DNA from: Bacteroidota bacterium
GTDB taxonomy: Bacteria > Bacteroidota > Ignavibacteria > UBA10030 > JAZGDE01
NCBI GenBank assembly: GCA_046758305.1
Contig: JBHHZW010000001.1
Location: 1 to 34,706 of the forward strand
DNA length: 34,706 bases
Direction: 5' to 3'
The translations under genes were made by a program, and so were the position numbers. The notes under the pieces were generated by a model, which was given only the letters and a program-made list of their open reading frames with translations, searched no databases and was not told where the DNA came from. Shown here piece by piece: positions 1 to 34,706 of this stretch; positions within the stretch are counted from its first letter, which is position 1, and every line of letters begins with the position of its first letter.

Positions 1-804
1 CTGAACATACACACTGTCGTCGATCGTCCGGTAGAACTTCTTCGTAAGCTGATTGCGGAGGTCAAAGGTCCAGGTCTGCGTTAGGAGGGCAGGGTTTGCA
101 TCTTCGATCCAGTGGACGAACACCCAGCGCTCCATATCCACAGGGTTAGCGCGGCGAAGCCACACAAACCGCTCAGAACTCGAATCCACGGCCACCCAAT
201 AGTCCGGTTGAATGAACATCATCCATTCATAATTCCGCAGGATGCGTTTCTTCATGTCGGTCTGCTCGTACTTTGCATCTGAATAGATCGCATTGAGTTC
301 ACGCTGGAGAGACACTTTTTGGAAGTAGTACAGCAGCGGCTCTCGATTCGAACGGATGTTGTCGGTGAGCACGTCCAAGTTCCTCGCGGTCAAGAACATG
401 ATGATCTGCTCGCGGCGGTATAGATCGTACTTGTTGATCACGAACTCTTCTCCCGACTCCACGAGAGCCCGCACCTCTGGGCTGAGTGAACCGCCGATGA
501 ACTGGGCGGTCGGTCCCTCCGAGGAAAGCGGTGCAACGATCAGCAGGTTTTTGTATGTCTTGTAGTCCTTGAACTCTGCGATGGAGTGATGGCGAATCGT
601 GAACACCTTCTCCGGTTGAGGTGTGAGTATCTTCATTTCGAGTGCCTCCCGGAGGTGCCCTTCCACTGCCGCCCAATCGGTTGAGTCAGCAAACACCAGA
701 ATCTCATCGTTCTTGCCGATGGCCTCGAGTTTGAACTGCTCGCATCCGATGAATAGGATCGAGTTCAAAGCAACGAGGAAGAGGGGTAGTCCAGTCCTTC
801 TCAT
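1..804 (-). CDS. DUF4837-like lipoprotein, N-terminal 268 codons; the C-terminus lies beyond the left edge. Not in the supplied ORF track.
   Basis: The reverse frame is open from the ATG at 802-804 down to base 1, with no tta/cta/tca triplets in phase. The N-terminus MRRTGLPLFLVALNSILFIGC reads as a signal peptide plus lipobox Cys. The body (DEILVFADSTDWAAVEGHLREALEMKILTPQPEKVFTIRHHSIAEF..NLLIVAPL) matches my memory of DUF4837 proteins. The family assignment is from memory only. Confidence 0.6.
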   Translation of the reverse strand, partial: MRRTGLPLFLVALNSILFIGCEQFKLEAIGKNDEILVFADSTDWAAVEGHLREALEMKILTPQPEKVFTIRHHSIAEFKDYKTYKNLLIVAPLSSEGPTAQFIGGSLSPEVRALVESGEEFVINKYDLYRREQIIMFLTARNLDVLTDNIRSNREPLLYYFQKVSLQRELNAIYSDAKYEQTDMKKRILRNYEWMMFIQPDYWVAVDSSSERFVWLRRANPVDMERWVFVHWIEDANPALLTQTWTFDLRNQLTKKFYRTIDDSVYVQ

Positions 805-836
805 GCGTCACCCCGTTTTCTCAACGAGTCGAGCTG

Positions 837-1535
837 TCAACAAGCAAACACCATTTCGAGTTGGTAAACTCCGAGCAACTTGTGGAGCGTCGGATAGAAA
901 AGAGCGTACAATCCCCACATCGTTCCGCCCACGCTGAGAGGAATCGTAATGTTGTCATCGACGGGAAGTGCGGAGGCTTCGATCAGCATCCCCACTAGAG
1001 CCGAGACGGCACCGATCCCGTACTCTCCGATGGAGGAGGAAAGTTTCGGGGTCACGAGGACGACGAGTATCGCAGAAACGAGAAACGCGACACTCCCTTC
1101 CAGACTCTTGGAGAGGAACTTTCGACGTCCCCACCGCCTTCCAACGAGAGCCGCGACGGAATCCGATACGATCAGGATCGCGAAGCTCGATATGACGATG
1201 ATTTTCGGGAACACCAGAACGCAGAAGGTCGCGGAGAGGAGCAGATTTGTCGCCCCGTTCAACCGCTTGTACCGAATACTTCCGGGCTTGCTTTTGTTGG
1301 TTATCTCGTGCGGCCGCAGAAGCAATCCGAAGATCTTATAAAATAGTTGAGCTGTGGGGGCATGATAATGTCGCGCAATGTCCACGAGCAAGAATGAGGC
1401 CGTCAGCGGAATGAGGATGTTGAGCGCGGTCGATCGGGAGAGAAATGTATAGAACACCGGGATGGAGAGTGAACAAAAATGAATAGATTTGCGGATCAGC
1501 TCAGCGCGGTATTCAATATTCGCACCATCTCGCAT
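837..1535 (-). CDS. Polytopic membrane protein of the CTP-dependent polyprenol/diacylglycerol kinase - CdsA superfamily (dolichol/phytol-kinase-like)
   Basis: 232 aa with multiple hydrophobic helices. It carries the superfamily-type signature SDSVAALVGRRWGRRKF...KSLEGSVAF. The ATG lies 3 nt after the ftsH stop; its own stop is TGA. Confidence 0.65.
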   Translation of the reverse strand: MRDGANIEYRAELIRKSIHFCSLSIPVFYTFLSRSTALNILIPLTASFLLVDIARHYHAPTAQLFYKIFGLLLRPHEITNKSKPGSIRYKRLNGATNLLLSATFCVLVFPKIIVISSFAILIVSDSVAALVGRRWGRRKFLSKSLEGSVAFLVSAILVVLVTPKLSSSIGEYGIGAVSALVGMLIEASALPVDDNITIPLSVGGTMWGLYALFYPTLHKLLGVYQLEMVFAC

Positions 1536-1538
1536 GGA

Positions 1539-3728
1539 CTATTTCTTCGAATCTCCCCGTCCCTCCGAGTGTGTGCTCCTCGGCTTGCTTGCCCCCTCCC
1601 GACTTGCCTTCCCAACACTGTCGGGGTCGGGGGGAGGTCGGGATTCAGGGCTTACTTCCGTCGGAGCCTGCCCGCCTTCGGCGTTTAGGCGGGCTGGTGA
1701 TTGAGCCCCGGCGAGTTGAGGCGTTTCCTTATCGCCGTTGTGGGGCTGAGCTGTGGGGGAAAGAGCCTCGCCACGAATGATCCTGTTAATCTCCTCACCA
1801 TCGAGGATTTCCCGCTCCAGCAAAGCATCGGCAAGTCGATGGAGCACATCGATATTGTCGTTTAGGATCTTCTCAGCCCGCTTCATGCAGCTGGTCACGA
1901 TCTTTTTCACTTCTTCGTCGATGAGAACAGCCGTACTCTCGCTGAAATTGCGGGACCGAGTGATCTCGCGGCCGAGGAAGATCTCCTCCTCCTTTGTCCC
2001 AAAGGTCAGCGGACCCAGCTTCTCGCTCATCCCCCACTCGCAGACCATTTTCCATGCAATCTCCGTTCCCCGTTCGATATCGTTGCCAGCACCCGTCGTC
2101 AACTCATTGAAGATAATCTTTTCGGCGGCCCGTCCTCCAAGGGCGTACGTGATCATCGCTTCGAGATACTGTTTCGAGTAGGTGTGCTTTTCGTCCATGG
2201 GTAAGTAGGTCGTCACACCGAGAGCCCGACCGCGCGGGATGATCGTCACCTTGTGAACAGGGTCTGCCTCCGGCACCATCCGAGCGACGAGCACATGTCC
2301 CGATTCGTGGTAGGCGGTCACCTTCTTCTCTCGTTCCGAGATGATGAGGCTCTTGCGCTCCATACCCATCATGACCTTGTCTTTCGCCTCTTCAAAATCC
2401 CTCATCGAGACCATCTTGCTGTTCCGCCGCGCAGCGAGGAGTGCGGCCTCGTTGACGAGGTTGGCGAGTTCGGCGCCCGCAAGTCCCGGTGTGCCTTTGG
2501 CAAGAACATCCAGCTGCACGTCGTCCGAGAGCGGAATGTTTCGCGTGTGGACCTTGAAGATGCCCTCTCGTCCTCTGACATCCGGTCGGTCGACCACAAC
2601 CTGGCGGTCGAACCGGCCAGGACGGAGGAGGGCGGGGTCGAGCACGTCTGGTCGGTTCGTTGCGGAAATGATTATGACGCCGATGTTCTGTTCAAATCCG
2701 TCCATTTCGACGAGCAGCTGGTTGAGTGTCTGCTCTCGTTCGTCGTGTCCACCGCCGATCCCAGCGCCGCGGTGTCTTCCAACGGCATCCATCTCGTCGA
2801 TAAAGATGATGCAGGGGGCGTTTTTCTTTCCCTGCTCGAACAGGTCGCGAACGCGGCTTGCTCCAACACCGACAAACATTTCGACGAACTCAGCTCCTGA
2901 GATAGAGAAGAATGGAACTTCTGCTTCGCCAGCAACTGCTCTTGCGAGGAGCGTTTTGCCGGTTCCCGGCGGTCCCAGGAGGAGCACACCGCGCGGAATT
3001 TTCCCACCCAACTTTTGAAATTTTGCCGGCTCCTTCAGGAACTCGATGATCTCCTGCAACTCCTGCTTTGCTTCGTCGGCACCTGCCACATCGGTGAACG
3101 TCACGCGTGGCTGGCCTTGATTGATCAACTTCGCGCGACTCTTCCCGAACGAGAAAATCCCTTTTGTGCCTGCTCCTTGCATCCGTCGCATGAAGAACAC
3201 CCAGACGACCAGGATGAGAAGCCACGGCAGCATGCCCATGAGAGGCCCGAACCATGTGTTGTCCTCCTTGACCACATCCATCACGATTCCACGCTGGGTC
3301 CAGTCACTGATGATCTCGTCATCGATGTTCGAGTACGGCAGCGTCAGCACAAACCGTTCAATCCGTTGGGATTTTCCGTCCCTTGTTGTGACCGTATGTG
3401 GCTGCTTCAGCACGCCGTGGAGATCATAATTGTTCAGGTCCGATTTCTTTACGATGGCCTCTCTGATCACGTTGGACCGAAGGAGTTCCTGGTACTGAGT
3501 AAAGGAAATTTCGTGCTCCTTCTGTTCCGTTTTATTAACTAGCATCATCACGAGGAACACCGCCATGATGATGGCCGACCAACTCAGAATGACCTTCAAG
3601 ACTCGACTCCATTGAAAGTCGTCATTACGCCTCTCTGGGCCCTTCCGCCGACGTCCGCGATTCGACGGACGGGGGAACGATCGCCGCTTTGGTTTCTCCT
3701 GCGAATCCTTATCTTGATGCTCATCCAT
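1539..3728 (-). CDS. ftsH: ATP-dependent zinc metalloprotease FtsH
   Basis: 729 aa. Walker A GPPGTGKT, Walker [31 protein letters not shown] and zinc site HESGH are present, plus two N-terminal TM helices. It also has a basic N-terminal extension and a 73-aa low-complexity C-terminal tail. Stop is TAG. Confidence 0.97.
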
Positions 3729-3765
3729 GACGTTCCAGCTCTCCTCTCCGTTACTGGTTCCTGCT

Positions 3766-4338
3766 CTACGCCGGAGGCGTATGAGCCTCTGGCTCAGACG
3801 CGAGCAATCGGTAGATCGACTTCAGATTCCTGACCTTTTGCGCGAAATCCAATCCATACCCAATGACAAACTCGCTCGGTATTTCGAATCCGACATAATC
3901 GATCGGGAAATCAATTTTCGCTGCATCTGTCTTGTACAAGAGTGTAACAACGCGAAATGACTTTGGGTTCTGCCGCATAATCAGGCGCTTAATGAAATCG
4001 ATTGAAAGACCGGAGTCCACAACATCCTCAACGACAATGATGTCCCTTCCCGGCACCGGACAATTCAAGTCCTTGAGCATTGTCACATTCCCCGACGAGA
4101 TCTTCGCATCGCCGTAACTGGACAGCTTGAGGAAATCTACCTCGCACTCGACCTTGATCTCCCGAATGAGGTCAGAAAAAAAGATGAATGAACCATTCAA
4201 CACTCCGATGAAGATGGGTACTTTCCCCGCATAGTCCTTATTAATCTGAACAGCGAGGTCCTTCACACGGAGACGGATTTTTTCTTCAGGGATGTACAGT
4301 TCAAATTGCTCTCCGTTCACCGTGATGATATCGCTCAT
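3766..4338 (-). CDS. hpt: Hypoxanthine(-guanine) phosphoribosyltransferase
   Basis: PRPP-binding loop [14 protein letters not shown] moved the start to the ATG at 4336-4338 ([16 protein letters not shown]...), because the 224-aa ORF-track version would overlap the tilS 3' end. It sits in the conserved tilS-hpt-ftsH order. Stop is TAG. Confidence 0.9.
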
Positions 4339-4352
4339 GCATCGCTCGAATA

Positions 4353-5777
4353 TCACGACCGTCGATGAGCAATCTTCAACCTCAAGACACGCTCGGTCGC
4401 CTCGGTGACTTTGAAACGGTCGTCCAGGCGCCTTCCGCACACCCAGACGATGCTGCCCTCATACTCGAGGACCGGAATTTGATATTTTTCGTACAGAGCC
4501 ACCTTCTCGTCGACAAAAAAATCGCTCAGCTTCTTTTTCCCCCTCATGCCGAATGGAATGAACCAGTCGCCGTCCTTCCAAGATCGCAAGAGCAATGTGT
4601 TGCCAAGCTTTCCCGCATCGATGAACGCTATGTCTCGGTCTGCACTGAACGTCACCTGATTCCGATCGACGAGGGACGATTGAAATTCAAACTCTGGGAA
4701 TTGATAGGCTTGATTGATCGTCACCTCGTACCGGAACCCGCGTTGGCGCTTCACTCGTACCAGCACGAGGGCGTCACGGTCTTTGAAAGCCACGATGTCC
4801 CCGAATGCATCGACCTGCGAGCCGGTCTCCGCTTCCGTGAGGCTGAGGATGCTGCGGATTTTCTCGAAATTCACTTCTCGCGGAGTCAACGACTTGAGGG
4901 CAAGCAGAACGACATTTTCCTGAACAAAATAAAGATAACTCCTTAATCTCGAAATATCAAGGTCAATCCTGTGCTCCCCCGAGCTTCGCACCACCGAAGT
5001 AAAGCTCTCGTGCAATTGCGTTTTAAGGTACTCATTCAGGTGACTGAAGAGTTCCGCAGTTCGATTCAACGTTCTGACGATGTTCTCGTTGACGTTTTTC
5101 CTAATGGCCGGGAGCAATGCGCGTCGGATGTAATTCCGGCGATACGATTTCTTCCGGTTGCTCGAATCTTCTCGATGCTTCAATTTACTGACTCGTGCGT
5201 ATGCATCGACGTCGGCACGGCTTGCAAAGAGAAGAGGCCGTACGACGTTCACGTCTTTGCGGTGCATGGGGATCCCTGAAAGCCCGGCAACGCCCGCCCC
5301 TCGGAAGAGGTGGAGCAACAGTGTTTCCGCGTTATCATCGGCAGTGTGTGCGGTAGCAACTTTTTCGAATCCGCAAGATATTAGCACCTTCTGAAAGAAC
5401 TGGTACCTCAAGTCGCGCGCTGCCTCCTCGATCGAGAGCTTCTCTCTCTTCGTGTACTCCTTTGTCTTCAGTCGCTCCACATAGTAATTAACCTTATACC
5501 GCTCAGCGAGTCGTCGAACGAATACTTCGTCCCGGTTGGATTCGCGGCCTCGAAGTCGATGGTTGCAGTGAACAACAGCCAGTGTGAGCCTGTCGTCATT
5601 TTGCAAGTGACAGAGAGCATCGAGCAGGACGGTCGAGTCCCTCCCCCCACTCACTGCGATCAGGATCTTGTCCCCGGGTTCGATCAATCGGTGACGACTG
5701 CAGAACCAGCTCAAACGATCCAGGAACGATTTCACGACGCCAGTTTGTTGCTTGATAGACCTTCTCATGTAAATCAC
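4353..5777 (-). CDS. tilS: tRNA(Ile)-lysidine synthetase
   Basis: 474 aa with the PP-loop motif AVSGGRDSTVLL near the N-terminus and a TilS-type C-terminal domain. Synteny with hpt and ftsH supports the call. The exact start (M1 vs M4) is uncertain. Confidence 0.9.
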   Translation of the reverse strand: MIYMRRSIKQQTGVVKSFLDRLSWFCSRHRLIEPGDKILIAVSGGRDSTVLLDALCHLQNDDRLTLAVVHCNHRLRGRESNRDEVFVRRLAERYKVNYYVERLKTKEYTKREKLSIEEAARDLRYQFFQKVLISCGFEKVATAHTADDNAETLLLHLFRGAGVAGLSGIPMHRKDVNVVRPLLFASRADVDAYARVSKLKHREDSSNRKKSYRRNYIRRALLPAIRKNVNENIVRTLNRTAELFSHLNEYLKTQLHESFTSVVRSSGEHRIDLDISRLRSYLYFVQENVVLLALKSLTPREVNFEKIRSILSLTEAETGSQVDAFGDIVAFKDRDALVLVRVKRQRGFRYEVTINQAYQFPEFEFQSSLVDRNQVTFSADRDIAFIDAGKLGNTLLLRSWKDGDWFIPFGMRGKKKLSDFFVDEKVALYEKYQIPVLEYEGSIVWVCGRRLDDRFKVTEATERVLRLKIAHRRS

Positions 5778-6174
5778 TGCCGACGTTGTCTCGAGAGAGA
5801 AACTGAACGCGACCCGTCAGGTAGATTCTAACGCCAGAGAGCAGCGTCTATAGAGTTCGATGGAGAAGGAAGTTGACGTTTCGGACTCGTGCAGTCCAAT
5901 TCACCTTAAATATATAGCATCCATGGCGGAAATTCAAATTTGCTAATTGACATGTCTTGAGGTACTTACCACAGATAGTAAACGTCCGAGCGACGACTCG
6001 CTAACGATGCCTGACCGATGAGATATTGATGACAAGGGTCACAAGACCAATTTATCGAAGCATGGCTTGGCTCTCGCTACTCGAAAGTTTTGTTGTTACA
6101 TTGTGGCGGGAGCGCTGCTTTGGACAGCTTTCAGCCGGGACTCATCTCTTACTCTCCTTTCTGGCCGAACGCGT

Positions 6175-7326
6175 ATGGATAGATTGAAAGTACTCATCAC
6201 AAACTCGATGCCGTTTCTAGGAGGCGCCGAAAAGTTTGCATGGAAGCTCGGGAAAGGCCTCCTTGGTTGTGGTCATAAGGTCTCCTTTGCGGTGAAAACG
6301 CATTCAGCCCTCGCTGAGCTACTTCAGAGTGAGCATCTGGTTGTCCACAGACTTCCGATGAGGGGAGACGCGGATCCATATTCTTTGCTTTCGATGATAC
6401 GACTGACGCGGGCAAAGAGGACGGACATTATCTTGTCGACCTGCGAACGTGATTTCCGATTAGCCGGTCTGGCGACAAGGTTAGGAGGGAGGGGAAGGGT
6501 CATTCCACGGTTGCGATCCGTCTGGCCTCCAGACCGCAAACACTGGGCGAAAACCGTCCGGTTTTGCCGACAACGGTTCAACTACAGATTCTTTGCCTCT
6601 AGGATTATCACCAACTCGGTGGAAGGTAAACGAGATTTGGTTGAAGGTGGTTGGATGAAGGAGGGTACAGTGGAAGTGGTGTACAACGGAGTGGATCTGA
6701 GGATCTTCGATCCTGCCCGAGTCGAGAAGGGAGCGGTCAAACAGCAGTTAGGGATTTCGCGAGATGCGACCATGGTAACGCTCATTGCACGGATCGCGGT
6801 GGAGAAAGGTCAGGCCCTGTTTGTCGACGTTGCTGAGAACCTGCTGGAAGACCATCCGCACACGTACTTCTTGATCGTCGGTAGGCCGACAAGCCAGAGT
6901 TACTATGAGGAGTTATTGCGCCGTCTCCGCAGCTCTCAGTACGGTGATCACATTCTACTCACCGGTTTTCGAGATGACGTGGAGAGCGTGCTCGCGGACA
7001 CTGATATTCTTGTTCTTCCTTCTGTTGAAGAGGGACTGCCGAACGTCGTGCTCGAAGCGATGGCAATGGAATGTCCCGTGGTAGCAACAGACGTCTGCGC
7101 AACGAACGAAGCAGTCGAAGACGACGTCACCGGCTATCTAATCCCGTTCCCCATTTCGAATGATCTCTTGGTAGGCCGATTGCGTTCGCTCATTGAGGAT
7201 CGAGAGCTGAGGAGAAGAATGGGGCATCAAGGGCGTCGAAAAGTGGAGGGAAAATTCGATTTTGAGCAGACTTTGCGTCGCTATGAGGAAGTGTTTGCCA
7301 GGGTGAATCGGGGAAAAAGTCTTTGA
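6175..7326 (+). CDS. Glycosyltransferase family 4 (GT-B fold)
   Basis: From the ATG at 6175 the N-terminus is MDRLKVLITNSMPFLGGAEKFAWKLGKGLLGCGHKV, a typical GT4 start. The C-terminal EX7E-like region is PSVEEGLPNVVLEAMAMECPVVATD. The TTG-initiated 36-aa extension in the ORF track (6067) is not protein-like. Confidence 0.85.
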   Translation: MDRLKVLITNSMPFLGGAEKFAWKLGKGLLGCGHKVSFAVKTHSALAELLQSEHLVVHRLPMRGDADPYSLLSMIRLTRAKRTDIILSTCERDFRLAGLATRLGGRGRVIPRLRSVWPPDRKHWAKTVRFCRQRFNYRFFASRIITNSVEGKRDLVEGGWMKEGTVEVVYNGVDLRIFDPARVEKGAVKQQLGISRDATMVTLIARIAVEKGQALFVDVAENLLEDHPHTYFLIVGRPTSQSYYEELLRRLRSSQYGDHILLTGFRDDVESVLADTDILVLPSVEEGLPNVVLEAMAMECPVVATDVCATNEAVEDDVTGYLIPFPISNDLLVGRLRSLIEDRELRRRMGHQGRRKVEGKFDFEQTLRRYEEVFARVNRGKSL

Positions 7327-7389
7327 ATTCGACACGGTTTTTGTGTATATTAGCATACTTTTCTCGGGATCAGAAGGATAAGATTCAGG

Positions 7390-8382
7390 ATGGCTGTTTT
7401 CCTAGTGACCGGAGGTGCGGGATTTATCGGATCACATCTCGTCGAGCGCTTGCTGGGGAGGGATCAGACGGTCGTCTGCTTGGACAACCTTGATCCGTAC
7501 TACGGGCCGGAACTGAAGTGGAGAAATCTCTCCTCAGTCAGTGGCCATCCACAATTCACGTTCGTTGAAGGAGACATACGCGATCAGCAGCTCCTGAACA
7601 ACCTCTTTGGACGGCATCGGTTCGACGTCGTTGTCCATCTTGCAGCAAAGGTGGGCGTCTATCCATCTCTGACGCGAGCGGACGAGTTCGCGGATGTCAA
7701 TGTCAGGGGTACGCTAAACGTGCTGGAGGTGATGAGAAAACATCACGCCTCGGGGTTGATCTTCGCTTCCTCCTCCTCGGTCTACGGTGGATCCACTAAC
7801 ATCCCTTTTGTCGAGACTGATCCGGTGGATCGGCCGATATCACCGTATGCGGCAACGAAGCGGACAGGTGAGCTCCTTTGCGCGCTCTACCATCATCTCT
7901 GGAATTTCAACGTCGCATGTTTGCGGTTCTTCACCGTCTATGGTCCACGTCAGCGTCCTGAGATGGCGATTCATACATTTACTCGGCTCCTGAGTGAAGG
8001 GGAAAGGATTCAAGTCTTCGGTGATGGTTCGACGGCGCGCGATTACACGTACATCGACGACATTCTCAATGGCGCTCTCAAGGCCATCGACAATCTCCGA
8101 GGTTTTGAGATTTACAACTTGGGTGGATCTCGGCGTATCCAGTTGAGGGAGCTCATCAGGCTCATTGGGTCCTCCGTGGGAAAAAAGGCGGACGTCGAAC
8201 ACTTGCCTGCGCGTGCAGGGGAGATGCCAATCACAGAGGCCGACCTTCGGAAGTCTCGAGAGATGTTGGGCTACGACCCACGCGTGCGGATCGAGGAAGG
8301 CCTCCAGAGGTTTGTGCGATGGTTTCTGAATGACAGTCGAAGTGTTCACGACGCAACCGAACGGAAAGCATCAGCATCATGA
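7390..8382 (+). CDS. NAD-dependent sugar-nucleotide epimerase/dehydratase (UDP-glucuronate/UDP-hexose 4-epimerase-like SDR)
   Basis: Rossmann motif GGAGFIGSH and catalytic YAATK. 330 aa. Its stop overlaps the next start (ATGA at 8379-8382). Confidence 0.88.
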   Translation: MAVFLVTGGAGFIGSHLVERLLGRDQTVVCLDNLDPYYGPELKWRNLSSVSGHPQFTFVEGDIRDQQLLNNLFGRHRFDVVVHLAAKVGVYPSLTRADEFADVNVRGTLNVLEVMRKHHASGLIFASSSSVYGGSTNIPFVETDPVDRPISPYAATKRTGELLCALYHHLWNFNVACLRFFTVYGPRQRPEMAIHTFTRLLSEGERIQVFGDGSTARDYTYIDDILNGALKAIDNLRGFEIYNLGGSRRIQLRELIRLIGSSVGKKADVEHLPARAGEMPITEADLRKSREMLGYDPRVRIEEGLQRFVRWFLNDSRSVHDATERKASAS

Positions 8383-9092
8383 AGGCTGGCATCATTTCGG
8401 CCGGAGAAGGTCTGCGGCTGAGAGAAGATGGAATTCAGACCCCTAAACCCCTCGTGGAGGTCGATGGTGTCCCGCTCATAGATCGCCTGCTCACTGCCTT
8501 CACGGAGAATGGTGTCGCGGAGACTGTCTGCATCGTGAACGAGACGGACTCGGCGATTCAACGGCACGTCAGTGCTTTATCACTTCCTCTTCCCGTGCGT
8601 TTCATCCGCAAAAGGACCGAGAGTTCGATGCACAGCCTGTTCGAGCTTTCTCCGTATCTCACAGACGGCTCGTTTTTGCTCACGACTGTGGATTCTGTCT
8701 TCGATCCGGATGAATTTCGCCGCTTCGTGCTCTACTGCCAGCGGACCAAGGAGCTCGGTGGGATTCTTGCGGTCACAAAATTTGTTCAAGATGAAAACCC
8801 TCTCTGGGTTGAAGTCGACCATGACAATCGTGTCGTCCGCGTAGGGCAGAACCTGCCGTCAGCACTCTATGTGACAGGAGGGATCTACTATTTTTCTCCC
8901 TCCATATTCAGGGAGAAGGGAAATGCGCTTCGCCAGGGAGTCTCACGCTTGCGCAATTATCTTCCCCTTCTCGTCGAAAGCGGATACCGGTTCCATCCCT
9001 ATGTGTTCTCGAAAATCGTCAATGTCGATCATGCCGAGGACATCATCACAGCCGATCACCTTTTGAAATCTGTCAGGACTCTTCGCTCGTAG
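8379..9092 (+). CDS. Sugar/alcohol-phosphate nucleotidyltransferase (NTP_transferase fold)
   Basis: The N-terminal loop MKAGIISAGEGLRLRE....PKPLVEVDGVPLIDRLL is a variant of the GxGTRL nucleotidyltransferase signature. 237 aa, translationally coupled to the epimerase. The substrate cannot be read from the sequence. Confidence 0.7.
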   Translation: MKAGIISAGEGLRLREDGIQTPKPLVEVDGVPLIDRLLTAFTENGVAETVCIVNETDSAIQRHVSALSLPLPVRFIRKRTESSMHSLFELSPYLTDGSFLLTTVDSVFDPDEFRRFVLYCQRTKELGGILAVTKFVQDENPLWVEVDHDNRVVRVGQNLPSALYVTGGIYYFSPSIFREKGNALRQGVSRLRNYLPLLVESGYRFHPYVFSKIVNVDHAEDIITADHLLKSVRTLRS

Positions 9093-9098
9093 AAGGCT

Positions 9099-9881
9099 AT
9101 GGACGCTGCCGTTTTGCGCATATCCGACCGGATCAAGGGAAAGGTTTACAATATTCAGCGCTATTTCTTCTTTTGCGCGGATACAGTCTTGGCTTTTCCG
9201 TCAGCCTTCCGGTATCGTCGGGACACGCTGGAGCAAATGTACGTGAACGGAGTTCAGGCCGTTACTATCACGGCGATGGGGGGTCTGTTCATTGGATTAA
9301 TCATGGCGATTGAGACAGGGCATCGATTTGAAGCCTTTGGTGCGAAGCTGCTCGTCGGCCGCACGGTGGCCCTTGCGGTGGTGCGAACGCTTGGGCCGGT
9401 CATCACCGGTCTCATGCTGGCGGCGCGCAATGGGTCGAAGAACGCTGCTGAACTTGGTTCGATGCAGGTAAGCGAGCAGATCGATGCGCTCAAAGCCTTT
9501 GGGACAGACCCGATTGCCAAGCTTGTCGTCCCAAGAGTGATCTCGTCATTGATCATGTTCTTGCCATTGACACTTCTTGCCGATGCGATTGCACTCATCG
9601 CAGGTATGTGGGTTTCCGATGTCTGGCTTCACGTCGATCCCGTCTTCTACTGGAGTTCCGCGATCAACGGATTGCGGATGCAAGACCTGATTGTGGGTTT
9701 CACAAAGCCATTCACGTATGCATTTGTTATCTCGACGATCAGTTGTTACTATGGACTCACAACGACCGGTGGTACTACGGGCGTCGGTCGGGCGACAATC
9801 AACGCTGTCGTCATGTCATCGATTGTGGTATTATTCGTGGACTTCATCTTCACGAAGGTGGTCTGGGAATTGCTGAAGTAA
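9099..9881 (+). CDS. mlaE: MlaE-family ABC transporter permease
   Basis: 260 aa. Conserved MlaE core: VRTLGPVITGLMLAARNGSKNAAELGSMQVSEQIDALKAFGTDP. Confidence 0.9.
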   Translation: MDAAVLRISDRIKGKVYNIQRYFFFCADTVLAFPSAFRYRRDTLEQMYVNGVQAVTITAMGGLFIGLIMAIETGHRFEAFGAKLLVGRTVALAVVRTLGPVITGLMLAARNGSKNAAELGSMQVSEQIDALKAFGTDPIAKLVVPRVISSLIMFLPLTLLADAIALIAGMWVSDVWLHVDPVFYWSSAINGLRMQDLIVGFTKPFTYAFVISTISCYYGLTTTGGTTGVGRATINAVVMSSIVVLFVDFIFTKVVWELLK

Positions 9882-9906
9882 TCTGACAATTGCTGGTACG
9901 ATTGCA

Positions 9907-10647
9907 ATGGACATGATCCGATTGGAAAACGTGACGCTGGAGCTCGGAGGGAAGAAGGTTCTGTACAACGTCAGTCTGCGCCTTCACGAAGGTGAAACGA
10001 AAGTAATCCTTGGACCAAGCGGTGCAGGGAAAACGACCATTCTCAAGGCCATTTTGGGGCTGTTGAGACCGCAGTCAGGACGTGTGACCGTCTGCGGCGT
10101 GGAGTTGACGCGACTCCGTGAGAGAGATATCATACCGGTACGGCGGGAAATCGGCATGGTCTTCCAGGGGAATGCATTGTTCGATTCTCTCTCCGTGGCG
10201 GAAAACATTCTCTTCTTTGTCCGTGAGAACAATCGGATGAGTGAAACGGAAATGGACCAGATTGTTGAGGACATGCTCCAGCTGTGTAACCTCGGAGCGA
10301 TCGGTTCTCTGATGCCCGACGAGTTGAGCGGTGGGATGCGCAAGCGGGTTGCCATCGCCCGTGCACTCGCGTTTCATCCGAAGATCATTCTCTATGATGA
10401 ACCGACGACAGGTTTGGACCCGATCAATGCAAGAATGATAACGGACGTTATGGATAAGCTGGGCAGTGAAAGGCACGTCGGTTCGGTCGTTGTCACGCAC
10501 ATCTTGCGGGATGCCTATTCCGTGGCGGATACCGTCGCAATGATAAAGGAGGGGGTGATTGTCTTTGACGGGTCGTTCGACGAAATTCGCTCCTCACAAG
10601 AATCGTTTATCCAAGAATTTCTCTCAGAGATTAACTATTCAGACTGA
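9907..10647 (+). CDS. mlaF: MlaF-family ABC transporter ATP-binding protein
   Basis: Walker A GPSGAGKTT, signature LSGGMRKRVAIARAL and Walker B ILYDEPTTGLD. Confidence 0.9.
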   Translation: MDMIRLENVTLELGGKKVLYNVSLRLHEGETKVILGPSGAGKTTILKAILGLLRPQSGRVTVCGVELTRLRERDIIPVRREIGMVFQGNALFDSLSVAENILFFVRENNRMSETEMDQIVEDMLQLCNLGAIGSLMPDELSGGMRKRVAIARALAFHPKIILYDEPTTGLDPINARMITDVMDKLGSERHVGSVVVTHILRDAYSVADTVAMIKEGVIVFDGSFDEIRSSQESFIQEFLSEINYSD

Positions 10648-10661
10648 GGTACCGAAACCGT

Positions 10662-11462
10662 ATGCGATGGGTCCTCGTTCTTGTCGCTCTTCATCTCGTG
10701 GCGACGTCATTTGCACAGCGACCGGTCCTCGTTACGGAAGAGCCTTTCACCCTCGGTGACGGCAATCAAGTCATTGGTCTGGGATTTGAGTATCTTCGCA
10801 AGTCCTCTAGCGATGAAGGGATCAGCTTATCGCGACTCTGGAAGGTACCTGTTCTCCAGGTTGAAGTTGGACTTGGAGAACGAGTCAATTTCCAACTCCA
10901 CTGGCGGGGTGGGCTATTTGCGAGATCGAGCGATGGAGCCAACGCGTCCGATTTCGGTGACCTCTTCCTCGCGACGAAGATCCTCATCCTGCGAGAAACA
11001 CATGGACTTCCTGCGCTTGGATTCAAGTATGCTGTGAAGCTCCCGATGACGGGAGATGAAAAAGGGCTGGGAAGTGATAACACGGATTTTTTTGGTTCTT
11101 TGCTTTTCTCTAGAAAAATTGGTATCGTGGCAAGCCGGTTGAACCTTGGCATCGGCATCCTCGGGCATCCGCGCGCGCAAAACGCGCAAGACGACATCTA
11201 CACGTATGGCGCGGCACTCCTTCTTCCGATCAAACAGTCGGTTGCATTGTTCGTGGAAACGGCGGGCTTCTTTGGGCCGTTTGAGGATGATGACAAGCTC
11301 GTTGGGCGTTTGGGTCTTCAAGTCCGTAGGTTCGACCTTGGGTGGGCAGCATTTGGGGGCGTCAAGCTTTCTGGAACGCCTCGCGATTTCAGTACCGCGT
11401 TCGAATTGAGTGAGCGTTGGGGAATTGGGGTCTTTGTTTCTAAAGACATGCAACTGTGGTAG
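10662..11462 (+). CDS. Predicted outer-membrane beta-barrel protein, family unassigned
   Basis: Cleavable signal peptide MRWVLVLVALHLVATSFAQ. Alternating hydrophobic/polar strands run throughout, and the C-terminus GIGVFVSKDMQLW ends in an aromatic residue (OMP beta-signal-like). It sits between mlaF and mlaD with 14-nt and 45-nt gaps. Confidence 0.55.
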   Translation: MRWVLVLVALHLVATSFAQRPVLVTEEPFTLGDGNQVIGLGFEYLRKSSSDEGISLSRLWKVPVLQVEVGLGERVNFQLHWRGGLFARSSDGANASDFGDLFLATKILILRETHGLPALGFKYAVKLPMTGDEKGLGSDNTDFFGSLLFSRKIGIVASRLNLGIGILGHPRAQNAQDDIYTYGAALLLPIKQSVALFVETAGFFGPFEDDDKLVGRLGLQVRRFDLGWAAFGGVKLSGTPRDFSTAFELSERWGIGVFVSKDMQLW

Positions 11463-11507
11463 GATGTTTTCCGCGTTTCTGAAGCGCTAGATCGGCTATT
11501 TGTTGTC

Positions 11508-12470
11508 ATGGACAAGCAGACTTTTCGTTGGTCAGAGATCACGGTTGGAGTCGTTCTCGTCATCGCTTTTGGAGTCTTTCTCGTCGCACTAATCTTGGTG
11601 GGAAGCAACGTCAAGCTGTTTTCACCGACCTACTCCTTGAGGATGTTCGTGCCGAATATCGAAGGTCTTGTCGACGGCTCGATGGTCACGCTCGCCGGCA
11701 GGAAAGTGGGGTTCGTGAATGATATCCGATTTGCACAGCAGGATGGGATGAATGGAGTAGAAGTCGAACTCAGCATCGATACGAAGTACCAATCGCAGAT
11801 CACCAAACGGTCGAAGGCGACGATCAAGACGATCGGATTGCTGGGGGATAAGTACGTGGACATCACGCTCGGACAAACAGGTGAGAGGGTTCTGGCTGAA
11901 GGCGATCACGTCGCAGTGGACTTGACTCCCGACATCGCCGAAATATCAAGGAAGGTCTCCAGTGCGATTGACGATTTTGTCGAAACCGTGCGGCATGCAA
12001 GAAACATTACGCAAAAAATCGATGAGGGCAAGGGAGCGGTGGGTAGGCTCGTGAATTCTGAGGAGATGTCCGCGGGCCTGGACCGGTTCATCGCCTCCGT
12101 GAGTCGTATCACGGCAATCATGGAGTCGAAGAGCAGCACGGCGGGGAGAATGCTCCGGGACACCACTCTCTTTGTGGATTTGAGTGCAGTGGCGGAGAAC
12201 CTCAGTGAAATAACGACGAAAATCAGGCGCGGTGAGGGAACACTCGGAAAAGTTGTTACCGACCCGGCACTGTACGAAGAACTTTCTCGATTCGCGAATA
12301 AGTCTGATGCGCTCCTATCGAAGATGAACAACTCCGGCAGCTCTGCAGAAAAGCTCCTGACCGACCCTCAGTTGTACGATGAGCTCGTCCAGTTGATGAA
12401 GGTTCTCAATACGCTGGTGTCGGACCTCAAGGAGCATCCGGACCGGTACTTCCACTTTTCGGTCTTCTAA
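11508..12470 (+). CDS. mlaD: MlaD/MCE-domain protein, long form
   Basis: N-terminal TM anchor (VGVVLVIAFGVFLVALILVG) followed by an MCE domain. The extended C-terminal region has three related segments: GKGAVGRLVNSEEMSAGLDRF, GEGTLGKVVTDPALYEELSRF and SAEKLLTDPQLYDELVQL. 320 aa. Confidence 0.85.
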   Translation: MDKQTFRWSEITVGVVLVIAFGVFLVALILVGSNVKLFSPTYSLRMFVPNIEGLVDGSMVTLAGRKVGFVNDIRFAQQDGMNGVEVELSIDTKYQSQITKRSKATIKTIGLLGDKYVDITLGQTGERVLAEGDHVAVDLTPDIAEISRKVSSAIDDFVETVRHARNITQKIDEGKGAVGRLVNSEEMSAGLDRFIASVSRITAIMESKSSTAGRMLRDTTLFVDLSAVAENLSEITTKIRRGEGTLGKVVTDPALYEELSRFANKSDALLSKMNNSGSSAEKLLTDPQLYDELVQLMKVLNTLVSDLKEHPDRYFHFSVF

Positions 12471-12518
12471 TGTTGGGTTACAGGGTCAACGCTTTTCGGT
12501 CCGTAAGAGCCGCTCCAA

Positions 12519-12597
12519 CACGCCACGAAGTGGTGGCTTCGCCAAAGTGTTCCTTAGAAAAGGAGTCCATCACGCCACGAAGCGGTCAGTTCGTGGC
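12519..12597. repeat. Imperfect 23-nt direct repeat, each copy hairpin-capable, in the mlaD/ATP-grasp intergenic gap
   Basis: CACGCCACGAAGTGGTGGCTTCG (12519-12541) and CACGCCACGAAGCGGTCAGTTCG (12571-12593) match at 19 of 23 positions. The second copy forms a perfect 8-bp stem, GCCACGAA(12574-12581)/TTCGTGGC(12590-12597). No T-tract follows. Confidence 0.4.
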
Positions 12598-12675
12598 ATG
12601 TCGTATCGGACCTTCGGGAAAGGGGATTTGGCCATAGATTAAGGATTCTTTCACTGTCGAGACCAGAAGAACAGT

Positions 12676-13521
12676 ATGAAACTAAATTTTCTCGGAATTC
12701 GGCGGGATCCGAGATTCTCCCCAAGCCACGTGCAGAATGACGGCGAGATATTTCGATTGACCGCAGAGGCGTTGCGGCAAAGGGACTTCGTCGTTGTGGA
12801 GAAAGAAGAGAAGGAGGTCGGCTCCTTTTCGCTCGAGGCGCCTGCAGTGTTCACGATGTCGCGAAGCGTGGAGGCGTTCTCACGATTGCTTGTTCATGAG
12901 CAGCGGGGAAAACAGATCATCAACAGTCCGACAGGCGTTCTGAATTGCTATCGGTTCAACATGGTTTCGTTGTTACCGCAAGCAGGCATCCCGTTTCCCC
13001 GAGGCCTGATTGTTCAGACAGAGAATGGGCAGGTCTTGCCGGGATTTCTGCGCGACTCAAACCATGTGTAGGTGAAACGCAGCGATGTCCACGCGGTGGC
13101 AAAGACGAAGGATGTGTCTCAAGCCCACTCGCTTGGAGAGATCGGGAACGTGTTTCAGGATTTTCGAGCGCGTTGCATCGATAGTGCAGTGCTGCAGGAA
13201 CACATCGAGGGGGAGACGGTCAAGTTCTACGCAGTGCGCGGCGGATCATTCTTCCGATGGTACTTTCAGGACGAGAACTTGCAGGGGCCCCTCAATCCTG
13301 ACCGACTGTTTGTTCTCGCCGAGCGGGCTGTTGCTGCTCTGAACATCGAAATTTATGGTGGCGACGCCATCGTCACCTCTTCGGGCGAGGTCGTTATCGT
13401 CGACATGAACGATTGGCCTACCTCTGCTCGATTCCGTGAGGAAGCAAGCCGAGCGATCGCAGATTACCTCATTGGACGGTTTACTAGCTTTTGGAAGAGA
13501 CTGCGAGAAAAGCGCTGGTAG
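12676..13521 (+). pseudogene. ATP-grasp family enzyme interrupted by one in-frame TAG (13069-13071); appears in the ORF track as two same-frame ORFs of 131 and 149 aa
   Basis: Both ORFs are in the same frame, and the second 'start' is simply the GTG codon that follows the TAG. Read through, the junction is ..FLRDSNHV[TAG]VKRSDVHAV.., followed by the ATP-grasp-like core VLQEHIEGETVKFYAV and GGDAIVTSSGEVVIVDMNDWP (Mg/ATP-site-like). Confidence 0.6.
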
Positions 13522-13546
13522 AGCATTCCTGTCTTACTAACGTCAA

Positions 13547-13567
13547 GCTAGGCACGATTGGCCTAGC
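13547..13567 (+). terminator. Hairpin downstream of the ATP-grasp gene; weak terminator candidate
   Basis: GCTAGGC (13547-13553) pairs with GCCTAGC (13561-13567) around a 7-nt loop. No U-tract follows, so its function is doubtful. Confidence 0.25.
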
Positions 13568-13609
13568 ATCGGGGAGGCAGTACGTTCCGGCAGAACTCTT
13601 GACGCTTTC

Positions 13610-13843
13610 ATGCAATCGATTGAATCTCATCAACTTGTCGTACCATTCAACGATGTGCTAAGTAAGTTGATGGAGGAGGTGGGTTGGGGGTCACACGGAA
13701 CGTTCCTTGCGATTTCTTCCTCGTACGGGCCCGGATTTGATCACGAGTTCCAGAAGAAGGTGGATCCCGCCAGCGTCGCGGTAGACCTTCGCTTTTTGCG
13801 AGATCTTGGGCTCTCAGAAAAGCGTCGGACAGGAGAGTCATGA
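13610..13843 (+). CDS. Hypothetical 77-aa ORF
   Basis: An open frame only. I recognise no motif and see no clear SD. It fills the gap between the ATP-grasp and CDP-alcohol transferase genes. Confidence 0.2.
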   Translation: MQSIESHQLVVPFNDVLSKLMEEVGWGSHGTFLAISSSYGPGFDHEFQKKVDPASVAVDLRFLRDLGLSEKRRTGES

Positions 13844-13886
13844 TCCAGATTTGCGGGTGAAGTCGTTCTCGGTCAGCCGTTTGGGT

Positions 13887-14795
13887 ATGTCACAGATTGA
13901 ATCAACATTAAAGTCCCTCGAGGTTGAAGAAACAATCGACCTCTATTTTTTCCGTCCCCTCGGGTATTTCTTCGCACGTGTGTGCCAGAAGCTGGGCGTT
14001 ATGCCCAACGCCGTGACCGTCGCGAGCATCGTGCTTGGAGTGCTTGCCGGTCACCTTTTCTATTACCAGAGCCTTACCATCAATATCGTTGGTATTGCTC
14101 TCTTCCTGCTTGCAGACGTCTTTGACAGCGCCGATGGCCAGCTGGCCCGGATGAACGGCGCCTCCTCTAAGTTCGGACGGATCCTGGACGGGGTCGCGGG
14201 CAACTTGATCTTCGCGAGCATTTACGTCCATTTCTGTCTTCGACTTCTCGAGCAGGGGCACAGCCCGCTGGTATTTCTCTTGGCTTTGGTCGCCGGCACC
14301 AGCCATTCTTTCCAGAGCGGTATGTCCGATTACTACCGCAATGCCTTCCTGGGGTTCGTGAACGGAAAGGGAGAACTGGAATCCTCATCGAAGATCGCTA
14401 AGGAGTATCGCTCCTATCGGTGGCATTCACGTGATGTCGGAAAGAAGCTCCTGTTACGCGTCTACTTAAACTATACGATCCAGCAGGAATTGCTCTCCAG
14501 AAACTTTCAGCGTCTCCGTGAGGCGGTCGCTCGAGTGTGGGGGGGCAGACTTCCCTCTTCGTTTTCAGAACTGTACCGCGGTAAGAACAAGCCGATGATG
14601 AGGTTGTATTCGACGCTCTCGACCAACTTGCGGATCATCGTCATGTTCATCGTGATTTTCGTTGACAAGGTCATTCTCTACTTATGGTTTGAAGTTCTTG
14701 TGCTGAACGCATTGTTGGTGATCACAGTGATTTTCCAGGAGCGGATTAACAGGAACCTCATCGTATGGGTGGAGACACACCCCGAGGCTGGATAA
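13887..14795 (+). CDS. CDP-alcohol phosphatidyltransferase family protein
   Basis: Signature D80-SA-D83-G-QL-AR-x8-G97-RIL-D101 (DSADGQLARMNGASSKFGRILD) in a polytopic membrane protein. I prefer the ATG at 13887 over the TTG at 13806. The fourth canonical Asp position is Gly (see findings). Confidence 0.85.
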   Translation: MSQIESTLKSLEVEETIDLYFFRPLGYFFARVCQKLGVMPNAVTVASIVLGVLAGHLFYYQSLTINIVGIALFLLADVFDSADGQLARMNGASSKFGRILDGVAGNLIFASIYVHFCLRLLEQGHSPLVFLLALVAGTSHSFQSGMSDYYRNAFLGFVNGKGELESSSKIAKEYRSYRWHSRDVGKKLLLRVYLNYTIQQELLSRNFQRLREAVARVWGGRLPSSFSELYRGKNKPMMRLYSTLSTNLRIIVMFIVIFVDKVILYLWFEVLVLNALLVITVIFQERINRNLIVWVETHPEAG

Positions 14796-15803
14796 ATGAG
14801 AAGGGTGGAGCTCATATTTTTCGTCGTCGGTATTGCCATCTTAGCGTACCTTGTGCACGCGTTCGGCCTCGGGAAGCTGATCGAAAACCTCCGGGACAAT
14901 GCGTGGATCATTTTCGCTCTCATCGGGACCTATTTCGGAGTGTACCTTCTCAACACGGGGGCCTTCCGAATCGTTCTTGGAAAGGAGACCAATCGCATCA
15001 GTTTCTCCCAGCTGTTTGGCATCACGGTTTCGGGTTTCGCGATCAACTACGTGACACCTTTCGTCAACCTTGGAGGCGAGCCGTATAAGATCCATGCGCT
15101 GTCGAAAAAGCTCGAAGCGTCACAATCGGTCTCGTCGGTTGTCTCCTTTCGAATGCTTCACATCCTCGCGCATCTGTTCAGTTGGTTGACCGCGATCATC
15201 CTCGCGTTCTTCTTTATTGACATTACGATTCCGCTCCTGCTCCTCCTGCTGGTAACGGGTTCGATCATTCTCGTCCTTATCGCACTCGTCTTTCTTGGAC
15301 ACGAGAAGGGTTTGTTCGAGAAAGTTCTCAAACTGTTGTCCAAGGTATCCTTCCTGCGCTTGTTTGCCCAGAAGCTGCAGCGGAAGGAGGAGGTGATTCT
15401 TCAGATCGATGAGGAGATTCGGCAGTTCTACCATGAGCGAAAAAAAGATTTCTATGGAGCACTCGGTCTTGAATATCTAAGCCGGATCGTGCAAAGTATC
15501 GAACTGTACCTGATCTTCTCCACCCTGAGCGCTCCGTTCAACTTTGTGGAGATTTATTTCATCTTCGCCGCATCGTCCATGATCAGCAACTTGCTCTTCT
15601 TCTTTCCGATGGAGATTGGGGTCAAGGAAGGAGGATTATTTGCAATCCTCAGCTATTTCCTATTTTCGCCTCTCCTGAGTATTTATATCGGCGTCCTGAT
15701 CAGGATCCGTGAGTTTTTCTGGATTGTATTCGGGTTGGGTATGATTCTGGTGAACGGGGGTTGGACTCGGGTTGTGCAAATCACGGGAGGGAGGAAGGGA
15801 TGA
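14796..15803 (+). CDS. UPF0104 / lysyl-PG-synthase-TM-like ('flippase-like') polytopic membrane protein
   Basis: 335 aa with about 8 TM helices. A central amphipathic linker and the family-typical FFFPMEIGVKEGGLF segment are present. It starts immediately after the preceding TAA. Confidence 0.7.
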   Translation: MRRVELIFFVVGIAILAYLVHAFGLGKLIENLRDNAWIIFALIGTYFGVYLLNTGAFRIVLGKETNRISFSQLFGITVSGFAINYVTPFVNLGGEPYKIHALSKKLEASQSVSSVVSFRMLHILAHLFSWLTAIILAFFFIDITIPLLLLLLVTGSIILVLIALVFLGHEKGLFEKVLKLLSKVSFLRLFAQKLQRKEEVILQIDEEIRQFYHERKKDFYGALGLEYLSRIVQSIELYLIFSTLSAPFNFVEIYFIFAASSMISNLLFFFPMEIGVKEGGLFAILSYFLFSPLLSIYIGVLIRIREFFWIVFGLGMILVNGGWTRVVQITGGRKG

Positions 15804-16492
15804 GATGGGATGTCGATGCGTTGCTGCTCGACTTTGGCGGAACGATCGATGCGGACGGTATTCATTGGGGAGAGCGGTTCTTCCAGTTCTACCGCGAAGC
15901 GGGAATCGAGTTGCCGCGAGCCCAGTTCGATGAGGTCTTTGAGAAAGTGGACGCGGAGATCCAGGATCGCGACGTTGAACATTCTAGGTTCCGAGACCTC
16001 GTGGCGCTTCAAGTTCACACCCAGTGCATACATCTCAAAATCGAGTCGGGGGTCATTCAGCAGCAAGTAGTCGACCGAGCGGTGCGGGATGCCGCTGTCT
16101 GCATTGAGGGTAATAAGAAGATCCTACAACAGTGTGCTCGTTGCCTGCGGCTGGGATTGGTCTCGAACTATCACGGCAACCTCCTCACCGTGTGTCGGGA
16201 ATTCGGTCTCGACGATATCTTCGGCGTGATCGTGGATTCGAAGATCGTCCGTGTTGAGAATCCGAATCCGAAGCCATTTGAAATCGCGCTCGGTGCGCTC
16301 AGGGTAGAGCCTGAACGCGCGGCGTTCGTCAGTGATTCTTACAACAGTGACATCGTTGGATCGAAATCGCTTGGACTGAAGACGATCTGGCTGCAACACG
16401 AGATGAATCGAATCCAGGGCGATCCAACGAAAATCGACACGATCGTTCGTTCTTTGGAGGAACTCGGAACGTTGATTTGTTCAGAGTGTTGA
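15800..16492 (+). CDS. HAD-superfamily hydrolase (subfamily IA-like)
   Basis: Motif I LLLDFGGTI, motif II LGLVSNY and motif IV FVSDSYNSDI. I chose the ATG at 15800, which overlaps the upstream TGA (ATGA) and is preceded by GGAGGGAGGAAGGG. Confidence 0.8.
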   Translation: MRWDVDALLLDFGGTIDADGIHWGERFFQFYREAGIELPRAQFDEVFEKVDAEIQDRDVEHSRFRDLVALQVHTQCIHLKIESGVIQQQVVDRAVRDAAVCIEGNKKILQQCARCLRLGLVSNYHGNLLTVCREFGLDDIFGVIVDSKIVRVENPNPKPFEIALGALRVEPERAAFVSDSYNSDIVGSKSLGLKTIWLQHEMNRIQGDPTKIDTIVRSLEELGTLICSEC

Positions 16493-16520
16493 AGCAACGA
16501 ACAAAGGAAGGCAGCGTCTT

Positions 16521-17834
16521 ATGGACCGGAAACGTGTGCAACCCCCGAAGGGGAAACTCGGCGTTTTGCTCGTTGGACTCAACGGCGCCGTCTCGACCAC
16601 CTCCGTTGCGGGAGTTCTGACGGTACGCAGAGGAAAAGCGAAGCCAATAGGATCCCTCACGCAGATGGGACACATCCGTCTGGGCAAACGGACAGAACAA
16701 CGATCCCCTCTCATCAAGCACTTCGTCCCCCTCACTGAACTGAAAGACTTGGTGTTCGGCGGCTGGGATATTCGGAACGAGGACCTCTATACTTCCTCTG
16801 TGAAAGCAGCGGTCTTGGAGCGGGGGCATCTTGACCCGGTGAAGAGTGAACTCCAAAAGATCCGGCCGATGAAGGCAGTGTTCGATCGGCGGTACGTCAA
16901 ACGTATTTCAGGCACGCATGTGAAACAAGGGCGGAACAAATATGAACTTGCGCTCCGATTGCGGGAGGACATCCGGACGTTCAAGAAGAAAAACGGCCTC
17001 GATCGAGTGGTCATCATCTGGTGCGGTAGCACGGAAACCTACATTAAGCCTAGCGGCGTGCACCAATCGATCGAAAAGCTCGAAGAAGCAATGAAAAAGA
17101 ACCATAAAGACATCCCACCGAGCATGCTGTATGCGTACGCGGCGATCGCTGAAGGCGTTCCCTACGCGAACGGCGCACCGAATCTTACTGTTGACATCCG
17201 TGCCCTGATTGAGTTTGCAAAGGAGAGGGGTACGCCCATCGCGGGCAAGGATTTCAAGACAGGCCAGACATTGGTGAAAACGGTGGTCGCTCCGATGCTC
17301 AAAGCGCGAATGCTTGGCCTCCACGGCTGGTTCTCCAGCAACATTCTCGGCAACCAGGACGGCGTTGTGCTCGACGATCCAGGGTCGTTCAAGACCAAGG
17401 AGAAGAGCAAGCTTTCTGTCCTCGAGTACATTCTGCAGCCAGAGCTGTACCCTGACCTTTACAAGGATTTTTACCATCTTGTCCGCATCAATTACTATCC
17501 ACCGCGCGGTGACAATAAGGAGGGTTGGGACAATATCGACATCTTTGGCTGGCTGGGATACCGCATGCAGATCAAGATCGATTTCCTCTGTCGGGATTCC
17601 ATCCTTGCTGCTCCGATCGTTCTCGACCTTGCGCTCTTGCTCGACCTTGCAAGACGCGTCGGCTTGCACGGAATTCAAGAGTGGCTCTCGTTTTACTTTA
17701 AGAGTCCAATGGTCGCTTCAAGTCTCTACCCGGAACACGACTTGTTCATTCAGCTGATGAAGCTCAAGAATAACCTGCGGTATATCATGAGGGAGGAGTT
17801 GATAACGCATCTCGGCGTCGAATATTACGACTGA
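16521..17834 (+). CDS. ino1: myo-inositol-1-phosphate synthase
   Basis: 437 aa. N-terminal NAD-binding GVLLVGLNGAVSTT, IIWCGSTE, and the conserved WFSSNILGNQDG (the SxxxLGNxDG block of MIPS). An SD (AAGGAAGG) lies upstream. Confidence 0.92.
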   Translation: MDRKRVQPPKGKLGVLLVGLNGAVSTTSVAGVLTVRRGKAKPIGSLTQMGHIRLGKRTEQRSPLIKHFVPLTELKDLVFGGWDIRNEDLYTSSVKAAVLERGHLDPVKSELQKIRPMKAVFDRRYVKRISGTHVKQGRNKYELALRLREDIRTFKKKNGLDRVVIIWCGSTETYIKPSGVHQSIEKLEEAMKKNHKDIPPSMLYAYAAIAEGVPYANGAPNLTVDIRALIEFAKERGTPIAGKDFKTGQTLVKTVVAPMLKARMLGLHGWFSSNILGNQDGVVLDDPGSFKTKEKSKLSVLEYILQPELYPDLYKDFYHLVRINYYPPRGDNKEGWDNIDIFGWLGYRMQIKIDFLCRDSILAAPIVLDLALLLDLARRVGLHGIQEWLSFYFKSPMVASSLYPEHDLFIQLMKLKNNLRYIMREELITHLGVEYYD

Positions 17835-17854
17835 ATTGGCGTGTCTCTGCAAAG

Positions 17855-17893
17855 GGTCGACTCCTGCTGTGTGGGGGTCGGCCTTTTCTTTTT
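17855..17893 (+). terminator. Rho-independent terminator after ino1
   Basis: The stem GGTCGAC (17855-17861) pairs with GTCGGCC (17877-17883), 7 bp including one G-U, around a 15-nt loop. TTTTCTTTTT follows at 17884-17893. Confidence 0.55.
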
Positions 17894-17960
17894 GCCTCTC
17901 GGTTTGATGTTTCGAAGAGATTTTGGTACTTTAAGGGTTGCGGAGATTCAACGCAATGAT

Positions 17961-19382
17961 ATGCCAGTAGCGCGACAGCTGGACATACATACCCGTCTCA
18001 TCGACGCCATTCACGATCTCTGCTTTGTCCTCTCGTCGGACAACACTATCCTCTATTGCAACAGGAAGGCTGCTGAGGTATTCGGTCATTCGGAAGCGCA
18101 GCTTCGCGGTCTGGATTTTTCCACGTTTATTCACGACGACGTGCGCGATCATTTCCGGAGGTCCCTCCAGGTTCTCTCGTTAAACCAGTCTACGGATATC
18201 GCAGTCAACCTCAATGCTTATGGTAAAGAGCTATTCGGAGAAGTTCGGGTTCACCGAACGAAGATTCAAGAAGGTGAGGTCTTTGTGCTCACGATCCGCG
18301 ATGTGCCTACAGACGAAGAAAAACAGCTCGATCTTCTTCGGTTCTCAAGCGTCATTGAGCACACGATTAATCCCATCCAGATCACCGATGCAAACGGACG
18401 GATGGTTTATGTAAATCCTGCCTTCGAGCGGTCCACAGGCTACTCTCGAGATGAGTTGATTGGCAAAAACCCCAATATTCTGAGGAGCGGCAAGCACAGC
18501 AAGGAGTTCTGGAAAGAAGTGTGGAAGACGATCCTCTCAGGAGAATCCTGGATCGGTGAAATCGAAAACCGACGGAAAAATGGTGAACCGCTTCACACAC
18601 AGCTGATTATTGCTCCGATCGCTGACTCCTCGGAAAAAGTCGTTGGCTTTTTGGGAGCCCATCGTGACATCACGAAGGAAAAATTCCTTCAACAGCAGCT
18701 CATCCGATCGCAGAAAATGGACAGTATCGGCACTCTCTCCGCGGGCATCGCCCACGAGGTCGGAAATCCGCTGGCATCCATTGCCTCGCTCGTCCAGGTG
18801 ATTCAGCGCTCCACCACAGAAGACTTTGTGAGGGAAAAGCTCGACCTGTTCAAGAATCAGATCAATAGGATTTCGACGGTCATTCGACAGCTCGTCGACT
18901 TTTCCCGGCCATCCAACTATGAGCTTCGACCGACAAACGTGAATGCAGTTCTGCGGGAGGCCGTCACGATCGTCCAGTACGGCAAAAAAGCCACACACGT
19001 ACGGTTTGACCTTCAACTTGACGACACGATTCCTCTCCTTAAGGTAGTCCCGGATCAGATCGTTCAGGTCTTCATCAACATTCTGATGAACGCCTATGAC
19101 TCCCTTGAGGGAAAGCCAGGAGAAATTTCTGTTCGGACATACAGAAAAGATAGCGCTGTGTGCGTGACGATCCGGGATACAGGAAAAGGAATCCTGAAGC
19201 GTGACTTGGAGAAGATTTTTGATCCGTTCTTCACGACGAAGGATGTTGGTCAAGGGACGGGACTCGGCCTGTGGGTCAGTTACGGCATTATCAAGTCATT
19301 TGACGGGGACATCACAGTCCACAGCGAGGAGGGAAGAGGGAGTACGTTCACTGTGATCGTACCGATCGACAAGAGGGAATAA
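17961..19382 (+). CDS. PAS-PAS sensor histidine kinase (NtrB-like, apparently cytoplasmic)
   Basis: H-box HEVGNPLASI, N-box NILMNAYDS and G-boxes DTGKGI / GTGLGL are present, with two PAS-like segments upstream. The ORF-track GTG start (17841) would translate through the ino1 terminator, so I prefer the ATG at 17961. ATG 17910 is an alternative. Confidence 0.85.
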   Translation: MPVARQLDIHTRLIDAIHDLCFVLSSDNTILYCNRKAAEVFGHSEAQLRGLDFSTFIHDDVRDHFRRSLQVLSLNQSTDIAVNLNAYGKELFGEVRVHRTKIQEGEVFVLTIRDVPTDEEKQLDLLRFSSVIEHTINPIQITDANGRMVYVNPAFERSTGYSRDELIGKNPNILRSGKHSKEFWKEVWKTILSGESWIGEIENRRKNGEPLHTQLIIAPIADSSEKVVGFLGAHRDITKEKFLQQQLIRSQKMDSIGTLSAGIAHEVGNPLASIASLVQVIQRSTTEDFVREKLDLFKNQINRISTVIRQLVDFSRPSNYELRPTNVNAVLREAVTIVQYGKKATHVRFDLQLDDTIPLLKVVPDQIVQVFINILMNAYDSLEGKPGEISVRTYRKDSAVCVTIRDTGKGILKRDLEKIFDPFFTTKDVGQGTGLGLWVSYGIIKSFDGDITVHSEEGRGSTFTVIVPIDKRE

Positions 19383-19385
19383 GAC

Positions 19386-20747
19386 ATGGCAGATCGCATC
19401 TTGGTCGTCGACGATGAGAAGATCATTCGCGAGTCGCTTTCGTTCATCCTTGAGAAGGAAGGATATGATGTCTCGGAGGCGGCCAACGGCGTGGAGGCAC
19501 TGAAGCAGCTGAAACAGAAGCCTGTCGACATCGTGTTGACCGATCTCGAGATGCCCGAGATGAAAGGAATCGAGCTGCTGGAGCGAGTGACTCGACAGTT
19601 CCCGGAGACATTCGTTATCATCATCACGGCGTATGGCTCGCTCGAGACGGCGATCGCTGCACTGCGCAATGGGGCGTTTGACTACATCCTGAAACCCATC
19701 GAGTTCGACGACGTCCTCCATCGGATCCGACGATTGATTGAGCATCGTCGGCTCGCCCGGGAGAACACGCTGCTACGTCAAGAGCTTCATCAGCAGTACG
19801 ACTTTGATGCGATCATCGGCAAGAGCGCCGCGATGCTGGATGTGTTCGACACGATCAAGAAAGTTTCTCAGACGGACAGGACGGTCCTTATCACCGGCAA
19901 GAGCGGCACGGGGAAAGAACTCGTGGCACGCGCGATCCACTTTAACGGCCGGCGCAAGCAGAATCGATTTGTCGCCGTGAACTGCGGTGCAATCGTGGAG
20001 ACGCTGTTTGAGAGCGAACTCTTCGGTCATAAGAAGGGATCGTTTACAGGCGCGACGGCAGACAGGGATGGTCTGTTTAAAGCCGCGCACGAAGGAACTC
20101 TCTTTCTGGACGAGGTGAGTGAAATACCGATCCATCTTCAGGTGAAGTTGTTGCGGGCGATCGAGCAGAAGGAGATCATTCCTGTTGGGATGACCGACCC
20201 GATTCAGGTGGACGTGCGCATCATCGCGTCAACGAACAAGAATCTGTATGGACTGATGGAAGAAAAAAAATTCCGAGACGATCTCTACTACCGGCTGAAT
20301 GTGGTCGAGATTCACCTGCCCTCGCTCACGGAACGGCCGGAGGACATTCCGCCGCTCCTGCAACACTTTGTGCAACATTACCGGGCGCAGATGATAAAAA
20401 ACGTAAGAGGTTTGACGAACGATGCGGTGAATGCCTTGATGAGGTACCAGTGGAAGGGTGAGGTCCGTGAGCTCCAAAATATCATCGAGCGGGCGATGAT
20501 CTTTTGTGAGGAGGAGTACATTGGACTGGAGCATCTTCCCGAGCACGTGCGGTCGGCCGTGACCGACGGAGATGCGCTTCGATTCCATACCGGCTCGTTG
20601 CTCAAGGATGCTGTCAAAGATTTTGAGAAGCAATACATCAAACGGACGCTTGAGCAATGCCAGAACGACAAAGAGAAAACTGCCAAGCTGCTTGGTATCG
20701 GACTCTCCTCGCTCTATCGAAAGATGGACGAACTCGGCTTTTCGTAG
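19386..20747 (+). CDS. Sigma-54-dependent response regulator (NtrC/AtoC family enhancer-binding protein)
   Basis: REC domain (DIVLTDLEMPEMKG), AAA+ Walker A GKSGTGKE, ESELFGHKKGSFTGA (GAFTGA-type loop), and a C-terminal Fis-type HTH (KEKTAKLLGIGLSSLYRKM). Confidence 0.92.
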   Translation: MADRILVVDDEKIIRESLSFILEKEGYDVSEAANGVEALKQLKQKPVDIVLTDLEMPEMKGIELLERVTRQFPETFVIIITAYGSLETAIAALRNGAFDYILKPIEFDDVLHRIRRLIEHRRLARENTLLRQELHQQYDFDAIIGKSAAMLDVFDTIKKVSQTDRTVLITGKSGTGKELVARAIHFNGRRKQNRFVAVNCGAIVETLFESELFGHKKGSFTGATADRDGLFKAAHEGTLFLDEVSEIPIHLQVKLLRAIEQKEIIPVGMTDPIQVDVRIIASTNKNLYGLMEEKKFRDDLYYRLNVVEIHLPSLTERPEDIPPLLQHFVQHYRAQMIKNVRGLTNDAVNALMRYQWKGEVRELQNIIERAMIFCEEEYIGLEHLPEHVRSAVTDGDALRFHTGSLLKDAVKDFEKQYIKRTLEQCQNDKEKTAKLLGIGLSSLYRKMDELGFS

Positions 20748-20950
20748 CACCTCTGCTCCGTTGGTATTCTCACCTTCTGATTGAACACAGCTTTCTAATT
20801 CCCACCGTACGTTTGGATGGAACTGCGGCTCCTTTCGAACACGCATCGTTCATCAGACCTGTTCGATCGACTTGGATGAGACCCTCGGTGGCAGCCGTTC
20901 CGAACTGATTGATCCTCCTTACCTCCTCCGAGAAGCCGTTTCTGAAAGCG

Positions 20951-20973
20951 AGAACTTCCGTCGGGCAAGTTCT
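20951..20973. promoter_or_regulatory. Dyad symmetry, candidate enhancer (UAS) site
   Basis: AGAACTT-N9-AAGTTCT lies about 80 bp upstream of the -24/-12 element. Related GTTC/GAAC dyads occur at 20837-20851 (GAAC-N7-GTTC), 20861-20871 and 20897-20905 (GTTCCGAAC). Confidence 0.25.
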
Positions 20974-21044
20974 TGTTATTGAGAAATCCCTCGAGGAACA
21001 TGACCTATCGGCAGCAATCTGCGGCCTTTTTGCTGGTCTTCCTT

Positions 21045-21059
21045 TGGCACTATATTTGA
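21045..21059 (+). promoter_or_regulatory. Sigma-54 (-24/-12) promoter candidate upstream of PFOR
   Basis: TGGCAC-tatat-TTGA matches the consensus TGGCAC-N5-TTGC with correct spacing. The one mismatch is at the conserved -12 C. It lies 73 nt upstream of the PFOR ATG and directly downstream of a sigma-54 activator gene. Confidence 0.45.
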
Positions 21060-21131
21060 CCAAAAAAGCAACGGTCCAAGCGTGCGCATCAAGTGTCTGG
21101 TACCATTCGAGGTCATCTTTACGGAGAAGGT

Positions 21132-24100
21132 ATGAAACGCCAGAGTGTTACGATCGACGGCAACGAGGCGGCCGCCTACGTTGCACACAAGGTCAACGAA
21201 GTTATTGCGATCTACCCCATTACCCCGTCGTCCCCCATGGGCGAGCATGCTGACGCATGGTCAGCTGAGGGCCAGGAAAATATCTGGGGTACTGTCCCGA
21301 CAGTAGTCGAGATGCAGAGTGAAGGAGGGGCAGCTGGGGCTGTCCATGGTGCACTACAAACGGGTGCTCTCGCAACGACGTTCACTGCGTCCCAGGGGCT
21401 TCTCTTGATGATTCCCAATATGTTCAAGATTGCCGGTGAGCTGAGCCCAACAGTATTCCACGTCTCCGCTCGCGCAGTGGCGACGCACGCGCTTTCGATC
21501 TTCGGGGACCACAGCGATGTGATGGCAGTTCGCAGCACCGGATTTGCTTTCCTTGCCTCCAATTCTGTTCAGGAAGTGATGGATTTCGCGCTCATCGCTC
21601 AGGCCGCAGCACTTGAATCGCGCATCCCGTTTGTCCATTTCTTCGATGGATTCCGTACATCTCATGAGGTGTCAAAAATCGAGCAGCTGACCATAGAGGA
21701 CATGCGCGCAATGATCGACGAGGACCTCGTGATGGCGCATCGTGCGCGCGCACTCTCGCCAGATCATCCCGTGTTGCGCGGGTCCGCGCAGAATCCTGAT
21801 GTATTCTTCCAGGCTAGGGAGACGGTCAACCCGTTCTATCTTGCGTGTCCCGGCATTGTCCAGAAGGTAATGGACAGGTTGGCCAGCCTTATCGGCCGGC
21901 AATACCATCTCTTCGATTACGTGGGTGCACCCGACGCTGAACGTGTTATCGTCTTGATGGGCTCCGGCGCTGAGACTGTCCACGAGACAGTGGAGTATCT
22001 TACTGCACGGGGAGAAAAAGTTGGCGCGCTGAAGGTTCGCTTATACCGTCCCTTCTCGGTGGAGCATTTTCTGAATGCCCTTCCATCTTCCGTCAAGACT
22101 GTTGCGGTTCTCGACCGGACAAAGGAGCCCGGCAGCGCTGGTGAGCCGCTCTATGTTGACGTCGTTGCCGCGATCTTCGAAGCACTTGCAGCAGGAAACG
22201 CGCGTTTCCCACACTTTCTAAGGGTAGTCGGTGGACGTTACGGTCTCTCGTCGAAGGAATTCACGCCGGCAATGGCAAAAGGGGTGTTGGAGGAAATGAA
22301 AAGGGAAAATCCGAAGAATCACTTCACTGTTGGCATTGTGGACGATGTTAGCCACAGCAGCATCGAATACGATCCTTCCTTCACGACTGAGATAGACGAC
22401 ATTTTCCGTGGGGTTTTCTACGGTCTCGGAGCGGACGGCACGGTAAGTGCGAACAAGAACTCGATTAAGATCATCGGAGAGGAAACCGATAATTTTGCTC
22501 AGGGATATTTCGTGTACGACTCCAAGAAGGCAGGATCCGTTACGATTTCGCACCTGCGATTTGGCCCGAGCTCCATCCGATCTGCGTATCTCATCAACGA
22601 AGCGAAATTCGTCGCGTGCCATCAGTTTGTCTTCCTTGAGCGCTATGATATGCTCAAGCATGCCGTCAAGGGGGCGACATTTCTCCTGAACAGTCCTTAC
22701 GGGCCTGAGGGGGTCTGGGATAAACTGCCAAAGCGGGTCCAGGAGCAAATCATTGCGAAGAACCTGAAGTTTTACGTGATCGACGCGTCCAATGTCGCTA
22801 AATCGACCGGTATGGGAGCTCGGATCAACACGATCATGCAAACTTGTTTCTTTGCAATCTCGGGGATTCTTCCAAAGGACGAAGCCATTGCAAAGATCAA
22901 GGGCTCCATAAGAAAGACTTACGGAGCTAAGGGGGAAGAAATCGTCCGCAAGAACTATGAAGCGGTTGATCAGACCCTCGCCAACTTGTTCGAAGTCTGC
23001 GTGCCGTCACAGGTTACCAGTTCGTTCGACGTGTCGCCTTCAGTATCACCGAAAGCTCCCGAATTTGTGCAAGACGTGGCGGCGAAAATCATCGCTGGAA
23101 ACGGTGACGCGATTCCTGTCAGCGCGCTGCCAGTCGATGGGACGTTCCCCACCGGCACAGCACAGTGGGAAAAGCGCAACATTGCACTCGAGATCCCGGT
23201 ATGGGATCAGGAAATCTGCATCCAATGCAACAAGTGCGTCATCGTCTGTCCGCACGCCACAATTCGGGCGAAAGTCTATGACCCGAAATATCTCGCTGAC
23301 GCTCCCCCAACCTTCAAAGTAGTGGATTACCGCGGGAGGGAGCATCCCAACATGAAGTACACGCTGCAGGTCGCACCGGAGGACTGCACCGGATGTGGGC
23401 TCTGTGTCGATTTCTGTCCGGTGAAGAACAAGAAGGAAACACGGCTCAAGGCGATCAACATGCAGCCGCAGGTCCCGCTGCGCGAACAGGAACGGGAGAA
23501 TTACGAATTCTTCCTGAAGCTTCCTGACCTTGAACGTCGTCTCGTCGATGTTAACTCGGTGAAAGGATGTCAATTCTTTCAGCCGCTCTTTGAATACTCG
23601 GGTGCATGCTCGGGTTGTGGCGAGACGCCGTACGTCAAGCTGGTGAGTCAGCTTTTCGGCGACCGAGCGATCATCGGAAACGCAACCGGTTGCTCCTCCA
23701 TCTACGGCGGCAACCTGCCGACTACCCCATGGACAACGGATGCCGAGGGGCGAGGTCCTACTTGGTCGAACTCGTTGTTTGAGGACAATGCCGAGTTTGG
23801 TCTGGGATTCCGAGTCACGATCGATAAGCAGAAAGAATTTGCTGAGGAACTGTTAAGGAGAATGTCTGCTGAGATCGGCGTTGACCTTGTCGCGCAACTG
23901 ATCGAAGCGGATCAATCGGATGAAGCTGGCATTTATGAGCAGCGAGAGCGAGTAGGCGTCCTTAAGGCGAGGTTGGAATCGTTCACGTCGTCAGGGGCAA
24001 GACATCTCCTCAGCCTCGTCGACGCTCTTGTGAAGAAGAGCGTCTGGATCATTGGCGGCGACGGCTGGGCGTATGACATCGGCTATGGCGGCCTGGATCA

Positions 24101-24707
24101 TGTTCTGTCGCTGGGACGCGACGTCAATCTCTTGGTTCTTGATACCGAAGTGTACTCGAATACCGGTGGGCAAATGTCGAAGGCGACACCTCGTGCCGCA
24201 GTGGCAAAATTTGCTGCTGCCGGGAAGCCGACCGCGAAGAAGGATCTGGCGATGATGGCGATGAGTTACGGAACCGCCTACGTCGCGAAAGTAGCAATGG
24301 GTGCGAACGATACGCAAACCGTCCGCGCGTTCCTCGAAGCCGAACGCTACAGAGGACCTTCGCTCATCATTGCTTACAGCCATTGCATTGAGCATGGTAT
24401 CGACATGGCCCTCGGGATGAGGAACCAGAAATTGGCGGTCGAAGCTGGGTACTGGCCGCTGTTCCGCTACAACCCTGATCTCTTGAAGGAGAACAAGAAT
24501 CCATTGATCCTCGATTCGAAGCCGCCGAAAATTCCGCTTGAACAGTACGCTTACACGGAGACACGGTACAAGATGCTCGCGAAGAGCAAGCCAGAGGAAG
24601 CCAAGCGACTCCTGAAACTGGCACAGGAAGATGTAACCTCCCGATGGCGTCTGTACGAACAAATGGCAGCATGGAAGTTTCACGGGGAAATGAAGGAAAA
24701 TCACTAG
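21132..24707 (+). CDS. nifJ: Pyruvate:ferredoxin (flavodoxin) oxidoreductase, single-polypeptide NifJ/PFOR type
   Basis: About 1190 aa. Two ferredoxin-type motifs (CIQCNKCVIVCP and CTGCGLCVDFCP) and a TPP-binding GGDGWAYDIGYGGLDH. I chose the ATG at 21132 (MKRQSVTIDGNEAAAYVA..) behind the SD GGAGAAGG, rather than the GTG at 21093. Confidence 0.95.
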   Translation: MKRQSVTIDGNEAAAYVAHKVNEVIAIYPITPSSPMGEHADAWSAEGQENIWGTVPTVVEMQSEGGAAGAVHGALQTGALATTFTASQGLLLMIPNMFKIAGELSPTVFHVSARAVATHALSIFGDHSDVMAVRSTGFAFLASNSVQEVMDFALIAQAAALESRIPFVHFFDGFRTSHEVSKIEQLTIEDMRAMIDEDLVMAHRARALSPDHPVLRGSAQNPDVFFQARETVNPFYLACPGIVQKVMDRLASLIGRQYHLFDYVGAPDAERVIVLMGSGAETVHETVEYLTARGEKVGALKVRLYRPFSVEHFLNALPSSVKTVAVLDRTKEPGSAGEPLYVDVVAAIFEALAAGNARFPHFLRVVGGRYGLSSKEFTPAMAKGVLEEMKRENPKNHFTVGIVDDVSHSSIEYDPSFTTEIDDIFRGVFYGLGADGTVSANKNSIKIIGEETDNFAQGYFVYDSKKAGSVTISHLRFGPSSIRSAYLINEAKFVACHQFVFLERYDMLKHAVKGATFLLNSPYGPEGVWDKLPKRVQEQIIAKNLKFYVIDASNVAKSTGMGARINTIMQTCFFAISGILPKDEAIAKIKGSIRKTYGAKGEEIVRKNYEAVDQTLANLFEVCVPSQVTSSFDVSPSVSPKAPEFVQDVAAKIIAGNGDAIPVSALPVDGTFPTGTAQWEKRNIALEIPVWDQEICIQCNKCVIVCPHATIRAKVYDPKYLADAPPTFKVVDYRGREHPNMKYTLQVAPEDCTGCGLCVDFCPVKNKKETRLKAINMQPQVPLREQERENYEFFLKLPDLERRLVDVNSVKGCQFFQPLFEYSGACSGCGETPYVKLVSQLFGDRAIIGNATGCSSIYGGNLPTTPWTTDAEGRGPTWSNSLFEDNAEFGLGFRVTIDKQKEFAEELLRRMSAEIGVDLVAQLIEADQSDEAGIYEQRERVGVLKARLESFTSSGARHLLSLVDALVKKSVWIIGGDGWAYDIGYGGLDHVLSLGRDVNLLVLDTEVYSNTGGQMSKATPRAAVAKFAAAGKPTAKKDLAMMAMSYGTAYVAKVAMGANDTQTVRAFLEAERYRGPSLIIAYSHCIEHGIDMALGMRNQKLAVEAGYWPLFRYNPDLLKENKNPLILDSKPPKIPLEQYAYTETRYKMLAKSKPEEAKRLLKLAQEDVTSRWRLYEQMAAWKFHGEMKENH

Positions 24708-24747
24708 GGAAGTCGTTAGCCAGAGCGATCTCCAGAGAGGTACTATC

Positions 24748-25746
24748 ATGGACCTTTCAACGACCTACATGGGGATGCGATTGAAGAATCCTATTGTTCC
24801 CTCTGCATCTCCGCTCTCCGCTGAACTCGACAATATCCGCGCGATGGAGGATGCCGGTGCGGCGGCGGTGGTCCTCTTTTCACTGTTCGAGGAGCAAATC
24901 ATCCATGAGGCGCTCGAGCTCGATCATTATCTCTCCCGCGGAACCGAAAGCTTCCCTGAAGCGCTGACGTACTATCCGGCGATCAGTGAATTTCGTCTGG
25001 GAACGGAGGAGTATCTCGAGCACATCCGAAAAACCAAAGAGGCTGTCGAGATTCCGGTCATTGGAAGCCTCAACGGCACCACGGTAGGCGGCTGGATGGA
25101 GTACGCACGCAAGATTCAGCAAGCAGGTGCAGACGCTTTGGAACTCAACATGTACTTTATCCCTACAGATCCCCAACTAACGAGTGCAGAAATCGAATCC
25201 GTCTATCTGGAAACCCTCAGGGTAGTCAAGAGTTCTGTCACCATTCCCGTCGCGATGAAGCTCAGTCCCTTCTTTACAAACATGGCGAACATGGCCAAGC
25301 GATTGGATGATGCCGGTGCAAATGCTCTCGTCCTCTTCAACCGATTCTATCAGCCCGACATCGATCTGGGAACCCTCGAAGTTGTCCCCGGTATTCGGCT
25401 CAGTACTTCACAATCGACTCGTATCCCGCTTCGCTGGCTGGCCATACTCTATGGCCGTCTGCGCGCAAATCTGGCTGCAACGACGGGAGTTCACTCAGGT
25501 GAGGACGTGCTGAAAATGCTCATGGCTGGCGCAGACGTCACCATGATGTGCGCGGCTCTTCTGAAGAACGGCATCCGCCACATCAGCCGAGTTCTGAGCG
25601 ACATGGAGCAGTGGATGAGCGAACACGAGTATGTTTCCGTGGAACAAATGAAAGGGAGTATGAGCCACAAGTGTTGTGCAGATCCCTCCACCTTTGAGCG
25701 CGCAAACTACATGAAAGCTTTGCAGCGCTTCAGATCGACTGTGTAG
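24748..25746 (+). CDS. Dihydroorotate dehydrogenase-like (PyrD-family TIM-barrel flavoprotein) protein
   Basis: 332 aa. N-terminus MGMRLKNPIVPSASPLS and class-1 DHOD-like barrel segments (GADALELNMY, VAMKLSPFF). It starts 40 nt after PFOR and has an SD. Confidence 0.75.
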   Translation: MDLSTTYMGMRLKNPIVPSASPLSAELDNIRAMEDAGAAAVVLFSLFEEQIIHEALELDHYLSRGTESFPEALTYYPAISEFRLGTEEYLEHIRKTKEAVEIPVIGSLNGTTVGGWMEYARKIQQAGADALELNMYFIPTDPQLTSAEIESVYLETLRVVKSSVTIPVAMKLSPFFTNMANMAKRLDDAGANALVLFNRFYQPDIDLGTLEVVPGIRLSTSQSTRIPLRWLAILYGRLRANLAATTGVHSGEDVLKMLMAGADVTMMCAALLKNGIRHISRVLSDMEQWMSEHEYVSVEQMKGSMSHKCCADPSTFERANYMKALQRFRSTV

Positions 25747-26240
25747 CGTTGCGAGGAGCTTATTTTCCTATAAGGATTCACTCCCTATGGAGCTATTGGA
25801 CCTAGTTTTCGGTTTGCGCGTGGGAGCAGAGATGTTTGCAGGTGAACCATGAAAGAAATGAAAAAGGATATGTTGGTATTAGATACCAAAACCTGAGTTC
25901 TTTAAGCGCATGGGATGAACCTGGGACGCCCACGTCATATGAACGGCTTACCGACTGGGATACGCACGTTCCACTAGAGATCGGTGAGTTTGTCGAAACC
26001 AAGTAGCTCACCTTCTTGAGATGATGTACCTTCCTGTATTTTTGAGGCGCAACAAAATCCCGAAGAGATTTCAACTCGCAGAACTTCTCCGTCTATATCT
26101 TTTTGGTGGGATCTCTTACCGGATTGCTGTATCTTATCACGTAGAGTAAATCCATACGATACATTCGTTGAAGGTAGGGCGGTAGCGCTCGTGTCATTTA
26201 AGGGCAACCAAGTTGAAAATCTACCGAGAGGTGAAATCTG

Positions 26241-26684
26241 ATGGCGACGAAACACGCAGTGGTTCGACAGATCCAGGGTATCACTCTTGCCGCCAAAGCG
26301 GACTCTAACCATTGGGTCATCATGGACGGACTGGAAACGTTTGGCGGCAGTGGCGCCGGACCGCGTCCGAAAGAGCTGCTCCTCATGGCGCTCGGCGGGT
26401 GCACGGCAAGCGACGTGATTTCGATTTTGAAGAAAAAGCGCGCGCCGGTAGAGGGATTTGAGGTGCGGCTCACCGGCAGTACCCAGGAAGAGCATCCGCA
26501 AGTGTTCACAGATATTCACATCGAGTACCTCGTCTACGGCCATGAAATCAACCCGAAGGATGTGGAACGAGCGATAGAGCTATCGTCGACGAAATATTGT
26601 TCGGTGACAGCAATGCTCAGCCCGAGCGTGGGCATCACCCACTCTTACAAGGTGAAGCCGCCTTTAGCGCGCTCTGTGAAATAG
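26241..26684 (+). CDS. osmC: OsmC/Ohr-family peroxiredoxin-like protein
   Basis: 147 aa. GPRPKELLLMALGGCTASDV and STKYCSVTAML carry the two conserved Cys of the OsmC fold. Confidence 0.85.
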   Translation: MATKHAVVRQIQGITLAAKADSNHWVIMDGLETFGGSGAGPRPKELLLMALGGCTASDVISILKKKRAPVEGFEVRLTGSTQEEHPQVFTDIHIEYLVYGHEINPKDVERAIELSSTKYCSVTAMLSPSVGITHSYKVKPPLARSVK

Positions 26685-26709
26685 AGACCATTAACGATAG
26701 AGTCGTGAT

Positions 26710-26775
26710 GCTGTGGCTGGGTAGCAATTCTACCAACCTACGGCTCGTAGAACCGTAGGCCGACTGACCCACAGC
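26710..26775 (+). other. Three-stem structured element 26 nt downstream of osmC
   Basis: The outer stem is GCTGTGG (26710-26716)/CCACAGC (26769-26775). It encloses two hairpins: GGTAG (26720-26724)/CTACC (26730-26734), and CCTACGG (26737-26743)/CCGTAGG (26753-26759). Confidence 0.3.
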
Positions 26776-27584
26776 TCTCCCATAAAAAGCGTTGGGAATG
26801 ATCGGTCAGGATTTCAAAGAACGTTCTGATCGAAGATCTTGCAACTGAGCTGCCACAATCAGTTGGCAACCTGATGGAGAGAGGAATCCAATGGCTTATT
26901 CGTGGCGAGCCACGCTGCGAAACGGTCCCATGTGCGGCGAAGGAGAAAGGCTTCTTAGATGAGGGGATCGACCGGTTCGTGGCAGACCTGAATATCCTGA
27001 AGAAAGCTCCATAAGAGTTCAGTCTCTGAATATGCACACCCGGAAACCCGCAAGTACCCAGATAAGCCTGGATGCAACATTTTCATTTTGCCTGCTCCGG
27101 CTCCGACTTCATTAATTCCCTTGATCCCTATGGATTCTTAATTAGCTTCCACTGGCTATCATATATTGAGAATGTCTTGGTGCTACCGACTGTTCACTGT
27201 AAGAGCGTCGTTCTGCTAATTATTCGCCCCGTGAAGGAGACCTGTTCGCCCCGCTCACTTTCGCTGAACGTTTTGAACTCCGGCGGACTAGCAACGCGAA
27301 GTTCGGGTTTCCCTGATTAGATGCAGGAAAAACAAAAAGGTTCGGCCAGGGGAATTCGATGAGTTCATACGGTATCGTGGCTTCGCTTCTGAGAAGACGT
27401 GATGCGATAATCCTCACCGGACATCATAGGTTTCGCTTTTCCGTTTTTTTTCATAGATTAAAAAGATGACGCGAATTGCCTGAAGCCTATCTGGATGCAA
27501 GCAGTCGCAGCATAGAGGGAGGTTGAAATTTCCAACGGGTGCGGTTCGGCCGCCACCGAAAAGAATTTAGGTAAGGAGATTCCA

Positions 27585-30371
27585 GTGGAAATGCGAGATA
27601 GTTATCAAACGAAAACATCGCTTACCGTAGATGCGCGCTCCTATACAATCTTTTCGCTCAAACGATTGGAAAAGAGCGGTGTTGGCCCCTTCGTTCGGCT
27701 TCCGATCTCGCTGAAAATCCTGCTCGAGAACCTGTTGCGGCAGGAAGACGGCAGGATCGTACGGCGAGAGGACATTGAGGCGCTCGTCCACTGGAATCCG
27801 ACTGCTCCACCCCGCAAAGAAATCGCCTTTATGCCTGCGCGGGTCCTACTGCAGGACTTTACTGGCGTGCCTGCTGCGGTTGATCTCGCCGTCATGCGGG
27901 ACGCGATCACTCGTATGGGAGGTGATCCGAAGTTGATCAATTCTCTTCAGCCGGTTGATCTTGTGATTGACCATTCGGTTCAAGTCGACCAGTTTGGAAC
28001 TCCGAGAGCATTTCTCTTCAACGCGGACCGAGAGTTTGAAAGAAACAATGAACGATACGCATTTCTTCGGTGGGTGCAGCAAGCGTTTCAGAATTTTCGA
28101 GTTGTTCCGCCTAACACCGGTATCTGTCATCAAGTTAATCTGGAATACCTTGCCAAGGTTGTGTTTACGGCGGAGGTTGATGGACAGCTCGTTGCCTACC
28201 CGGATACACTCATCGGGACCGACTCTCACACGACGATGATCAACGGGCTCGGTGTTCTCGGTTGGGGTGTCGGTGGCATTGAGGCGGAAGCCGCGATGCT
28301 GGGGCAACCGATCTCCATGCTCATCCCACAGGTCGTAGGATTTCGATTGTTTGGAAAGTTGCAGCCCAGCGCTACCGCCACGGATGTTGTGTTGACGGTG
28401 ACACAAATTCTTCGCAAGAAGGGAGTTGTTGGAAAGTTTGTCGAGTTCTTTGGTCCCGGTTTATCATCGTTAAGTTTGGCCGACCGAGCGACGATTGGCA
28501 ATATGTCACCAGAGTACGGAGCGACAATTGGGTATTTCCCGGTGGACCAGGAGACCTTGAACTATCTCCGCTTCACCGGTAGAAGTGAAGAGCTGAGTGC
28601 GCTCGTGGAAGCGTATTGCAGAGAGCAAGGACTGTTTCATACGAGTGAAAGTCTCGAACCGGTGTTTTCCGACACGGCTGAGCTTGATTTGGCCGCTGTT
28701 GAGCCAAGCCTTGCCGGTCCAAAGCGACCGCAAGATCGCGTCCTGCTTTCGCAAGCGAAGCGCTCCTTCCGCCGCTCGCTGGTTGACATGCTCGTAAGCG
28801 GGGGCGCAGCAATCAACAGAACAGAGGTAGATAAATGGATAGGGGAAGGTGGTAATTCCGAGGTCTCCGAAAAGGAGCCAAGCGTACCTCCGGACCTTGC
28901 CAACGTCTTGCCAACAGTGACGGTAAGAAAAAATCGCACTGAGTTCCAGCTGGGACACGGTTCAGTGGTGATCTCGGCCATCACGAGCTGCACGAACACA
29001 TCCAACCCTTCGGTCATGGTTGCCGCGGGACTGTTGGCAAAAAAAGCTGTTGATCGTGGGCTCAAATCCAAGCCGTGGGTGAAAACTAGTCTCGCGCCCG
29101 GCTCAAAAGTTGTCACCGATTATTTGCAAGAGGCACAGTTGGTCACCTCTCTGGAGGAACTCGGCTTCCACCTTGTGAGCTACGGATGCACCACGTGTAT
29201 CGGCAACAGCGGTCCTCTTCCGGAGCCGATTGGCAAAGCCGTTCAAGAGAATGACCTTATCGTGGCCGCCGTGCTTTCAGGAAACCGCAATTTCGAGGGC
29301 CGGATCAATTCTCTCGTGCGAGCGAACTATCTCGCCTCCCCCCCTCTGGTGGTCGCATACGCACTTGTTGGAACGATGGATATCGACATTCAACGCGAGC
29401 CGCTTGGACTGGACAAACAGGGGAAGCCGGTGTATCTCAACGACATTTGGCCGACGCCCCAGGAAATTGATGAAACGATTCGAATGTGTGTAAAGTCAGA
29501 AATGTTCCGGAAACAGTATTCCAAAGTTTTTCAAGGGGATGAGCGGTGGAACACCATGCCAATTCCCGCTGGCGATCGCTTTCTGTGGGACGAACGCTCC
29601 ACGTACATCAAGGCGCCTCCGTATTTCGAAACCATGCCCTTGAAACCAGAGACTCCTCAAGACATCCGGGGCGCCAGGGTTGTTGTCCTTCTCGGCGATT
29701 CGATCACCACTGATCACATCTCCCCCGCTGGATCGATTGCGGTCAAGAGTCCAGCAGGACAGTACCTCATTGCCCATGGCGTTGAGCCAAAAGATTTCAA
29801 CTCCTACGGCTCTCGGCGTGGCAACCACGAGGTCATGATGCGCGGCACCTTTGCCAATATCCGCCTTCGGAATCTTCTAGCTCCGGGAACTGAGGGCGGA
29901 TGGACCATTCATCCATTTTCCCAACAACCCATTCCGATCTACGATGCGGCCATGAAATACAAAGAGGAGAGTACACCTCTTCTCGTCATTGCTGGCAAGG
30001 AGTATGGGTCAGGCTCTTCGCGTGATTGGGCAGCGAAAGGAACTCGACTGCTCGGTGTTCGCGCAGCGATCGCTGAAAGCTTCGAGCGGATCCACCGGAG
30101 CAACCTTATCGGAATGGGGGTTCTTCCGCTACAATTCGAGGAAGGACAAGGCCGCCAAACACTCTCCCTCAGCGGTTTTGAAACTTATGATATCGAAGGA
30201 ATTGCCGAAGGGCTTCAGCCCGGGAAGAAGCTGAAGGTAACGGCGAGAGGTCAGGATGGTGCCGTGAAGACGTTCACCGTGATTGCTCGCATTGACACAC
30301 CAAACGAACTGGATTACTACCGGCACGACGGTATCTTGCAGTACGTGCTTCGCTCGCTTTTGAAGAGCTGA
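27585..30371 (+). CDS. acnA: Aconitate hydratase A
   Basis: 928 aa. The Fe-S ligand regions ITSCTNTSN and CTTCIGNSG are present, along with a typical AcnA/IRP domain order. The GTG at 27585 lies 6 nt after AAGGAG; the ATG at 27591 is the alternative start. Confidence 0.95.
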
Positions 30372-30390
30372 ACCGATCAGAGGCGTCTTG

Positions 30391-30517
30391 CAAATTCCAA
30401 ATCACAAGCACCAAATCACGAATAAATTCCAAGCTCTAAATCCCAAACGGTTTCGTACTTCATTGATGATTGGAACTTGAAATTTGTTTGGAGCTTGTAA
30501 TTTGAGAATTGGGGTTT
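30391..30517. repeat. Long imperfect inverted repeat built from CCAAAT/ATTTGG-type words, immediately after acnA
   Basis: The left arm contains CCAAATCAC twice (30397-30405 and 30411-30419). CAAATCACAAGCACCAAA in the left arm is complementary, with 2 mismatches, to TTTGGAGCTTGTAATTTG in the right arm. AATTCCAAG / CTTGAAATT pairs further in. Total span is about 127 nt. Confidence 0.45.
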
Positions 30518-30831
30518 CTAACAGTGGATAAGTTGGACGCGACGGTCCTCTTCATTGGGCAAAGGCCGAGCATGAGGTACTCAGGTTTGATGATTCAATT
30601 GGCTTTCCAGTCCAGGGTAGTCGATGAGAAGAGAGTCAGAGGATCGTCCGCGAGGATCAACGCTGTGCCCACGATACTGTCGCAGGCTCAGTTTTTTTCT
30701 TGTCGGCGGTTCCTGCCAGGAATTCCCAATCTTGGCAATTCTTCCCGTAAGTATTCCCAAACATGGTAGCCTGACACTCGGCGGAGGGTGATCCATCGGC
30801 CCGTAATCGTGTTTTTCTACGTTTGCTTTTC

Positions 30832-30846
30832 TGGCACATGGATTGC
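30832..30846 (+). promoter_or_regulatory. Sigma-54 (-24/-12) promoter, perfect core consensus
   Basis: TGGCAC (30832-30837), atgga, then TTGC (30843-30846), which is exactly TGGCAC-N5-TTGC. It lies 90 nt upstream of the ATG at 30936. Confidence 0.65.
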
Positions 30847-30863
30847 GTTTCATGGTTCACGGT

Positions 30864-30931
30864 GCCGCATTTTGCGCGATTCATGCGGCTGAGGTTCAAC
30901 GCTCATCACACCGATCACACCTCCGGGAGGT
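30864..30931 (+). promoter_or_regulatory. Structured 5' leader of the Cys/Met PLP-enzyme gene
   Basis: Hairpin GCCGCAT (30864-30870)/ATGCGGC (30883-30889). Tandem ATCACACC words follow. A small hairpin ACCTC (30919-30923)/GAGGT (30927-30931) occludes the SD GGGAGG. Confidence 0.3.
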
Positions 30932-30935
30932 TAAA

Positions 30936-32117
30936 ATGAATCTAAAAACTGAACCCTTCCATTTCGAGACCCTTGCTGTGCGCGGCGGCGCAATGAACGG
31001 TGATCACGCGGTGGCGCCCACGATTGTCCAGACATCGACCTTTTTCTTTGCATCGGTCGAAGAGGCTGCAGAGACGTTCGCAGGGAAACGGGACGGTTTT
31101 CTGTACACCCGACTTGGGAATCCCACGGTAGCAGCTTTTGAACGTCAGATGGCGCTGCTTGAACAGGGTGAAGCCGCCCTCGCCTTCGGTTCTGGGATGG
31201 CAGCGATTGTGGCAGGGGTACTGGCCTATGTGCGGAAGGGACAGAGCCTAGTATCTTCAAAGACACTGTACGGTGGAACTCATTCGCTTTTCGTCGAGAC
31301 ACTTCCACATTTTGGCGTCGATGTTCGCTTTGTCGAAGGGCATGATCCGAAATCCTTCGCGAAGGCAATCGATGATAACACCGGCCTGGTGTTCATAGAG
31401 ACTCCGGGCAACCCAACACTGTGCACCATTGACATCCAGGCCGTAGCTGAGGAACTCAAACGTTGGGCTGTCCCGCTGATGGTGGATAATACGTTCGCGA
31501 CGCCGTACTTTCAGAGGCCGCTTTCGCTTGGCGCTCGGGCGGTCGTCCACAGCGCGACGAAGTATATCGGTGGGCATGCAGACGCGGTGGGCGGTGTGAT
31601 CATTGGCTCATCGGATGCCATAGCAGCGACGCGGAAGTTTCTCAGAGATCTTGGAGGCGCGTTGAGTCCGTTCAACGCGTGGCTGTTTCTCCGAGGGCTA
31701 AAGACGTTGCCACTTCGAATGGAACGTCATGCAATGAACGCTGGCAGGATCGCATCGTTCCTTGTCAAACAGCCGAACGTTCGCTTCGTGTATTATCCGG
31801 GTCTTGAGGAGTTCCCCGGACACCTTATCGCGAAGAAACAGATGACCGGATTCGGCGGCATGATGGCGTTTGAACTTGATGGAGGAAAAGAGGCAGGCGT
31901 TCGCCTTCTGAACAGTCTCAAACTGATTCATATCGCAGTGAGCCTAGGAGATGCGGATTCGCTGATCGAACATCCGGCATCGATGACGCACCATTCGTAC
32001 ACCTCGGAAGAGCTCCAACGAAGCAACATTCCTGAAGGCCTGATACGGTTGTCGGTGGGACTAGAACATCCAGAAGACCTGATTTCGGACCTCCGCCAGG
32101 CGCTTGCGCAGGTGTAG
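30936..32117 (+). CDS. Cys/Met-metabolism PLP-dependent enzyme (methionine gamma-lyase / cystathionine gamma-synthase / sulfhydrylase family)
   Basis: 393 aa from the ATG at 30936 (MNLKTEPFHFETLAVRGG), behind the SD GGGAGG. The PLP-lysine motif HSATKYIGGH is present. The ORF-track TTG start at 30843 lies inside the promoter. Confidence 0.88.
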   Translation: MNLKTEPFHFETLAVRGGAMNGDHAVAPTIVQTSTFFFASVEEAAETFAGKRDGFLYTRLGNPTVAAFERQMALLEQGEAALAFGSGMAAIVAGVLAYVRKGQSLVSSKTLYGGTHSLFVETLPHFGVDVRFVEGHDPKSFAKAIDDNTGLVFIETPGNPTLCTIDIQAVAEELKRWAVPLMVDNTFATPYFQRPLSLGARAVVHSATKYIGGHADAVGGVIIGSSDAIAATRKFLRDLGGALSPFNAWLFLRGLKTLPLRMERHAMNAGRIASFLVKQPNVRFVYYPGLEEFPGHLIAKKQMTGFGGMMAFELDGGKEAGVRLLNSLKLIHIAVSLGDADSLIEHPASMTHHSYTSEELQRSNIPEGLIRLSVGLEHPEDLISDLRQALAQV

Positions 32118-32171
32118 CGAAAGAAGCGTGTAATGTGTTTGGCGACAGTGGTTAATGCCCATTGAGGTACT

Positions 32172-32966
32172 ATGGAACAGAGTGGGGCTGAAGCGATCGT
32201 TGTTTCTCTCGTCGGTCATGACCCGATTGTGCTAGGGGTGCTGGGCGGTCTCGTCATAACGCTTCTGAATACAATTGGAGCTCTCCTCATTCTCGTGTGG
32301 CGGAAGCCTACACAGAAGTTTCTCGACGCAGCGCTCGGCTTCGCTGCGGGCGTCATGCTCGCGGCTAGCTTCACCAGCCTCATCCTACCTGGGATTGAGT
32401 ACGGTGGGATCTGGCCTGTTCTCATCGGTGTAGCGGTCGGGGCGTTGGTCCTTGATGGTGCGGATCATTTCATTCCCCATATGCACGCTATCATGGGACG
32501 CGAGGGGCGTATCACTAAGCGCCTGAAGGCTGTCTGGCTTTTCATTATCGCGATTACCTTGCACAACATGCCGGAAGGGCTGGCTGTCGGAGTTGGATTC
32601 GGTGCTGAGGATATTCCGAACGCGCTGAAGCTCATGCTGGCGATCGGAATTCAGAACATCCCGGAAGGATTGGCCGTTGCAGTGGCGGCGCTCAGCGTGG
32701 GCTTGGGAGCACACTTCTATGCCAGCTTCGTGGGTGTTCGAGCTGGACTTGTGGAGATACCGATGGCGCTCCTCGGTGCTTGGGCCGTCCAGGTGGCACA
32801 GCCGATCCTCCCTTACGCGATGGGATTCGCGGCCGGTGCGATGCTCTACGTTATCAGCGATGAGATCGTCCCTGAAACCCATCGAAAAGGCCATGAGCGC
32901 CTGGCCACCTTCGGTACTGTGCTTGGCGTTATCGTCATGCTCTACCTCGATATCTCGCTGGGCTGA
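32172..32966 (+). CDS. zupT: ZIP-family divalent metal (zinc) transporter, ZupT-like
   Basis: 264 aa, polytopic. It has the paired metal-site motifs HNMPEGLAVG and IQNIPEGLAVA. Confidence 0.85.
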   Translation: MEQSGAEAIVVSLVGHDPIVLGVLGGLVITLLNTIGALLILVWRKPTQKFLDAALGFAAGVMLAASFTSLILPGIEYGGIWPVLIGVAVGALVLDGADHFIPHMHAIMGREGRITKRLKAVWLFIIAITLHNMPEGLAVGVGFGAEDIPNALKLMLAIGIQNIPEGLAVAVAALSVGLGAHFYASFVGVRAGLVEIPMALLGAWAVQVAQPILPYAMGFAAGAMLYVISDEIVPETHRKGHERLATFGTVLGVIVMLYLDISLG

Positions 32967-33004
32967 CGCGATCGATGTGCGGAACCTTGCCAGTACTTTC
33001 TTAA

Positions 33005-33185
33005 GAGGGTCTCATGATCGGCAGGCTCCTTTGGGGAACCTGTTATCAGGGGCGAGGACTGGTTTGGTCCGGGGAGGTGAATCTAAGTCCACTGATGACG
33101 CATCAATTCCCTCTGGAGCGTTTCGAAGAGGCGTTCCCCTCGATGGAAGTCCGGAGAGAGCGGCAAAGTGGTCTTGCGTCCATGA
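33005..33185 (+). pseudogene. 3' remnant of a zinc-type (MDR) alcohol/threonine dehydrogenase gene, with an internal frameshift
   Basis: One frame reads ..[25 protein letters not shown]. Shifting frame at about 33144 gives [13 protein letters not shown]-stop (TGA at 33183-33185). Together these reproduce the classic MDR C-terminus (..THxFPLExxxEAFxxMxSGxSGKVVLxP). No upstream body of the gene exists; the frame opens only at 33005. Confidence 0.55.
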
Positions 33186-33294
33186 CAGACCTACTCCCCT
33201 GACGGATGCGATAGGAACAGCGGACGATGCAAGGCAGTGAATGTCATTTGAACGATTCCACGGAATGGTGACGAGACCGACAGGAGGTTCACCG

Positions 33295-34503
33295 ATGAAA
33301 GAGTGGATGAAATCGATAATAGGAAGATTGAGTCAGACCACGCCAGAGCTTTCGTTTGAAGTTCGGTTTTGGGATGGAGAGACGCACCGCTATGGGTCCG
33401 GGACACCGAGCTTCAATCTCACCTGCAAGACTAAGAATGCCGCAAAGCATGTCTTCACAAGGGGCCCGCTGGGCTTTGGCGAAGAATACTTGAAGGGGAA
33501 TGTCTCCGTTGACGGCAGTTTTCAACAACTTCTGAGGTTGGGTCTTGACCCTTCTTTTCAGAATTCGAAATTGCCAATCCTCAGTCGATTGCAGGCCCTC
33601 TGGCGCAAGGCTCGATCTCTTAATACGCCAAAGCAGGCTGCGGGGAACATTGCCCATCACTATGATCGCGGAAATGAATTTTTTGCTCTCTGGCTCGATG
33701 AGACCATGACATACTCGTGTGCCTATTTTAGGAGCGGGTCCGACACGCTCGGACAAGCACAGCAGCAGAAGTATGAACATGTGTGTCGCAAGCTTCTTCT
33801 GAAGCGAGGGGACACGCTCCTTGACATCGGCTGTGGATGGGGCGGGATGCTTTTCTACGCGGCTAAGAATTACGGTAACAAAGGCGTTGGCTGTACGCTT
33901 TCCAGGCAACAGTATGAATATGCAGTAGAGAAGATCAAACGAGAAGGTTTAGGAGGCACGGTAAGCGTACTATTGGCAGATTACCGGAGCCTGAGCGGTC
34001 AATTCGACAAGCTTGCCTCCATCGGCATGTTCGAACATGTGGGCAAGAGGTACATTCCGACATTCATGAAGAAGGTCAAGTCACTACTTAAGCCGGGTGG
34101 GATTGGACTGCTCCACACCATCGGCAAAGAACGAGAAACACCCGGTAACCCGTGGACGCTGACGTACATTTTCCCAGGCGGGTACATCCCGACCCTTCAT
34201 GAGATTCTCCACGGGATGGGGGAAGCGGGATTGCAGTCAGTCGACATGGAGAACTTGCGTTTGCACTATGCGAAGACGCTGGACGAATGGTCCAGGCGAT
34301 TTGAAATGAACGTCGAAAGAATACAATCTCTGTTCGACGAGAGCTTTGTGAGAATGTGGCGAATGTTTCTGAACGGTAGCGCCGTCGGATTCCGATACGG
34401 TGACAGCCGATTGTATCAGATAACGTTCACCAACGGAATAAACAACGATCTTCCAATAACTCGAGATCATATTTATTTTCACGACAGTATGGGGATTCTA
34501 TGA
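33295..34503 (+). CDS. cfa: Cyclopropane-fatty-acyl-phospholipid synthase family SAM-dependent methyltransferase
   Basis: SAM motif LLDIGCGWGG and CMAS-family blocks (FGEEYLKGNVSVDG, YSCAYF, HYAKTLDEW). I prefer the ATG at 33295 behind the SD GGAGG; the ATG at 33241 is the alternative. Confidence 0.88.
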   Translation: MKEWMKSIIGRLSQTTPELSFEVRFWDGETHRYGSGTPSFNLTCKTKNAAKHVFTRGPLGFGEEYLKGNVSVDGSFQQLLRLGLDPSFQNSKLPILSRLQALWRKARSLNTPKQAAGNIAHHYDRGNEFFALWLDETMTYSCAYFRSGSDTLGQAQQQKYEHVCRKLLLKRGDTLLDIGCGWGGMLFYAAKNYGNKGVGCTLSRQQYEYAVEKIKREGLGGTVSVLLADYRSLSGQFDKLASIGMFEHVGKRYIPTFMKKVKSLLKPGGIGLLHTIGKERETPGNPWTLTYIFPGGYIPTLHEILHGMGEAGLQSVDMENLRLHYAKTLDEWSRRFEMNVERIQSLFDESFVRMWRMFLNGSAVGFRYGDSRLYQITFTNGINNDLPITRDHIYFHDSMGIL

Positions 34504-34706
34504 AAATCCTGATTGCAGCGGATGGGAACACGCTCGACAGCCGTATTTCGAAGCGATTTGGGAAAGGCGCTTGGTATCTAATCGTTGATCTCGAGACAAT
34601 GAGAGTGAACGCGTTCGAAAACGTGGAGCCTCGGGATCACCACGAGATCGTCCCGAAGGCCGCTGAGTAGGGTGTGACTACCATCGTCACAAGCAACATC
34701 GGGCCG
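34500..34706 (+). pseudogene. NifB/NifX-type (Nitro_FeMo-Co domain) small protein cut by an in-frame TAG at 34668-34670; the same frame continues to the window end. Not in the ORF track.
   Basis: The ATG at 34500 overlaps the cfa stop (ATGA). The product reads MKILIAADGNTLDSRISKRFGKGAWYLIVDLETMRV...EIVPKAAE[TAG]GVTTIVTSNIGP. The HFG-like block and the downstream GV..V..G.IGP block are the two hallmarks of this domain, and they lie on opposite sides of the stop. Confidence 0.5.

Follow-up and report, generated by a model that had tools for sequence, protein, structure and literature searches.

In the current study, we analyzed a 34,706-nt stretch of DNA (the window) from the 94.5%-complete MAG of an uncultured Ignavibacteria-type bacterium. 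Gene order in relatives indicates that positions 8379-17887 are one conserved operon, in which the Mla genes are nested between an NTP transferase gene and the remaining inositol genes. The best explanation, which we consider reasonably probable, is an alternative CDP-inositol-type lipid operon with a specialized nested MlaE-MlaF-MlaD transporter, to which the GT4 glycosyltransferase and epimerase genes upstream would be a mere neighbor.

Results

The ORF listing and scans with Pfam and NCBIfam revealed a same-strand (+) array with short gaps from 6175 to 17834 (Table 1), the gaps being, from 5′ to 3′, 63, -4, 6, 25, 14, 45, 205, 0, 88, 43 and 0 nt, an overlap, and 28 nt. A strong terminator closes the array at 17851-17887. 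The 205-nt spacer had a fold z-score of -1.78, and neither a terminator-like site nor an Rfam match was found in it. The initial annotation had counted fourteen consecutive plus-strand genes. The array and its gaps were confirmed, but two of the counted genes are halves of a single ATP-grasp pseudogene and a 77-aa ORF is doubtful, which leaves 11 intact genes. Eight of the intact genes were tested for selection between genomes G000 and G001, and their dN/dS values of 0.15-0.38 show that all eight are under purifying selection. The call of an outer-membrane barrel was supported by a structure model and a fold search. The AlphaFold2 model (pLDDT 80.6, pTM 0.78) was matched by Foldseek to FapF (5O65/5O67) and the COG4313 channel 4RL8 with a probability of 1.0 and TM of 0.65-0.7. 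In this model the protein shares with COG4313/Phenol_MetA_deg channels a 12-stranded barrel of ~270 aa and an N-terminal signal peptide; the protein itself lies under Pfam detection, and its homologues carry PF13557.

Table 1. Features of the array and its 3′ boundary in the window.
Feature	Coordinates	Strand	Evidence and remarks
GT4 glycosyltransferase	6175..7326	+	ATG 6175, longer frame from TTG 6067; Pfam Glycos_transf_1, Glyco_transf_4
SDR-type NAD-dependent sugar epimerase/dehydratase	7390..8382	+	Pfam Epimerase 2e-61
NTP transferase	8379..9092	+	Pfam NTP_transf_3, NTP_transferase; conserved first gene of the operon
MlaE permease	9099..9881	+	Pfam MlaE 3.7e-70; TIGR00056 above cut-off; cluster-specific lineage
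MlaF ABC ATPase	9907..10647	+	Pfam ABC_tran; MlaF model NF008809 3.8e-48, under cut-off
Outer-membrane beta-barrel, 266 aa	10662..11462	+	Signal peptide; COG4313/FapF type, 12-stranded
Long MlaD, 320 aa	11508..12470	+	Pfam MlaD; TIGR00996 aligns residues 15-304
Spacer, mlaD/ATP-grasp pseudogene	12471..12675	.	205 nt; duplicated hairpin-forming motif
ATP-grasp pseudogene	12676..13521	+	131-aa and 149-aa ORFs, one gene cut by TAG 13069-13071
77-aa ORF	13610..13843	+	Doubtful as a gene
CDP-alcohol phosphatidyltransferase (CDP-AP)	13887..14795	+	Pfam CDP-OH_P_transf; alternative-cluster type
LPG_synthase_TM/UPF0104 flippase-like membrane protein	14796..15803	+	Pfam PF03706 2.2e-28; TIGR00374 above cut-off
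HAD-family hydrolase	15800..16492	+	Pfam Hydrolase, HAD_2; frame also opens at TTG 15761
MIPS	16521..17834	+	Pfam NAD_binding_5 1.8e-104, Inos-1-P_synth
Intrinsic terminator	17851..17887	+	17-bp stem, then T-run; 3′ end of the operon, after MIPS

Among 80 loci retrieved with a CDP-AP profile, 28 show the order NTP transferase, Mla, CDP-AP. Nesting of this kind occurs in at least two orders and in several families; within the order to which the window belongs, three families share the arrangement NTP-mlaE-mlaF-mlaD-...-CDP-AP-...-HAD-MIPS at 47-73% protein identity. Since relatives have the NTP transferase, mlaE, mlaF and mlaD followed by the remaining inositol genes up to MIPS, the transporter lies inside the inositol operon; the flanks beyond the NTP transferase and MIPS are unrelated between loci. 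When 41 relatives were compared, MIPS and an MlaE of at least 63% identity occurred in precisely the same 11 genomes, both genes lying on a common contig and strand wherever the assembly allows, and G028, a 99%-complete genome of the same family, has neither.

A class sample of 200 high-quality genomes gave a similar association, in that an MlaE of at least 51% identity was present in 14 genomes, in each of which the CDP-AP orthologue lies 3-6 kb from it and shares its strand. Eleven of these 14 carry one to three further MlaE homologues (32-40% identity where listed), and eight genomes of the sample with an MlaE 41-48% identical are without the cluster. The paralogues at 32-40% and the group at 41-48% identity each form a well supported clade of their own in the MlaE tree, and a single lineage for the cluster copies was not rejected (AU p = 0.48). 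As judged by homology, this MlaE lineage is found, within the sample, only in the context of the inositol cluster. The converse does not hold, and the transporter is accessory to the pathway, since every Bacteroidales version, like 6 of the 20 genomes with the cluster in the class sample, has no nested transporter. The CDP-AP tree shows the same split, with Mla in 31 of 36 Ignavibacteria-type rows vs. 0 of 26 Bacteroidales-type rows.

MlaE is present in a single copy in the MAG, and the translated MlaF has intact Walker A, signature and Walker B motifs. MlaD, the sole MCE protein in the MAG, combines a TM helix and a single MCE domain with helical repeats that make up ~180 aa at the C-terminus; its profile matches include MlaD structures, Mce1B (8FED_B) and 13hr_I (full-length alignment). 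In the monomer model, confidence is good only for the MCE domain, and pLDDT is about 50-65 in the C-terminal helical region. No MlaC (PF05494) was detected in the 94.5%-complete MAG, and no MlaB gene within the cluster. One strong MlaA match lies on the 2.6-kb contig C415 of the MAG, which is unremarkable in composition. MlaA was found in none of 40 relatives, and the contig, which has no DNA counterpart in the same-genus genome G001, may be mis-binned. The barrel gene lies between mlaF and mlaD in the window's family, and its position differs among families. It has been recruited to the cluster in two families only; some genomes with a barrel of this kind have no cluster, and family f4 has the cluster but no such barrel.

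Of the inositol enzymes, the NTP transferase matched weakly the IPCT half of NF041135, and its best PDB match was 4JD0, which we take to be a Thermotoga IPCT. We regard it as a candidate CTP:inositol-phosphate cytidylyltransferase, and its orthologues in relatives lie directly 5′ of mlaE or of an ATP-grasp gene. The best PDB match of CDP-AP was AF2299 (4O6M), presumably a DIPPS-type enzyme, and its best model matches, including that of archaetidylinositol-phosphate synthase, were all far under the cut-offs. An alignment and a motif survey of the 80 loci showed that the window's CDP-AP has Gly-Asn in place of the fourth signature Asp, and motif I of the HAD enzyme is D-x-G-G-T, without the second Asp, in 50 of 50 orthologues. 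Given these substitutions, the chemistry may differ from the textbook reactions. The flippase-like gene is found in most related clusters at variable positions, and MIPS is single-copy in the MAG.

The stop codon that breaks the ATP-grasp gene sits at an invariant Trp of the family, and the pseudogene gave weak matches to ITPK-type profiles (inositol-polyphosphate kinases). Intact orthologues in relatives are 42-45% identical to it, and the gene adjoins CDP-AP in nearly all of them; it is gone from G001 and only a remnant is left in G002. Since nearly all relatives keep the gene, its inactivation here may mean that the genus has an altered or impaired pathway. The full architecture of relatives has the same NTP-MlaEFD-...-CDP-AP-...-HAD-MIPS backbone plus a Gfo/Idh/MocA (inositol dehydrogenase-like) gene, a class-III aminotransferase gene and a second small CDP-AP gene, all three of which the window's genus is without. 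Compared with this architecture, the genus carries a reduced version of the operon, and it has gained the barrel gene between mlaF and mlaD and the GT4/epimerase pair upstream. With the dehydrogenase-like and aminotransferase genes absent and the ATP-grasp gene dead, the head group in the genus is probably unmodified inositol and not an (amino-)inositol derivative. The 77-aa ORF had no family match in the Pfam and NCBIfam scans and a partial 48% match in G002 only. The possibility that it is a remnant of the aminotransferase gene found at the same position in relatives was rejected, since no relation to the genes there was detectable.

Discussion

The initial annotation had grouped the nucleotidyltransferase with GT4 and the epimerase in a glycosylation module and had proposed that this module, the transporter and the inositol genes could form one functional unit that makes a glycosylated inositol phospholipid and delivers it to the outer membrane. 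The neighborhood comparison upheld the core of that proposal, in that the Mla-type transporter and the inositol genes occur together in relatives as a conserved unit, but GT4 and the epimerase fall outside it. No homologue of either adjoins the cluster in the 80 related loci, no counterpart was seen in the flanks of the 8 loci inspected, and G001 retains only C-terminal fragments at 47-64% identity, as opposed to 89-98% for neighboring genes. On this comparison, the pair (6175-8382) is a genus-specific neighbor outside the conserved unit, which leaves a PIM-like glycosylated inositol lipid without comparative support; the nucleotidyltransferase belongs, as an IPCT-like enzyme, to the inositol module and does not serve sugar activation for GT4. 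We therefore consider it improbable that the pair glycosylates the inositol lipid before MCE export. The genes do lie on the same strand, and the 4-nt overlap between the epimerase stop and the NTP transferase start makes co-transcription likely in the window's genome, where the pair may be co-transcribed with the inositol operon. GT4 enzymes also include inositol-phosphate and PI glycosyltransferases, and GT4 has a weak match to the MshA model (81 bits vs. a cut-off of 462). However, its NCBIfam matches are all generic GT4 models far under their cut-offs; no equivalog-level model was reached, and no PimA/PimB-type model was among the best 25 of 40 matches.

A more serious rival, although still an unlikely one, is linkage without shared function, whereby a general MlaFED entered the inositol operon by a single insertion in some Ignavibacteria ancestor, has been passed on with it since, and moves bulk phospholipids and not the operon's product in particular. 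One gain and a few losses would explain the nesting, and the pathway occurs without the transporter in Bacteroidales and some Ignavibacteria. The window's genome has no MlaE/MCE system besides the cluster copy, and its order no other MlaE, so general phospholipid traffic could be the task of this copy there; moreover, no characterized MlaFED system is known to be head-group specific. Nevertheless, several families of the same order have no MlaE at all, and the nesting has outlasted both deep divergence (CDP-AP down to ~40% identity) and rearrangements of the flippase-like and barrel genes. The retention of the cluster MlaE beside paralogues in 11 of 14 genomes, the confinement of its lineage to the cluster in the class sample, and the joint loss of MlaE and MIPS in G028 also argue against a general role. 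The least probable reading, and to our minds a remote one, is that the enzymes make a soluble inositol phosphodiester, an osmolyte or thermoprotectant of the di-myo-inositol-phosphate (DIP) type, with the Mla genes as passengers. The NTP transferase, CDP-AP, HAD and MIPS types match the DIP pathway as generally understood, and the affinity of CDP-AP to AF2299 and the weak matches to the IPCT/DIPPS model NF041135 point the same way. Yet the canonical pair, an IMPase and a fused IPCT/DIPPS-like protein (full-length match, 7e-83), is already present on contig C93 of the MAG, and the cluster itself includes a flippase-like membrane protein and a lipid transporter. In addition, inositol sphingolipids are made by species of Bacteroides and Prevotella in which no other cluster type is present (PMC9246714).

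The lipid operon that we favor corresponds to the "alternative" NTP/CDP-AP/HAD/MIPS cluster of Bacteroides (Phocaeicola) vulgatus and Prevotella, which has been linked to inositol sphingolipid production, a link stated as unconfirmed (Heaver et al., 2022, Nat Microbiol, PMC9246714). That study places an LPG-synthase-like/flippase-like gene near both Bacteroides clusters, and Mla and the ATP-grasp gene go unmentioned in it. MIPS, NTP transferase, CDP-AP, HAD and a nearby LPG-synthase-like protein are common to both clusters, the window's being on one strand at 8379-17834. CDP-AP is 40-46% identical over its full length to copies from Prevotellaceae, Dysgonomonas and Muribaculaceae (B. vulgatus is not among the loci). 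These copies sit in NTP-ATPgrasp-CDPAP-HAD-MIPS arrays and form one family with the window's in the tree; like the window's CDP-AP, they have no fourth Asp where it is canonically found, and D-x-G-G-T is common to the HAD enzymes of both clusters. In contrast, MlaFED is nested in the window and most Ignavibacteria but in none of the Bacteroidales, and the ATP-grasp gene, a conserved partner in Bacteroidales, is a pseudogene in the window. An inositol-lipid function of the alternative cluster (PI-DAG or PI-dihydroceramide) is putative. The mycobacterial PI/PIM pathway has a PIP synthase that uses CDP-DAG, and PimA/PimB-type GT4 mannosyltransferases are conserved with it; here, CDP-AP is nearest to AF2299, and GT4 is not conserved with the cluster.

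As in E. coli Mla (MlaFEDB-MlaC-MlaA), a MlaE permease, a MlaF ATPase and a single-MCE MlaD are encoded together, but MlaD in the window has double the length and a C-terminal region that is helical, the MlaEFD genes are embedded in a biosynthetic operon, and the MAG has no detected MlaC. The partner in the Brucella Mpc system is reportedly a PqiC-like lipoprotein, whereas the window's envelope partner is a beta-barrel. Mpc (mpcEFDA) is described as a chimera of Mla and Pqi (Lannoy et al., 2025, PMC12436622). Mpc and mycobacterial Mce1 (PDB 8FED) have in common with the window's transporter a MlaE/MlaF-like engine, an elongated MCE protein and an envelope partner encoded in the operon, but neither is embedded in a head-group biosynthesis operon. 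In trans-envelope MCE systems (Mce1, Pqi, Let, Mpc), the long helical MCE protein is proposed to bridge the envelope unaided by a periplasmic shuttle, and the helical region of the window's MlaD may do likewise. In the low-confidence model, this region appears to be a series of short repeats and not a single needle-like helix.

Whereas the gene identities, the nesting and its conservation, the lineage specificity and the purifying selection are observed, we infer each biochemical step and the substrate of the transporter as follows. MIPS would produce inositol phosphate, from which the NTP transferase would form CDP-inositol; the CDP-alcohol transferase would then transfer phospho-inositol to diacylglycerol or ceramide as the lipid acceptor, and the HAD enzyme would process the product. 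The lipid would cross the inner membrane via the UPF0104 flippase-like protein and be carried between the inner and outer membrane, in one direction or the other, by MlaFED with its long helical MlaD, which the barrel may help. A bolder proposal, which we find conceivable yet advance only tentatively, is that this MlaFED lineage is a head-group-dedicated intermembrane transporter that co-evolved with the biosynthetic operon of its own (amino-)inositol lipid, the barrel having been recruited in this genus as an outer-membrane end-point. If so, it would be the first diderm MCE/Mla system whose cargo is readable from genomic context, and a line of synthesis, flipping and export would be laid out in one transcript, with a hydrophobic-solute barrel as its outer-membrane end-point.

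Results

The genome that contributes the window, MAG G000, comprises 3.07 Mb in 674 contigs, of which the window is the complete contig C1. The gene array was defined by an ORF listing together with Pfam and NCBIfam scans (see the table below), and these bore out the same-strand arrangement and the gaps described in the initial annotation. Its count of fourteen genes needed revision: the array stands, but the 131- and 149-aa ORFs are a single ATP-grasp gene cut by a TAG codon and not separate genes, and the 77-aa ORF has no family in the Pfam/NCBIfam scans.

Coordinates of the gene array in the window
Feature	Position	Strand	Basis
GT4 glycosyltransferase	6175-7326	+	ORF listing, Pfam/NCBIfam
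SDR epimerase/dehydratase	7390-8382	+	ORF listing, Pfam/NCBIfam
NTP transferase	8379-9092	+	ORF listing, Pfam/NCBIfam
MlaE	9099-9881	+	ORF listing, Pfam/NCBIfam
MlaF	9907-10647	+	ORF listing, Pfam/NCBIfam
266-aa protein, family-less in Pfam/NCBIfam scans	10662-11462	+	
MlaD, 320 aa	11508-12470	+	ORF listing, Pfam/NCBIfam
131-aa and 149-aa ORFs (one interrupted ATP-grasp gene)	12676-13521	+	
77-aa ORF	13610-13843	+	ORF listing
CDP-alcohol phosphatidyltransferase (CDP-AP)	13887-14795	+	ORF listing, Pfam/NCBIfam
LPG_synthase_TM/UPF0104 flippase-like protein	14796-15803	+	ORF listing, Pfam/NCBIfam
HAD hydrolase	15800-16492	+	ORF listing, Pfam/NCBIfam
MIPS	16521-17834	+	ORF listing, Pfam/NCBIfam

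A strong terminator-like hairpin with a 17-bp stem and a T-run (17851-17887) lies 3′ of MIPS. The listed GTG start (17841) of the histidine-kinase ORF falls inside this hairpin region (17841-17893), so the true start is probably further downstream. No terminator-like site was found in the 205-nt spacer after mlaD, which holds two copies of a ~23-nt motif (12519-12597) that could form a hairpin and is without a T-run; the spacer was rejected as a structured RNA on the basis of no Rfam family match and a fold z-score of only -1.78. Remnants of the relatives' aminotransferase or dehydrogenase were sought by tblastn in the 77-aa ORF and nearby spacers, without any match. Likewise, no convincing sigma-54 (-24/-12) promoter was seen 5′ of the GT4, epimerase or NTP transferase gene, and the total number of -24/-12 matches in the window is at chance level. 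One such site (TGGCAC-N5-TTGA, 21045-21060) occurs just 5′ of a PFOR gene and 3′ of a pair encoding a PAS histidine kinase and a sigma-54 activator.

When 40 relatives were searched for MIPS, MlaE and CDP-AP (41 genomes with the window's MAG), MIPS was present in 11/41 genomes from 3/9 families. Exactly these 11 of the 41 genomes also have an MlaE sharing 63% or more identity with that of the window, and this MlaE lies, wherever the assembly allows, 6-10 kb from MIPS on the same contig and strand. Genome G028, a 99% complete member of a MIPS-bearing family, has neither MIPS nor MlaE; an empty-site comparison gave no clean deletion site, the genes that flank the G021 cluster being multi-copy or non-syntenic in G028's family. 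The conserved order in relatives is NTP transferase, mlaE, mlaF, mlaD, ATP-grasp, a 470-aa gene, CDP-AP, a 340-aa gene, HAD and MIPS, with reading frames that overlap or abut; the flippase-like gene is directly 3′ of mlaD in one family and later in the array in others. Since this order puts mlaEFD after the NTP transferase gene, the transporter is, as judged from gene order, located inside the inositol module rather than beside it, and the nucleotidyltransferase, initially grouped with the glycosylation genes, becomes the first gene of that module.

Two extra genes in the relatives' clusters encode a class-III aminotransferase and a Gfo/Idh/MocA oxidoreductase. Both are present in full clusters such as L003 (5881-9207) and L006 (5419-10683), which suggests that the inositol head group is oxidized and aminated, and one family further adds a second small CDP-AP (213 aa) and a 155-aa protein without a known family. 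In the 66%-complete MAG G020 the MIPS end of the cluster is present in two diverged versions (contigs C49, C90 and C87; L012-L014), probably reflecting mixed strains in one bin.

A CDP-AP profile identified 322 related places in a species-representative genome collection, of which 80 were kept. The order NTP transferase, MlaEFD, CDP-AP was found in 28 of these, all titled Ignavibacteria, Bacteroidota or (mis)named Chlorobiaceae, and 5 more of the 80 are complete Ignavibacteria-type clusters without Mla. Ten others, from Bacteroidales (Prevotellaceae, Dysgonomonas, Muribaculaceae and Porphyromonadaceae), show NTP transferase, ATP-grasp, CDP-AP, (flippase-like), HAD and MIPS, also without Mla. 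On the CDP-AP tree, Mla is absent from 26/26 members of the Bacteroidales-type clade and present in 31/36 of the Ignavibacteria-type clade, a distribution requiring at least four state changes. Flanks beyond the segment from NTP transferase to MIPS differ between the inspected loci, and no glycosyltransferase was found in them.

Among 200 high-quality genomes sampled from the window's class, an MlaE with 51% identity or more was present in 14, and in every one of these a CDP-AP orthologue lies on the same strand at a distance of 3-6 kb; 11 of the 14 carry one to three extra MlaE homologues (32-40% identity among those listed). Six genomes of the sample have a CDP-AP orthologue without this type of MlaE, and MlaE at 41-48% identity occurs in eight, all cluster-less. 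The latter clade appears to represent a stand-alone mlaEFD, because its neighbors in the two genomes inspected are unrelated genes. At those loci (L009, 7263-9848; L010, 6962-9517) mlaE-mlaF-mlaD encodes an equally long MlaD, and the neighbors include a regulator, a methyltransferase, TonB and helicases and no lipid-synthesis genes. The MlaE tree separates the paralogues of 32-40% identity from the 41-48% group, each with good support as a clade of its own, and is compatible with one lineage for the cluster copies (AU p = 0.48, not rejected).

MlaF retains intact ATPase motifs. MlaD consists of a transmembrane helix, a confidently modeled MCE domain and a C-terminal region of ~180 aa, modeled at low confidence, whose helical repeats contain Gly-rich turns that are conserved. 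In profile alignments MlaD matches MlaD structures and Mce1B from the mycobacterial Mce1 complex; the match to 13hr, an Mce/MlaD protein of 312 aa, extends along the full length. MlaD is the only MCE protein in the MAG, and MlaC was not found there. A strong MlaA match (226 bits) is encoded at 1608-2189 of the 2.6-kb contig C415 (L095) of the same MAG. It is a doubtful outer-membrane partner, as MlaA is absent from the 40 relatives and C415 has no DNA counterpart in the same-genus genome G001; the bin, at 3.07 Mb vs. 1.7 Mb for G001 (88% completeness), may be partly foreign. The initial call of an outer-membrane barrel for the 266-aa protein agrees with its structure model, a 12-stranded barrel (pLDDT 80.6) closest in fold to FapF and to 4RL8, a COG4313 channel; PF13557 is found on its homologues. 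An obligatory transporter subunit is rejected, given that the barrel family occurs in cluster-less families and is missing from f4, a third, cluster-bearing family. Its gene lies between mlaF and mlaD in the window's family and after MIPS in a second, and this variable position, together with that distribution, marks the barrel as a recruited accessory. Of the transporter architectures described so far, that of the Brucella Mpc system (PMC12436622) is the nearest.

The best solved relatives of CDP-AP and the NTP transferase are AF2299 and 4JD0, respectively, the latter of which we take to be the Thermotoga inositol-phosphate cytidylyltransferase. Where a fourth signature Asp is expected, the window's CDP-AP (14124-14204) has Gly-Asn; this position is Gly in 68/80 loci, followed by Asn in 34 (including the Ignavibacteria examples checked) and by Asp in 33 (including the Bacteroidales examples checked). 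Similarly, the D-x-G-G-T motif of HAD (15830-15844) is found in 50/50 orthologues. Shared by essentially every orthologue, Bacteroidales copies included, these deviations are family properties and not defects of the window's copy. The module corresponds to what Heaver et al. (2022; PMC9246714) call a "putative alternative inositol lipid cluster", made up of an NTP transferase (the proposed CDP-inositol maker), CDP-AP, HAD and MIPS and accompanied nearby by an LPG-synthase-like gene. According to those authors its functions are unconfirmed, and they mention neither an Mla nor an ATP-grasp gene.

Elsewhere in the MAG, contig C93 (L096, 4569-6796) encodes an IMPase/FBPase-type phosphatase immediately followed by a 469-aa fused NTP-transferase/CDP-alcohol-transferase, a full-length match to the bifunctional IPCT/DIPPS model NF041135 (7e-83, below cut-off). 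Such a pair would be expected where di-myo-inositol-phosphate is synthesized, in which case the window's single MIPS would feed two routes. G001 has a weak CDP-AP-like match in a similarly long frame of 513 aa.

The ATP-grasp gene is interrupted by an in-frame TAG (13069-13071) at a position that is Trp in all 23 aligned orthologues, and the simplest account of its origin would therefore be one TGG-to-TAG change. As the gene is a short remnant in the related genome G002 and gone from G001, it is decaying in the window's genus. Most of the 80 loci have a member of this family adjoining CDP-AP, and the family has weak profile similarity to ITPK-type inositol-polyphosphate kinases. The relatives' dehydrogenase, aminotransferase and small CDP-AP are, on comparison of the loci, absent from the genus, which thus carries a reduced variant. 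The eight remaining operon genes show dN/dS values of 0.15-0.38 between G000 and G001, indicating purifying selection, and the reduced operon is therefore probably still in use.

Discussion

We examined the proposal that glycosylation genes, an Mla transporter and an inositol pathway form one unit. Comparison of neighborhoods upheld it for mlaEFD and the inositol genes and not for GT4 and the epimerase. The nesting survives deep divergence and rearrangements, coexists with Mla paralogues, and is matched by joint absence in G028, and so would look like the linkage expected of a functionally coupled, specialized transporter; the counts come from kin, which are not independent, and thus are no statistical proof. 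The suggested glycosylated inositol lipid lacks comparative support: no GT4 or epimerase homologue was found near the cluster in the 80 loci, and the interval from tilS to the NTP transferase gene in G001 holds only C-terminal fragments of both (47-64% identity) among genes that are 89-98% identical. NCBIfam matches of GT4 are generic and far under all cut-offs. The epimerase stop overlaps the NTP transferase start by 4 nt, making co-transcription likely in the window's genome.

In the mechanism that we propose, MIPS would supply inositol phosphate, the NTP transferase would convert it to CDP-inositol, and CDP-AP would form a phospho-inositol lipid for processing by the HAD enzyme. The flippase-like protein would then move the lipid across the inner membrane, and MlaFED, perhaps meeting the barrel, would carry it from one membrane to the other. 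Uptake of hydrophobic molecules is a role associated with barrels of the COG4313 type, and import is therefore conceivable as well as export.

Both the cargo and the direction of Mla/MCE transport are still debated, and to our knowledge the systems studied stand apart from any pathway, as bulk phospholipid carriers. The literature searched yielded no published account of an Mla system lying within an inositol-lipid cluster. A transporter lineage that occurs only inside a head-group biosynthesis operon, in the genomes sampled, provides a defined candidate cargo with which Mla specificity and direction become testable. Comparison of the full version with the genus variant, which has no amination genes, a dead ATP-grasp gene and an added barrel, reveals which parts are dispensable. 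Finally, the nesting provides a separate line of genomic evidence that the product of the unproven "alternative" cluster found in gut Bacteroides and Prevotella is a membrane lipid and not a soluble inositol compound.

Follow-up and report, generated by a model that had tools for sequence, protein, structure and literature searches.

How could a member of the Ignavibacteria assemble an inositol lipid, and what might an ATP-grasp enzyme and a UPF0104 membrane protein contribute? The first-pass annotation of the window (the whole analyzed stretch of 34,706 nucleotides) described an inositol-headgroup lipid cluster outside Actinobacteria at positions 12676 to 17893. We uphold that description: the gene order is that of the Bacteroidota alternative cluster, which recurs in 80 genomes. 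A Bacteroidota route without a PIP intermediate, mentioned in the annotation, is present in the literature as a prediction (Heaver et al. 2022, PMC9246714). The window probably carries an environmental, Ignavibacteria-type copy of this "alternative" inositol-lipid operon, in which the headgroup, rather than the lipid, would be activated by CTP.

Extent and organization of the cluster

The open reading frames between 12676 and 17893, all on the + strand, were confirmed. The cluster is wider than first reported. Its 5' end is an NTP transferase gene (8379-9092), followed by four lipid-transport genes (encoding MlaE, MlaF, a 266-aa protein, and MlaD) that lie between it and the remaining cluster. 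The original limits thus hold for the genes listed but leave out the conserved NTP transferase, which is part of the system and defines the proposed CDP-inositol route. The features are as follows.

8379-9092, + strand: NTP transferase, candidate CTP:inositol-phosphate cytidylyltransferase (IPCT-like); PF12804 and PF00483 (Pfam)
9099-9881, + strand: MlaE-type ABC permease; PF02405, E 3.7e-70
9907-10647, + strand: MlaF-like ABC ATPase; Walker A GPSGAGKT and signature LSGGMRKR in the translation
10662-11462, + strand: conserved 266-aa secreted protein; signal-peptide-like N-terminus, C-terminal residue Trp
11508-12470, + strand: MlaD/MCE protein whose C-terminal region is long and helical; PF02470, E 1.7e-16; TIGR04430 MlaD, E 3.4e-21
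12514-12541 and 12566-12593, no strand: 28-nt direct repeat, intergenic, 5' of the ATP-grasp gene
12571-12600, no strand: hairpin with 11-bp arms, intergenic, 5' of the ATP-grasp gene
12676-13521, + strand: ATP-grasp enzyme gene, 281 codons with an in-frame TAG; candidate ITPK-like inositol or inositol-phosphate kinase
13522-13886, no strand: fast-evolving spacer holding a 77-aa ORF (13610-13843); no family matches
13887-14795, + strand: CDP-alcohol phosphotransferase, 302 aa, B. vulgatus-type family; CDP-OH_P_transf PF01066, E 5.5e-13
14796-15803, + strand: UPF0104/LPG_synthase_TM flippase-like membrane protein; PF03706, E 2.2e-28, 100 bits (cut-off 33.4)
15800-16492, + strand: HAD-IA hydrolase with atypical motif I DFGGT; PF00702, E 9.4e-14, also PF13419 and PF13242
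16521-17834, + strand: MIPS (synthase of myo-inositol-1-phosphate); PF07994, E 1.8e-104, 350 bits; PF01658, 109 bits
17851-17896, + strand: intrinsic terminator closing the operon; 17-pair stem with 8 G-C pairs, 3-nt loop, T-rich tail

When the sequence was re-read, the claimed positions of junctions, in-frame stop, and terminator all proved exact. The transferase TAA (14793-14795) directly abuts the UPF0104 ATG at 14796, the UPF0104 and HAD genes share an ATGA overlap (15800-15803), and 28 nt separate the HAD stop (16490-16492) from the MIPS ATG (16521). The terminator hairpin (17851-17887), followed by CTTTTTGCC, begins 17 nt past the MIPS stop (17832-17834). No other terminator-like site in 12000-18500 is as strong; this region has 13 such sites vs 6.9 ± 2.8 in shuffles. 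The profile searches proposed as a check matched the CDP-alcohol transferase, UPF0104, HAD, and MIPS products to PF01066, PF03706, PF00702, and PF07994, respectively, in agreement with the identities first given. The transferase is 100% identical to a deposited 302-aa protein, which puts its start codon at 13887 (ATG) instead of 13806.

The 77-aa ORF had been counted as a cluster gene, a status it loses here. It has no family match in Pfam or NCBIfam, and neither of the two closest relatives (L001 and L089) conserves it. The spacer around it is ~50% identical to that of L089 at the nucleotide level, vs 76-78% in the flanking genes; in L089 every frame of the spacer is interrupted by stops, and tblastn finds no match to the ORF. 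Similarity in L001 is weak, and in other relatives this place is taken by an aminotransferase gene or by ~50 nt. By sequence comparison, the ORF is probably not a gene and the spacer non-coding.

Conservation across Bacteroidota

We compared 80 genome loci and 9 metagenome loci from several Bacteroidota classes. A shared gene order recurs in 80 genomes, among them those of Ignavibacteria, Sphingobacterium, Dyadobacter, Runella, Parabacteroides, Muribaculaceae, and Prevotellaceae: NTP transferase, ATP-grasp, CDP-alcohol transferase, (UPF0104), and HAD, with MIPS present or absent. Conservation of gene order in relatives, one of the tests set out in the first-pass annotation, is borne out for the core in ~90 loci, with MIPS present within 10 kb in 49 of the 80 genome loci. 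Recurrence in ~90 independent loci puts this order far beyond chance.

The transferase is 40-51% identical, over its full length, to those of the 80 genome loci. An ATP-grasp gene lies 5' of it within 4 kb in 75/78 loci and within 10 kb in 77/78, and a HAD gene adjoins it in 77/77. The NTP transferase is found within 4 kb in 62/77, most others being displaced by the Mla insertion, and its orthologues stand directly 5' of the ATP-grasp gene in most loci. The core domains also occur as natural fusions (NTP-ATPgrasp, NTP-ATPgrasp-transferase, HAD-NTP-ATPgrasp, and ATPgrasp-transferase), with domains 41-44% identical to the proteins of the window; for example, the window NTP transferase matches the N-terminal domain of P0285, an NTP-transferase/ATP-grasp fusion, at 44% identity. 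The window MIPS is 63-74% identical to those of related Ignavibacteria-type clusters, many of which add an aminotransferase and a Gfo/Idh/MocA oxidoreductase.

The "putative alternative inositol lipid cluster" of the B. vulgatus type (Heaver et al. 2022, Nat Microbiol, PMC9246714) comprises NTP transferase BVU_RS13095, CDP-alcohol phosphatidyltransferase BVU_RS13105, and HAD BVU_RS13115 beside MIPS; in P. veroralis, transferase and HAD are fused (PMC9246714). The enzyme families match those of the window, as does the order, Mla insertion apart. Supplementary Table 5 of that study lists S. detergens, S. multivorum, and P. distasonis among the species in which the B. vulgatus transferase, HAD, and NTP transferase have strong homologues (PMC9246714). 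We find the cluster in S. detergens CECT 7938 (L044), S. multivorum (L046), and P. distasonis (L077), the strains of the latter two differing from those in the table. The window transferase, NTP transferase, and HAD are orthologous to and syntenic with these loci, at ~24-45% identity (tblastn). The window differs from the B. vulgatus type in the four Mla-type genes that split off the NTP transferase, in the stop codon of its ATP-grasp gene, and in a transferase Asn in place of a shifted acidic residue.

The alternative cluster has therefore already been published as a prediction, and we found no biochemistry in the literature for any gene of this cluster type. Added here, by comparison of ~90 loci, is the near-universal presence of the ATP-grasp gene in the core. 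A search of the main text of Heaver et al. and of accompanying supplements found no mention of this gene (PMC9246714). A locus-tag gap at BVU_RS13100 suggests that B. vulgatus may have the gene too. The ATP-grasp and UPF0104 genes had been called two unassigned partners. Neither has been given a role in a described inositol pathway, as claimed, but neither is peculiar to this locus: the first is present in 77/78 loci, and an LPG-synthase-like (UPF0104) neighbor was already remarked by Heaver et al. (PMC9246714).

The ATP-grasp enzyme as a candidate kinase

The ATP-grasp gene had been described as split. It is interrupted, but not in two pieces: a single reading frame contains one TAG at 13069-13071. 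This TAG (TGG→TAG) stands at a Trp invariant in 53 homologues. Either the copy in the window is a pseudogene, with loss of that step, or a wrong base call (sequencing error) produced the TAG.

No Pfam model matches the window product, even at E<10, and its assignment to ATP-grasp holds at the level of structure and profile. The AF2 model of an intact homologue (72% identity) has a confident ATP-grasp fold (pLDDT 92), and its top Foldseek matches are Ddl, ZmITPK1, RimK, and ArgX, with PsnB also among the top. The Pfam check suggested earlier (PF05770 and PF08443) thus fails for the window product but succeeds for some members of its family, scanned individually. PF05770 (ITPK) matches the most members, 13/53, at scores below the Pfam gathering threshold, and PF08443 matches 12/53; RimK-type ligase models match about as often as ITPK models. 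The best sequence-level relatives of the family profile in the PDB, at marginal values, are ITPK4 (E 4e-4) and human ITPK1 (E 2.4e-3).

Of the two roles first conceived for this enzyme, kinase and ligase, an ITPK1-type kinase remains a live reading on these ZmITPK1, ITPK4/ITPK1, and PF05770 matches. ITPK1/ITPK4 (PF05770; PDB 2q7d, 7pup, 7tn3) have the same ATP-grasp fold (TM 0.70/0.74, 20-21% identity to ZmITPK1) and also an inositol context. Both groups have the C-terminal motif xG.D.I....G...(I/V)D(I/L)N.(F/W)P(S/G)(F/Y), the KFY strand, and D-x-N metal ligands; sequence matches are marginal (E 4e-4 to 2e-3), and RimK models score similarly. The D-x-N motif is present in all 86 homologues read from fetched loci, vs E-x-N in the ligase PsnB. 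P. distasonis keeps the cluster but has no MIPS homologue, a pattern compatible with a requirement for an inositol kinase. Reviews describe ITPKs from eukaryotes and Lokiarchaeota, with InsP3-InsP5 or Ins3P as substrates. We predict that the ATP-grasp enzyme is probably an inositol kinase.

A ligase would instead add an amino acid or carboxylate to the inositol headgroup or an amino derivative, and the UPF0104 protein would flip the modified lipid in the manner of MprF. PF08443 (best E 8e-6), the Ddl, RimK, ArgX, and PsnB structures, and the JGI annotation of relatives as "glutathione synthase/RimK-type ligase-like" are consistent with such an enzyme, and the aminotransferase and oxidoreductase of many Ignavibacteria-type clusters could create an amine acceptor. 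Yet the ATP-grasp gene is kept in ~65 loci that have neither aminotransferase nor UPF0104, its NTP-transferase fusion partner is typical of kinase/nucleotidyltransferase pairs, its metal motif is that of ITPKs, and plain PI-dihydroceramide is reported in B. vulgatus and P. veroralis, both with the alternative cluster (PMC9246714). A ligase role appears improbable.

Proposed activation and transfer of the headgroup

The family profile of the NTP transferase has its best PDB match, over the full length, in 4JD0 (E 2.9e-11), the inositol-1-phosphate cytidylyltransferase of T. maritima (PMC12275187); sugar-1-phosphate nucleotidyltransferases score about equally well. R13, K23, and D105, the catalytic R/K/D positions, are invariant in the family.

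The transferase carries the motif DSADGQLAR...GRILDGVAGN, from which the canonical fourth Asp is absent. At a shifted acidic position, Ignavibacteria-type proteins, including that of the window, have Asn, and relatives have Asp or Glu. Its AF2 model (pLDDT 92.9) is nearest to AF2299 among PDB structures (TM 0.53), and structural comparison fails to separate donor types. We regard it as a candidate CDP-inositol:lipid-alcohol phosphoinositol transferase.

In the mycobacterial or B. thetaiotaomicron-type scheme, the transferase would be a PIP synthase (CDP-diacylglycerol + Ins1P → PIP) and the HAD protein a PIP phosphatase, with the NTP transferase and ATP-grasp enzyme as accessories. The best single-sequence NCBIfam matches of the transferase are indeed archaetidylinositol-phosphate synthase (46.8 bits) and PIP synthase (41.7 bits), enzymes that use a CDP-lipid and Ins1P, but all NCBIfam scores are far below the cut-offs, by 4-10 times. 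PIP synthases follow AF2299 among its PDB neighbors, and the position of HAD after the transferase in 77/77 loci, and their fusion in P. veroralis, follow the usual transferase-then-phosphatase logic. This scheme leaves unexplained two genes that are conserved like HAD and, in some organisms, fused to the transferase. Furthermore, motif I of the HAD protein is D[YF]GGT in 85/87 homologues, without the Asp+2 of canonical HAD phosphatases. We consider a PIP-synthase route unlikely. The earlier statement that a phosphatase completes the route is not secure either, as HAD lacks this general acid.

A compatible-solute pathway resembling that for di-myo-inositol-phosphate, also entertained at first, would combine an IPCT, a DIPPS-like transferase, and a phosphatase. 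These are the same three enzyme classes, and the NTP transferase resembles IPCT. However, the Thermococcales IPCT/DIPPS model NF041135 gives 29 bits on the transferase (cut-off 580) and the DIPPS structure 4mnd gives 14 bits; the operon itself contains flippase-like and Mla lipid-transport genes; and the cluster is common in mesophilic gut Bacteroidales, with two species that carry it, B. vulgatus and P. veroralis, making inositol lipids (PI-dihydroceramide). A solute product is hardly credible.

A proposed CDP-inositol route

Our preferred reading, held with fair confidence, is that the cluster encodes a CDP-inositol (Kennedy-type) pathway to a phosphoinositol lipid that has its own export system. 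MIPS, by family assignment, would convert glucose-6-P to inositol phosphate. The IPCT-like NTP transferase, as its best structural relative, the conservation of its catalytic residues, and its context suggest, would form a CDP-inositol-type donor, from which the divergent CDP-alcohol phosphotransferase would move phospho-inositol to a membrane lipid alcohol. The ATP-grasp and HAD proteins may set the phosphorylation state of the cyclitol around cytidylylation. The former, most likely an ITPK-like kinase, would supply the phosphorylated substrate of the NTP transferase, from free or salvaged inositol or by a second phosphorylation of Ins3P; the latter might take off a phosphate before cytidylylation or dephosphorylate the lipid-linked product. 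Neither a kinase nor a phosphatase is required in a plain CDP-inositol route, so these two roles are guesses.

A sphingolipid variant would activate the lipid: the ATP-grasp enzyme would phosphorylate a lipid alcohol (e.g., ceramide), the NTP transferase would make CDP-lipid, the transferase would couple Ins1P, and HAD would strip the terminal phosphate. This scheme employs all four core genes, would explain PI-dihydroceramide synthesis without a PI-DAG donor, and accords with the phosphatase that normally follows CDP-alcohol transferases taking phosphorylated acceptors. Against it, inositol phosphates are the substrates of the closest relatives of both soluble enzymes, and no CDP-ceramide pathway is known. 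We judge it very unlikely.

Headgroup activation has a precedent in the IPCT/BEPIS/MIPS operon of Rhodothermus marinus (Jorge et al. 2015, Environ Microbiol, as summarized in PMC4587543), according to that summary the only bacterial route biochemically shown to use CDP-inositol as phospho-inositol donor to a lipid alcohol. By its description there, the operon links MIPS, a cytidylyltransferase, and a CDP-alcohol-family transferase as here, in the same phylum-level group; the summary names no kinase, HAD, flippase-like, or Mla genes (PMC4587543).

Predicted export of the lipid

On the evidence of linkage, the UPF0104 protein, an MlaFED-like transporter, and the 266-aa secreted protein could move the lipid outward. 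The UPF0104 protein also matches TIGR00374, "flippase-like domain" (71 bits, cut-off 43). Its matches to this model and to LPG_synthase_TM are full-length, as for the flippase domain of MprF (PF03706), but it has no C-terminal aminoacyl-PG synthase domain. BT_1521, beside the B. thetaiotaomicron inositol cluster, is likewise a PF03706 protein adjoining inositol-lipid genes. The UPF0104 gene is present in only about half of related clusters (between transferase and HAD in 36/77 loci, elsewhere in the cluster in some others), and its product is a predicted, facultative flippase-like partner.

All Ignavibacteria-type loci have Mla genes inserted within the cluster. The insertion seen in the window, with MlaE between the NTP transferase and ATP-grasp genes, recurs in L001, L004, L006, and 10/80 genome loci, all Ignavibacteria-type. 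The L001 orthologue of the MlaF-like protein (82% identity) carries PF00005. The 266-aa protein has no match in Pfam or NCBIfam; it is 75% identical to the product of the same-position gene in L001 and 45-47% identical to a protein encoded just 3' of MIPS in L002, L003, and L009, and may be the outer-membrane partner of the transporter. MlaD orthologues show weak or faint Helical_needle matches in L001 and L004, and that of L006 is unmarked. MlaC, MMPL, and OEP genes adjoin the most divergent versions of the cluster.

Operon layout

The window is a 34,706-bp contig from an NCBI metagenome-assembled genome labelled Bacteroidota bacterium. All genes at 6067-20747 lie on the plus strand. The operon and its upstream neighbours are arranged as follows.

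6067-8382, plus strand: GT4 glycosyltransferase and SDR epimerase, upstream of the operon genes
8379-9092, plus strand: NTP transferase
After the NTP transferase, plus strand: Mla block of MlaE, an ABC ATPase, a 266-aa protein (10662-11462) and MlaD
After the Mla block, plus strand: ATP-grasp gene
13887-14795, plus strand: CDP-alcohol phosphotransferase (hereafter, the transferase)
From 14796, plus strand: UPF0104 protein
15800-16492, plus strand: HAD protein
16521-17834, plus strand: MIPS (myo-inositol-1-phosphate synthase)
17851-17896: intrinsic terminator

The transferase start is placed at 13887 because the deposited protein has 302 aa. The tight packing described by the first-pass annotation is borne out: the ATG at 14796 directly follows the TAA at 14793-14795, an ATGA overlap is found at 15800-15803, and a 28-nt gap precedes the MIPS ATG. 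The proposed terminator is a 17-pair hairpin with a T tail, 17 nt past the MIPS stop. Pfam also agrees on the families named there (CDP-OH_P_transf, LPG_synthase_TM, HAD, and MIPS). The 77-aa open reading frame (ORF) listed as a further gene fared differently. It has no family match and no tblastn match in the nearest relative (L089), where the spacer holding it has stops in all frames and only ~50% nucleotide identity to the window, against 76-78% for the flanking genes; we therefore rejected it as a small conserved protein.

The GT4 and epimerase genes were considered as PimA-like partners and left out of the system: GT4 synteny occurs only in the close relative L001, and the epimerase has no credible counterpart in other loci (tblastn). 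The 266-aa protein gave no match in Pfam or NCBIfam. It is 45-47% identical to the gene just after MIPS in three related loci (L002, L003, and L009) and so travels with the cluster. The Mla block encloses the gene for this secreted protein, which may act as a component of the outer membrane.

The 205 nt that separate MlaD from the ATP-grasp gene contain, at 12514-12600, a direct repeat of 28 nt (82% identical, 52-nt spacing) together with a hairpin with 11-bp arms, which may be a regulatory or terminator-like element. No regulatory RNA was found in the whole window by Rfam at gathering thresholds. Directly past the operon terminator are a PAS-domain histidine kinase and an NtrC-type sigma-54 response regulator (17900-20747). 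The listed start of a 513-aa ORF (GTG 17841) overlaps the terminator, and its true start is thus probably further downstream. In L089, an aconitase follows MIPS in place of this pair.

The operon is of a published cluster type

We find that the window belongs to the B. vulgatus-type alternative cluster of Heaver 2022 (NTP transferase BVU_RS13095, transferase BVU_RS13105, and HAD BVU_RS13115; PMC9246714). The link runs through three species whose transferases are 40-43% identical to that of the window over the full length: S. detergens CECT 7938 (L044), S. multivorum (L046), and P. distasonis (L077). These species are listed in Supplementary Table 5 of that study as having strong homologues of all three genes, with E values of 1e-100 to 1e-118 against BVU_RS13105 (PMC9246714). 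L044 is the same strain as in that table, while L046 and L077 are other strains of their species. Consistent with this placement, the window has the NTP transferase gene (8379-9092), a HAD gene beside the transferase, and MIPS nearby.

The cluster type is known but biochemically uncharacterized. Heaver 2022 pointed out the LPG-synthase-like neighbour and reported the predicted alternative cluster to be ~4x as common as the B. thetaiotaomicron-type in Prevotella (PMC9246714). We found no mention of the ATP-grasp gene in its main text or in part of its supplements. Searching the literature for this alternative cluster, and for inositol-lipid clusters with ATP-grasp enzymes, returned nothing past Heaver 2022 and a 2023 review, and no later paper resolving the alternative cluster enzymatically.

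Conservation across related loci

Two close relatives (L001 and L089; transferase 80-81% identical) have the gene order of the window and an intact ATP-grasp gene. More distant Ignavibacteria-type loci, including that of the cultured Melioribacteraceae bacterium 4301-Me (L006), have the order NTP transferase, MlaE, MlaF, MlaD, ATP-grasp, class-III aminotransferase, transferase, Gfo/Idh/MocA oxidoreductase, UPF0104, HAD, MIPS. A genome scan with a family-specific transferase alignment recovered 80 loci with full-length matches at 40-51% identity. They come from Ignavibacteria, Kapabacteria, and Melioribacter metagenome-assembled genomes; from Sphingobacterium, Dyadobacter, Runella, Larkinella, Parapedobacter, and Olivibacter; and from Parabacteroides distasonis, Dysgonomonas, Muribaculaceae, and Prevotellaceae.

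The first-pass annotation had made its interpretation depend on conserved gene order next to MIPS. In tblastn with the window proteins, NTP transferase, ATP-grasp, transferase, UPF0104 (where present), and HAD follow one another in this order almost everywhere.

Genes accompanying the transferase in related loci
HAD, next to the transferase: 77 of 77
ATP-grasp: 75 of 78 within 4 kb, 77 of 78 within 10 kb
NTP transferase: 62 of 77 within 4 kb; in most other loci the Mla insertion pushes it further out
UPF0104: 36 of 77
MIPS: 49 of 80 within 10 kb
Aminotransferase: 12 of 80
Gfo/Idh/MocA: 13 of 80
MlaE: 10 of 80

In many Ignavibacteria-type clusters, the class-III aminotransferase and Gfo/Idh/MocA genes flank the transferase and are translationally coupled to it (e.g., L006:10847-14115). 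Loci listed for this pattern are L002-L006, L010, L012-L015, L017, L019, L021-L023, L026, and L037. It suggests an oxidized, transaminated (inosamine-type) cyclitol headgroup in these loci. Both genes are missing from the window and its closest relatives, and tblastn found no remnants of either in the 365-nt spacer or the rest of the window.

Variant signatures in the transferase and HAD

The transferase scores 50 bits against the Pfam CDP-OH_P_transf model (PF01066; gathering score 22) yet departs from the superfamily signature D1xxD2GxxAR...GxxxD3xxxD4, and is thus a superfamily member with a variant signature. It keeps D1, D2, G, A, R, G, and D3 but lacks D4, where the window motif (DSADGQLAR...GRILDGVAGN) has Gly, then Asn. 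Asp is likewise missing at D4 in 117 of the best 120 homologues. Among the fetched loci, the residue after the D4 position is Asp in 56 of 86 and Asn in 29 of 86, with Glu in the fusion protein P0359. At this shifted position, Bacteroidales, Sphingobacteriia, and Cytophagia have Asp; the Ignavibacteria type, with the window among its members, has Asn.

The transferase reaches no equivalog model and has no close solved structure. It had been proposed that placement inside the PgsA or PssA clades would count against an inositol pathway. By profile score and PDB comparison it does not fall there: TIGR00560 (pgsA) gives 34 against a cut-off of 109, TIGR00473 (pssA) gives 25.6 against 107, and PDB chains of PgsA and PssA score under AF2299 and the phosphatidylinositol phosphate (PIP) synthases. 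This last ranking is among the points in favour of a PIP-synthase-type route, which we consider unlikely; the NCBIfam scores for PIP synthase and archaetidylinositol-phosphate synthase stay below their equivalog cut-offs (NF045883, 41.7 against 170; NF052561, 34.6 against 350; NF040950, 46.8 against 180). A DIP-like solute, which the first-pass annotation had allowed for as the product, is scarcely credible: the DIPP synthase (IPCT/DIPPS) model NF041135 gives 29 against a cut-off of 580, and the DIPPS structure 4mnd matches with E 0.19 and TM 0.48. Foldseek did not discriminate between a CDP-headgroup (CHPT1/CEPT1-like) and a CDP-lipid (PIPS-like) donor because all its matches are weak (best TM 0.53, AF2299). 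A CDP-ceramide-type route, also considered here, seems very improbable to us.

HAD phosphatases use the second Asp of motif I (Asp+2) as general acid/base. The HAD protein has the fold (PF00702, 52.7 bits), but its motif I reads DFGGT, and D[YF]GGT in 85 of 87 homologues, rather than DxDx(T/V), so that the Asp+2 of canonical HAD phosphatases is absent. Judged by this motif, it is not a canonical phosphatase.

The remaining membrane and synthase assignments are straightforward. The UPF0104 protein is a full-length flippase-like domain protein (PF03706, 100 bits against a cut-off of 33.4; TIGR00374, 71.2 against 43.2). PF03706 covers its 335 aa end to end, leaving no aminoacyl-PG synthase domain; MprF, in contrast, has such a domain at its C terminus, and the window protein is a UPF0104 member rather than MprF. 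MIPS matches PF07994 (350 bits) and PF01658 (109 bits).

An IPCT-like NTP transferase

The NTP transferase (PF12804 and PF00483) is 31-54% identical to counterparts in 70-odd related loci, most often encoded immediately upstream of ATP-grasp. The Mla insertion displaces it in the window, as in L001, L004, L006, and L010-L014. The best PDB match of the family is 4JD0 (E 2.9e-11, full length), the T. maritima inositol-1-phosphate cytidylyltransferase (IPCT), in whose active site lie R16, K26, and D112 (PMC12275187). R13, K23, and D105 are invariant in the window's family, with matching spacing; sugar-1-phosphate nucleotidyltransferases score almost as well as 4JD0. In P. distasonis (L077), the NTP transferase ORF extracted at 8373-9092 has an in-frame stop. 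This could stem from the coordinates picked for its start and stop, or the ORF could be another disrupted gene of this cluster type.

The ATP-grasp protein is a candidate kinase

The first-pass annotation described the ATP-grasp gene as split. An interruption is indeed present; the gene, however, is one frame with a single TAG (13069-13071) in place of the Trp that all 53 homologues share and that the closest relative also has. The suggested hmmscan did not identify the product, which no Pfam model matches directly, but the fold could be assigned from an AF2 model of an intact homologue (72% identical; pLDDT 92.1). This model has 675 PDB matches at E<=1e-3, and the top 50 listed are all ATP-grasp enzymes, among them Ddl, ZmITPK1, RimK, ArgX, and PsnB. 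ZmITPK1 has the highest identity among the listed matches (20-21%, at TM 0.70/0.74). K132, K181, D228, and D241 are invariant in the family, and N243 is nearly so. The fold, three-domain ATP-grasp with motifs for Lys and the Mg ligands, is settled.

Ligases in general carry an E-x-N metal motif. All 86 ATP-grasp homologues from the fetched loci have D-x-N, in common with ITPK1 and ITPK4 and in contrast to the E-L-N of PsnB. Run against PDB sequences, the family profile picks up ITPK4 (E 4e-4) and human ITPK1 (E 2.4e-3) by way of a C-terminal motif in common, and PsnB at a comparable level (E 4.6e-4). Scanned member by member, PF05770 matches 13 of 53 proteins (best E 4.9e-4, under the gathering score) and PF08443 matches 12 of 53. 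We lean toward a kinase over a ligase; that the enzyme is a ligase decorating the headgroup, as the PsnB and RimK resemblances might suggest, appears unlikely.

An exhaustive profile search returned 1,490 representative clusters of the ATP-grasp family, including fusions of four kinds: NTP-transferase/ATP-grasp, NTP-transferase/ATP-grasp/CDP-OH-transferase, HAD/NTP-transferase/ATP-grasp, and ATP-grasp/CDP-OH-transferase (P0285, P0287, P0299, P0302, P0319, P0355, P0359, P0289, and P0314). Their domains are 44% (NTP transferase) and 41% (transferase) identical to the window proteins. There is strong support for a single pathway shared by the ATP-grasp protein and the other three enzymes.

A proposed pathway

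By family assignment, MIPS makes inositol phosphate. Relatives and gene context suggest that the NTP transferase would form a CDP-inositol-type donor, from which the transferase would pass phospho-inositol to a lipid alcohol; linkage suggests that UPF0104, an MlaFED-like transporter, and the secreted 266-aa protein may export the lipid. A CDP-inositol route was proposed by Heaver et al. (PMC9246714) and was demonstrated in Rhodothermus by Jorge et al. 2015, according to the summary in PMC4587543. Since a plain route of this kind needs neither kinase nor phosphatase, the universal ATP-grasp and HAD genes need explaining.

Two schemes use every core gene. In scheme (a), HAD would dephosphorylate Ins3P and the ATP-grasp enzyme would later re-phosphorylate the cyclitol for cytidylylation; where the Gfo and aminotransferase genes occur, the free cyclitol could be oxidized and transaminated in between. 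This fits the fusions of NTP transferase with ATP-grasp, the variants that have aminotransferase and Gfo genes, and the fact that P. distasonis keeps the cluster despite lacking any MIPS homologue. In scheme (b), the ATP-grasp enzyme would put a second phosphate on Ins3P, the phosphorylated headgroup would be cytidylylated and transferred, and HAD would then strip the extra phosphate off the lipid. This fits the transferase-HAD fusion of P. veroralis and the retention of HAD where MIPS is absent.

The most far-reaching reading, which we consider less likely than not, makes the ATP-grasp protein a cyclitol kinase, bacterial and ITPK-like, which, with an IPCT-like NTP transferase (fused in some organisms) and the variant transferase, would form a complete "Kennedy pathway for inositol" (kinase, cytidylyltransferase, phosphotransferase) making inositol lipids from free or salvaged inositol; Ignavibacteria versions with the Gfo/Idh/MocA dehydrogenase and class-III aminotransferase would make aminocyclitol (inosamine-phosphate) headgroup lipids. 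To our knowledge, this lipid class is undescribed. Should the TAG prove genuine, this organism would rely on Ins3P from MIPS passing straight to the NTP transferase, or its pathway would be impaired.

Host interaction is influenced by the inositol lipids that gut and oral Bacteroidota make. The published three-gene model leaves out a fourth, ITPK-like enzyme, conserved and in some cases fused to the others. Together with the non-canonical HAD, it offers concrete hypotheses for the missing steps, and it is a candidate for the inositol kinase sought without success in earlier Tannerella work. The environmental versions connect this pathway with lipid export of the Mla type and, among relatives, possibly with aminocyclitol headgroups. 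Against the literature searched, three points appear to be new: the ATP-grasp enzyme as a core, sometimes fused, ITPK-like component; the variant signatures in both transferase and HAD; and the Mla export and aminocyclitol-type tailoring genes of environmental versions. These bear on the whole family more than on the window, which by itself is a modest case, one more, slightly damaged, copy of the cluster.

Divergent versions and an unlinked lipid gene

The most divergent versions are L007:7208-15198 and L008:7201-20834, with 35-39% identity in the ATP-grasp protein. In their transferases (432-440 aa) the canonical fourth Asp is retained, and a cytosolic domain is present at the N terminus. 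MlaC, MMPL, and OEP genes lie nearby, with no MIPS within 10 kb, and L008 has two ATP-grasp gene copies and a B12/radical-SAM gene. Elsewhere in the window, unlinked to the cluster, 33241-34503 encodes a membrane-lipid-modifying enzyme, a cyclopropane-fatty-acyl-phospholipid synthase (PF02353).
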